A program made the translations under genes and the position numbers. Positions 1 to 64,000 of a stretch of DNA of 64,000 nucleotides are shown in pieces. Source of the DNA: Takakia lepidozioides (taxonomy: Eukaryota > Plantae > Bryophyta); NCBI GenBank assembly GCA_030704615.1, contig CM060734.1, positions 60,388,001 through 60,452,000 of the forward strand, in the 5' to 3' direction. Each line of letters begins with the position of its first letter. Position 1 is the stretch's first letter. The notes beneath the pieces are model-generated. The model worked only from the letters and a program-made list of their open reading frames with translations, had not been told where the DNA came from and ran no database searches.

Positions 1-25
1 GCTTAGAGGTAGAGGACGCGTCCCG

Positions 26-34
26 TGGTTGCTA
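26..34 (-). promoter_or_regulatory. Candidate stop-codon readthrough signal TAG-CAA-CCA (UAG-CARYYA)
   Basis: Reverse strand reads caa gag gtt gca gcg TAG CAA CCA cgg gac; homologous position to TAG CAA TCA at 13011-13019. Confidence 0.65.
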
Positions 35-419
35 CGCTGCAACCTCTTGAGCAGTACCCCCTTCCTGCTCAGTCAATGACAAGGCCTCATCCTGCCCCAT
101 CATCTCATCATTGAGAACCTCCTCATCCCGAGAAGAATCCCCAACCTCATCCATCACAGCTGCCTTCGCTGCCAACTCCCTCTGAACCTCGAGCACCTTC
201 GTACATCACCTGAGTTATCAATTGTCTAGTCGTCCAAAAAATAGATAAGTTCTGTCGAACCCACGTGTGCCATGGATGTCTACACCTCGTGGTCCTCACC
301 GGCTCGCCCCCACTTGCTGCCTGTACCGTCTCGGTAGGCAGAGAGACTGTCAAGGGAAGTGCACTCCGCACTCTACGTTGCTCAGCCATAGCCAAGCTGA
401 CAATCCAGGTCAAGCAATT

Positions 420-1345
420 GAGATCCATTGCTTGCCCCAACACCTGACGACGTGATGCCTCAGAAAGAGAAGGCACCGCCGTGGTCCCAGTGGAAAACCC
501 CATAGCCCGCTCTCGCTCGTCGGCATTAGGCTCCACTAACTGCTGCAACTGAGCATCCCACAAGAGGCCAGGTCCACCATCCCGAAAAGCATGGGATCCT
601 GGGAAGCTGAGCAGTGTAGGTAATGCTGCTCGTGGTTGACCCACCCTGTTGACCACTGCCAAAGGCGAACGGTCATCGTGTCTCACACGTTGAGACTGCC
701 TTCCTGTGTCCAAAATGCCATCCACGGTGAGGTGTGCTGGCCGCTACACCCCATCAAATGCACGCTTGAGCAGTGCGGGTGGCATCAAGTTAGTCCACCA
801 TAGTCGTGGACGATGAGCCCGTGACCCCACTGCAGCTGCATCCAGCAATACTGCTGACCCAAGCCACGACCGGACTTGATGCACACTGGCCATCACCCTG
901 GCCCGAGAATCACCCATCAGTGGTACATTCTCCAAGATGTATGCTGGAGATACAGCTTGATAAAGCTGCAAGCAGTGCAAAATCCGCACCATCTCCCAAA
1001 ACAGACCCGTCCTCGAGTCTCGCAATCCATTGCCATGCCCGGCTGATGAATGCCCTTGGCAGGGCCAACCTGCCACTATCAGATCAATGGAGCCAACCTG
1101 CTCCAAATCTTGCGCCCCCAACAAGGAAATGTCTGCTGGCAAGGCTTGTTGGTATCCACGAACTGCAGACACAGGCAACAAGTCAGGGTACTGCTGTACC
1201 AACTGAGCCACATGGCGCAGTGAGACGCGTCGTGCAGTCTCATCCCTCTCCACATACAGGTAACGCCTTACCCGCACACCTGCCTGTAGCACAGCAGCCA
1301 ATCCGGTGCTGATCCCGCCAAACAAGTCCAGAAGGCAAATGCCTT
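420..1345 (-). pseudogene. C5 cytosine DNA methyltransferase domain (DNMT3-like, motifs I-X in canonical order), one in-frame TAG at 744-746
   Basis: Motif I LLDLFGGISTG; IV DLIVAGWPCQGHS (catalytic PC); VI YILENV; VIII AHRPRLWWTNL; IX ERERAMGF; X RRQVLGQAMD. ORFs 744..3965 and 147..725 are in the same frame, separated by one TAG. Confidence 0.92.
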
Positions 1346-4297
1346 CATCCGGCCGCTGCCACACAAGAGGTGTGGTGTCCAATGGCGACAACTGAGGTGG
1401 CCCTGGTGCAATCACCGCACTCTCCTCCTCTCCTGACGGTACAAAAGCTTCTACCCAAGCTTGTTGCACCCGTCCATCAGCAGCTTGCTGCAAATCCTTG
1501 CTCGTACCCCACAACGGAGTGTGAGCAACCATGGCAAGCAACTCCGCCGTACCATGCATGTCATCCTGCTCTACTGGAGGTGGCACATCCTCTGCATGGG
1601 CATTGCCTTCCAGCAACTCTCCAGGCCAACTAACTGCAGCTGTGAAGGCGGCTAGTGTTGGCATCTTGCCCCGCTGGGCAGCTGCAATACCCCCAATGAA
1701 TGTCACAGGGAGCTGTGCACGGCGACCATCCCCTGACTGCCATCCAGGCCTGTAGGATGCTGACTCCTCCCAAAAATCCAGGGTGAAGCCCATGGGGTAT
1801 AACACTGCCCCACCAACGAGGACATCGTAAGAGACCGCGTCTGTCACAATGGCCTTGGCTCGCATCACTGAGCCATCTACAGGATGATCCGGCTGCAGTC
1901 TAATAGCCAACTGATGTCGTGTCATGCCACGAGCCTGCTCTGATCCTCCCAGAGATGTCTGTATCTGGAAAGGACAAGGCTCCATATCCGCCTCCATGAG
2001 GCCAAAACCTGTAATAGCAGCTCTGCCCAACATCAGTGGCTGAGCTCCTGAGTCCAACAAGACCCGCAGTGGCCGGTACTTCTTGCCTGCCGGTCCACTC
2101 AAAGTGAAAATGCCTCCCTGGTTGTCTAACAAGACAACTCTAGGTGTCACCATGGCGCGCTCAATGGCTGGCCTAGCTGGCAGCTCCGTCAACCTGGCAG
2201 CTGCAACTTGCCATGGCGCAGCCGTGGCAGTCTTGACCCTCAAATCCGAGGATCCCTCTGCCACTACACCTTCCACTAACTCCGCAGAAGATGAAGTGAC
2301 CTCCCCACTCTCACAGAGTGTTGCTGCTAGTCTGAACACTGCAGCTGGTCTCACCCCCGGCGTTGCAATCATTGTTGCCGAGAACAGTGGGGCCTGACAC
2401 ACAGAGGTGGCTGCCCCCAATAACACACCGGCCGCACTAGCCTTGGCAGCAGGAGTCAATGCTGCACGTGTAGCTCTCCCCAATGGCATAGTAACCTCCG
2501 CCTCGGTAACAGTCGGGCGAGAACTAGGTGCCATGGATGGCGTCGACACAGTCTCCGCCAATGTGAATGACTGAGGAAGCCTTGCCTGACGGCTTGCCTC
2601 CCCATGCTGTGGATCCAATTCCACCTCTGCACCTCGTGGCTCAGGAACTCGTGCTGCTCCTCGAGTCACGGCTGCAGCAGACTCCACCTGCTCTAGTGGT
2701 AGTGCTGCTCCGCACATAAATCCCATGCCTCCCATATCTCCTCCCTCAGGAGCAGGAGGTGGACCATCCCGCCTGGGAGCCGGTACCGCCTGAGCTATAG
2801 CCATGGCAGCGAGCCTCTGCTCTAGCCGCTGAAGCCGGTTGGCCATGCCTTGATCAACGCCCTGACCTCCGCGTCCTTGGCCATGTTGAGCTTGCCCTTG
2901 GCCTGCACCTCGTGCCCGACCACCTCGTCCTCTCTGGGCTGGTCCACCTCGCCCCCGGCCACCATTGTTCCCTTGGAACTGGCCTGGGCGCAACTCAGGA
3001 TGCAAGTCATAACACTGGGCATCTCCATGCCCATACTTGCCACAATGCCCACACTGCAACTGTGCAGGCTGTGCTTGTGCCAGCCTTCTGCCACTCTCTG
3101 GGCAATCTCTCTTGACATGGGGTCCTCCACATGTCCAACATATCACCCCTGGTTGCTGTTGGCCTGCAAAAGATGCCACGGGCCTCTGCACCTGAGGTCC
3201 CCTATAAGCTCCATGGAACTTGGGCTGGGCAACCTTGCCCCCCTGACCACGCTGTTGGGCAGTCCCTTGTGCTTGTGGGCTGACAGCTGTGCCCCGTACA
3301 GGCATGTCCTTGCCAAATCCAATTGTAACAACTCGCTCCTCCACCATGTTGAGCTCAATCCGCTCAGCCAGCAAAAACACATCTGCTAATGTGGGTTGGG
3401 CTGCTTGTAACAGGGTTGCATCTCGCACCCTTCTCTTGAGCTCCTTGTCCAGAATTCCATACCAAAACTGGATTGCCTGAGCTTCAGTAACCCCTTGGGT
3501 CACACTTATCAAGCGCCTCATACGAGTGTACGCCTCTCGCAGGCTCTCACTGGGTTTGCGCTGGAAGTCTTGCAAACTTCGCAGCTTCTCTGTCCGTACA
3601 CCTTGGTAGTTCCTCCGCAACTCCTGGAAGAACTCCACCACCGGGTTGAATCTAGGCACATGTGTTGTAGTCGTGGCAGGAGGAGTAGTAGCACCTTTTG
3701 AACTGGTACCACCTGCAGAAGTACCAGCACTACCTGCTCCACTGCTAGTGCTGGCAGTGGGAGCTATTGGTACTGATGCAGCTACTGGTCGCGTCGTGCC
3801 TCGAGTAATGGAGACGTATTCAGGTGACCAATACATCCTCCACTCCTCAATCTCTGCTTCATGTCCTCGCCTGAACTCATGGTAATCGTCCATAGGCGGG
3901 CCTTCCAAATGCTGGAACAGTCCCTTCCCCACACCATGAATGGGGTGAATAGCTGTGGATTGCACATCTGCTGCAAATCACACCAGCTGTCGAACTTCTG
4001 GATAAAGTCATCCAACTCAATTGTGCCCACAGCTCCAGAGTACCTACGAGGCCCCTTGGTAGCTCCATACATCTCCTCCATGTCGTCCCACAACAATGGC
4101 GAATGAAAGTGCACACCTGTTGATGAAGCCTCCGAGTCTGTGTCTGACTCTACAGTAATTGAGGGTGGCGGTGAAGGTGGTCTGAACCGAATACCTCGTC
4201 TTGTGAACCCACTCTCACTGTTACTGCCTGTAGCCGTACTCCCCTCAAAACCCTTGGGTAACTCCGTAATGACACTCACAATGTGCACCTCCTCCAC
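744..4297 (-). pseudogene. Gag-protease-DNMT polyprotein of copy A; frameshift in a G-run near 3927
   Basis: ORF 3782..4297 (…LFTPFMVW) joins ORF 744..3965 (KGLFQHLEGPPMDDY…). Knuckles CWTCGGPHVKRDC and CGHCGKYGHGDAQC; aspartic protease VLLDSGAQP and YDVLVG. Confidence 0.88.
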
Positions 4298-4816
4298 GTG
4301 ACACTATAAGGCTCTAGTTCTAATCTAATAGTGACACGGGTGGGCACCTATTGCAGTTTAAGGGTCATATCCCAATGGCTCAGGGCACCTGCACCTGCAT
4401 CCACCGCAAGAACTCCTATGGTTGGCTGGTCATCAACCCAGCCTCACCATAGAAGAAACACTGGTGGTCTTGCTGGTCATCACTCCAGCCTCACCACCGA
4501 CAGCATACTCTAGGATTGACCGGTGATAAAATCCGGCCTAATCCCTATGAAAGCAAGCGCCCACACAAAACCAACATGGCGCACAGTCAAGCATGCAGGT
4601 GTTGGGGGGGATCCAAACACAAGAAATCAAAACATCAACACCCCCACACCAAAATCCAGCTGCAATGCTGATCCTGCAGAATATCCCAGCCCAAAACCCC
4701 GGACTGACTGGCCTCCACCAAGACAAGCTTTGGCAACTACAAGTACAAGGTAATGAAAATAGTACAGAAATGGAGGGGAAGAATAGAAGCCCGCCCAAGC
4801 AAGATCTAATCCTGAT

Positions 4817-5566
4817 CTATGCTATCAACTGCCAGACTTCTCTCAAAGTGCCTCTCTCTGCATGATGGTAAGGTGTAGGAGGTATATCTATGTCCAGAAA
4901 CCTGCCACTAACCTTGTCCCAAGCTACAGTAGCTCGCTCTAACCAACCCTCCTCCTCTTTCTGCCAAATAGAGACAAAGCAATACTCCCCTATCTTCCGC
5001 TCACTGAACACTAAAGAAAACAAAGGTAGGGTCTGATAGTCTCTCAACTCAAAAGCTTTGAGACGGTTGCGGGTGTCCTCATTGCGGACGACTGCATCGC
5101 CCTCAAGCAGAGCAAAATTGTCCTTGCAAATGAACCCCCGCTCGTGGTTGCCTTGTGCAGAGCATGTCCGGCTGCAACGCTGTTTCATTGCACAAACTTG
5201 TGAAGCTCCTGCTCCTCTACTCCAATACACCACGGCCTTGTGGCTGAACACCTTGGTCCCCGGGGCTGTCTTTTGCTGTGTTCCAAGCCTAGCTTTCACC
5301 CACGTTGGTATTTCACCTACAGCTGCAGAACTGCTGGCTCCAACAGAGTTCTGACTGTCCAAGGCGATATTGAGGCCCTCAACGCCAACTACAGCAGTTT
5401 GTTGTCCACTACTAATGCCTGACTCCCAGTATGCAATCAACTCGTCCAACTGTTCTCCACTCAAATCAGTCTGAGTTCCTTGGGAAACATAAATCTTGTC
5501 CGCTTTGGTGCACAGGCTAAGAGAAGAGACCCGCCCTTCAATCACGTCCTCATTTCCCCCAGCCAT
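4817..5566 (-). CDS. Hypothetical 249-aa ORF upstream of gag in the DNMT-Gypsy 5' region
   Basis: ATG-initiated open frame, also open in the diverged copy at 31844..32557; no recognisable domain. Confidence 0.45.
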   Translation of the reverse strand: MAGGNEDVIEGRVSSLSLCTKADKIYVSQGTQTDLSGEQLDELIAYWESGISSGQQTAVVGVEGLNIALDSQNSVGASSSAAVGEIPTWVKARLGTQQKTAPGTKVFSHKAVVYWSRGAGASQVCAMKQRCSRTCSAQGNHERGFICKDNFALLEGDAVVRNEDTRNRLKAFELRDYQTLPLFSLVFSERKIGEYCFVSIWQKEEEGWLERATVAWDKVSGRFLDIDIPPTPYHHAERGTLREVWQLIA

Positions 5567-7037
5567 ACAAGGAGTACATCCCCAGATTTATTTCTCATGT
5601 AGACCAGAACAGGTTCTAGAAACAGGATTGTGGATCTTTCATGGCACACTCACACTCTAAAAATTCCATAGATTTTTAGCAGAGTCCCAAAAACAGAAAC
5701 CAGGATAGGTAGATTTTCCCTTTCTGCAGCTATCCCCTCAAAAACTGGGTCAAACAGAGTCCATTTGACAAAGATATGACCAATTAGGCTCTAAATCCTT
5801 TAAATTAGATCAAAAGATTTTATTTATTTATTTTTAACACCCAAACGTTCTCGTCATTACAACCTGTTCGCAGGTTATCTACGGGTTCCCGAGGCCGTTC
5901 CCCGACTATGCTGACTCCGGGTCTTTGCTCTCACGGGGCTTCATGTTTGCCATCGCCCAGGGAGAGAAGCAAGGCGGACGCAGACGAGGGCAGCGATGGC
6001 CAAGCCTGCGCGAGCAAGCAGGAACAAGGAGGTGGTGTGGGGTGTTGGCCGATTCGGCCGATCAAAGACCTGATCAAAGGGTTGCGCATGAGCAGCTTGC
6101 ATGCTCGTCAATCTCCAAAGCCATGCAGCAGAGATGCCTGCTCCTGGTTCTGCTCCGTCAGCTCCTGGTTCTGCTCAGCCCTTCCCAGCCCTTGCTCTCA
6201 AAGGTTGTCCACTCAATCTCTCTCAAGCTGACCCCAAGTCTACCTGCATCACTCCCATGATTTACAGGCGACTTCCCTCCCCTTCCTTTCTTGTCACGGC
6301 AAATGACGGCATCAATATGGAATCCTTATGGATAACTTCAAATGACATTGACATCTTCATGGCGAAAAATCCAATTGACAATAGCCCAATCCCTACTTTC
6401 CGCACTAAGATTGACAATTTCGAGCACGGCTCGCACATCTGTCTCTTCACCCTCATGCTGGGATCACATGGGGGGCTTTCATTGAAGACTGTCCAGGCCT
6501 TGGCTCCAATTTGTCCCCGTCAACAAAGATTCTTGCCATTATGGACGAGAAGGATCTGCTGCTACCAGGGCACTCTTCCAAGGGTGAGTGGATTCACTTC
6601 GCTTCCCTGCAGCTGGACACAGTCCATTTATTCGTCGGCCTTCTGCTCATCTCACTGCGATGAACTTATCCATACGGGTGTCTCCACAATCAAGCGCAGC
6701 CTGCGACTCGGGACTGGTATTCATGTGACTCGGCTGCCTCCCCCTCGAATCACGGAAGTGTTTCTTCTATCTTCTCTCTTTCTTTTTCACTGTTTCTTTC
6801 TCTTTCTCTTGCTCTTTCCCCCCCGAACCTACCTGCCCCCTTCGAGCTGCCAGCGGCGGACAACTCCACAGTCATAAGAATGTGCGACATCTCCCACAAG
6901 GTTTTGCCATTCTTCATGTTATCTGCAGCAAAATCGCCCCAATGGAGAAAACCAAACACTCAGGCATGGAACTCATCACATGCAAGAATCCCAGCATATA
7001 CACACAGTGGTGTAATAAGCCCCCGACACAGGTGCTA

Positions 7038-7756
<719 letters not shown>

Positions 7757-8765
7757 GCCACAACAAGTACGTGTTGGTGATGGTGGAGCACTTCTCCAAG
7801 TTGATCGAGTTGGTTCCATTGCCTGATAAGGCTAGTGAGGGGTTGCGTATGCATTCTTGGATTGTGTACTTAGCCGATTCGGTGCTCCATCTGAGGTACT
7901 CACGGACCAAGGGAGAGAGTTCTTGGGGGAGTTTCAGGCTTTGTGTGACAAGGCCTTGGTAGACCACCGCACCACTTCTCGGGATCATCCTGAGGCCGAT
8001 GGCTTGGCAGAGAGGGTTGTTCAGACAGTAAAGAGGGGTTTGCGCAAGTATGGCTTGCAGAAGGGACACCTAGGAGATTGGGACCTTCAGTTACCCTGGT
8101 TAGCCATGGGCTACAGGTTCAGCAAGCAAGCATCACTTGCCTCCTTCTCACCATACTTTCTTCTCTTTGGCCAAGAGCCGGATTTGCCTACATCCATTCG
8201 TAGAGAAGCTGCTTCAGTTCTTGACCTTGACGATCCGGACGTGTAGGCACGTGCACGTGATCAGCGTGCAGAGTTGTTCAAGAAAGTCATGCCCATGGTT
8301 TTTGAGAACCTTGCCATTGCACAACATCGTGATACGTTGAGGTATGCTACCATACGTGGTGCGGGCTATCGTCTTGGGGTTCGAAGATTCAACCCTAGTG
8401 ACTATGTCTATCTGCAACAGACTGCTCCTACGACCTTGGATGTGACTGCAGGACGTGTTATTTTGAGGGTTCGAGAGGTATTGCCCTCAGGCGTCTTGAT
8501 CTTGGAGGGTCGGGATGGCATAACTTGGAAGGACCATGTGCGTAATTGTGCGCCATGTCACCTTCCGAATGTCGATGGTAGGATTGACCCAAACCTGGCA
8601 GTGGTACTTGCAAGTTTGAGGTGCAAGTTGTGTGGGTCTGCTAAAGGGGCAGCCACAATGCTGGTGTCTGATCAATGCTCAAGAGCTTGGCATATGGGAT
8701 GCTTGACACCACCTCTTGAGAGGGTTCATAATGGAGATTGGTTATGTCCACAATGCTTGGGATAG
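7757..8765 (+). pseudogene. Gypsy integrase core plus C-terminal PHD finger (frameshift and stop)
   Basis: VEHFSK, LTDQGREF, HPEADGLAER; PHD CKLC…(S)DQC…WHMGCLTPPL…GDWLCPQC. Confidence 0.9.
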
Positions 8766-9017
8766 TGGCAGTGGACATGACTAGAGGCAGCTAACAAGAC
8801 ATGGGAGGCCAAGCTCATAGGAGTCAATATATGAGATCATAGGCTCAAGTTCACAGGTTGCAAGACGGTGACTAACGATGGGACAACTCTTGCACCCGGC
8901 CTCTTGATCTATCGAGTTTGAGTGTAGTAGGGACAGTGGTGGAGGACTTCACATCACATCACATGTCACTATTACATCTTATGGCTACCTGGACTTAGAG
9001 GGACCTAAGCACCAGCT

Positions 9018-9689
9018 AGGGGGGCGATTGTGTGGACTAGTGACTGCTATAGTGGGCAGCATAGTGGCAGCCTAGTGACTGACTAGTTGTAGCCTAGTGG
9101 TTGGACTAGTGGCTAGACTAGTGGTGGACTAGTGATATACTAGTGTGTGCACTTGTGTTGTGTGGTTTTGGACAGCGATGTAGTTGTGTAGCGATATGTA
9201 TGCGCACGACAGCTGTCAAGTTATTTTACCACTAGTGTGAAACTAGCTAGGAAATAGCTAGCTTTTACATATTGACATTTGGGAATGGCCCAAGTGTCAA
9301 TCCAGGGGTCAAGGCAAATTTAGGCCCTGGAGTGGTTATCTTCACGGCAAGCGCGGGAGGCTCATCTTTCTTGAGTTGAGCCTCACCGTGCCTAGCTATG
9401 GCGCCGTAGTATGGATTCTCCATAGCATGGGGTGTACTTGGCTTGACTTAATATGAGTGATGCTTTCATGTGCAAAGTTTGTGAGCTCAAGAGTGCTTGT
9501 ATTCTTCTTCTTTATGTGTGGACTAGTGACTGCTATAGTGGGCAGCATAGTGGCAGCCTAGTGACTGACTAGTTGTAGCCTAGTGGTTGGACTAGTGGTG
9601 GACTAGTGATATACTAGTGTGTGGCGTGCACTTGTGTTGTGTGGTTTTGGACAGCAATGTAGTTGTGTAGTGATATGTATGCGCACGAC
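9018..9689 (+). mobile_element. PPT and 3' LTR (from 9029) of the integrase-PHD element, with its first ~175 bp repeated at 9515-9689
   Basis: AGGGGGGCGAT followed by TG, the same junction as at 28726-28736; ACTAGTGG-rich internal repeats. The LTR 3' end is not resolved. Confidence 0.75.
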
Positions 9690-9882
9690 GTGGTCTTTGC
9701 TTCCCCTTGCCGATCCCCTCTCCGGTCTGCTCCCCCTTGCCCTTCATGTGTTTCTTCTCCTTCCCCTTATCCTTTGTTTCTTTCTGATCCACCTGCTCCA
9801 TGCCCTGCAGGTTCAATTGGCATCCCGAAGTTTTTGCAGCAACCCTATGTCGTATTCGACCTACTACTGGGCCAGATGATGG

Positions 9883-10865
9883 TGTTAGAGGACTGTCTGG
9901 GACTTACACACTTATACGGGATCTGTGGGGTACCCTTAATTTTTGCACAGACTGAGACCAACAGGAGCCTTAGGGGCGATAGCAGCACACTTTAGAGGGG
10001 GGTTACACAGCCCGTTACAGTCGTCACAGCCAACACAGCCCGTCACAGTCGTCACAGCCGACACAGCCCATCACAGCCAACACAGCCCGTCACAGCCGAC
10101 ACAGCCACACAGCCAGTCACAGCCCGACACAGCCAAACACAGTCGCACAGCCAGTCACAGCCCGTCACAGTTTCACACAGCCAGTCACAGCTTGACACAG
10201 CTGTCACGACCATAGGGAATGGATAGCAGGACAGGGAACGGCTGTGGGGAACAACACCTGCGAATGGAACATGTTAGTTCACGGACGACGGTTAGTGAGG
10301 GAAACGGTTAGAACAACGGGTAGGAAGATAAAGCGGGAAGCAAGGACTGAAAAGGGGATCATTTCTGTGGCACTTCTTGGGGGGGAGACTTCGGACATGA
10401 CTGAGGGGAAATGAGGCAGAGAGCGTATCTCTGGGCAGAAAGAGGGAGAGCACGGAGTAGGAGGAGGATGATCTGAGATGCTTAATGAAAGCAAGCTATA
10501 GAATTGTAATGTAGAGTAGATTAGAGACACCATGACCTTAGCTTGATACTTGATAGATATTAATCTGATACACACTTCATACTCACACTGTGTAGAGAGA
10601 TCTGAGTGAGCTGTGGAATGAATGGATGAGTTGATGGAATCCGATAGATTAATGAAGCAAACTGATACTTAATTATCAATAGTAAGGTAGCTAGCTAACA
10701 TGAATGCGGAAAGGAAAACAAATAGGAAACACCCCCATGATACACTAGCTGTAGGTCATGACTGATTGTTCTGAGCGGGCTGAGTACTTAGAGATTTCCA
10801 ACTCTTCTATCTTGGAGTTTCCGCCTCGGATAGCGAAGGGATGGGTGAGTAAAAGCCGCGCGACA
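9883..10865 (+). mobile_element. Solo LTR (983 bp) of the second Gypsy family, 5-bp TSD GATGG
   Basis: TGTTAGAG…GCGACA with GATGG at 9878-9882 and 10866-10870; near-identical to the LTR at 24313-25287. Confidence 0.93.
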
Positions 10866-11479
10866 GATGGTTTGCCGAGGGTTGGAGCAAAAACCATAGG
10901 CGTAGGCACCGTCAGACCCGTGGTGAATGTGGAGCCAGGGGTGACCCCCAATTCAATATTCCAAGGATCTGTGGAAGCGATGGGAGCAGTACCAAGGGGC
11001 TGGAGTAAGCGCTCTGATGTGGGGGAGACCAGACTATCTGCGAGTGCGGATAACAATGGGATGGCCTGTGGATGATACGGGGGTGCACCTATGAAAACTA
11101 ACATGGGCGGAACAAACCCCTCCGTTGCCAATTCGGTGTTCCCTGCCAATTCAGGGGTCACCAATGTTGAAATAACCTCAACCTGTGTCGTCGGTAGAGG
11201 ACTGGAAACAGCTGCAAATCTGTTGGACTTGGTAGTTGGATCCACCATTCTTGGCACATCCTCCCTCTCCATGTGGGAAGTACACACAGACTCGGGATGA
11301 GTTGAAAGAGGTGATTGGACAAGGGCAGAGAGTGAAGGACCACAGAGAGACACAACAGCCCGCGACAGAACATATACATGGAGGGGAGCAGGCATGACAT
11401 CGGGAACAACATTGGGGGATGACACCTCGGGTGATGGAGCACTTAGGGGGGACTAGAGGGGTGGGGATCAGTCTATAGA

Positions 11480-13562
11480 TGCTTTGGATTCAAGGGTGAA
11501 GTCAGCCACAGCTGCGCCATGGTAAGCGGTAGCTGCAAGGTTGCATGAGTTGTCAGCTGGGCTAGCCATTGAGCGCAACATGGTGACTCCTGGAGTAGTC
11601 ATGGTGGACAATCAGGATGGAATTGGGTGGCCCAACCAGGAGGAGGTATAGGCCACTACGGGTCTTGTTGGATTCGGGAGCACAACCATTGATGTTGGAG
11701 AGAGCAACAATTGTAGGCTTGGGCCTTACAGAGGAAGATTTGGAGCCTTGCCCTTTCCTAATTCAGACGTCTTTAGGTGGTTCAGAGAAGGCGCAAGGGA
11801 TTACACGCCATGAGCTCTTCATTCGACTACAGCCAGATCATCCTATGGATGGCTCAGTCAAGAGAGCCAAAGCCATTGTTACGTTCCTTTATGTCATACG
11901 ATGTGCTTATTGGTGGGGTTGTGTTGTACCCCATGGGATTTACTCTGGATTTTTGGGAGCAAACGACATCCTATAGGCCGGAGTGGCAGTCAGGGGATGG
12001 CCGACTTGCACTACTCCCAGGGCGGTTTATTGGGAATGTAGCGGTGGATCATAGGAACATAATGCCCACATTGGCTGCATTCCCAGGTGTGGTGGCTTGG
12101 AGTGCTGAGCTCTTGGAAAGCAATAGCCATGCAGATGATAGGCCACCACCTGATGAGGACAAACAATTGGCATACAAGGTTGAGTTGTTTCCTCATATTC
12201 TTGTTCATAGCTCACTGTGGGGTACAGTTGGGGATTTGCAGCAATTGGCAAGCTAGTGTGTGCAACAAGCATGGTAGGAGGCCTTTCCATTGGTGGGTGA
12301 GGGGAGTTTGGTGACATCACCTGGACCTCCTCAGTTAGCTCCATTGGACACAGTGCCTATTATCTGGCAACAACCTGACTCGTGCATTTGTTTGCTAGAC
12401 CTGTTTGGAGGCATGAGCACTGGGCTTGCACGAGCGTTGCAAGCAAGAATCAAAGTACGCAAGTACTTGTATGTGGAGAAGGATGAGATTGCTCGGTGTG
12501 ATTCCATGCGCCATGTTGCCTTGCTCACATATCAATGTCTTGAGTTGTTGCCCCTCTTAGCAATTCAAGGGTACCAAAAGGCCTTGCCAGCAGACATTAC
12601 CATGCTGGGGGCGGAGGATTTGGATCAGCATGGTCCCATTGACTTGGTGATAGGAGGGTGGCCTTGCAAGGAACATTCTCCTGCAGGTCAAGGTAATGGT
12701 TTACATGATGCACGATCGCATCTGTTTTGGGAGATGTTGCGAGTGTTGTGTGACTTGCAGGTGAGGCAAGTGCAACCTCCAGCTTACATCCTAGAGAATG
12801 TTCCTCTCATGGGGGATTCTCGGGCTAGGGTTATGGCCAGTGTACATCAGATCCGATCATGGATTGGACCAGCTGTATTGTTGGATGCAGCTACAATGGG
12901 TTCATGGGCACATAGGCCTAGGTTGTGGTGGACCAATCTTGCACCACTAGGAGCAAGTGGAGGCTACACCACAATCAGGGTGGGCGGACAAGCCCCAAGA
13001 GGTTGCTATGTAGCAATCAAAGGATGCGTCTCCTACCTGTAAGCCTGGTGTACCCAAGGTTGCAGTCACTAAGGACAATTGGGAACCAGATGTTGGACCT
13101 ACAATTACCGGAGGAGAGAGACGGAGGATCCGGCGAATTTTAAGGGCTTATAGAAATTGCTTTGCCTTTGGTTTGAAGGATTTGGGGAGTTTGAAGGGCC
13201 AGGAGATTCGTATTGATTTGGCAAGTGATACGCCAAATTTTTAAAGGCCCTACAGATATAGTGACATGGAGAGGTCTTTGATCCAGTCATGGACTATGGA
13301 GTTGTTCGAAGCTAGATTGGTGGAGTTGTCAGGCGGGGAGTATGCCTTGGCAACGGTGATGCCAGCTAAGAAAGATATCTATGACAATTGGACAGAAAGA
13401 AGGATATGTGGGGACTATCATCCTGTGAACCGCTAGACTAAGTCCAATAGATATGTCATGCCAACTCCAGAGGAAATCTTTGATGCAATTGGGCATGCGA
13501 AGGTGTTTAGCACATTGGATTTACGATCGGGTTATCACCAGTTGCCAATCAAAGAGACTGAC
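11480..13562 (+). pseudogene. DNMT-Gypsy copy B: protease, DNMT motifs I-VIII (IX-X deleted), linker, RT N-terminal half
   Basis: LLDSGAQP; LLDLFGGMSTG; GPIDLVIGGWPCK; ENV; AHRPRLWWTNL; RT RPYRYS…RRICGDY…FSTLDLRSGYHQLPIKETD. Confidence 0.9.
13011..13019 (+). promoter_or_regulatory. Candidate readthrough signal TAG-CAA-TCA, in frame with RT
   Basis: gag gtt gct atg TAG CAA TCA aag gat gcg; the frame continues into …YRNCFAFGLKDLG… of RT. Confidence 0.65.
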
Positions 13563-14082
13563 TATCAGGGACAAGAAAATGACTGAACACAAGTAATAGA
13601 TCAGACTAGAGGTACAAGACTAGATAAGAAGTCAAGGTCGGCGTGGCCGAATGCATGATGAGTAAATAGGAATCAAGACGATCTTTATAACAATGAACAA
13701 GAGTACAAGATATTGGAACGCGAGTTGAATACTGGAATGCTGGAAACTGTACAGGATTACCAGATACTGGAAACAAGAGTAGCTTGAATTGTGTTGCCGA
13801 GATTGAAGAGTGTCCAGTCTCGCCTCCTATATATACTGGCTCCCTAAGAGGCTTCCCCAAATGAGGTTTCTTGATGGAGAAGTTTCCTCCAAATGAAGCT
13901 TCCTCAGCAGTTCCCAAGTTACTCTCGGTAATTGATAACTAATGATAACTTATGGTAAAATATGGTAGATCATGGTAGATTATAGTTGATCACGATAACT
14001 TTTGATAACATGGTAACTTGGTAACTTCTGGTATTTACTCCTGGTAAGTTCATCTGGGCTATGTCCGTGATATCACCCCCTC
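13563..14082 (-). mobile_element. Chromovirus 3' LTR (13563-14070) and PPT
   Basis: Minus-strand PPT AGGAGGGGGTGA abuts the LTR; a related LTR lies at 25338-25899; termini mutated (TA…TA). Confidence 0.75.
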
Positions 14083-14687
14083 CTCTAGCGCCAAGTTCCT
14101 TGAGGAGCGGTAAAATTTTGGATTTGCTTAGAGCTGGACTAAATCCAAAATCCGGCGAATGGTATTTGCCAAATATTTGGCTCTTCATTCTTGATTCAAA
14201 TGATTTATAGGTCTCTACAACCATCGATAGTATCCAACACCTTGAACTTGCGACCACACAGTGATTTGAGCATTCTGATTTTCGAAACTATCTTCAAACA
14301 TGATTTCGTTGCCCTCTGGGTCCGAAGCCTCAACCTCCAATAAAATTATCAAACTTCGAGTAGACTCCACTTGCCGTCGTAGGGGGTCCAGACGAGAAAG
14401 TACCCGTCGCATTGGTGGCACATCGTCTCGAGAGCATCAGCGTGATGTTGAAGGTCGTGAGAGTCGAAATGGCTGATCTGGTAGTTGGGTAAGCAGCAGC
14501 TCCAATGTGTCTGGTTCTTTTGACTCCATGCTGCCAATACAAGATGCAAGAGTGCTGGAAGTGTAGCTATATATATTGATGTGTGATGCTCCTTCATCCT
14601 TAGTGTGTATCAAATACACAGAATATGGAGTCTTCACCTTGAAGCTAATTTGGCTGACATCATTGTTGTGATATCTTATTGACGTAT

Positions 14688-14873
14688 AGCTCGGGGCTTA
14701 ACTAGATATCGTTGATGAAACTCTTGGACTTTGTCAGATGCATTGGCGAGGTTGGATGAAGATTCCCACGTTTGTTCGCTGATGTCGTAGCCTTTCCAAT
14801 GTACGAAATACTCAAGACGTTTATACTTGATGCGAGAGTCTAGGACTTTGTCGACTTCATACTCGATCTTCTG
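14688..14873 (-). pseudogene. Chromodomain from a chromovirus integrase C-terminus
   Basis: My translation: EYEVDKVLDSRIKYKRLEYFVHWKGYDISEQTWESSSNLANASDKVQEFHQRY (not in the ORF track). Confidence 0.88.
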
Positions 14874-15434
14874 ATTGCACTATAACAGATGTCGGCTTTT
14901 ACGTCTGCTATTTTCCAATCGTTTTATGACAGCATGACTGCCGAGTCAGATAAACCCAGTCAATTGTGACAAATGAATTGTAAGCGCCATAGAGTCGTAT
15001 CTGCTAGTCGTGGAGCTCACTGTTGATGTGGCAATGGGGACGCCTAATCACTCCATAGGGAATGGAGTGATTGCCTCGGAAAAACAATAGAATGTCACGG
15101 ACAAATAAGGCACATTCATGGAAAAGAAATGAAATTCAGGATGCACCAAGGACTTCAGAGAGAAAGTGGTGATTAAATAGGAACATGATAGTGAAATGGA
15201 CAAAGAAGCTGCATATCATGAAATGCCATGGAGTTTAGGATGCCACAATGGACTCCAAAGGCCATGCATTTCACAATTTTGGAACAAAATTGGGTAGGAT
15301 CAACAAACAAAAACAAACAGGGAGTAGGTCATGGACTTGCCCTTGATTAGGTCACCATAGGCGTAAGCGTTGTCCGTCGGTTCATATTCCCAATCTCCAC
15401 TTCCCTTCGTTGCATCATCACTAAGTGTTGACGG

Positions 15435-16059
15435 TCATTTCATGCCCACACTAGTCCACCAGTTTGTGTGGAGCTCTTGCCCACAATCTTTCTCCAAACA
15501 TGCACATGAAGCACAGAGAAATGCGCTAGTGCACACCATGAATGGTATGCATGAGCGCAAGACGGTCCAAACAATCCCAGACTGGCTTAAATCCCTTACC
15601 ACAAAAAGCACATTGAGAAATAGATAGAAATTCAGTACTTCTATGTTCTGCACTTTCAGCATGGAGGTTGGAGTGAGAAGAAGGTGTGAGTGAAGGCCTG
15701 AGTAGGCCATGATCCATAGCTTGTAGCTTTTTTGCGATAGCTGTCTTTTGCCTCTCACATGCTTTGTATCGATCGAAAGCTGTAGACCACCCATCTTCAT
15801 CGGCCTTAGCCTTCTCCAAGCACGATTTGTGCGTCGATTCCCTCCCCTCCATGGATTCCTTAAGGTGGTCAACAATGCCCAACCGGGAGTCTAGCTTACG
15901 CTGCAAAACTTCCAAACCCTCACGACATGACACCACATCTGCTGCTTCCGCACTATCAGTAGACAAAAACGCGCTCATCTTTCCGTTTTCTTGCTCAAGT
16001 TCTTTGCGCAATGTTTCAAATTTATCAGCAGGCTTGCAGACAGCTCTTGCTGTTGTCAC
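15435..16059 (-). pseudogene. Degenerate coiled-coil plus RING-like zinc finger ORF
   Basis: Across frameshifts: CAFC…SCAHAYHSWC…C…C…WW. Confidence 0.5.
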
Positions 16060-16274
16060 TAGCAGTAGCAGTCACTGATGTATAAGACCATAGTAAATGA
16101 CTGCAAATCCATGTGAGCTTTACGTGGAACGGAAGGGATATGCCACGTGTCACGTCAAAGGGAAGGCGACAAGGTCTTCACGATTGGCATATATGACTTC
16201 GGCGGATTAACCCCAGGACAACAGGTAGTGAATACCAGGCCCAGGAGACAGGAAACACAGACCTGAATAGCAAG

Positions 16275-19200
16275 GTGACCAGTTATAATGTGAAGCCGGA
16301 AGGGCGAGAAACAGTCATGGACTTTGATGATTCTATGCCAATAATCCAATTGAGAATTGGAAGCACAGAACTAACTGATGTACTGATAGATGGAGGTTCT
16401 GGAGTAGATAGCATGACAGACCAATTAATAAAGAAGCTTGGTGTAAGTAACATGAAACCAGCCCTATTTACAGTAACAATGGCAGATCAAAGAAGTGTAC
16501 AGCCATTGGGATTAATAAGAGGAGTTAAGATACAGATACAGAAGATGATCTTTATGATCACAGTAACTGTGTTGAAGATGGATGAAGTCATGGAGGCTTA
16601 CTCCTTATTATTGGGACGTCCGTGGCTGAAACAGGCCAGGGTATTCCATGACTGGAATTCTCAGTTACTAACCGTGCATAATGGGATACACGAGATACAA
16701 ATTACCACAAAGAAATCTAGTAGATTACCTGCTACGAAAAGACCTCGAGGAGTCAGAGAGTATGACTGGAGAGGAGGACTGGATGAGGAGCAGGAAGCTA
16801 CCCTATTTGCTGCACACCCAGAGTGGGAGCAGGTTGCAGAGATGCGGCTGGAAGGCCTAAGTTGTTTAAGAGGTATCTGCTGTGGTGTAGTGACAACAAC
16901 ACCAACTGAAGAGGAAACCAGCAGTTACCCATCACATTTCTATGAAGAAAGAAAAGGAGAAATAGAAATCCTAGAGGAACCAGCCACTGTGAGCTTACAG
17001 GATGAAGTGGTGACTGGTTCGACAATCACAGCTGATGAGCAGGTGAGGGAAGTGAATGTGGGAACTAAAGAGGAACCGAGGATGGTGAAAGTAGGAGCTG
17101 ATTTGGAGCCAGAATTCTTTGAAGAAGCTAAGAGCTTGTTCATCAAATACAGAGATGTATTTGCTTGGAGCTATGAGGATCTAAAAGGGATACCACCTGA
17201 AGTCTGTCAGCATAAGATTGAACTGGAACCAGGGTCAGTACCAATCAAGCAGGCGAGGTACAGAATGAATCCCAACTACGCACAGAAGGTTGGAGAAGAG
17301 ATCAAGAAGTTGGCTGAGGCTAAGTTTATATACCCAATAGAGTATACAACTTGGTTGTCACCCATTGTTATAGTTCCCAAGAAAAATGGTAAACTAAGAG
17401 TATGTGTGAACTACAAGAAGCTGAATGCTTGTACGAAGAAAGATCCTTTCCCTTTGCCATTCACAGAAGCAGTATTGGACACTGTGGCAGGCCATGAGAT
17501 GTACTCATTCATGGATGGTTTTAGTGGTTATAATCAAGTGCAAGTGGCAGAAGAAGATCAAGGAAAGACAGCTTTCATCACAGACTGGGGTGCTTATGCA
17601 TACAAAGTCATGCCCTTTGGACTTTGTAATGCACCAGCAACCTTTCAGAGAGTAATAAATGAATCTTTTCATGAGTATCTGGATGATTTCATGCAGGTGT
17701 TCTTGGATGATTTCAGTGTGTATAGCTCTAAGAATGAGCACTTGCATAAATTGGAGTTATGTCTTGCCTGATGCAGGATGAGAGGTCTGGGCCTGAATCC
17801 AGAGAAGTGTACTTTCTGTGTGAACTCAGGGGTGCTTCTGGGACACATTGTGTATAAGAAGGGACTTCTTGTGGATCCCAGGGAGACAGAGTCCATTAAA
17901 GCCTCTCCACCACCAGTGAATGTTAAGAGTTGAAGGAGATATCTTGGGCAAACCAGTTATTACAGAAGATTTGTCAAAAGGTATGCACAAATAGCAGCAC
18001 CATTGAGCAAGCTTCTGAAGAAAGATGCAGTGTTTGCCTGGACAGCTGAATGTCAGCAGGCGTTTGAGGAACTTACACTGTCAGTAACAACTACACCTGT
18101 GCTGATTAACCCTCACTGGCATGTAGTATTTCATGTTCACTGCGATGCATCAGGAGAAGCGTTGGGAGCGGTGTTAGCCCAGAATGTTACAGGAAATATA
18201 GATTCACCTGTGTACTATGCTAGCAGGTTGATGAACAATGCTGAAAGGAACTATAGCACAACTGAAAGAGAAGCACTGGCAATGATTTATGCAGTCAAGA
18301 AATTCAGGCATTACCTATTGGGAAGAAAGTTTATGTTTTATGTGGATCACCAGGCTCTGATATATCTGGTGAACAAACCTTTGATAAGTGGAAGGATAGC
18401 GAGGTGGTTAATAATCTTGCATGAGTTTGAGTTCGAAGTTATTTACGAGCCTGGCCGTTTGCATCTTGTGGCAGATCATTTGTCACGACTAACAACAGGA
18501 GAGACCGCCACAGGAGTGGACGATCAGTTACCTGATGCGAGTTTATTTGTAATGGAGGTACAAGGAAGTGCAGATGAATGGTTAGATTGGCAGTGGCCAA
18601 TCAGATACTACCTTACTCATGGTCAATGCCCACCTAGTTATGGTAAGGAGCAGAGGAAGAGAATCGCTATCAAAGCTTTACCTTATACTATGGTAAGAAG
18701 CAGAATGTATAAGCTAGGACCTGATGGAGTACTAAAACGATGCTTGTACCACCATGAAGTAAATAAAGTTTTGGAGGAAGTTCATAAAGGAGTGGCTAGA
18801 GGTCATTTTGGAGAAGAGACTACCAGTAGAAAGATACTACTCGCAGGTTACTGGTGGCCTACTTTATTCAAAGATGTACACAAGTATTGTCAAAGTTGTG
18901 ATGAATGTTAGAGGCTAGGACCTTTGCAGAGATCTGGAAGGATGGCCTTGCATCCTACAATGCCTACGGAACCATTTCAGAAATGGGGACTAGACTTTGT
19001 TGGACCAATTAACCCACCAGCCAAGAATACACGAAACAGGTACATAATTACAGCAACTGATTATACTACGAAGTGGGTGGAAGCTAAAGCTTTGAGGGAC
19101 AACACAGCCAAGTCCACAGCAAGGTTCCTGTATGAGAACATACTTACACGGTTTGGCTGTCCCCTGGAATTTATCAGTGATCAGGGAAGTCACTTCATCA

Positions 19201-19850
19201 ATGAGACCATAGAACTCTTGACTAATGAGTTCATGATTGTGCATAGGAAAAGTACAACCTATTACCCACAAGGTAATGGACAGGCAGAAGCTACCAACAA
19301 AATACTATGTACTATCTTGGCTAAGATAGTCAATGCAAACAGAACGGATTGGGATACAAAGTTGTTGACAGCTTTGTGGTCATACAGGACTTCATATAAA
19401 GTCACCACTAAGTATACACCATTCCAATTAGTTTATGGTATGGAAGCCTTACTTCCAGTGGAATTCATGTTACCTACCATGAGAACGGAATGGGGAAAGA
19501 GAATGGAATTGCAAGATTCCATTAAGGTCAGGAAACATGAATTATACCATGTGGAAGAAGTACGTGCTGATGCAGCTGATAATATGACCAGAATTCAGAT
19601 AAAGAGGAATGAACAATTTGATGAAGGCAAGTTAAAAACTTTTAAGACGGGAGATTTGGTTCTATGGTTGCAGAAGAAATAAAGCTTCTAAGCTTAATCA
19701 CCATGGAAAGGACCTTATGTCATACAAAAGATGTATGATAACAACACAGCCATGTTACAAACCATTAACAAAGAGATGCTGGGAAGAGTCAATGCTAATA
19801 AGTTGAAGGGATACAGTGGTATCCATGACAAACCATTGCAGCATGATTTG
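16275..19850 (+). pseudogene. pol (protease, RT, RNase H, integrase) with stops and frameshifts
   Basis: VLIDGGSG; MDGFSGYNQ; FLDDF; HCDASG; GHFG…CDEC; WGLDFVGP; SDQGSHF; PQGNGQAE; PWKGPY. Confidence 0.95.
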
Positions 19851-19956
19851 CATGTTGAAACGCAAGAGCAGTCACGGGCTGCGCCAGTGTTACCAACGGA
19901 GTATGGAGCACTTGTCGCTAGGCCGAGCATATATGACCAGGGCGGGCAGAACAAGC

Positions 19957-20190
19957 GTGACACAGCCTATCACAACCCATCACGACGTGACACAGCCTAT
20001 CACAGCCCATCACGACGTGACACAGCCTATCATAGCCCATCAAGGCGAAACACAGCCTATCACAGCCCAGCACGGCGCAACACAGCCTATCACAACCTAT
20101 CACAGCGTGTCACAGCCTATCACAGCTTACCACAGTGCATCACAGCCTATCACAGTGTACCACAGTATGACACAGCCTGTCACAGCTCAA
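19957..20190 (+). repeat. 30-bp tandem repeat (about 8 degenerating units) encoding RRDTAYHSPS
   Basis: Unit cgtgacacagcctatcacagcccatcacga. Confidence 0.9.
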
Positions 20191-20927
20191 CACAGCCTAC
20201 TAGGGTTACACGATCCATAGAATCAGTGACAGGTGGACGCACAATAACTTCAGGAAAATGGCCGACGGAAGAAAGGACGGAAACCAGTTTAAAAATAGAC
20301 ACGTGGAAGTCAGGGCGCGACACACAACTGAGAAGGAAGTGCAAGAACAGGTGTCATCAAGAAAGAGGACAAGAATGGCCGTCAAAGTACCTACTAAGCG
20401 CGTCAATTCGGATGAATGGCGGGCCCATTAATGAATACAGAAAAGGGGTAAAAGAACAAACGGCAAATACAGAAAAGCGAAATTCTCGTCACATGTGTAA
20501 TCCTAGTGGACAATCCAGCAGGGAAAGTCCACTAAAGAAAATTAAATCTAAAATCCAGTCACAGCGATTACAGCCAATCGAAAGCCAGAAAAGAGATCAA
20601 GAAATTGGAGGGAAATTAAGCGCAAGAAACGGCGTCGTTCTAAGTAACGGGCGTCTCGATGGGACAGACCATCAATGCTATAGTTTTGAAGCTATGGAGG
20701 AACTAACAGACTATACGTTCGCAATATTACTTACGCAGTGGCATAGACACGAAAGAACAGAACGGATCTTTTCTCTTGAGCGATGCTTGCAAGCCCCGCA
20801 GGCTTACAAGAAATTACCCATAGCTTTTTGTGGCAACCATACGTTTATGCTTTGTGCACTACAGACATTTCTTCAATTGTTACAGCCAAAACATTTCTGT
20901 GGGTCTAGAATAAAGAGAGTGAGAGGA

Positions 20928-23468
20928 ATGGAGGAAATCAGGGTGAAGAGCACCACCATTCTGCAGAAACAAACGATTGCTACCCCGAGGGCGATACAGA
21001 TACTGAAGGAGCTGAGATTGCAAGGATTGCAAAGCAAAGATTGGACATTGCACCATAGACAGTACATGTTACAATTCTTACAGAACTTTGAGCCAAGGAT
21101 AGGAGCAACAACGGTGAAGGGAGTTGAATTAGTAATTACTCCCCTATACCTACAGCAATTGTTTCAATTGCCAGCAGGTCAAGTGCATGTGGAGGGGCAC
21201 AGGGCAAGATTGCAAATAGGGGACTTATTCCATGAAGGGAGTTTCTTTAAAACTCAGGGTTATGCTTGTACCAAGGCCGTGTACCCAGGGCTAAGGGAGG
21301 TAGGCCAGGTATTGAACGTTCTGTTTGCCATGAAACAGAACCAACAGTATTTGAGCAGATCCTTCACAGAGGAAATACTCAAAGCCCTGAGAGGATAAGA
21401 GGTAGAATGGGCGGACATAATGTACAACGCACTGGTAGAGGAAATGAAAAGATTATAGGGTACTGCTGCAAAGTCTCCTATCATAGTGTCTGGCCCAATC
21501 ATTGCTCAAATAATTCTTGATTCTGGCATCCTTGATGCTCGAGAAAGAAAGGAGATGGGAGTGTTTGAGCCAGAAACCACTGCAATGGAAGAGCAAGGCT
21601 CTTCACACAGTGAGGGTGGACTGGCAGAGCAACCCGAGAATAAGAGACAGAGGTGGGGAAAGACTGTAGTGGCGGATCCACTGGCTTCACGGAATCCGCA
21701 TGATAATGTTTCCCAAGTTTTTGTGCAGGAAGGGGCACAGCAGCACAGAGAACTGCTATTACTAGAAGCAGGACCTTCAGAGAGGGAAGAGGAAGTTACT
21801 TCAGTATCACAGCCATCACAGCCAGATGATCGGCTTGACACAAGGTTACCACAAGTTGTCCATGCAGCTCAACCAGAAATAATTGATTTGGAAAAAGAAG
21901 GGTTAGATATTCCAACTACAGAACAGATAGTGGCAGAAATTGAGAAGGGGGACCTTCTCTATGAATATTCTGGTCTGGTCAAGGAGATAGAGATTCCAGA
22001 GGTGCAACAGTTGCCCACGGGAAATCCTGAGATGCATACAATACACACACCTGTGTCGGAGGTACCACAGGTAGAATGTCAAGACACTGCAGCACCGGTG
22101 ATGGATGAAGTGGTTCAGGAAGAAAATCTGGTGGGACAATGGCCTGAGTGGTTCGTGAGACATAACACTGTTGAGGATCAGGGAGAACAGCAGCAAGCTC
22201 ACCATGATGACCCTCAACAGGCAATGCTTATGAGTTCCATAGGCAGGACACTTAATTTGTTGGGGACTTATGTCAAATCCCATGTTCCAACTACCCAATT
22301 GACAGCCTTGAGAGAGGAACTCAGGAAGGAGTTTGAGGCTCGACTAGCCACTGAGTGTGCAAACAAGGTCGATGAAGAGGTCACTCTCAAGATGCAGCAA
22401 GACTTGGAGAATACAGAAGCGGCTTTGCAATTGGCCAAGGAACAATTGATTGAGGCAGGTCTCGCGCAAGACCAATTGCACGAAGCACATAAGCAACAGC
22501 TATACCAAATGCAGGTGAAGCATGAAAGCAAGTTGCAAGAAGTGAATGCATTACATACGGAGTTGCAAACAGTGCATGACAGGATGGCCATACAATGTGC
22601 TACATTAACAACTATGCTTGACCAATCTACAAAAGAAATAAACAGTCAGGCGGAAAAATGTATGAAGGCAGAAGAAGAGAATGTTGAGCAAATGAAACTC
22701 ATTGTCGATATGAAGAATACAATCTGTCGCAATGAGGATACTTTCAAGCAATACAGGCAGATTGAAGCTGATCAAGAGAGGCACATCCTGGAGTTGCAAC
22801 AAACAATCATGGCCAATAGAAATGAAATCTCGGTCACTAACAAGGCTGGGAAGGAAGCCAATAATCTACTTGCTGCCTCTGCGAATTTGGTTGAACCTCA
22901 TGCGAAGCGCATGGAGGCTTTACAACAGCAATTAGACGTGTACAAACTAAGAGAGGAGCACACTCTCAGAGGAACCACAAGCAACTTGGTGGATAACCAC
23001 CTTATGCAGGTCTGGTTAGCACAAGGGACAGTGGAGGGCAAAGCACCACGAAAGCTCACCCAAAGCGAGATGAATGAGCTCAGACTGCAAGTGCAGAACA
23101 TTGCCACAACTACTATAGACAATGTCTATAGTAGGATAGCGGAGTTACAGGAGGATGTAGACGGACTGCAGACTCAAGTGGAGGACCTCACTTCAAATAT
23201 CGACAAAAGAGTCTATATACCTGAGGAACAGCTAATGGCTTCGTATTTACATGCCAGAACTTTGGCTTTTCAGTCTTCTTCACAAGAGGTGCAGGAGATG
23301 CCAATGATACAGGAGCCAGTGCCACCAACACCACAACAAGTCACTGTGCCAGTACCTAACCTTGTTGTTACTACAACCACACCACAGCCACCACAGTCTG
23401 AGGTATGGGGCAATGCTGCTTTTAACCCACCTAAACTCCAGCTGCAAGGGAGTACAGTAGGGCTATGA
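20928..23468 (+). pseudogene. Accessory (env-position) ORF2, about 846 codons, with a long coiled coil and two in-frame stops
   Basis: ORFs 19731..21398 and 21486..23468 share a frame, bridged by TAA 21396 and TAG 21456. TVKGVELVITP…LFQLP resembles plant transposon accessory proteins. The start ATG is inferred. Confidence 0.7.
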
Positions 23469-24274
23469 TTATGCCCTTCAACCAAATTCCCATCATGTTG
23501 GATTTGGCTTGGAAAGAATTTAGTCCTCCGCAGTCATTGGCACATTACTACCAAATCATGCGCATTTGGCTACCAGTGGCAACTAGGACTAAAGTTCTTC
23601 CGAACAATCGACCAATTGAGGATCATCACTTTGCACAATACTGGCATGAGGCAGGTACAATGTTGAGGGAATTAATTGCCATCCAAGTTGTACATGGATT
23701 CATTTATACCAAGACCAAGGAGGTAGCAAGTATTGTCATGGGATGCGGGTTATACTACGCTGCTTGTTTTCTGGTACGTTATCACATTGAGCAACAAAAG
23801 ATGCAATCGCGCTTTCTGAGTTATTCCAGTGGGGATCATTGGGTCTTACCTTTAGTGCCACCTCGTATGTACCTATATGAGGCAAAAGTTATGATGCAAA
23901 AGGATTCTCAAATTCGTTCATGGTTTCATGCGGCCTGGAACAATTTGTCAACACAGAAATTCGGCATTGATGATATTTTCTATAAGGGACATGTGACATG
24001 GAAATACTTGCACAATTCACAAGTCGTTGGTACCCCACTCACCTGGACAGACAAGGAGCTCATTGTCTTCACCAATTTTGCCGTTCAGCGTTTACAACAA
24101 GTTTTAAAATATAAACTTCCAGACATGGTAGGACAGCATTGTATGCCCCAGAGGATTGTTCAATCATCTCCGTCAACCAGTGACAGACCTCGGGCTCGTA
24201 CACACAGTCCGCCACGAAACTCTCAACGTCAGAAAGGTGCTCACTCACAAAGGTTTGCTAATCGCAATCAGTAA
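23465..24274 (+). CDS. Accessory ORF3, 269 aa, unknown function
   Basis: Intact frame; ATGA overlap with the ORF2 stop; ends just before the PPT. Confidence 0.6.
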   Translation: MIMPFNQIPIMLDLAWKEFSPPQSLAHYYQIMRIWLPVATRTKVLPNNRPIEDHHFAQYWHEAGTMLRELIAIQVVHGFIYTKTKEVASIVMGCGLYYAACFLVRYHIEQQKMQSRFLSYSSGDHWVLPLVPPRMYLYEAKVMMQKDSQIRSWFHAAWNNLSTQKFGIDDIFYKGHVTWKYLHNSQVVGTPLTWTDKELIVFTNFAVQRLQQVLKYKLPDMVGQHCMPQRIVQSSPSTSDRPRARTHSPPRNSQRQKGAHSQRFANRNQ

Positions 24275-24312
24275 ACCGTGAGGACACGGCTTTTTGAGAG
24301 GGGAAGGGGTAA

Positions 24313-25287
24313 TGTTAGAGGACTGTCTGGGACTTACACACTTATACGGGATCTGTGGGGTACCCTTAATTTTTGCACAGACTGAGACCAACAGGAGCCT
24401 TAGGGGTGACAGCAGCACACTTTAGAGGGGGGTTACACAGCCCGTCACAGCCAACACAGCCCGTCACAGTCGTCACAACCGACACAGCCCATCACAGCCA
24501 ACACAGCCTGTCACAGCCGACACAGCCACACAGCCAGTCACAGCCCGACACAGCCAAACACAGTCGCACAGCCAGTCACAGCCCGTCACAGTTTCACACA
24601 GCCAGTCACAGCTTGACACAGCTGTCACGACCATAGGGAACGGATAGCAGGACAGGGAACGACTGTGGGGAACAACACCTGCGAATGGAACATGTTAGTT
24701 CACGGACGACGGTTAGTGAGGGAAACGGTTAGAACAACGGGTAGGAAGATAAAGCGGGAAGCAAGGACTGAAAAGGGGATCATTTCTTGGGCACTTCTTG
24801 GGGGGGAGACTTCGGACATGACTGAGGGGAAATGAGGCAAAGAGCGTATCTCTGGGCAGAAAGAGGGAGAACACGGAGTAGGAGGAGGATGATCTGAGAT
24901 GCTTAATGGAAGCAAGCTATAGAATTGTAATGTAGAGTAGATTAGAGACACCATGACCTTAGCTTGATACTTGATAGATATTAATCTGATACACACTTCA
25001 TACTCACACTGTGTAGAGAGATCTGAGTGAAGTTGTGGAATGAATGGATGAGTTGATGGAATCCGATAGATTAATGAAGCAAACTGATACTTAATTATCA
25101 ATAGTAAGGTAGCTAGCTAACACGAATGCGGAAAGGAAAACAAATAGGAAACACCCCCATGATACACTAGCTGTAGGTCATGACTGATTGTTCTGAGCGG
25201 GCTGAGTACTTAGAGATTTCCAACTCTTCTATCTTGGAGTTTCCGCCTCGGATAGCGAAGGGATGGGTGAGTAAAAGCCGCGCGATA
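24313..25287 (+). repeat. 3' LTR (975 bp)
   Basis: Follows the PPT; TG…TA (CA mutated); matches the solo LTR. Confidence 0.93.
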
Positions 25288-25337
25288 TGTGTCTTCCATC
25301 TTAACTAACTAATGAACAAATTTTAGTCTCGCCAAAC

Positions 25338-25899
25338 TGTCAAGGACGAGAACATGACTGAATACAAACAAGAGATCAGACTAGAGGTACAAGACTAGAC
25401 AAGAAGTCAAGGGTCGGCGTGCCGAATGCATGATGAGTAAATATGAATCAAGACGATCTTTATAACAATGAACAAGAATACAAGATACTGGAACGCGACT
25501 TGAATACTGGAATGCTGGAAACTGGACTGGAATACCAATACTAGAAACTGGGCTAGAGTACTGGGAATTGGACTGGAGTACTGGGAACTGGAAACAAAAG
25601 TAGCTTGAGCTGGTGTTGGCGAGACTGAAGAGTGTCCAGTCTCACCTCCTATATGTACTGGCTACTAGGAGGTTCCCTAAGAGGCTTCCCCAAACGAGGT
25701 TTATTGATGGAGAAGTTTCCTTAAACAAATGAGGTATCTTGATGGAGAAGTTTCCTCCAGAGGAAGCTTCCTGAGCAGTTTCCCAGGTTACTCTCGATAA
25801 TTTGGTAACTAATGATAATTTATGATAAATCATGGTAGATCACGGTAACTTTTGATAACATGATAACCTGATAATTTTTTATATTTACTCCTGGTAAGT
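25338..25899 (-). repeat. Chromovirus-type LTR, diverged relative of 13563-14070
   Basis: Colinear similarity with many substitutions; ends TGACA on the minus strand. Confidence 0.75.
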
Positions 25900-25901
25900 A
25901 T

Positions 25902-28458
25902 ATGACATTGTGGGGGATTGACCAGTATGTGAAAGATTGTTTGTACCAATGGCGTTTCCTACCATTTGGGTTGAAGGATGCTTCTACAGAGTTTCAGAGG
26001 GTCATGGATAAGATTCTTGCAGGCTAGACTTCGCCTTATGCTACATTGATGACATCATCATATTTAGTGCCATGGTTGAGGAGCATGAGAGACATCTTCA
26101 GGTAGTGTTTGAGCGCTTGAGGACGCATTGATTGAAACTGCACCCCGGAAAATGCGAGTTCTTCCACGATCAGATTGAGTATTTGGGCCACATGATATAC
26201 CTTGGAGGATTAGGTGTACAACAGACAAAGGTGGAGGCTATTGCACGCATTCCATTCCCCATAGATGTAAGCAAAGTTCGTGCTTTCATGGGGTTAGCAA
26301 ACTACTATCGTCGGTTTATTAAGGGATTTAGCAACATTGCGAAGGCTCTTACCAAGTTGACCAAAGTGGATCAGGAGTGACAGTGGGAGGAGGAGCAGGA
26401 GGAAGCCTTTGAGGAACTCAATGCTCGATTGACTTCTGCGTCTATTCTGAGGCGGCCTATTCGGGGGCGGTCTTTCCAGCTACATACGGATTGAAGTATG
26501 CTAGGGATTGGAGCAGTGTTCACACAGGTGGATGATGAGGGAAGAGAGTTCGTAGTGGCATATGCTAACCACTCGAACAATGATGCCGAGGCCAAGTATA
26601 GATCCTATGAAGGGGAGTGTTTAGCTGCAGTATGGGCAGTGACACATTTTAGATGCTACATTTATGGCAATTTTCTTCACATTTGTCACGGATCACCAAC
26701 CATTGAAGTGGTTGATGGAGTCAGACAAGCTTATAGGAAAGCTTGCACGGTGGGCACTTATGCTTCAAGAGTACGACCTCTAGGTGGTACATCGAGCCGC
26801 AATAGTCAATCGGGATGCGGATGGATTGAGTCGCAATCCATGCACAAGTGAGCTTGATGATACAAGAGCTCGTTGGCATGGTGAGACAGACGAGGAGATG
26901 GTGCCTGGATGGCACGCATCTGCCTTTTTGGGCATTCTAGCAATGTGAGCTCAAGCTGGTCCATCCCATATGATTGGTCACGTAGGTGGGGTGCATGACG
27001 ATCTGGAGATCAGTGAAGAGTTTGGTGGTGCTAAAGATGTGCATGAAGATGCAGCAGTGTTGGCCTACATTTGTACCGAAGAGACAGTACCTAGTGTGAC
27101 TGCTAAGGAGAGAGATCGGATCCTACAACGAGCCAAGAGGTTCAAGTGGGATGGGACTCACCTACTCCGAGTATGGGAGGATGGATGAATGAGGATTGTG
27201 CCTCATCCAACACAATAAGCGTGATTGGTATGTCATGCCCATCAGGAGTTGGAACATTTTGGGGTGCGGCGCACCCATAGTTTGCTGTAAGGACAGTACT
27301 GGTGGCAGGGCATGCACATGGATATGCAACAGTTAGTGACAAGGTGCATGGTGTGTGATAGAGTGCGGGCTTCTTTCAATGCACCTACATCCTTTACCTA
27401 TTATGTGTTTGGGCTATCGTTGGAGTTTTGACTTCGCAGGCCCATTGCCATTAGCAATTCGTCATAACAAATATGTGCTGGTGATGGTGGAATATTTCTC
27501 CAAGTGGATTAGTGGCTGACAACAAGGCAAGTGAGGAGTCTGCGTATGCATTTTTAGATCGAGTGCTTAGCCAATTTGGTGCTCCAGCCGAGGTACTCAC
27601 GGACCAAGGGAGAGAGTTCTTGGGGGAGTTTCAGGCTTTGTGTGAGCAAGTCTTGATAGACCACCGCACTACTTCTCGAGATCATCCCGAGGCTGATGGT
27701 TTGGCGGAGAGAGTTGTTCAGACAGTCAAGATGGGTTTGCGCAAGTACGGTTTGCAGAAGGGACACCTGGGAGATTGGGACCTTCAGCTGCCTTGGTTGG
27801 CTATGGGCTATAGGTTTAGCAAACAAACGACATTTGCCTCCTTCTCACCTTACTTTCTTCTCTTCGGCCGAGAGTTAGATTGACCTGCATTTATTCGCAG
27901 GGAGGTTGCAAGTAGTCATTGACCTTGATGATCTAGATGTATGGACACAAACATATGACCAGCGGACAAAGTTGTTCAAGAGAGTCATGCCTATGGCTTT
28001 TGAGAACCTTGCTATTGCCCAACACCGAGACACATTGAGATATGCCACCATACGTGGGCGGATATCGACCGAGTGTTTGGAGATTCAACCCTGGGGACTA
28101 TGTGTATCTGCAACAGACATCACCTACAACCTTGGATGTCACAGCAGGGGCGATTCTATGGGTACGGGAGATGTTGCCTTCAGGAGTGTTGATTCTAGAG
28201 GGTCGAGATGGCATGGTATGGAAGGACCATGTGCGTAATTGTGCGCCATGTCACCTTCCACATGTGGATGGGAGGATAGACCCCAACCTTGCAGTCGTAC
28301 CTGCAGGGTTGCGTTGCATGCTATGTGGGTATGCTGGTGGTGCCGCCACCATGCTGGTGTGTGATAAATGTTCAAGGAGGTGGCACATGGGATGCTTGAC
28401 ACCGCCACTTGAGGCGGTTCCTAGCGGAGAATGGTTGCGTTCACGATGCCTTAGATAG
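25902..28458 (+). pseudogene. DNMT-Gypsy family pol: RT C-terminal half, RNase H, integrase, PHD finger
   Basis: WGID…LPFGLK…YIDD; LHTD(W)S…YEGECLAAVW; HQELEHFG…CMVC; TDQGREF; CMLC…CDKC…WHMGCLTPPL. Resumes RT almost exactly where 13562 stops. Confidence 0.9.
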
Positions 28459-28725
28459 AGATAGTGGACATAACAATGGTGAGGTTGACAAGGATGCAAG
28501 GTCTAGCTAGTGGGGGTTCAACGCTATGGATCCCCCAACGAAAGCCATGGATTGCAGGAAGATGACTAACGATGAGGCGACTAATGATGGGGCTACTTTT
28601 GCACTCGGCTTCTTGATCTATCGACTTCGGATACTGGGGACTTGTGCGATTGAAGACCAAGCAGTGATCTTATTAGGGTGGATACTTGTCAGCTATCTGG
28701 TGTTAGAGGGACCTAATCACCAGCT

Positions 28726-28870
28726 GGGGGGCGATTGTGGCATAGCTTTCTAGGATTGTGTGCTTAGAATGTATGGTGGACAACGATGTATGTTGTGACA
28801 CGATGCTTAGGTGCACGATAGCTGTCATGGTTTTAGTCATGGTTAACTAGAATTACATACTTCTAGGCCC
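28726..28870 (+). mobile_element. PPT and start of the 3' LTR (from 28736), truncated
   Basis: GGGGGGCGAT-TG; shares GCACGAYAGCTGTCA with the 9029 LTR. Confidence 0.7.
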
Positions 28871-29273
28871 TACTCCACTACAGATTGATCTTGATTTCTC
28901 TGACTTCTAGGAATCTGCTTTCGCTTAGAATGCTATCACCGAATTGATCAAGAAATATTAGGAAGAGGTTGAAATGAAGACGGCTGAAGAGAAACGTTTG
29001 TATCATAAACTGCTTGATTATGGTGCATGTTCTAGTTCTCAAGTTGGACATCACTTTCATCATTGCCAAAATGTCCATGATTCAGGTTCAACGCATTTGA
29101 TCAGACTACAACGACCGGTTTTAGTGTTTGTACGTTTGCAATCATGAACAAATAGATATAACATTAATAAATAGACAACATTGGGCATTATTTTGAATTG
29201 CAAAGTACGATGATGATTTCTTCATATTTGTGTTAAGACAACATGATTTCATGTCAAGCTTCGTGTACATATC

Positions 29274-29709
29274 TGTCAAGTTAAATAAGCACAGTGTGAA
29301 AACAGCTAGAATAAAACTAGTTATTTGTATTTAACACTTGGATTTAGGTCAAGTGTTAAATCAGGTGTCAAGTTTAGTTTGACACCTGGTCCGTCTTATC
29401 TTCACGAGAGCGGCAGTCGCGCGGCTCATCTTTCTCGAGTTGAGCCTGCGCGACCGAGCTCCTGCATGCGTTTAGATCTGAGTGTACTCATGATGGGAGT
29501 GTAGGTTGTTGTGGGGTGGAGTCCCCATAGCTTGGGGTGCCCCTGGCTCGACTACTATTTCTAAGAGTGATGGTTTGGTTTTCATGTTTTGTGTAAACAG
29601 TGTGTTCGAAGATTTTCTATCACTCGAGAAAGATGACTCTATCTAGTTTTCGTGCTAAGCTAGATATGATGTTTTTGTTTTTAAGCACTATTAGAATATA
29701 GCTTGGTCA
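29274..29709 (+). repeat. ~440-bp TG…CA structured repeat
   Basis: Diverged copy of 7308-7756 with identical ends; three hairpins; no TSD. Confidence 0.75.
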
Positions 29710-29831
29710 CGGGGGGCCTGCAGTTAGACTGGCTATGTGTGCCGAGTGGAGCATAATAGGAAGGTGGAAACCATTCGAAGTGTTGCTGCAGCAGTTCAAA
29801 GCCGACAATAATCGCTCTCAATGGCACATGA

Positions 29832-30018
29832 GGGGCTGTCTCCGTCAGCCTGTCTATCCATCAAACCAGCTTTTGCTTTGTGTGTACGCATTTGACTTCC
29901 GGTCACAATGAAGGAGACGAACTTCGGAGGAATGCTGATGTCGCTGAGATTTTGCGCCGGACCACTTTCCCTCGTTCAGTCAAGCTTTCGGGAATAGAGC
30001 TCCCTGAGACAATAATCG
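29832..30018 (+). pseudogene. Type I inositol polyphosphate 5-phosphatase exon fragment
   Basis: GAVSVSLSIHQTSFCFVCTHLTSGHNEGDELRRNADVAEILRRTTFPR…PETI. Confidence 0.8.
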
Positions 30019-30289
30019 CCCCCGACTTCTTCAACTGTTTCCAGAGAACAGAGTGCGAGTTTCTGGAGGAAATGAGCTCGCAGGTGATCAAATCTGTGTA
30101 GTGAAGGAGTATTCTTTAAACAGTTATTTCTTCTCTCCGCGTATGCTGCAGTATCCGCAGTGACTCTGCAGAGAATGGGTGGAAGTTGAGATGAACTACT
30201 GTGCATCACTATGTTCGCGAGCGACGATAGTCTTCGTTTTGGCAGCCTGTCTATTTGCAGGTAATCAGGCAACCAATCAGACCCAAGCA

Positions 30290-30630
30290 TAATTCCAATT
30301 GGGTGCAAGCCTTGTCCTTGGTCAGAACCCCTGGATTTCATCTCCTAATGGCACCTTTGCATGGGGGTTCTATGCCCCTGGCACGGTAGATACTGCCTAC
30401 AATCTTGGCATCCGGTATGCACAACTCTCGCTTCAAACTATCGTGTGGACCCTGAACGCATATCCGGTGGATACAACGGGTGCGTTGGAGCTTAAATCGG
30501 ATGGTGACCTAGTGCTGATTCAGAATTCCTCGCAAGCTGTAATTTGGTCCAGCAACACAAACCAGCTAGGGGTTGTTGGGGCCAGTCTCTTGGACTCTGG
30601 GAACTTTGTCTTGCTAAACGGCAGTGGCGC
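30290..30630 (+). pseudogene. Bulb-type (G-type) lectin domain fragment of an S-domain receptor kinase
   Basis: SPNGTFAWGFY…IVW…LELKSDGDLVL…IWSSNT…LLDSGNFVL; no downstream kinase. Confidence 0.85.
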
Positions 30631-31172
30631 ATTTCGTGAATTCCTGAGGCCCGAAGGCCCAACTTCTAAGCTCTGCCGTTGTCCTTGTTTCCGTGAAGAA
30701 GGGCAATTGCGCATCGTGGGCATGTTTCTCAAGGAACAGGGTAGCCCAAAAGGAAGCTGATGAAGCCCTCAAAAGCAGTGCAACATGGACAAAGGCAGGA
30801 AAGAGATGCGTGAGTGGTGGCTTTTCTTCCTCACCTTGGCTGTCGCACAGCGATCTGTGCGCAGCGATGCTCGAATGTGCGATCGGAGGCGTTGATGGAT
30901 TGCAGTTGATACTGGGTCAGGGTGCCTGCTCGCTCAAGTTGATGGGAATGCGGGGTTGAACTTGGGGGCGGAAAGTGGTTGTTCGCAGTCCCAAAAGGAT
31001 ACTGGAGCTATACATTGAGCAAGGTGTTGAATAGGAACAGCAAGCGGAGATCGTCCAGCGAACTCCGTGACTGAGAGAATGGCAGGCCACCATCACAAAA
31101 AGCAAAATGGGACGCAAAGAAGTGTAGTGAAGGGATAGCTGACAGTTTCAGGGCGCGCAACACTGATGGCAC

Positions 31173-31400
31173 TCAAAGTGTGCTCTTGCTAGCATTTGGA
31201 ACGCTCACTATGCCCACATCTGCAACCAGCTTCAGCTCCCAGTCCACCCACATTTCTGCACCCTCCTCGCCATTTTCGGCCATCTGAGGAGTCTTGTTGC
31301 GACCAGTCTTGAAGGTAGTGTTGCCTCGTCCACCCTGACCTCCTGGCAGCAGCAGCTCTTGCTTCCCTGGAGTTCCAGCAGAACATCGCCATTCCTTCCG
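31173..31400 (-). pseudogene. Obg/CgtA GTPase gene fragment
   Basis: GGQGGRGN…[21 protein letters not shown] (degenerate G1 motif). Confidence 0.8.
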
Positions 31401-31540
31401 TCTTCCCAAAGCCGTGGCCTCTGTGTTGACATTGGCTTCACCTGCTTTAACCTTGGAAAAAGCTATTATGAAGGTTTGAAGAAGGAGTCCAAGGAATTCT
31501 TAGGGAACCTGCAGTGAATCCCAAAAGACGTGGGAACAGT

Positions 31541-33431
31541 TTTTAATGGTGAGAACGTTTTCGTGTTAAAAAAAAAAAAAAAAAAAAACTTTTGATCTAA
31601 TTTAAATGATTTAGAGCCTAACTGGTCATAACTTTGTCAGATGGACTCCGTTTGACTCAGTTTTTGGGAGGATAGCTGCAGAAAGGGGAAATCTACCTAC
31701 CTAGACCTGGTTTCTGTTTTTGGGACTCTGCTAAAAATCTATGGAATTTTTAGAGTGTGAGTGTGCCATAAAAGATCCACAATCCTGTCTCTAGAACCTG
31801 TGCTGGTCTATATGAGAGACAAATCTGTGGATGTACTCCTTGCATGGCTGGGGGAAATGAGGACGTAATTGAAGGGCAGGTCTCTTCTCTTAGCCTGTGC
31901 ACACAAGAGGACAGGATTTATGTTTCCCAAGGAACTCAGACTGATTTGAGTGGAGAACAGTTGGACAAGTTGATTGCATACTGGGAGTCAGGCATTAGCA
32001 GTAGACAACAGACTGCTGTAGTTGGCATTGAGGGCCTCAATATCGCCTTGGACAGTCAGAACTCTGTTGGAGCCAGCAGTTCTGCAGCTGTAGGTGAAAT
32101 ACCAAAGTGGGTGAATGCTAGGCTTGGAACACAGCCAAAGACAGCCCCGGGGACCAAGGTGTTCAGCCACAAGGCCGTGGTGTACTGGAGCAAAGGAGCA
32201 GGAGCTACACAAGTTTGTGCAATCAGACATGGTTGCAGCCCGATACGCTCTACACATGGCAACCACGAGCGGGGGTTCATCAGCAATGACATGTTTGTTG
32301 TGCGTGAAGGAGATGCAGTCATTCGCAATGAGGACACCCGCAACCGTCTCAAAGCTTTCGAGTTGAGAGACTATCAGACCCTACCTTTGTTTTCTTTAGT
32401 GTTCAGTGAGCGGGAGATAGGGGAGTATTGCTTTGTCTCTACCTGGCAGAAAGAGGAGGAGGGTTGGTTAGAGCGAGCTACTGTAGCTTGGGACAAGGTT
32501 AGTGGCAGGTTTCTGGACATAGATATACCTCCTACACCTTACCATCATGCAGAGTGAGGCACTTTGAGAGAAGTCCGGCAGTTGATAGCATAGATCAGGA
32601 TTAGATCTTGCTTGGTCGGGCTTCTATTCTTCCCCTCCATCTCTGTACTATTTTCATTACCTTGTACTTGTAGTTGCCAAAGCCTCTCTTGGTGGAGGCC
32701 AGTCAGTCCGGGGTTTTGGGCTGGGATATTCTGCAGGATCAGCATTGCAGCTGGATTTTGGTGTGGGGGTGTTGATGTTTTGATTTCTTGTGTTTGGATC
32801 CCCCCCAACACCTGCATGCTTGACTGTGCGCCATGTTGGTTTTGTGTGGGCGCTTGCTTTCATAGGGATTAGGCCGGATTTTATCACCGGTCAATCCTAG
32901 AGTATGCTGTCGGTGGTGAGGCTGGAGTGATGACCAGCAAGACCACCAGTGTTTCTTCTATGGTGAGGCTGGGTTGATGACCAGCCAACCATAGGAGTTC
33001 TTGCGGTGGATGCAGGTGCAGGTGCCCTGAGCCATTGGGATATGACCCTTAAAACTGCAACAGGTGCCCACCCGTGTCACTATTAGATTAGTACTAGAGC
33101 CTTATAGTGTCACGTGGAGGAGGTGCACATTGTGAGTGTCATTACGGAGTTACCCAAGGGTGGTGAGGGGAGTACGGCTACAGGCAGTAACAGTGAGAGT
33201 GGGTTCACAAGACGAGGTATTCGGTTCAGACCACCTTCACCGCCACCCTCAATTACTGTAGAGTCAGACACAGACTCGGAGGCTTCATCAACAGGTGTGC
33301 ACTTTCATTCGCCATTGTTGTGGGACGACATGGAGGAGATGTATGGAGCTACCAAGGGGCCTCGTAGGTACTCTGGAGCTGTGGGCACAATCGAGTTGGA
33401 TGACTTTATCCAGGAGTTCGACAGCTGGTGT
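31541..33431 (+). mobile_element. DNMT-Gypsy copy C: 5' region and gag start, truncated
   Basis: Inverted homolog of about 3980-5861; gag 33114-33431 breaks at FDSWC. Confidence 0.88.
31844..32557 (+). CDS. Hypothetical 237-aa ORF, paralog of 4817..5566
   Basis: Same ATG and open frame; ends 12 codons earlier. Confidence 0.45.
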   Translation: MAGGNEDVIEGQVSSLSLCTQEDRIYVSQGTQTDLSGEQLDKLIAYWESGISSRQQTAVVGIEGLNIALDSQNSVGASSSAAVGEIPKWVNARLGTQPKTAPGTKVFSHKAVVYWSKGAGATQVCAIRHGCSPIRSTHGNHERGFISNDMFVVREGDAVIRNEDTRNRLKAFELRDYQTLPLFSLVFSEREIGEYCFVSTWQKEEEGWLERATVAWDKVSGRFLDIDIPPTPYHHAE

Positions 33432-33432
33432 G

Positions 33433-33709
33433 AACCGATCGAGGACCACAGTTCATATCAAATTTCTGGAGGGGATTATTTCACATATTGGATACTAAGA
33501 TCAACCTCTCTGTAGCTAATCATCCACAGACTGATGGTCAAACCGGACGCGTAAACCAAAATTTGGAGCAATATCTTTGTTGTACGATAAATTATCACCA
33601 AGATAATTGGACGGACCTTCTGCCATTAGCTGAGTTTGCCTACAACAACAATATACATTCTTCGACCAAGCAAACTCTATTTTTCTCCAATTATGGTCAT
33701 CATCCTTGA
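33433..33709 (+). pseudogene. Chromovirus-type integrase fragment
   Basis: DRGPQFIS…HPQTDGQT…LPLAEFAYNN. Confidence 0.85.
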
Positions 33710-34470
33710 GTAATCCCTTGTCACATAAAAACTATTGGACTTGGGGGGGGGCACTCCAGCCAGTATGTACCAGCCACGTGCGAGCACAGGAGGAGGTATT
33801 TTAAACCCCCACATGTACAACATTATACATACATAGGAGGGTTTTAAACACCTTAAATTTCAAGCAACGACCGAAGGTCGGAAGCTAGTTTAGTGTAGAG
33901 TAGGAATAGGGTGCCATAGTGCCACGTTTTTGTCGCCACGTTTCATAGCCAAGTTTTGTCGTCAAATTATTTGGAATCTGCCCCGACTGCCCGCCCAAAA
34001 TATGCCAATAAAAATCGCCGTGCCAACTTTTTTGAAACTGCCCGCAATGCCCGGATCTTGATTTCTGGAACTACAGGAGCTATGCGTTTTCCGCCATAGT
34101 TCACCTTGCAAGCTGCAAGCTCTCAACAAAATGAGGACATCCATGCTGAGCTGAAGAGATCGACTTGGCAGATGAAGGATCAAGCATAGAAATGTCTGAA
34201 TGTGGCTTTCAACATTGGGTGAGCCAGTGAGGATTGTGAAGTTCAAGAATATGAGTGATACAGAAACAGAAAACAACTAGATGGTGAACGCTATAGAGAA
34301 GTGTAGTGGAGGGATCTGTTATGGAGAAGGTATTTACTGAAGTTGAGGTCTTGTGAATAGAGCTCACATTGAAGTGAGAAAGCAAAAGTTGAAATTTGAA
34401 CAGAACTGTTTGACTCTGCTTCCAATGGCCTCATTTCAGAGTTGGTTTGAAGTCATAGCAGGGGCGCGGG

Positions 34471-34692
34471 ATGGAGGCCTTGGAGACCTATGAGAAAATG
34501 ATGGGGGAAAGGGTGAAGTGCAACCACATCACGTTTGTGTGCGTTGGCAATGCTTGTGCAAGCCTGGCAGCCCTGGAAAGGGGCAAAGAGGTGCATGGTG
34601 ACATTATCAAAGCTGGAATTGTACCAAATGTCATTTTGGACACTGCCCTGGTGGACATGTATGCGAAATGTGGTAGATGGTCAATTGGATAA
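34471..34692 (+). pseudogene. PLS-class PPR gene fragment
   Basis: ITFVCVGNACASLAALERGKEVH…TALVDMYAKCG. Confidence 0.85.
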
Positions 34693-36420
34693 AGCAGCAG
34701 TAGCAGCACAATTGAATGCATGAAGGCACCTTCTTAAACACATTTCAGCTTGTTTTTCCCTATTATCAGAGTCGTCCCTAAATTTTCATGTTGAATTCTG
34801 CAAGTTAGCTCGTTGGTGGATCTATGGTGGTTGGAGTGATGTTGACATGTTACTGCCAATAACGACCACCCTACCCCCATCCTGCATAATTTGACTCCAC
34901 GTGTGGACCTGGGATTAAACGTTCGAAGTCATATATGTCAGTTACGAAAGACCCTCCCGCTCCATATTGCCATGCCACATGTCATGTCCAGTCTAATCCA
35001 CGTGTTGTCCTGGGGTTAATTTGCAGAAGTCACCCTGTCATGCCATGTGTTGTTCCTGGTATTCACTACCTGTTGTCCTGGGGTTAATCCGCCGAAGTCA
35101 TATATGCCAATCGTGAAGACCTTGTCGCCTTCCCTTTGACGTGACACGTGGCATATCCCTTCCGTTCCACGTAAAGCTCACATGGATTTGCAGTCATTTA
35201 CTACGGTCTTATACATCAGTGACAACTACTGCTAGTGACAACAGCAAGAGCTGTCTGCAAGCCTGCTGATAAATTTGAAACATTGCGCAAAGAACTTGAG
35301 CAAGAAAACGGAAAGATGAGCGCGTTTTTGTCTACTGATAGTGCGGAAGCAGCAGATGTGGTGTCATGTCGTGAGGGTTTGGAAGTTTTGCAGCGTAAGC
35401 TAGACTCCCGGTTGGGCATTGTTGACCACCTTAAGGAATCCATGGAGGGGAGGGAATCGACGCACAAATCGTGCTTGGAGAAGGCTAAGGCCGATGAAGA
35501 TGGGTGGTCTACAGCTTTCGATCGATACAAAGCATGTGAGAGGCAAAAGACAGCTATCGCAAAAAAGCTACAAGCTATGGATCATGGCCTACACAGGCCT
35601 TCACTCACACCTTCTTCTCACTCCAACCTCCATGCTGAAAGTGCAGAACATAGAAGTACTGAATTTCTATCTATTTCTCAATGTGCTTTTTGTGGTAAGG
35701 GATTTAAGCCAGTCTGGGATTGTTTGGACCGTCTTGCGCTCATGCATACCATTCATGGTGTGCACTAGCGCATTTCTCTGTGCTTCATGTGCATGTTTGG
35801 AGAAAGATTGTGGGCAAGAGCTCCACACAAACTGGTGGACTAGTGTGGGCATGAAATGACCGTCAACACTTAGTGATGATGCAACGAAGGGAAGTGGAGA
35901 TTGGGAATATGAACCGACGGACAACGCTTACGCCTATGGTGACCTAATCAAGGGCAAGTCCATGACCTACTCCCTGTTTGTTTTTGTTTGTTGATCCTAC
36001 CCAATTTTGTTCCAAAATTGTGAAATGCATGGCCTTTGGAGTCCATTGTGGCATCCTAAACTCCATGGCATTTCATGATATGCAGCTTCTTTGTCCATTT
36101 CACTATCATGTTCCTATTTAATCACCACTTTCTCTCTGAAGTCCTTGGTGCATCCTGAATTTCATTTCTTTTCCATGAATGTGCCTTATTTGTCCGTGAC
36201 ATTCTATTGTTTTTCCGAGGCAATCACTCCATTCCCTATGGAGTGATTAGGCGTCCCCATTGCCACATCAACAGTGAGCTCCACGACTAGCAGATACGAC
36301 TCTATGGCGCTTACAATTCATTTGTCACAATTGACTGGGTTTATCTGACTCGGCAGTCATGCTGTCATAAAACGATTGGAAAATAGCAGACGTAAAAGCC
36401 GACATCTGTTATAGTGCAAT

Positions 36421-36606
36421 CAGAAGATCGAGTATGAAGTCGACAAAGTCCTAGACTCTCGCATCAAGTATAAACGTCTTGAGTATTTCGTACATTGGAA
36501 AGGCTACGACATCAGCGAACAAACGTGGGAATCTTCATCCAACCTCGCCAATGCATCTGACAAAGTCCAAGAGTTTCATCAACGATATCTAGTTAAGCCC
36601 CGAGCT
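36421..36606 (+). pseudogene. Chromodomain (mirror of 14688-14873)
   Basis: EYEVDKVLDSR…YFVHWKGY…TWE. Confidence 0.88.
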
Positions 36607-37731
36607 ATACGTCAATAAGATATCACAACAATGATGTCAGCCAAATTAGCTTCAAGGTGAAGACTCCATATTCAGTGTATTTGATACACACTAAGGATGA
36701 AGGAGCATCACACATCAATATATATAGCTACACTTCCAGCACTCTTGCATCTTGTATTGGCAGCATGGAGTCAAAAGAACCAGACACATTGGAGCTGCTG
36801 CTTACCCAACTACCAGATCAGCCATTTCGACTCTCACGACCTTCAACATCACGCTGATGCTCTCGAGACGATGTGCCACCAATGCGACGGGTACTTTCTC
36901 GTCTGGACCCCCTACGACGGCAAGTGGAGTCTACTCGAAGTTTGATAATTTTATTGGAGGTTGAGGCTTCGGACCCAGAGGGCAACGAAATCATGTTTGA
37001 AGATAGTTTCGAAAATCAGAATGCTCAAATCACTGTGTGGTCGCAAGTTCAAGGTGTTGGATACTATCGATGGTTGTAGAGACCTATAAATCATTTGAAT
37101 CAAGAATGAAGAGCCAAATATTTGGCAAATACCATTCGCCGGATTTTGGATTTAGTCCAGCTCTAAGCAAATCCAAAATTTTACCGCTCCTCAAGGAACT
37201 TGGCGCTAGAGGAGGGGGTGATATCACGGACATAGCCCAGATGAACTTACCAGGAGTAAATACCAGAAGTTACCAAGTTACCATGTTATCAAAAGTTATC
37301 GTGATCAACTATAATCTACCATGATCTACCATATTTTACCATAAGTTATCATTAGTTATCAATTACCGAGAGTAACTTGGGAACTGCTGAGGAAGCTTCA
37401 TTTGGAGGAAACTTCTCCATCAAGAAACCTCATTTGGGGAAGCCTCTTAGGGAGCCAGTATATATAGGAGGCGAGACTGGACACTCTTCAATCTCGGCAA
37501 CACAATTCAAGCTACTCCTGTTTCCAGTATCTGGTAATCCTGTACAGTTTCCAGCATTCCAGTATTCAACTCGCGTTCCAATATCTTGTACTCTTGTTCA
37601 TTGTTATAAAGATCGTCTTGATTCCTATTTACTCATCATGCATTCGGCCACGCCGACCTTGACTTCTTATCTAGTCTTGTACCTCTAGTCTGATCTATTA
37701 CTTGTGTTCAGTCATTTTCTTGTCCCTGATA

Positions 37732-39814
37732 GTCAGTCTCTTTGATTGGCAACTGGTGATAACCCGATCGTAAATCCAATGTGCTAAACACCTTCGCATG
37801 CCCAATTGCATCAAAGATTTCCTCTGGAGTTGGCATGACATATCTATTGGACTTAGTCTAGCGGTTCACAGGATGATAGTCCCCACATATCCTTCTTTCT
37901 GTCCAATTGTCATAGATATCTTTCTTAGCTGGCATCACCGTTGCCAAGGCATACTCCCCGCCTGACAACTCCACCAATCTAGCTTCGAACAACTCCATAG
38001 TCCATGACTGGATCAAAGACCTCTCCATGTCACTATATCTGTAGGGCCTTTAAAAATTTGGCGTATCACTTGCCAAATCAATACGAATCTCCTGGCCCTT
38101 CAAACTCCCCAAATCCTTCAAACCAAAGGCAAAGCAATTTCTATAAGCCCTTAAAATTCGCCGGATCCTCCGTCTCTCTCCTCCGGTAATTGTAGGTCCA
38201 ACATCTGGTTCCCAATTGTCCTTAGTGACTGCAACCTTGGGTACACCAGGCTTACAGGTAGGAGACGCATCCTTTGATTGCTACATAGCAACCTCTTGGG
38301 GCTTGTCCGCCCACCCTGATTGTGGTGTAGCCTCCACTTGCTCCTAGTGGTGCAAGATTGGTCCACCACAACCTAGGCCTATGTGCCCATGAACCCATTG
38401 TAGCTGCATCCAACAATACAGCTGGTCCAATCCATGATCGGATCTGATGTACACTGGCCATAACCCTAGCCCGAGAATCCCCCATGAGAGGAACATTCTC
38501 TAGGATGTAAGCTGGAGGTTGCACTTGCCTCACCTGCAAGTCACACAACACTCGCAACATCTCCCAAAACAGATGCGATCGTGCATCATGTAAACCATTA
38601 CCTTGACCTGCAGGAGAATGTTCCTTGCAAGGCCACCCTCCTATCACCAAGTCAATGGGACCATGCTGATCCAAATCCTCCGCCCCCAGCATGGTAATGT
38701 CTGCTGGCAAGGCCTTTTGGTACCCTTGAATTGCTAAGAGGGGCAACAACTCAAGACATTGATATGTGAGCAAGGCAACATGGCGCATGGAATCACACCG
38801 AGCAATCTCATCCTTCTCCACATACAAGTACTTGCGTACTTTGATTCTTGCTTGCAACGCTCGTGCAAGCCCAGTGCTCATGCCTCCAAACAGGTCTAGC
38901 AAACAAATGCACGAGTCAGGTTGTTGCCAGATAATAGGCACTGTGTCCAATGGAGCTAACTGAGGAGGTCCAGGTGATGTCACCAAACTCCCCTCACCCA
39001 CCAATGGAAAGGCCTCCTACCATGCTTGTTGCACACACTAGCTTGCCAATTGCTGCAAATCCCCAACTGTACCCCACAGTGAGCTATGAACAAGAATATG
39101 AGGAAACAACTCAACCTTGTATGCCAATTGTTTGTCCTCATCAGGTGGTGGCCTATCATCTGCATGGCTATTGCTTTCCAAGAGCTCAGCACTCCAAGCC
39201 ACCACACCTGGGAATGCAGCCAATGTGGGCATTATGTTCCTATGATCCACCGCTACATTCCCAATAAACCGCCCTGGGAGTAGTGCAAGTCGGCCATCCC
39301 CTGACTGCCACTCCGGCCTATAGGATGTCGTTTGCTCCCAAAAATCCAGAGTAAATCCCATGGGGTACAACACAACCCCACCAATAAGCACATCGTATGA
39401 CATAAAGGAACGTAACAATGGCTTTGGCTCTCTTGACTGAGCCATCCATAGGATGATCTGGCTGTAGTCGAATGAAGAGCTCATGGCGTGTAATCCCTTG
39501 CGCCTTCTCTGAACCACCTAAAGACGTCTGAATTAGGAAAGGGCAAGGCTCCAAATCTTCCTCTGTAAGGCCCAAGCCTACAATTGTTGCTCTCTCCAAC
39601 ATCAATGGTTGTGCTCCCGAATCCAACAAGACCCGTAGTGGCCTATACCTCCTCCTGGTTGGGCCACCCAATTCCATCCTGATTGTCCACCATGACTACT
39701 CCAGGAGTCACCATGTTGCGCTCAATGGCTAGCCCAGCTGACAACTCATGCAACCTTGCAGCTACCGCTTACCATGGCGCAGCTGTGGCTGACTTCACCC
39801 TTGAATCCAAAGCA
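37732..39814 (-). pseudogene. Mirror of copy B (protease-DNMT-RT), with TAG-CAATCA at 38275-38283
   Basis: ORFs 38252..39004 and 39318..39677 are identical to the left-arm ORFs. Confidence 0.9.
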
Positions 39815-40428
39815 TCTATAGACTGATCCCCACCCCTCTAGTCCCCCCTAAGTGCTCCATCACCCGAGGTGTCATCCCCCAATGTTGTTCCCGATGTCAT
39901 GCCTGCTCCCCTCCATGTATATGTTCTGTCGCGGGCTGTTGTGTCTCTCTGTGGTCCTTCACTCTCTGCCCTTGTCCAATCACCTCTTTCAACTCATCCC
40001 GAGTCTGTGTGTACTTCCCACATGGAGAGGGAGGATGTGCCAAGAATGGTGGATCCAACTACCAAGTCCAACAGATTTGCAGCTGTTTCCAGTCCTCTAC
40101 CGACGACACAGGTTGAGGTTATTTCAACATTGGTGACCCCTGAATTGGCAGGGAACACCGAATTGGCAACGGAGGGGTTTGTTCCGCCCATGTTAGTTTT
40201 CATAGGTGCACCCCCGTATCATCCACAGGCCATCCCATTGTTATCCGCACTCGCAGATAGTCTGGTCTCCCCCACATCAGAGCGCTTACTCCAGCCCCTT
40301 GGTACTGCTCCCATCGCTTCCACAGATCCTTGGAATATTGAATTGGGGGTCACCCCTGGCTCCACATTCACCACGGGTCTGACGGTGCCTACGCCTATGG
40401 TTTTTGCTCCAACCCTCGGCAAACCATC

Positions 40429-41391
40429 TGTCGCGCGGCTTTTACTCACCCATCCCTTCGCTATCCGAGGCGGAAACTCCAAGATAGAAGAGTTGGAAAT
40501 CTCTAAGTACTCAGCCCGCTCAGAACAATCAGTCATGACCTACAGCTAGTGTATCATGGGGGTGTTTCCTATTTGTTTTCCTTTCCGCATTCATGTTAGC
40601 TAGCTACCTTACTATTGATAATTAAGTATCAGTTTGCTTCATTAATCTATCGGATTCCATCAACTCATCCATTCATTCCACAGCTCACTCAGATCTCTCT
40701 ACACAGTGTGAGTATGAAGTGTGTATCAGATTAATATCTATCAAGTATCAAGCTAAGGTCATGGTGTCTCTAATCTACTCTACATTACAATTCTATAGCT
40801 TGCTTTCATTAAGCATCTCAGATCATCCTCCTCCTACTCCGTGCTCTCCCTCTTTCTGCCCAGAGATACGCTCTCTGCCTCATTTCCCCTCAGTCATGTC
40901 CGAAGTCTCCCCCCCAAGAAGTGCCACAGAAATGATCCCCTTTTCAGTCCTTGCTTCCCGCTTTATCTTCCTACCCGTTGTTCTAACCGTTTCCCTCACT
41001 AACCGTCGTCCGTGAACTAACATGTTCCATTCGCAGGTGTTGTTCCCCACAGCCGTTCCCTGTCCTGCTATCCATTCCCTATGGTCGTGACAGCTGTGTC
41101 AAGCTGTGACGGGCTGTGACTGGCTGTGCGACTGTGTTTGGCTGTGTCGGGCTGTGACTGGCTGTGTGGCTGTGTCGGCTGTGACGGGCTGTGTTGGCTG
41201 TGATGGGCTGTGTCGGCTGTGACGACTGTGACGGGCTGTGTTGGCTGTGACGACTGTAACGGGCTGTGTAACCCCCCTCTAAAGTGTGCTGCTATCGCCC
41301 CTAAGGCTCCTGTTGGTCTCAGTCTGTGCAAAAATTAAGGGTACCCCACAGATCCCGTATAAGTGTGTAAGTCCCAGACAGTCCTCTAACA
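40429..41391 (-). mobile_element. Mirror of the solo LTR
   Basis: Same TSD; 20 bp shorter in the CACAGCC repeat tract. Confidence 0.92.
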
Positions 41392-42507
41392 CCATCATCT
41401 GGCCCAGTAGTAGGTCGAATACGACATAGGGTTGCTGCAAAAACTTCGGGATGCCAATTGAACCTGCAGGGCATGGAGCAGGTGGATCAGAAAGAAACAA
41501 AGGATAAGGGGAAGGAGAAGAAACACATGAAGGGCAAGGGGGAGCAGACCGGAGAGGGGATCGGCAAGGGGAAGCAAAGACCACGTCGTGCGCATACATA
41601 TCACTACACAACTACATTGCTGTCCAAAACCACGCAACACAAGTGCACGCCACACACTAGTATATCACTAGTCCACCACTAGTCCAACCACTAGGCTACA
41701 ACTAGTCAGTCACTAGGCTGCCACTATGCTGCCCACTATAGCAGTCACTAGTCCACACATAAAGAAGAAGAATACAAGCACTCTTGAGCTCACAAACTTT
41801 GCACATGAAAGCATCACTCATATTAAGTCAAGCCAAGTACACCCCATGCTATGGAGAATCCATACTACGGCGCCATAGCTAGGCACGGTGAGGCTCAACT
41901 CAAGAAAGATGAGCCTCCCGCGCTTGCCGTGAAGATAACCACTCCAGGGCCTAAATTTGCCTTGACCCTGGATTGACACTTGGGCCATTCCCAAATGTCA
42001 ATATGTAAAAGCTAGCTATTTCCTAGCTAGTTTCACACTAGTGGTAAAATAACTTGACAGCTGTCGTGCGCATACATATCGCTACACAACTACATCGCTG
42101 TCCAAAACCACACAACACAAGTGCACACACTAGTATATCACTAGTCCACCACTAGTCTAGCCACTAGTCCAACCACTAGGCTACAACTAGTCAGTCACTA
42201 GGCTGCCACTATGCTGCCCACTATAGCAGTCACTAGTCCACACAATCGCCCCCCTAGCTGGTGCTTAGGTCCCTCTAAGTCCAGGTAGCCATAAGATGTA
42301 ATAGTGACATGTGATGTGATGTGAAGTCCTCCACCACTGTCCCTACTACACTCAAACTCGATAGATCAAGAGGCCGGGTGCAAGAGTTGTCCCATCGTTA
42401 GTCACCGTCTTGCAACCTGTGAACTTGAGCCTATGATCTCATATATTGACTCCTATGAGCTTGGCCTCCCATGTCTTGTTAGCTGCCTCTAGTCATGTCC
42501 ACTGCCA

Positions 42508-43515
42508 CTATCCCAAGCATTGTGGACATAACCAATCTCCATTATGAACCCTCTCAAGAGGTGGTGTCAAGCATCCCATATGCCAAGCTCTTGAGCATTG
42601 ATCAGACACCAGCATTGTGGCTGCCCCTTTAGCAGACCCACACAACTTGCACCTCAAACTTGCAAGTACCACTGCCAGGTTTGGGTCAATCCTACCATCG
42701 ACATTCGGAAGGTGACATGGCGCACAATTACGCACATGGTCCTTCCAAGTTATGCCATCCCGACCCTCCAAGATCAAGACGCCTGAGGGCAATACCTCTC
42801 GAACCCTCAAAATAACACGTCCTGCAGTCACATCCAAGGTCGTAGGAGCAGTATGTTGCAGATAGACATAGTCACTAGGGTTGAATCTTCGAACCCCAAG
42901 ACGATAGCCCGCACCACGTATGGTAGCATACCTCAACGTATCACGATGTTGTGCAATGGCAAGGTTCTCAAAAACCATGGGCATGACTTTCTTGAACAAC
43001 TCTGCACGCTGATCACGTGCACGTGCCTACACGTCCGGATCGTCAAGGTCAAGAACTGAAGCAGCTTCTCTACGAATGGATGTAGGCAAATCCGGCTCTT
43101 GGCCAAAGAGAGAAAGTATGGTGAGAAGGAGGCAAGTGATGCTTGCTTGCTGAACCTGTAGCCCATGGCTAACCAGGGGAACTGAAGGTCCCAATCTCCT
43201 AGGTGTCCCTTCTGCAAGCCATACTTGCGCAAACCCCTCTTTACTGTCTGAACAACCCTCTCTGCCAAGCCATCGGCCTCAGGATGATCCCGAGAAGTGG
43301 TGCGGTGGTCTACCAAGGCCTTGTCACACAAGCCTGAAACTCCCCCAAGAACTCTCTCCCTTGGTCCGTGAGTACCTCAGATGGAGCACCGAATCGGCTA
43401 AGTACACAATCCAAGAATGCATACGCAACCCCTCACTAGCCTTATCAGGCAATGGAACCAACTCGATCAACACTTGGAGAAGTGCTCCACCATCACCAAC
43501 ACGTACTTGTTGTGG
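42508..43515 (-). pseudogene. Mirror of integrase-PHD
   Basis: ORF 42508..42999. Confidence 0.88.
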
Positions 43516-44301
<786 letters not shown>

Positions 44302-45281
44302 TGATGAGTTCCATGCCTGAGTGTTTGGGTTTCCATGGGGCGATTTTTGCTGCAGATAACATGAAGAATGGCAAAAACTTGTGGGAGATGTCGCACATTC
44401 TTATGACTGTGGAGTTGTCCGCCGCTGGCAGCTCGAAGGGGGCAGGTAGGTTCGGGGGGGAAAGAGCAAGAGAAAAGAGAAAGAAACAGTGAAAAAGAAA
44501 GAGAGAAGATAGAAGAAACATTCCGTGATTCGGGGGGGAGGCAGCCGAGTCACATGAATACCAGTCCCGAGTCGCAGGCTGCGCTTTGATTGTGGAGACA
44601 CCCGTATGGATAAGTTCATCGCAGTGAGATGAGCAGAAGGCCGACGAATAAATGGACTGTGTCCAGCTGCAGGGAAGCGAAGTGAATCCACTCACCCTTG
44701 GAGAGTGCCCTGGTAGCAGCAGATCCTTCTCGTCCATAATGGCAAGAATCTTTGTTGACGGGGACAAATTGGAGCCAAGGCCTGGACAGTCTTCATGAAA
44801 GCCCCCCATGTGATCCCAGCATGAGGGTGAAGAGACAGATGTGCGAGCCGTGCTCGAAATTGTCAATCTTAGTGCGGAAAGTAGGGATTGGGCTATTGTC
44901 AATTGGATTTTTCGCATGAAGATGGCAATGATCATTTGAAGTTATCCATAAGGATTCCATATGATGCCGTTCATTTGCCGTGACAAGAAAGGAAGGGGAG
45001 GGAAAGTCGCCTGTAAATCATGGGAGTGATGCAGGTAGACTTGGGGTCAGCTTGAGAGAGATTGAGTGGACAACCTTTGAGAGCAAGGGCTGGGACGGGC
45101 GAGCAGAACCAGGAGCTGACGGAGCAGAACCAGGCAGGCATCTCTGTGCATGGCTTTGGAGATTGACGCGATGCAAGCTGCTCAGCGCAACCTTTGATCA
45201 GGTCTTTGATCGGCCGAATCGGCCAACCCCCACACCACCTCCTTGCTTCCTGCTTGCTCGCGCAGGCTTGGCCATCGCCTT

Positions 45282-45781
45282 NNNNNNNNNNNNNNNNNNN
45301 NNNNNNNNNNNNNNNNNNNNNNNNNNNNNNNNNNNNNNNNNNNNNNNNNNNNNNNNNNNNNNNNNNNNNNNNNNNNNNNNNNNNNNNNNNNNNNNNNNNN
45401 NNNNNNNNNNNNNNNNNNNNNNNNNNNNNNNNNNNNNNNNNNNNNNNNNNNNNNNNNNNNNNNNNNNNNNNNNNNNNNNNNNNNNNNNNNNNNNNNNNNN
45501 NNNNNNNNNNNNNNNNNNNNNNNNNNNNNNNNNNNNNNNNNNNNNNNNNNNNNNNNNNNNNNNNNNNNNNNNNNNNNNNNNNNNNNNNNNNNNNNNNNNN
45601 NNNNNNNNNNNNNNNNNNNNNNNNNNNNNNNNNNNNNNNNNNNNNNNNNNNNNNNNNNNNNNNNNNNNNNNNNNNNNNNNNNNNNNNNNNNNNNNNNNNN
45701 NNNNNNNNNNNNNNNNNNNNNNNNNNNNNNNNNNNNNNNNNNNNNNNNNNNNNNNNNNNNNNNNNNNNNNNNNNNNNNNNN
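45282..45781. other. Assembly gap (500 N)
   Basis: Run of N. Confidence 1.
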
Positions 45782-48700
45782 TTTGTCACCCTGTCGGTGG
45801 TGCTCAACGTTTTCCTACCTTTCATTCATTTTTAATCGGAGATCGACCCATCGACATCGGCCCAAGTTTTCATTTTCATTCCGGGAGAGGAGTTCGACTG
45901 ATCGGAGCTCTCGCAACTAAATGATGTCTGCCGAAGTGTTCATTTCATTTGGAGATTGACCGATCGGAGCTCTCGCAACCAAACCGTTGATGTTGATGTT
46001 GGCGTAAGAATTCTCTCTCAACTAAATTGTCGACAAGTGGGGCCGTGCAAACCTTCCTACACGCCCCCTTTGGTTGATTTTCTTCTTTGAGTGACTTGGG
46101 GTACATATTTTGGAAATATTTTGGAAGACCGTCTCCCTCCGATATGGGCTGTAATTTGGAGTTGTTTTGGCGCATTGGACGTGGGTGAATTAGACATCCG
46201 GGCTACATGAACATTGAGTCAACAAGTTTGTTTTATTGCGCAAGATGGGAGATGGGGGCGCAGCTACCCGGCTGATAAATATGGCCCAATAATTCAGTTC
46301 TTAGGTGCTATGTTTAGAAACAGACAGGGTTTTCAAGCAAAAGGTTCGTGTTGTAAGTCTTTTGCTTGCCTTTATTTAAGGTAAGAAGAGTGCAATGGCC
46401 AAGTAGGAGTCAAAAGGCAGCCAGCCCCGCATCGGACGGAAATAGCCGGCGGGCCCCGCCGGTCCGTCAGAGGCGCCGGACGGGTCTGGCGCCCGACTGA
46501 CCCGGTCTGGACAGAGGGGTAACCCGGCGGCGTGACCGGGGGAAATAGCCCCCACCGAGTCCCCTGGCACTTGCGAGTCGCCATATCGTTGCATGGGGGC
46601 AGACTTGAGAGACGGAGGGCGGCAGCCTTGCGATCTGTGTGTGTGTGTGGATCGCTGGAGGTTCGTGATGGAGTGAGTTCGGCGCCGAATGTGGGTGGTG
46701 GGGGAGGAGTTGGGAGCGGAACAAGCTCCGCTGGCTGTGCAGCGATGAGCGCTGCGTGCTTGGTTGGACTCTTCCGTGGTTGACAATTGCAGGTTGCGTG
46801 TGCTGTGGGGTTACCAAACAGATATGGCCAGTTCTGTAGCAGACAAGTGCGCTGCAGAATTTTGGGAGCTCAAATGCGAAGAAAAGTTGTGATTTTGGAT
46901 GGCGAGAGACTGAGGGAGTCGCACTGATTTGTACGCATGCGCTCCGAAAGCCACAGAGAGGTAATTACTGCAGACGGTGTAGACATGCGGAGGTTTGGTG
47001 CAGGGTTGCATCAATCTGCAAGTCTGTAGAGGCATCCGAAAGACTATGAGACTGGGATGAGCTCTTGATGAACTGTGGGAGAATAATTTTGAAGAACTCG
47101 CGTTGACTCTTCCTCTTCTCAGCTGAGCTCAGGACAGCTGTTAAATTTCATCAGTTGTACGTCGTGAGCGGGCGCAAAGACAGCGAACTGTAATAGCACA
47201 CTACCTCTCTCATTTTGGGGTCGATTTGCTTCGCTCTCTATGCTACCTGTGAGTCGCCCGTCAAGCTGAAGGAGGCAGAAAGGCAGAGAGGTTCAGTCCG
47301 ATGAACGTACCTTTTTATTGCATACTCCTCCTGCAGGATCGAAAAAGGTGGTATCAGAGTTTCTAGGAGTAGATGACGTCGGAGAAAAACATGGCATCCT
47401 TCATTCTACACTTCAGGAATGTCATTTGTCGATCCCCGTCACTGGCGTTGCTGACATGGGCGTTGCAGTTTACACATCCGAATCTCTCTCTTCTCCTTCC
47501 TCTTTCTTCCCTCACTGCATTGTGTAACAGGCCCTCTGGACCTCCTGTGGATATCGCGAAAATTTTCCCTCTCTTTTTGCCATTCATCATTTGTCCTTCC
47601 CCGTCTTGCAGTTTAGAGCGCGATGATTGTTGTAACATGCTGAACAACCTTCAATGCACCTCTACTAGTCGCTCCGTATAAAGTGACTGAGCTTGGTGAA
47701 CTGCAGTCACCTGTACTTCCTGAATTGGTCTCTTGAATCTGATGGGCATCCGTTCAACTAGTCGAACCTCGTCCTTTGAAATTTGTGTGAGTCGCACGTG
47801 TTATTCTCATTTTCGGACGCGCTTCAAGTGCATCAAAGATGCACATTTGACTTGCAGAGAGAGGGAGAGAGAGGAAAGGACTCAACCAATGAATTTCTCT
47901 TCTGTTCCGATTTGTAAAGTTCCTGTCTATCTTTCTTTCTGACGTCCTCACAACAACGCCGCAGCTCCACGAAGATTCCTACTCTTCCTCCGCGGCAGTA
48001 GAATTTGACAACCCAATTTAAATGTCTGCAACCCAGGATGTTTCTCCTGCCAGTGGGGCGTGAAATCTTCGAATTTCCTACTGAAGAGCAATGTGTGTAA
48101 GGTAGACAGGAAAGGTTTCCGGCATTTCGTAGGATCCAGACTCGATGCTGAGGTAGGTCCAGAGTGTTGTGTGTACACCCTCACCCGCAACTTTCACTGC
48201 TTCAACATGGTAGTTGGTTTTGAAGACCCCGCCCCTTTACTTCGGAGGTCTTGCGTATGGGAGACTTGATGATTTTGCATTTGATTTCAGGAATAAAAGC
48301 TGTGAGAGTTGATCTTTCGAAGTCAGCAGAGCGTGCCTGACCCTGAAGCTTATGGCTATCCATGTCTGCAACAGGTGGCAAGCAGTGCCCAGCTCTCTCC
48401 GTCCCCAGGTCGAACCATTGTAGCGTTTGGAAGGTGGAGATCTCCATTCCTTAAACAAAATAGTTCTTGGAAGCACTTTCACATGGACAAGCTAAAGTTA
48501 CTACGAGAATGAGTCAATTTTGAGCAGCCAGGGCCGAGTTACTATCGAGGGCAACTAAAATGGGACACGATGCAGCCAATTTGATGGGCCTTGGATCGAG
48601 GACGAAGGTGGAGGTTTTGGTTCTCGCCACCCAGCCCTCTCTCTGTTGCTGAGATCCTTCCTTCTGGTAGAAAGTTGGTGTGAAGATCAGGCTTCATCGA

Positions 48701-48983
48701 AGGCTCGAGGAACTGAGTTCCTCACGGTATTTCTTTGTAATCATGGACATGGAAGGGAGTTTGTGGACAATAGTTGGACATTGAGGAGAAGGTCAGTGGG
48801 CCACAGCAGTACTGCGGTGGCTGTTGAAGGCATCTTAGAGAAGCGTAGAATGGGCTGATGGCAGACACAATCTTGACAATGGTAGTCAGAATTCTTCTGA
48901 AAGAGAGTCAAATGGCACTATCAAGATAGGTCTGGAAAGTTACAGACACTGACTAAGGGGAGAGGCACGAAGAGTAGATTGAA

Positions 48984-51900
48984 ATGGGAACAGGGTGGAG
49001 GAAAGCAAAAACTGTACTGGGATTGAATGCCTGTACATCAGCTCCACCAGATGTGGAGGAGAACGAAGAGTCAGCAGCAAGGCAAGCCGACTTGGGCAGC
49101 AGATGCCCCACGCCTGCAAGGAATGTTCCGGGGATCACCCCAGACACAGCCAGCTTTTCCTGTATTCCCTTGTCTCCTGTGTTACCCCCTCGTTCTCCTT
49201 CTCGTCTGAACCTCATCCGGACCAGCATTCGCCTTTCACGGGTATGGCTTTCTATCTAAGGCTTCCTGCTAAAGTCCTGTTTGAGTGGTTTTATGGACTG
49301 AGATCATGTCTTTACCAGTGGTTAATATTTTCATTAAAGCTATGTTGGTTACCTGCAACCTGTGGTAGTTGAAGCCTTGCAGCAGGAAATCAGGAAGTTG
49401 GCCAGAGAAGCGGGATGACCTGTTAATGCAGGCCACACGCAGGGCACCAGCGCCTCTTGAACATGTGAAGGAATTTGTGCTTGACAGTACCCAGCCGCCA
49501 TTACTTGGCTGTAATTGTGGTTGATTGCATACAGTTGGAAACTTTCCTAGAGCAAATGTAAATGACAGTCTGCCCTATTTCAAAGACTCCACAGTTGAAT
49601 CAACTACCCGTGTAAACATGCAGTGGCATTTCTTATTTAGTTTACCGGTGAGGGACAGTGATGACTAGGTTGATTGGGATTTGTGAGTCACTCACTCATA
49701 AGACTCTTTGAGGTTGGACTCTAGGATTAGGGAGGGATCCATGACGAGATTTTACCTCTTGACAAACTCCATATATCAGACCCCTTGCATCCAAGTGGCC
49801 TGGTCCAAGCCTTTTCTCCATCATAAATTTCTCATTTGGTTTGCATCTGCTCCCAGGTTTCTAAGTAGAGCTGGACAGTGGCAGGGGGTTAGTGCATTAG
49901 CATGGGATCCCATGCTGAATGATTCTCAGTCTTCTCCACAATCAAGTCCCCCAACCTATCATTAATTCCAAGTGAATTTAGCTTCCAAAGCTAGGGGATC
50001 ATTGGGGATTGAAATTGAATGTCCTATTGAAGTAATGTGCATTGGATACCTTTTGCAGTATGTGATTGTGAAGAGCTTGTGACTTAGTCATTGTCTTGGC
50101 TAAGTTAGTGCTTATACCATGGAGGACCAAAAAGAGGAAGAGAGAACGGCTTGCCAACACCAAACCTAGTGGTGTCTTATGTCCCTCAGACCCAAGAGTT
50201 AGTACTGTAACCTTCCATGTCGGACTGAAGTCTGTTCCAATCACACACAGTCAACTCAACTCGTTTTCTAGCAGGTCGATTGTGCCTGTCTCACTCTCAC
50301 TGGATCTCTATATGTGAGTTTATATGAGTTTTAGGCTACGGCAAACAACGTCTTATTAGTACTATCTATATGTGAGTTTTAACTGAAGATTTTATGTGTT
50401 GGTCGCCTTGTCTGGTCCCCAGAGCACATGTGCAATATGTCTTGAGACTATGAAGCCTGGGGTTGGGCATGCCCTCTTCACTGCTGAATGCTCTCACACC
50501 TTCCATTTCTCATGCATAGCCTCCAATGTGCGCCATGGAAATCTTGTGTGCCCCGTTTGTCGCTCGAAATGGAAAGAAGTTCCTTGGCAGGCGCCGCCAG
50601 AAAGCCCAAAAGAGCATCATGGAGGGGGCTCTAGGACGCGACATCGTACTCCCCAACGCTCTCCACACCGAATGGAGGTTACTGCAATCGAAGAGAGTCC
50701 TCTGGAGGTACAACTAAGGACTTTTGCTGGTGAGGTCTGAATGAGGAGTATTTGCTGTTCCCAAAACATGTGGATACCTGTTGGCAGACATTCAAGCTCT
50801 TTGGAGGTTATAGTGGTTTTGTTTCTTTCTTCCTTTCTCATGAGTCTTACATCTGGGTGGCTTGGGTTTGCCTCTCCTGTGGCAGCATTGAACAGATATT
50901 CCATGAGATTCTCATTGTTGAGTTTGAACCAAAGGTACCGATCTAGGATGCCTTTTATTAACTCCCTTGCCTGGGGATATTTTTTCTCAGGTTGAGGAAG
51001 AGAGAAGGAGACTTGATCCAGTGCTACGGATATTAGATGAGTCCATAGCCAATGCTCGCGGAGTTCGCCGAACGAGTCCTCCCGAACCAAGCATGTTTGA
51101 TGATGATGAGCCTCCGGGTGAGTTCCGTCTCATCGTGTTGTGTGGAAACCAGTTCCTTATACTGGGGCTGCTTCTATCATTTATCTTTTATAGAGGCGAT
51201 GGATAGTTTTGAAAGGCTGGCTCAGTTTGTCTGTGCATAAGGGCTGGAACCTCCGGGGGCTGTTGAGATGCAGATGTGGCTCCTAGGGACAACTCCCCAG
51301 ACCAGGTACATGAGAGAAGGGCTGGCAATATAGGGGCAAGAGAGAGTGCAAGCAGAGAAGATGGATCCACGGTGAATGTAGAGGGACCAAGCCAACCAAA
51401 GGCCGAGGATAAAGGGAGGAAAGAGTCTGATCCTGGAGCACAGATTGAAGGGGTCAAGGGGCCAGGCAATCTTGAGCTTACCACTTTTACAGAAGTTGGA
51501 GCTGTAGAGTATACTGAAGCACGTGATAGTTTCATTGTACTGCTCCATCTGAAAGCTCCAGCTGCAACTCAGCAACCACGATACGGAGAGAGCTTAAGTC
51601 CTCTAGGTTTGAGTCCTCTGAGAGAAGGAATGAAGGAAAGTGAGTTTTCCTTTGACAGTCCAAGTCCTACCCGCCTCATAGAACAAAGCTCCCGGGCTCC
51701 TTTGGATCTTGTGACTGTCTTGGATATCAGTGGCAGTATGGCTGGCACCAAATTGGTGCTGCTGAAGAGAGCTATGGGGTTTGTGATCCGGAATTTGAGC
51801 CCGGTGGATCGTCTCTCAGTCGTAGCATTCTCATCAACAGCAAAACGCCTATTCCCTCTCCGCCGCATGGTGGAAGATGGGCGCCAGCTGGCACTACGTG

Positions 51901-54319
51901 CAATTGATGCCCTGGTCTCCACTGGGGGAACCAACATTGCAGAAGGCTTGAGGAAGGGGGCAAAGGTAATATTTTGCAAATAGCACGTGTACAGTGTGTT
52001 TTCACAGTATCTTGTGAGATGGGCACCTATTGATCTAGTTTGCTGCAGTGGGGTTTATCAGAGCAAGATCAGGTCATGAGAGTGAAACACAGTCAACATG
52101 GGACTGAATCTCTAGTTAATCTCAGCCTCGTGTGTTTTGAATTTACCATTCAGGGGTTGTACTCTTGCTTGAGAGAATCTCTTACCAATATTTCTTAGTT
52201 CTTAAGCCAAAGCTTATTTGCAATTCCTGTTCAGGTGCTGGCGGATCGTGTAACGCGCAATCCAGTGGCAAGTATTATGCTTCTATCTGACGGGCAAGAC
52301 ACATACACAATGGGTACAAGGGTTCATGTCTCCATCCCCCACCGTACTGGAAGTGAATACAGACGGTTGCTGCCAGGATCCATCCGGCATAGCCGACGCT
52401 CTGGTCAGACTCCCATTCCTGTCCACACTTTTGGGTTTGGGTCTGATCATGATGCATCCACCATGCATTCCATCGCAGAAGTTTCTGGCGGGACCTTCTC
52501 GTTCATTCAGGTTTGTCTCAGACACACTTACCTGAAGAAACGTTTGGTATGTCTTACCTGCTCATGAAACCTGCGAAAGGGTCAAGTATTGTGCCCGTCA
52601 AAGAAGTCCAGGAACTAGAGATAACTTCAAATTGGAATGAGTTGTAGTATGAGTAAATATATCCAAGTAGGATAATGCAGAGTGACACTAATGTGAGAAG
52701 ACCAGACCAGAGCTAGACTGGCTCACCTCGGAAAAGGTTTTACAGCCGTTGCCAGGAGGGACTATGGGTAGAAAGATAGAGGTTGATGAACAAATTATTA
52801 AACAACAAGACCGGCATGGGTGGGTATCTGCCTGTGAAATAATCAACAAAATGCCCAACCAACAGTAGTCAGGTGGATACTTCTCCAACCAAAGCTGATT
52901 TCCTTGGATCTGCCAGGCGGAGGGCGTTGTACAAGATGCATTTGCTCAATGCATTGGGGGTCTACTCAGTGTGGTGGTCCAGGATTCTCAGCTGGTCATC
53001 AACAGTGGGAGTCCTGGCGTTGAAGTGAAGAGCATCGGAGCAGGAAGCTATGAAAATGGAATTCGAGAGAGTGCAAGCGAAGGATTTGTGAAATTGGGTG
53101 ATATGTATGCCGAGGAGGAGAGAGACATTCTGCTAGAGCTCAGGCTTCCAGCTCTCGAGAGAGTCCCATCCGGCACAACCCACCTCGGCACCCTACTGCG
53201 TGTCGGATGTTCGTACAAGGATCCAGTGTTACAGGAAGTGAAGCAGATGCCTGTGCAAGAGGTGTCTATCAGGCTACCTTTCCAGCTGAGAATTTGTTCA
53301 GAGAATGTGTTCAACACTCTATTTGTTTCCAGGGGGAGAATGTGTACGATTAGATGCAGCAGAAACTGGAATGCGAGTTGTGTTATCTTTTCTGATAGGA
53401 CATGATTGACATCTAAGTAGAGCAGGGTCTACAGTTCAAGGGGAATGGAGGACAGTCAAGTGGGGACTTCATTTTGTTCCTCCTTAAAGACTAAATTGGA
53501 GCCCTGGTTGATTGGAGCCAGGTGTGCATTCAGCGGCCCGAACAGGTGGAGAGGGAACAAGAAATAGTGAGCATCGAAGTGGATCGGCAGAGAAACCGGC
53601 TACGAACAGCACAAACCATTGTGGAAGCAGGCTCACTAGCTGACACTGGAGACATAGCTGCTGCACAGCTCATCTTGCAAAGTGCAAAATCAGCGCTGCA
53701 AAGCTCAGTTGCTTCACAGGTACTGAAATTTGGAGTCATTGTCATTCCGTAGTGTGATGCAGCATAGAGAGGAGAGGAGACTGGATCACAGAAGGGCTGG
53801 GAAAGGTCCCACTGAAAGCACATTGTCTGAATATCTTCTAAACATTGCTACCGAGAATTTCTGTTTGCTTTGCAGGTCGGGGACCAGCTCACAAATGCTT
53901 TAGAGGTGGAGCTCACAGAAATCCAAGTGCGGATGGCTAACAGGCAGATGTATGAAAGATCAGGGCGTGCATATGTCCTTTCTGCCCAGAGCTCTCACTT
54001 CCAGCAGCGGGCAACAACACGAGGTAGCTTTGTTGACAGCCAAAGCCGTGACTACCAAACACCTTCAATGGTGGACATGATACTCCGGTCACAAACACTC
54101 TCGCCTCAACATTCTGCCTCAGCCTCGGGATCCTCAACTCCAAGTTTTACACCAAACCTGACTCCAACTCGAGAATCGAGGCATGGGAGATTGAGGTCTG
54201 GCCACACGGGTGTCTTCCCTTCCCCATCCCGAATGCTGATGCGCCGCACATCAGGGCGAGTTGGGGACTCCCACAGCCGGGCAGACTCTTTCTCCCCAGC
54301 CTCTCCCTGTTCTCTTTGA
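48984..54319 (+). CDS. RING finger-vWA domain E3 ligase (WAV3-related family). Exons 48984-49241, 50423-50707, 50991-51117, 51274-51965, 52235-52510, 52917-53261, 53522-53719, 53876-54319
   Basis: MGTGWRKAK; CAIC…AECSHTFHFSCI…CPVC; DLVTVLDISGSM, GGTNI, LLSDG, HTFGFG; GT-AG introns with consistent phases. The exon 2 donor and exon 4 acceptor are less certain. Confidence 0.9.
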
Positions 54320-55806
54320 GATTTGTCAAGATTGTCTCCAGCTGGGTGATGTGCAACTGGCAGCTTGTGGTCAGAGGATACTGGTGTAGGTGCTACCCCC
54401 TCTCGACACATCTTAAAGGTTCAGACTCCAAAACCCCCCCGCCCTTAATTAGACCTACACAGCCGGTTCTAGGTAAATCTTAAGGCTTTGGGACTTTTGA
54501 TAAAGTTTGGGGGCACCATATACTTGTACACTAACCCAAGGGTTCAAGTGAGGGAGACAAAACGAGACCCAAAACGAGAACAGGTCAGAGTTCCCTTTCG
54601 AACCCAGAGAAGTGCACGTTGAAGGAGGGGGAGAGAATACCGACAAATTTGTGGCGTCCTTGTGGGCCTCCACGGGACAAGGAAAGGAGAGGGAGCGGGA
54701 AGACTAGATTGTCCTGCAAAGCTGGCAGACTAGTAGTTCATCCGGCCCTTTCTTCCTTCATCACCAATCTTCTCTATTGATTCCTGTGAGCTGTTTTTAG
54801 CTGGGATTGACATGTATTCTACAGACGAAAATTGCACCGACGTCGCTCAATTGATTCTTTACAATAAGGCCTCATTCTGTGGGGCCACTAGATTTCATAC
54901 CAAACTTCATGTGCCCACTTCTTGAGTTTTCCATTCAACAGCCCAAGCTCCGAAAGGAACAATTCTAGAAGGAAAAAACTCCTCCATTGTGAGCGGAATT
55001 TTTATAAAAATGTGTACAGCTCTCATGGTAGGGAGTTTTGTTTTGGCATCAAATGTATGAGGACTTGTCAGACACTTAGTATGTTTTATAGCCATTGAAC
55101 AAGTCACCCTCATGGGGTGTGGTACCTTTGCAACGACGTGTGCCTTTGCAGACGTCCATCGTTGGCAACAACAACTCTCCAATTACACTTTGAGAGCTGT
55201 GCACATCCCGCCGTCATTTTCTGCAACCCCAAGACAAGCAACACACAAGTATGAAGCTGCCAGACGAAATCAAGAAGAGAGTGAGTGTAGTGCAGTGGTA
55301 GAGAGTAGCCAAAACTGCAAAACAAGAAGAGACGCAATTTGCGGAATAACTTAGAGCCCAACCAAAAATCAGCCATGTACACACGTACACACCAACAATC
55401 ACGCTCAACAGATAGAGCATTAGATTAATATGCATCGACAAAATGAAAAGCAGGAGGTAGATGACAGTTTTGTTCTTGTTCCTCGTGGTTATGAATGTCA
55501 AACAGTGGTATTGAGGTCTGTTTTTGGGCTAAGTTCCTTTCTTCCAAAAAAACTGGAAAAACACTTACCCGGACCGGAGGGTAAGCTAAAACCCATAAAC
55601 CCGCCCAACACTGGTCCTATCTCTCGGGAGAGCTAACTAGAACCCTAAACCTCTCTTCGTTGTTTAGGTCGTGCGCCCCTGTTGTGTCCCTCTCCTCTCG
55701 ATCTCCATGAGCTGACGAAGATTCACGACGAGAGGGTGGGTCTTGCAGGAAAACTGAAAGTTTAGTTGGGTTTCTCGATACGGTTGCTTGAACGGGAGGA
55801 GCGACT

Positions 55807-57372
55807 ATGAGGCCTCCTCTACGTGGTGGACGAGGTGGTGGAGGGGGTTTTCGTGGAGGTGGCTATGGAGGCAGGGGTGGCGGAGGGAGAGGTGGATTTG
55901 GCGGGCGTGGTGGAGGCGGATACCGTGATGAAGGGCCTCCTGAAGAAGTTGTTGGTACACCCTAAAGCGAAATTCTGAGCGTTCTCGTGTCTAGCACAAT
56001 GTAGTACTTTATTTTGTTACTCTGGTTCTCTCTTCTCTGTGGCTGAGCTACTCTTGGCTGGCAGTTGGGTCTTTAGTAGAAGAGTAATTCTGGGCGTTCT
56101 CGTGTCTAGCACATTGTAGTACTTTATTTGTTACTCTGGTTCTCCCTCCTCTGTGGCTGCCTTCTGGAGCTACTCTTGGCTGGCAGTTTAGTAGAAGAGT
56201 TGCAATCTGGTCAAACCAAAAAATTGCATGTTGGGAATTGGGTATGGCAGAGGTGGCAGTGTTCCAACATGCATGTGAGGGTGAGGCAGTGACGAAGCTG
56301 ACCCATGAGAAGATCCCCTATTTCAATGCCCCCATCTTTTTGGAGAACAAGACCCAAATTGGGAAAGTTGAAGAAATTTTTGGTCCCATCAATGAAGCTG
56401 TAAGCTTGTCAGGCATCCCTCCATTTTCCCGCATGTTTCCCAAACTCCAGTTCATTTGTGGATTGACCGAAGTGGCAATGGTCACTGTTTTAACATGCTC
56501 TTTTTATTTTGTGTATATTCCATTAATGTCCAATGGAAGTTATGGGGATATTGGTGTGGCAGATGTTTTCCGTGAAGATGCAGGAGGGCATCATTGCAAC
56601 ATCATATAAAATTGGTGACAAGTTTTACATTGACCCCAACAAACTCCTCCCGCTTCAGCGTTTCCTACCTCAACCCAAGTATGACTGGGATATTCCTGAA
56701 GTCACCTTTTAATGTCTTTTTTGTTCGCTAGGAGATCCTCTACTGCTATCCTAACAGAGATACAAAGTGAGTAGTGCAAGGGTCAAAGACCTTAAGGATA
56801 GGGACTTATAGGTTGGATCATACATTCCCATTTGGATTCAGTGTGCATGCTTTCTGATAGGTCTGATGGAATTCTGCAGAGGCCAAGGTGGTGGCAGGGG
56901 TGGTGGCAGGGGAGGTGGACGTGGGGGTGGAGGTACTGTCTCATGTTGCATTTCATTCAGTTTTGGATGGATTCATGAAAAGGTTGATTTTGGGAATCTG
57001 ATGTGGATAGCCAGTCACTTGAATTACTTTACTCCAATATAATATGCAGTTCCCTTGAGCAGTGTCAGATTCATACTCTCAAGCAGTGGATATCTTTCCC
57101 AAGCCTCAGGCATTGTGCATGAGTGGATCCCCTTGGAAACTGCCACTTCTTGCTGATGAAACATGCTCGGTGTTTTTGTGAAACTGCCATTTGACTGACA
57201 CTGCATATGACAAACAGGCCGTGGTGGGAGAGGAGGCCCGGGAGGATTTCGAGGGCGTGGAGGGGGAGGGGGGTTTCGCGGGGGTGGTCGTGGGGCTGGA
57301 GGTAGAGGCTTTGGAGGTAGGGGGGGTGGTGGCCGTGGGGGAGGAGGCTTCCGAGGGAGAGGACGATTTTGA
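55807..57372 (+). CDS. GAR1: H/ACA ribonucleoprotein subunit GAR1. Exons 55807-55954, 56251-56399, 56563-56678, 56880-56932, 57218-57372
   Basis: RGG-rich ends flanking EGPPEEVV…[28 protein letters not shown]…[13 protein letters not shown]; splice phases consistent. Confidence 0.93.
55978..56200 (+). repeat. ~115-bp imperfect tandem duplication in GAR1 intron 1
   Basis: gcgttctcgtgtctagcaca…ttagtagaagagt occurs twice. Confidence 0.85.
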
Positions 57373-59051
57373 GCAAATGTGTTGTGGATTCACTTCTGCT
57401 GTAACTGAGCTAGAGAGGAATCATTTTTCAAAAGTGAGGCTTAGCCTTCGCAGGTTTTCCTCATTGAAATTTTCAGGGTTTGGTCTATTATCTGTTTATT
57501 GAAGTGCCTTTGTATCGTTTGCAAATGGTTCCAAGCAGGACAGGATTATTTGGATGGTGAACGATTTTTCATTTTTCCTCTCATCTCCCTCTATGTTGCC
57601 TGCACCCCTGTGAATTATTGTCAAATAGTGCTCCTGGATGTCTACAGTTTCCATGTCCAGCATTTAGTTGCATAGAATAGTGCCAGTCTCATAAGCTCTT
57701 TGACAGTAACTATCCTCTTTGCAGATCCAATCACCAACATTTTGGCCCTTCAAATTCCCATTGGGAGCCTTACATTTGTGCTGGCTAGCATATGATGAAT
57801 GTGATAGCCAACTAGCTCACCAGCAAACATATCGACAAATGTGCATTGTCAGGAGAAATGGACTAGAATGCATTCTACTTCCATCCCAAGGATTATACTA
57901 CACAACTGCCAAGGTGGCAGAACCAAGCCTTCCAAGACCCAAGTATGGCAGATACTGCCTAAAAAGAACACATTACACATCAGCAATCCACATTGGCAAA
58001 TGTACTTACTGTTCATCCTCCTCAATGACCAGGCTCAAGGGCCCAACAGCTTCTTCAAAGCTAGTGACTAGTCAAAGCAGTTAGGTCTGTGTCACCAACA
58101 CAACAAGGAGAGTTTGTTTGCTGTGATACTTGAAATGTTTTGCTTTCTACAGGTTTGAATCAGCTAGAAATTGCGTTCGACCTGAAATATGCCCATCTAT
58201 ACACCAGGCATCCCTACAGTTGACCTAACAGGTCCTCTTGTGTGTGACAAAAAGAAACATTGCAGTGGTTTCAGTCTCAATCATATAATGATCTGCTGAG
58301 ACAACAAACAAGTTACATGACTTAATTTGGATCAAGTCCAAGTCATTCCCTCATTTTCGTACCACACCCCAACACCAAAATTGTTGCATGTCCCTTGCGC
58401 ACCTCTCACTTCCCGTAAAACTGCAAAACAGATTGTGCTTGAGAAATCAGGGGAAGGAGCACTTCATTAGTCTAAGGTACATCGAGACATGCAAAAGAGA
58501 AACACACAGCCACGGGCAGAGATGAGAAATGGAGGCCGCAGATCTCAAATGGGGTGGAGGGATGGGCACAGCACACCCTGAAGAAAAGTTGTTCACCAGA
58601 CTCCAAACAACCAGCAACTATCCAAGAAACAAAAGGGAAAATTAGACACCCTAAAGTATCGGTGAAGATGGAATGATGAACAATTACACCCTCAAAGAAA
58701 GTAGCGCACCAAACTGGGAAACATAGCAAAGGAGACAAAATACACCAGAGCCAGAGACGTATAACACAGAAACAGTGGTGTACATATACAGCTGTGAGAT
58801 GTTTTTTAACAAAGAATGGAGTTCATCTCTCCAGGAAGGAAACACTAGATTGTTTGAGTTTGAATTCTATGACTCCTTTTTGCTATGTCCCTGGCTGGAA
58901 TTTTCAATTCCTTAGTTCTGTGCCCTTTTTCTTGTGCGCTTCATGAGAAGGGCATGCATAATCATCAGTGCACTAGGCAAGAGGCGAGACTGGCATATTC
59001 CTCAAGGAGTTCTTAACAAGAATGGGGAATTCAAAGCATTATGTACCGTTT

Positions 59052-62000
59052 TCAGCGAGACTTTAGCGAGCCACCCAAGAGATTAGACAGGACGCCTGGA
59101 TCTTGTTGCAACTTTTGCTGCTGGTTGACATCAGCAAATGCTGGGTGGCAGAAGAGCTTTTCCAGTAGCTGTGTTCCTCTCAATGCGTTAGTGAGAGGAA
59201 GGTGGCCCTCAGGAGTGGGATCTGCGACATCCCATGTGAATTCCAGAGGGAACTTTCTATAGATGTCTTGGCGTTCATCCAGTGCCCGAGTCCATCCAAC
59301 TTTCTTAAAATATGCATTCCAATTCCTGTTCACTTTGTTCCAAATCTTGGCCTGCACACTGTAGCCAAACTTGTTGCTGCTATATGCGCGCCATAGGCTA
59401 TCTACAATTCTTAGATCTGATTCTGCAATAAACTGCACCTCTGAAAAGTAAACCCACTTCCTCTTGACTGCCCCTTCGCCTGCCAACTCACACAGCAGTC
59501 TCCTAGTCTCTCCATCGGCAGCTTCCCACTCGCCTGCAGCAAGCTTATCGCGCAGTACTTGAAAAGAAATGCCTTCTACAGACTGAAGAGAGATGTCCTT
59601 CAGTTTATCAAACAACATTACCGGTATTAGTAAGACTACAGATCACTCAACGCAATTGATGTAATGAATTGCAAAAGAAACAGCCTGCATTCACATGCAG
59701 CTCACCAACATGTAGAAGTGCTGGAATCAACAGTGTGTTCCAATCAACGATGTCAATACCAACCCCTGCATCAGCACTGAGTTCCCTGTAACTGGATTGT
59801 CAATGGCTGCCATAAAATTCACGGCTCACTTTCCATATATAGTGAGCACAAACTCCAAAATGGGTTCCAGGAACATTGATATCATGTGGGGACCAAAGCC
59901 AACATTCACAGAAAATAGTCAATGAGTACATCTCTCCCTCCCTCTCCCAAACATAACGAAGTTAGGCAAAACACTTCCCTGAACTCGTTTCCAGTTTGTG
60001 ACATGGGTGTGGACTTTAAAGGATGATCTGAAGGGTCTACCTACATCTGGCACAAGACTGAAATAAAACTTCGGGCAGGAAGTCTACCTTTGAACAATAA
60101 ACAGATGCAGAGAGGAAAGGGAGATTGATGTGCAGGCGGCCTAAGACAATATCCATTTTCAGATACAATGTCCGGGGTATTCTTATCAGAGAGCAACCCT
60201 CTTCAGGACCATCAAGAACATAGTCCCTGCACCACTGCTCACCAACTTTTAAACCTCGAGGCGAGCCTAAAGCCCTGGCCCTGTTCGTTTCCTCTTTTTC
60301 CATCTAAAATTAGCAGATTTTGTTAATTCTGATGGGACAGAATACCCGAAATATTGGTCCAATTGATGGGCAGCTCATACACGGCAGATTGATGCTTGTG
60401 TGAGGGAAGTTCTAGACGAAATCTGGAAAGGCCCCTTACAAAGATAGTTTCTTTTCCCTCTTGTTCCGCCCAAACTGGGCAAGGGGTCTATGGCCACAAG
60501 GCTATAGCAAACATCTCATGAGTACACTCTCTCCCTCCAATGCTGGATTAGTTTATTACTTCATTGTATGGGTTCATCAGTATAGAGGATGCTGAATGTC
60601 TTCCATGAGGTAATGCCAATCATAGGCACTTACGAGGTATGTCACTTATTGTCTTTTCTTGCTATATGCCTGTTGATATGGGTAGATCTCCTAGAAAGGG
60701 ATGATGACCCGATTAAAACCTTTTAATTGAAGTTGTCAAATAAATAGGGTGACTCATAATGCACCCCTTTATCTCCTAGCTGCCAGAGCTTATGTACTAA
60801 GCTGTAGTACCAAACAGCTGGTGGGTTAGATCTTTATGGCTATCCACTAGTTTGGCGGCTCTATTTTGGACGTTGCTAAACTCCCATTATAATTGTAGAG
60901 TTGTACCCCACTCTTGCAATTAGATGTGGTTGGCCACTTGGCTCTTCCTAGTACACACCTATTGGCTGGAAGGAGGTAGCCCCTATCCCTTCAGCATATA
61001 TGGGTAGTTATCTTCACTCTCACAGCCATCTTCTTCAAATTCAGGAAGTGTCTGGAAGGGGTGCAGCTTGTGACATCATGACACACTTCAAGGTTCTCTT
61101 CTTACCACTCCAGCTCTATTTGTGATGAGGTGCCTTGCCATATTCTTTATATACTGTTGTGAGGAGCCTTTTTCAAGGCTGACAATGTCTTTCCTTAAAA
61201 GAAGCAATCTGACTCAGACTTCTTCGTTTCCAGTCTTGACATGACTAGCCCTTATCTCTATGTGGGGCTTCAATGCACATGTATAGTGCAGGCGCAACTG
61301 TTTCAAACTCCCAATTCCTAACAGCAACTGCCAATGACCTCTTTGCTTGAACCCTTATGGTCACCCTAGGAGGTATGGAAGTGGGGCCCAGGAAGTTCAG
61401 GCATACCAAGGGTCGTAATGTCTGTGGTCGGCAAATGGACCCTAGCAACTTAAAATGTAACTTCAATAGCTTCATGCAACTACTTGATGATGTAGATTTC
61501 ACTCATGAGAGAATAGTTAAAAGTGGCCCAATGTGTACATCAGTAAGAGACTCACCACATCTTTGATTATCTGCTTCTCTGCCTCCACATCTTCAGCAGT
61601 TGCAAAGCAGATGCTTTGAGACCTTATAATACAGGCAACCATATATGAATAAGACCTTGGAATTGACAATGGCAATGCTGTAAACATGACATGTAATTCA
61701 GCAACACACAAAACTTGGGCATGTACAGGGATTGTAGTGCAATCCTAGTTGCCTCTACTCCTCTGGTGCTTCACGGCTTGAAATAGTAAACAGAACCTAC
61801 AATACTAATCTGTTAGCTGCTGCAGACAGGGCTCCAAAAACAAACTTGCTCACAGTAGATTGTTACATAACTTATTCCATTGCAGAAAGGGTGGAGAGAG
61901 AAGTAGTAAGAATTTTGTTTTTCCTGGGGACAAATTTTGTTGTGCTCAAATGACGTTTTGTTGAAAGAGCCTAACAGCAAACAATGACACACTTCCCACG

Positions 62001-62735
62001 AGTTCCACACAAACAACCAGGAAATATCAAACCTACAACAAGAAATGTCTGGACAAAAGAAAGAGGAGTCTTTGTACCTTACAAAACTGTACCCCTCCTT
62101 GACTCTGGAGACTAAACCTAGAAATCTTGCGTCTCCTCCCCAGCTCAGCTGTTCAGGCACTGCCAAGCCACTATGGCTTTCCTTCCTATAATTTGTTGGT
62201 AACAAGCCAACAATTCCTGCCAGGGTCCTGCCTGCGGTCAATACCTTAACATTTTCTATCTTTCTCCACGTGTATGCAAGTTCTGGTTTAACGAGTAAAT
62301 TTCCTGTGAAATGACCAAAAACTCACAACATGCGCACCCTTTGCCCCTGCCTCTCTCTCTCTCTCTCTCCCCTCCCTCCCTCTGCAGCCTTAAATTGGAC
62401 TACTCTCGACAGTTAGATCAACTCATGATGCTCCAGTCAGTCCCTGCAAACTATCGCGACAATTGAGAAGCGTTCAATGCCAATTAAAAAAGACCCTGTA
62501 GGACCCTCCATCTCAGTCCAGCCTCAAACCACGGGCTCTAGGAGCAGACAGGGACCAGAGACAGTAGGTCCTAACCACCAACTGGCACCAATAAAAACTC
62601 TTAAGCAATCATAGAGCAACAGAAACGGAAAGACGAGCAGGCCATACCGAGCTGCGGTGACCTCCCATTTCGAGACAAGGCACAAACGGCTTCTGGAGGA
62701 GCAATGCCACATACAGATGCCATTGACGCTGCCAT
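59052..62735 (-). CDS. GUN4: GUN4 tetrapyrrole-binding protein. Proposed exons 62735-62648, 62303-62078, 61622-61556, 59597-59052 (308 aa)
   Basis: Core AADGETRRLL…LWRAYSSNKFGYSVQ…PEGHLPLTNALRG is clear. The three 5' exons are inferred from phase-compatible GT-AG sites and a transit-peptide-like start (MAASMASV). Confidence 0.85.
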
Positions 62736-64000
62736 CCTGCCTTCCAAACACTCCACGCTCGCGCTTCACATCAATCAGCGCTCCAATTCTCCAACACTGC
62801 CCCACAACCGGCAAATGTAGAGCTTCCACCAATGTGGCACACTCTCATTTGGTGAGAGCAGACCCTTAGCAGGACCTCCTCTCTAAAAGCGATGACGTGT
62901 CGCTCTTCCACTTAGCAATTGTTTAATAACGCACTCTTCTAAGCAGAAGATTTAGAGGAAGTGATGAGGGAGGGGGCTCGTGATTTCATTCCTCTTGAGC
63001 AACACCCACAGTTGATACAAGCCATGGTTTGTCAATGCATTGATTAAGCAGGCCAAGGATGTCTCAAGTTTAAACATGTTAGCACGTTAGCACCGAAAGG
63101 TTGCATCAACAAGTTCCAGCAATCTTTGTCAACAATCACCCTGGATTATTGACTCCGCCAGTTTTGAGATGGAGTATGATCAAGTCGTATAGATTTAGAA
63201 TGTACAAATGCAGCATAAGTTATGTGATATGTCCCAAGCTGTAAATTCGTTTCTTTTCGGAAGTGTGGCCAAGTCCGAGGATCCTGAAGATGCATGTAGC
63301 AGCCATTGTGGCAGAGTTATACCGGCTATGGCTGCAGTATGAGACCCGCACACTGATATCACCATCATTGTTGTCCGGTTCAATTCACCCCCCTAACTTC
63401 CTCCCCTTTCAATTCCCCTACTTATTACTCTTTTCCTCGGTCTCTGTGTCTGTTGTACAGGGGGTCAATGGCCACAAGGCTACGGCAAACAAAGTCTTAT
63501 GAGTACATTATGTCCAAAACCTGGTGGATACGAACCCACAACAGAAAAAGGGTTCTGGGAGGGTTAGATTCCTGCGGGGTCAATGGCCGTAAGGCTATGG
63601 CAAGCCGATGTTCGCAGGGAACGGCGTGAGTACATTCTGTATCTGTCTCCTTCTTTTTCTAGTCGTTTCGAGTCGTTCATTATTTGAGAGAGTCCCATAT
63701 GCTCTTTGGGCTTTTGTTGACGTTGTGAAGACTCTCCCTCCTTTCTTGGGTGACCACAACTCATTACTTGAAGCAACAGACATTTGCAACACACTTCAGC
63801 TAAGTTCTCATGCACTCTGTTGTGAATGATTTCACCTTCTTGTCTAGTGGAGTTAGTCAAGTTGCTTGCATCAACTGATTCAACCACTTCATAGTTTCTT
63901 ACAATGTAAAGAAGAAATAAACGATTGACCTTTTCAAACAGGCCGAAGCGTCAGATCCAGAAGCACTCGACCTGGACCCACAGGTCATTACAGGCAGTAA

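Follow-up and report, generated by a model that had tools for sequence, protein, structure and literature searches.

A conserved stop codon between a DNMT3-like methyltransferase and reverse transcriptase in a Ty3/Gypsy retrotransposon family of mosses and liverworts

DNA methyltransferases (DNMTs) carried by retrotransposons raise the question of how much of the enzyme the element makes and upon which DNA it acts, a role left unsettled in the text of the 2018 paper that described KnitGypsy-Dnmt3 of the alga Klebsormidium nitens (de Mendoza et al., 2018; PMC5890265). According to a 2019 review, land plants such as tracheophytes lack transposons that encode DNA methylases (PMC6338049). The locus analyzed here, a 64,000-nucleotide stretch of the genome of the moss Takakia lepidozioides (the window), had been predicted from its sequence to hold a Gypsy element with a cytosine methyltransferase inside its polyprotein.

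The window contains decayed moss copies of a Ty3/Gypsy family with a DNMT3-like methyltransferase (Table 1). Copy 1 encodes Gag, CCHC knuckles, protease and C5-methyltransferase in this order, with an ORF of 1077 aa (3977-747, minus strand) in which PF00145 is found at residues 949-1058 (E 1.8e-12, over the curated Pfam cut-off); the gag match in this ORF is weak (E 0.005, under the Pfam cut-off), and the protease, which has no Pfam call, was found by homology and its DSG motif. Motifs I (LFGGISTG), IV (GWPCQ), VI (ENV) and VIII (RAHRPR) of the methyltransferase precede an in-frame stop at 744-746, and motifs IX (ERERAMGF) and X (GQAMD) lie past it. The domain follows the protease, as claimed; the claim that it precedes the reverse transcriptase (RT) stands for copy 2 and the relatives but not for copy 1, whose RT is absent from the window and would be expected to start just past base 1. 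The end of ORF1 in copy 1 had been placed at 147 and must be moved: a 61-nt stretch (199-259), skipped by the contigs of 4/4 sequencing runs, shifts the frame, and once it is discounted the family stop is found at 34-32, 91 codons past the methyltransferase domain. The 5' leader includes a 256-codon ORF (4817-5587) with no match in Pfam or Atlas, and the A-type repeat upstream of the leader presumably belongs to copy 1. Judged by the contigs of the runs, other copies differ in length from copy 1 at 3927. No run containing the stretch is listed as RNA; in run X7, whose RNA status is a guess, contig cover is absent over 655-981, which speaks neither for nor against expression.

Table 1. Positions of the retrotransposon features in the 64,000-nucleotide window.
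Feature	Position	Strand	Remark
Copy 1 stop UAG-CAA-CCA, readthrough-type context; predicted end of ORF1	26..34	-	
Copy 1 61-nt extra stretch, linker after methyltransferase	199..259	.	joint 198-260 in X1, X7, X6, X5
Copy 1 DNMT3-like C5 methyltransferase, motifs I-X in canonical order	369..1385	-	in-frame stop 744-746
Copy 1 aspartyl protease (LLDSGAQ)	1695..2213	-	59% identity to Marchantia relative P0014
Copy 1 main ORF: Gag, 2 CCHC-like knuckles (~2991-3149), protease, methyltransferase motifs I-VIII	747..3977	-	
Copy 1 Gag N-terminus, other frame than main ORF	3929..4303	-	frameshift near 3927-3930
Copy 1 5' leader	4304..5875	-	95% identity to copy 3 leader
A-type terminal repeat, starts TGTCA	7308..7757	-	1.4 kb upstream of copy 1 leader
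Other family member, fragment: integrase core and C-terminal PHD finger	7759..8765	+	PF00628 E 1.1e-9
Split direct repeats of the integrase-PHD fragment	9029..9689	+	B1 9029-9211, GC, A 9214-9514, B2 9515-9689
Copy 2 protease	11520..12031	+	frameshifted
Copy 2 methyltransferase motifs I-VIII	12341..12940	+	C-terminal half deleted
Copy 2 stop UAG-CAA-UCA	13011..13019	+	in frame with RT, 23 codons ahead
Copy 2 RT 5' part	13080..13562	+	up to query position 72
RT 3' part, RNase H, integrase, PHD	25905..28455	+	RT from query position 77
B repeat and B-GC-A junction, 3' end of piece 25905-28455	28738..28830	+	truncated shortly beyond
Copy 3 remnant	29273..33433	+	A repeat (29273-29709), then 1.8 kb of unrelated sequence, then leader plus Gag N-terminus (31528-33433)
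Mirror of copy 2 5' part within inverted duplication	37732..39808	-	

The proposed search with PF00145 matched both copies. Copy 2 has its methyltransferase in the same position as copy 1 (E 5.9e-12), but motifs IX-X have been lost by deletion; its RT lies in two parts, 13080-13562 and 25905-26200, the piece 25905-28455 being the likely remainder of copy 2 past nested insertions. Both copies are damaged, as had been stated, the first by the stop at 744-746 and a frameshift, the second by the protease frameshift and the methyltransferase deletion. The sequence at 37732-39808, previously taken for a third copy, is not independent because it falls within an inverted duplication of 99.2% identity (5993-16239 versus 35055-45278) ending at an N gap. 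A G-rich tract precedes the split repeats at 9029-9689.

The best solved relative of the copy 1 methyltransferase is DNMT3A (E 7e-11), DRM matches being weaker (E 1e-5 to 1e-3). The structure predicted for the domain of a relative (L001) from an 80-row alignment (pLDDT 97, against 32 from a single sequence) is that of a DNMT3, and its top Foldseek matches are all DNMT3 (DNMT3A/B/C, E 4e-20). Identity with plant DRM was rejected, since the motif order is canonical and not circularly permuted (VI-X before I-V). The unpermuted, DNMT3-like class given in the original prediction is supported by similarity and fold ranking. Across 99 domain rows, the catalytic Cys occurs in 94/94 ungapped rows, the Glu of ENV in 97/98 and the arginines of motif VIII in 94/96 and 95/96. 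Between subfamilies dN/dS is 0.10–0.24 for the N-terminal half (0.21–0.24 in the three measurable pairs) and <0.09–0.17 for the C-terminal half, resembling the values for Gag and protease; within subfamilies it is 0.4–1.2, as dead copies would give. This comparison, suggested earlier as a check, supports purifying selection on the domain between subfamilies and not neutral drift. To judge from the conserved residues and the modeled fold, the methyltransferase is probably catalytically active.

Association with the methyltransferase is, as predicted, a trait of the family: with this domain as bait, 62 related loci were fetched, 8 of which have the full order gag-CCHC-PR-DNMT-RT-RH-INT-PHD. Close relatives occur in assemblies of Marchantia, Calypogeia and Sphagnum, 17 Marchantia gene models are copies of methyltransferase-bearing Gypsy elements, and the order protease-then-methyltransferase is also found in Closterium, Klebsormidium and Mesostigma. 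No tracheophyte or Physcomitrium appears among 29 + 12 protein matches or 30 clusters (12 with an organism), which is weak as evidence of absence. A sister clade has its DNMT between RNase H and integrase (RT-RH-DNMT-INT-PHD; one named member, P0003 of Scenedesmus sp. PABB004) and stands apart with SH-aLRT 99 in both the DNMT tree (a quick version of 99 rows with 79 proteins of unknown architecture omitted and no host DNMT3 outgroup) and the RT tree (just 2 outgroup rows, no Klebsormidium RT), neither of which informs on donor, root or horizontal transfer. In the quick DNMT tree, placement of Klebsormidium P0159 within the bryophyte clade lacks support, nor is a single streptophyte clade supported.

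The domain and the RT do not share one uninterrupted ORF: an in-frame stop separates the methyltransferase, the last domain of ORF1, from the RT. This stop lies 16–23 codons upstream of RT in 43/43 RT starts (35 TAG, 8 TAA), with CAR-YY directly after it in 41/43, against 7/496 decay stops taken as a control, although the 43 are not independent, 38 belonging to one subfamily and several being one site assembled repeatedly. At no single codon of the domain do >36% of copies carry a stop. In five divergent copies the 9-nt stop site is 6-9/9 identical, versus 30–55% identity in the ungapped flanks. The strict context CAR-YYA (4/43 RT starts) is found in L001, L061, L062 and window copies 1 and 2, both of the latter with UAG-CAR-YYA; CAA-CCC accounts for 36/43 and is the non-strict context of the 38-member subfamily, in which an ATG also lies 6 nt past the stop. 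The gene models P0014, P0017, P0021 and P0022 of Marchantia and Calypogeia terminate near the conserved stop, and several algal-type relatives (P0001, P0002, P0004, P0005, P0116, P0222) have methyltransferase and RT in one ORF. A further stop in L001, between protease and methyltransferase, was considered as conserved and rejected: it is decay, because L011, which belongs to this subfamily too, lacks it.

The UAG-CAR-YYA sequence is the type I readthrough motif of plant viruses, used by tobamoviruses, benyviruses and pomoviruses with lower polymerase output, as described in PMC3542737, and this context (UAG plus CAR-YYA, in the frame of the downstream ORF) is present here as a sequence feature. 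Synthesis of RT-RNaseH-integrase-PHD by readthrough of the conserved stop is therefore a likely prediction from this motif. Gammaretroviruses use readthrough between gag and pol, where the stop follows Gag; the predicted readthrough site of the bryophyte family follows protease and methyltransferase.

The overall reading that we favor, with moderate confidence, is that Gag, protease and methyltransferase lie ahead of a leaky UAG, that the enzyme is packaged at Gag level and that the element's own cDNA is methylated in the particle. The conserved in-frame UAG would be read through into RT-RNaseH-integrase-PHD, and the methyltransferase, because the stop comes after it, would be made in Gag-level amounts, packaged with the particle protein and free to act on the cDNA inside. 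For the cDNA as substrate we see an even chance, and steering of integration by the PHD finger, through histone reading, is as plausible as its opposite. The earlier suggestion of self-methylation or mimicry stays conjectural and gained no support from CpG/CHG observed/expected ratios, which do not discriminate; there is no footprint of self-methylation because the CpG value of copy 1 (0.46) equals that of the window (0.48) and exceeds that of a Gypsy element without the domain (0.25).

Mosses and liverworts possess MET1, CMT and DNMT3 enzymes of their own, and for this reason silencing in the nucleus would need no extra enzyme from the element; fusion to Gag-protease, moreover, puts the domain in the particle with nascent cDNA. 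Both points weigh against nuclear action of the methyltransferase once the protease has released it, either on integrated copies (self-silencing, copy-number limit) or on host chromatin near new insertions. We consider it unlikely, even though Gag-level enzyme would far exceed the need of one cDNA, the PHD finger suggests a chromatin-reading element, no family-specific CpG depletion is seen and self-limitation is among the options offered in the text of de Mendoza et al. (PMC5890265).

Somewhat less probable again is that pol is expressed otherwise than by readthrough, through splicing, a shorter RNA or reinitiation as in Ogre/Tat elements, the stop merely closing ORF1. The largest subfamily, with its non-strict context, has an in-frame ATG two codons past the stop that would suit such a route. 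Window copies 1 and 2, L001, L061 and L043 lack this ATG, however; the stop keeps to the RT frame in every case, the CAA after it is kept across subfamilies at dS from 1.4 to saturation, and one contig, from a run whose RNA status is a guess, crosses the site unspliced. That the domain is kept for another job (methylating or binding packaged RNA or primer, shielding cDNA ends) seems quite improbable, since its fold and all catalytic motifs are those of DNMT3 and not DNMT2 (E 0.085 for the latter) and de novo CG methylation in yeast has been shown for the related SymbioDIRS-Dnmt3 domains (PMC5890265); it would accord with the finding that the Klebsormidium domain left yeast DNA unmethylated, a result termed inconclusive by its authors (PMC5890265), and with the C-terminal, target-recognition half, which by itself resembles no solved structure in sequence. 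An assembly chimera, algal contamination or chance insertion of a host DNMT3 fragment, to which the end of the 10-kb inverted duplication at the N gap and the position of the GUN4, vWA and GAR1 genes beyond this gap might point, is largely refuted and extremely improbable, given that the order recurs in the 8 full-length loci and in assemblies of liverworts whose contigs measure 13–41 Mb, the presence of the copy 1 stretch in runs of one organism from 4 studies, and a summed contig depth (not a copy number) that is alike over gag, protease and methyltransferase and far above the neighboring 6.2–6.9 kb. The land-plant context first proposed agrees with the Marchantia, Calypogeia and Sphagnum relatives and with the GUN4 gene of the window, which groups with mosses (84/91). 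The element's own side of the gap holds one B-lectin fragment and, in addition, a weak PPR one.

The element has the Ty3/Gypsy set PR-RT-RH-INT, with rve and H2C2 integrase domains and a C-terminal PHD finger after the integrase; its ends are TG...CA, and 4-bp target duplications were found in 4/4 testable copies (TCTC, CATA, AAGG, ATTA). The repeats follow the pattern A-coding-B-A-B, complete in L021, L034 and L039, visible as B-A-B at 9029-9689 in the window and stopping at the first B in L026 and L044, and include an internal CA-NN-TG junction. Several classes were rejected: DIRS/PAT, defined by a tyrosine recombinase, on account of the rve/H2C2 integrase, TG...CA ends and 4-bp duplications; chromoviruses, by the PHD finger at the integrase C-terminus and the lack of a chromodomain match; Phygy of REXdb, whose NCGN insertion preference (PMC6317226) is not that of the four duplications; and Troyka as a split-repeat Gypsy relative, the element of that paper being unrelated, with CG...CG ends, 3-bp duplications and a distribution confined to animals (PMC12440569). 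Split direct repeats together with a DDE integrase imply an undescribed route for rebuilding cDNA ends, for which we tentatively propose that the internal B-GC-A junction might template both ends, including two extra bases trimmed by the integrase.

We hold with high confidence that the family is the bryophyte branch of the KnitGypsy-Dnmt3 kind, with which it shares, according to the text of PMC5890265, Ty3/Gypsy domains, an unpermuted Dnmt3-type domain, purifying selection and DIRS-like A-coding-B-A-B repeats. The Klebsormidium protein P0159 (GAQ93235.1), probably a member of the published family, has the same CCHC-protease-DNMT order. The two differ in host (land plant versus alga), in the conserved stop, where the authors place DNMT and RT in one ORF (PMC5890265 review file), and in span, acquisition being assigned to the K. 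nitens lineage in the text of PMC5890265, whereas the range found here extends from Mesostigma to bryophytes, with a Scenedesmus-containing sister clade; a PHD finger, target duplication length and CA-NN-TG junction do not occur in the accessible text on KnitGypsy-Dnmt3 (PMC5890265). Added here are the conserved stop before RT, the TG...CA ends with 4-bp duplications, the internal CA-NN-TG junction and the sister clade with a shifted DNMT. The conserved stop, the C-terminal PHD finger and the split repeats had no place in the original prediction. No report of a bryophyte or land-plant family was found in the open literature searched, which includes neither Repbase, papers behind a subscription nor the main supplementary file of PMC5890265. 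The RT-RH-DNMT-INT-PHD elements (P0003 and 50 proteins) have a DNMT of ~35–46% identity and the same integrase-PHD end, but their enzyme, being inside an uninterrupted Pol, would be made at Pol level. SymbioDIRS-Dnmt3 likewise combines a Dnmt3-type domain with split direct repeats, yet is described as a dinoflagellate DIRS element with a tyrosine recombinase (PMC5890265), in contrast to the DDE integrase, TG...CA ends and 4-bp duplications found here. EpiLTRs/DAM-LTRs are also LTR elements with DNA methyltransferases and a histone reader, but with a DNMT4-related DNMT paired with DAM and a chromodomain; 'streptophytes (Gypsy-DNMT3)' are cited there merely as prior work, and the main text has 0 mentions of Marchantia or land plant (bioRxiv 10.64898/2026.05.21.726589). 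Taken together, a Gypsy lineage dating back to the origin of green plants might have acquired its DNMT3 in a single capture and shifted it between two polyprotein slots, the bryophyte enzyme, encoded with Gag before a leaky stop, loading particles and pre-methylating a PHD-steered cDNA whose ends are rebuilt from the internal CA-GC-TG junction and not by textbook LTR strand transfers; as a whole this combination is speculative and less likely than not.

A methyltransferase-bearing Gypsy family thus occurs both in mosses and in liverworts, among them Marchantia polymorpha, a genetic model with numerous copies. Gene editing and methylation mutants are available in this liverwort, and because the family occurs there the role of retrotransposon DNMTs becomes testable in a plant, with the stop predicting Gag-level enzyme dosage in bryophytes and Pol-level dosage in the Scenedesmus-type clade. 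Marchantia gene models derived from element copies risk being counted as host methyltransferases.

The elements described here most likely form a land-plant branch of Gypsy-DNMT3 retrotransposons with a Gag-side methyltransferase and split repeats. The main ORF of copy 1 runs from Gag through two CCHC-like knuckles and a protease to a C5 methyltransferase matched by PF00145 (E 1.8e-12). Motifs I, IV (PC), VI (ENV) and VIII lie 5' of an in-frame stop (744-746) and motifs IX and X downstream in the same frame, which agrees with the motif set placed after the protease by the original prediction; a frameshift near 3927-3930 puts the Gag start out of the main-ORF frame. The proposed second copy, with the domain in the same position, shares this order, but its motifs IX-X have been lost. 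As anticipated, both are damaged, and the window's own copies are dead. The RT of copy 2 breaks off at query position 72 (window 13562) and an RT piece restarts at query position 77 (window 25905), with RNase H, integrase and PHD behind it; nested insertions have probably split a single element here, in a rearranged region.

The DNMT3 type of the domain is supported by two comparisons. Among solved structures ranked by sequence, DNMT3A comes first (E 7e-11), followed by DNMT3B (4e-8), DRM (1e-5) and bacterial enzymes (about 1e-3). The predicted fold of the domain from L001, a related locus outside the window (80-row alignment; pLDDT 97, pTM 0.94), retrieved exclusively DNMT3 as top Foldseek matches (E 4e-20), the best viral model (4e-17) being a poorer fit (rmsd 7.9 vs 3.3-4.2 for DNMT3).

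Features of the window
Feature	Position	Strand	Remarks
Copy 1 main ORF	3977-747	minus	Gag to methyltransferase
Copy 1 protease	1695-2213	minus
Leader ORF, copy 1	4817-5587	minus
Leader ORF, copy 3	31772-32557	plus
Unrelated stretch, copy 1	5876-7307		1.4 kb, low depth
Unrelated stretch, copy 3	29710-31527		1.8 kb
B-lectin fragment	30293-30760		inside the copy 3 stretch
Inverted duplication	5993-16239 / 35055-45278		10.3 kb, 99.2% identity
N gap	45282-45781
Second Ty3/Gypsy	16240-25285	plus	no methyltransferase
Its LTR-like repeats	9883-10863, 24313-25285		97.7%
Diverged LTR-like repeats	13563-14075, 25339-25899		73% with gaps; flank material splitting copy 2 RT
PPR-like fragment, short	34462-34677		PF13041 E 5e-4, below cut-off; element's side of gap
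vWA/Vwaint protein, GAR1, GUN4	50600-59642		host genes beyond gap

A metagenome scan yielded 62 related loci, 8 of which hold the whole order gag-CCHC-PR-DNMT-RT-RH-INT-PHD. Among 192 domain-bearing proteins, 79 of them too short for placement, the domain lies after the protease or before RT in 53 and after RNase H or before integrase in 60 (one named, Scenedesmus). Both the DNMT and the RT tree recover the latter group as a clade (SH-aLRT 99), with one long-branch member outside it in the DNMT tree; the window copies nest among bryophyte sequences (support 99). Since a PHD finger ends the integrase in both slot groups, the sequences suggest one lineage whose domain relocated, in trees without the needed outgroups. 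Some RH-DNMT-INT elements (database proteins P0087, P0118, P0114, P0146) add a C-terminal Tudor (PF21743) or a G-patch before the integrase. Moss-type and liverwort copies interleave in the DNMT tree, with protein identity of about 70% (DNMT) and 80-89% (RT), which may reflect slow evolution, old paralogues or horizontal transfer.

The land-plant context is upheld by GUN4, which lies beyond the N gap (the B-lectin and weak PPR fragments are on the element's side). GUN4 shares 79% identity with Sphagnum, 73% with Marchantia and 71% with Physcomitrium; in the tree it falls with the mosses (84/91, unstarred), on a deep branch of its own distinct from those of Sphagnum and Physcomitrium. Near-length homologues (n=29) include 17 from Marchantia, 1 from Calypogeia and 2 from Sphagnum; further proteins (n=30) include, where the organism is given, 8 from Closterium, 2 from Calypogeia and 1 each from Mesostigma and Klebsormidium.

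The literature searched, with most subscription papers and Repbase outside its scope, holds no report of a bryophyte Gypsy-DNMT3 family, its readthrough site or its ends, in line with the earlier statement that no characterised land-plant family was known. The sections covered of PMC5890265 treat the Klebsormidium family, in which DNMT and RT share one ORF, and list 9 DNMT genes for Physcomitrella in a 96-genome table; Marchantia has no mention in the text and supplements searched. In the parts consulted, PMC6338049 places methylase-encoding transposons in green algae and charophytes and describes them as absent from land plants such as tracheophytes, a 2026 preprint (bioRxiv 10.64898/2026.05.21.726589) cites 'streptophytes (Gypsy-DNMT3)' with no land plants named, and 10.1101/2021.11.30.470311, PMC11244446, PMC3441728, PMC6317226, PMC9985172 and PMC9477723 contain nothing on the family.

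RT starts passing the filter number 42 among the 62 loci, or 43 with window copy 2. In each of the 43, RT is preceded at 16-23 codons by an in-frame stop (35 TAG, 8 TAA), directly followed by CAR-YY in 41 (exceptions TAG-TAG-CCA and TAG-TAA-CCC). These rows are not independent: one subfamily (mostly CAA-CCC-ATG) supplies 38 of them, and some represent a single site that was assembled twice. As a control, decay stops inside the domains are followed by CAR-YY in 7/496 and by CARYYA in 0/496, and the domain codon hit most often is interrupted in 8 of 22 copies. Stronger evidence than the 43-row count is provided by five divergent copies (window 1 and 2, loci L001, L004 and L043; dS 1.4 to saturation), in which 6-9 of the 9 nt of the stop site are identical and the ungapped flanks 30-55%. 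The site reads UAG-CAA-CCA in copy 1 (34-26, in the domain's frame if a 61-nt stretch peculiar to this copy is left out) and UAG-CAA-UCA in copy 2 (13011); UAG-CAR-YYA is described, in the part covered of PMC3542737, as the tobamovirus type I readthrough signal. The Gag-side methyltransferase is likely under readthrough control, the rival being that splicing or reinitiation yields pol. Marchantia and Calypogeia gene models terminate at about the same position (models compared rather than DNA). Such a stop is missing from some relatives close to Closterium, so it may be particular to bryophytes; in KnitGypsy-Dnmt3, the published Klebsormidium nitens family, DNMT and RT lie in one ORF (PMC5890265, sections covered), whereas the copies described here have a stop between them.

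Catalytic residues are nearly invariant across 99 domain rows; 45 of 95 have Glu in place of the PC-motif proline. Values of dN/dS were computed by the Nei-Gojobori method from hand-picked copies that have few breaks, with dS close to saturation. Between subfamilies they are 0.10-0.24 in the N half of the methyltransferase and <0.09-0.17 in the C half; RT gives <0.06, Gag 0.10-0.17 and the protease <0.11-0.33. Among copies of a single subfamily, the methyltransferase has values of 0.4-1.2. The check for neutral evolution of the domain raised with the original prediction gave between-subfamily values similar to those of Gag and protease, in keeping with purifying selection on the domain. The Klebsormidium domain showed no activity in yeast (PMC5890265, sections covered), and a non-DNA role is one rival reading of the domain.

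The repeat order A-coding-B-A-B (A and B being terminal repeat types) occurs in loci L021, L034 and L039, as reported for KnitGypsy-Dnmt3 in the sections covered of PMC5890265. In the 12 copies displayed, left ends start with TGTCA or a decayed form and no TGG primer site was seen 3' of A1; right ends terminate in ACA, a G-rich tract precedes B1, and target duplications of 4 bp occur in 4/4 copies having both ends. The internal B-A junction is CA-NN-TG, with NN as GC in 5/10, AT in 2, AC in 2 and TC in 1; two of the five GC junctions are in the window (9212 and 28821). Matches to this pattern in L016 and L019 were unrelated. DDE integrases trim two bases from cDNA ends, as established for retroviruses. 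The junction looks like joined blunt cDNA ends including the two trimmed bases, and may template both cDNA termini. L026 and L044 stop at the first B repeat, L044 retaining a 4-bp target duplication, and likely arose either by recombination between B repeats or by a cut at the internal junction.

Domain order, motifs, selection, stop, repeats and target duplications are directly observed, and the following cycle can be proposed. The majority of ribosomes would halt after Gag-protease-DNMT and a minority would read through the stop into RT-RH-INT-PHD. Within the particle, the methyltransferase would be cut loose by the protease and would likely methylate new cDNA before integration; the methylated copy could then resemble host heterochromatin or evade surveillance, and the PHD finger may bias integration. 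Alternatively, the methyltransferase may act in the nucleus on integrated copies. CpG o/e is 0.46 in copy 1, 0.27 in L001 and 0.59 in L006 vs 0.48 in the window and 0.25 in a Gypsy element without the domain, and does not set the methyltransferase family apart.

Between the A repeat and a shared leader, copies 1 and 3 hold unrelated stretches, possibly a site that accommodates captured host DNA. The leader ORF (about 256-261 codons) is uninterrupted in copies 1 and 3, which are 95% identical there; it has no match in Pfam or Atlas and could be chance. The inverted duplication ends at the N gap, its gap-proximal copy carrying extra frameshifts, and is possibly a fold-back assembly artefact. In the second Ty3/Gypsy, PR-RT-RH-INT precedes three long ORFs of 566, 669 and 279 codons (one with a 30-nt tandem repeat) without a Pfam match, a layout which we take to be Athila/Tat-like.
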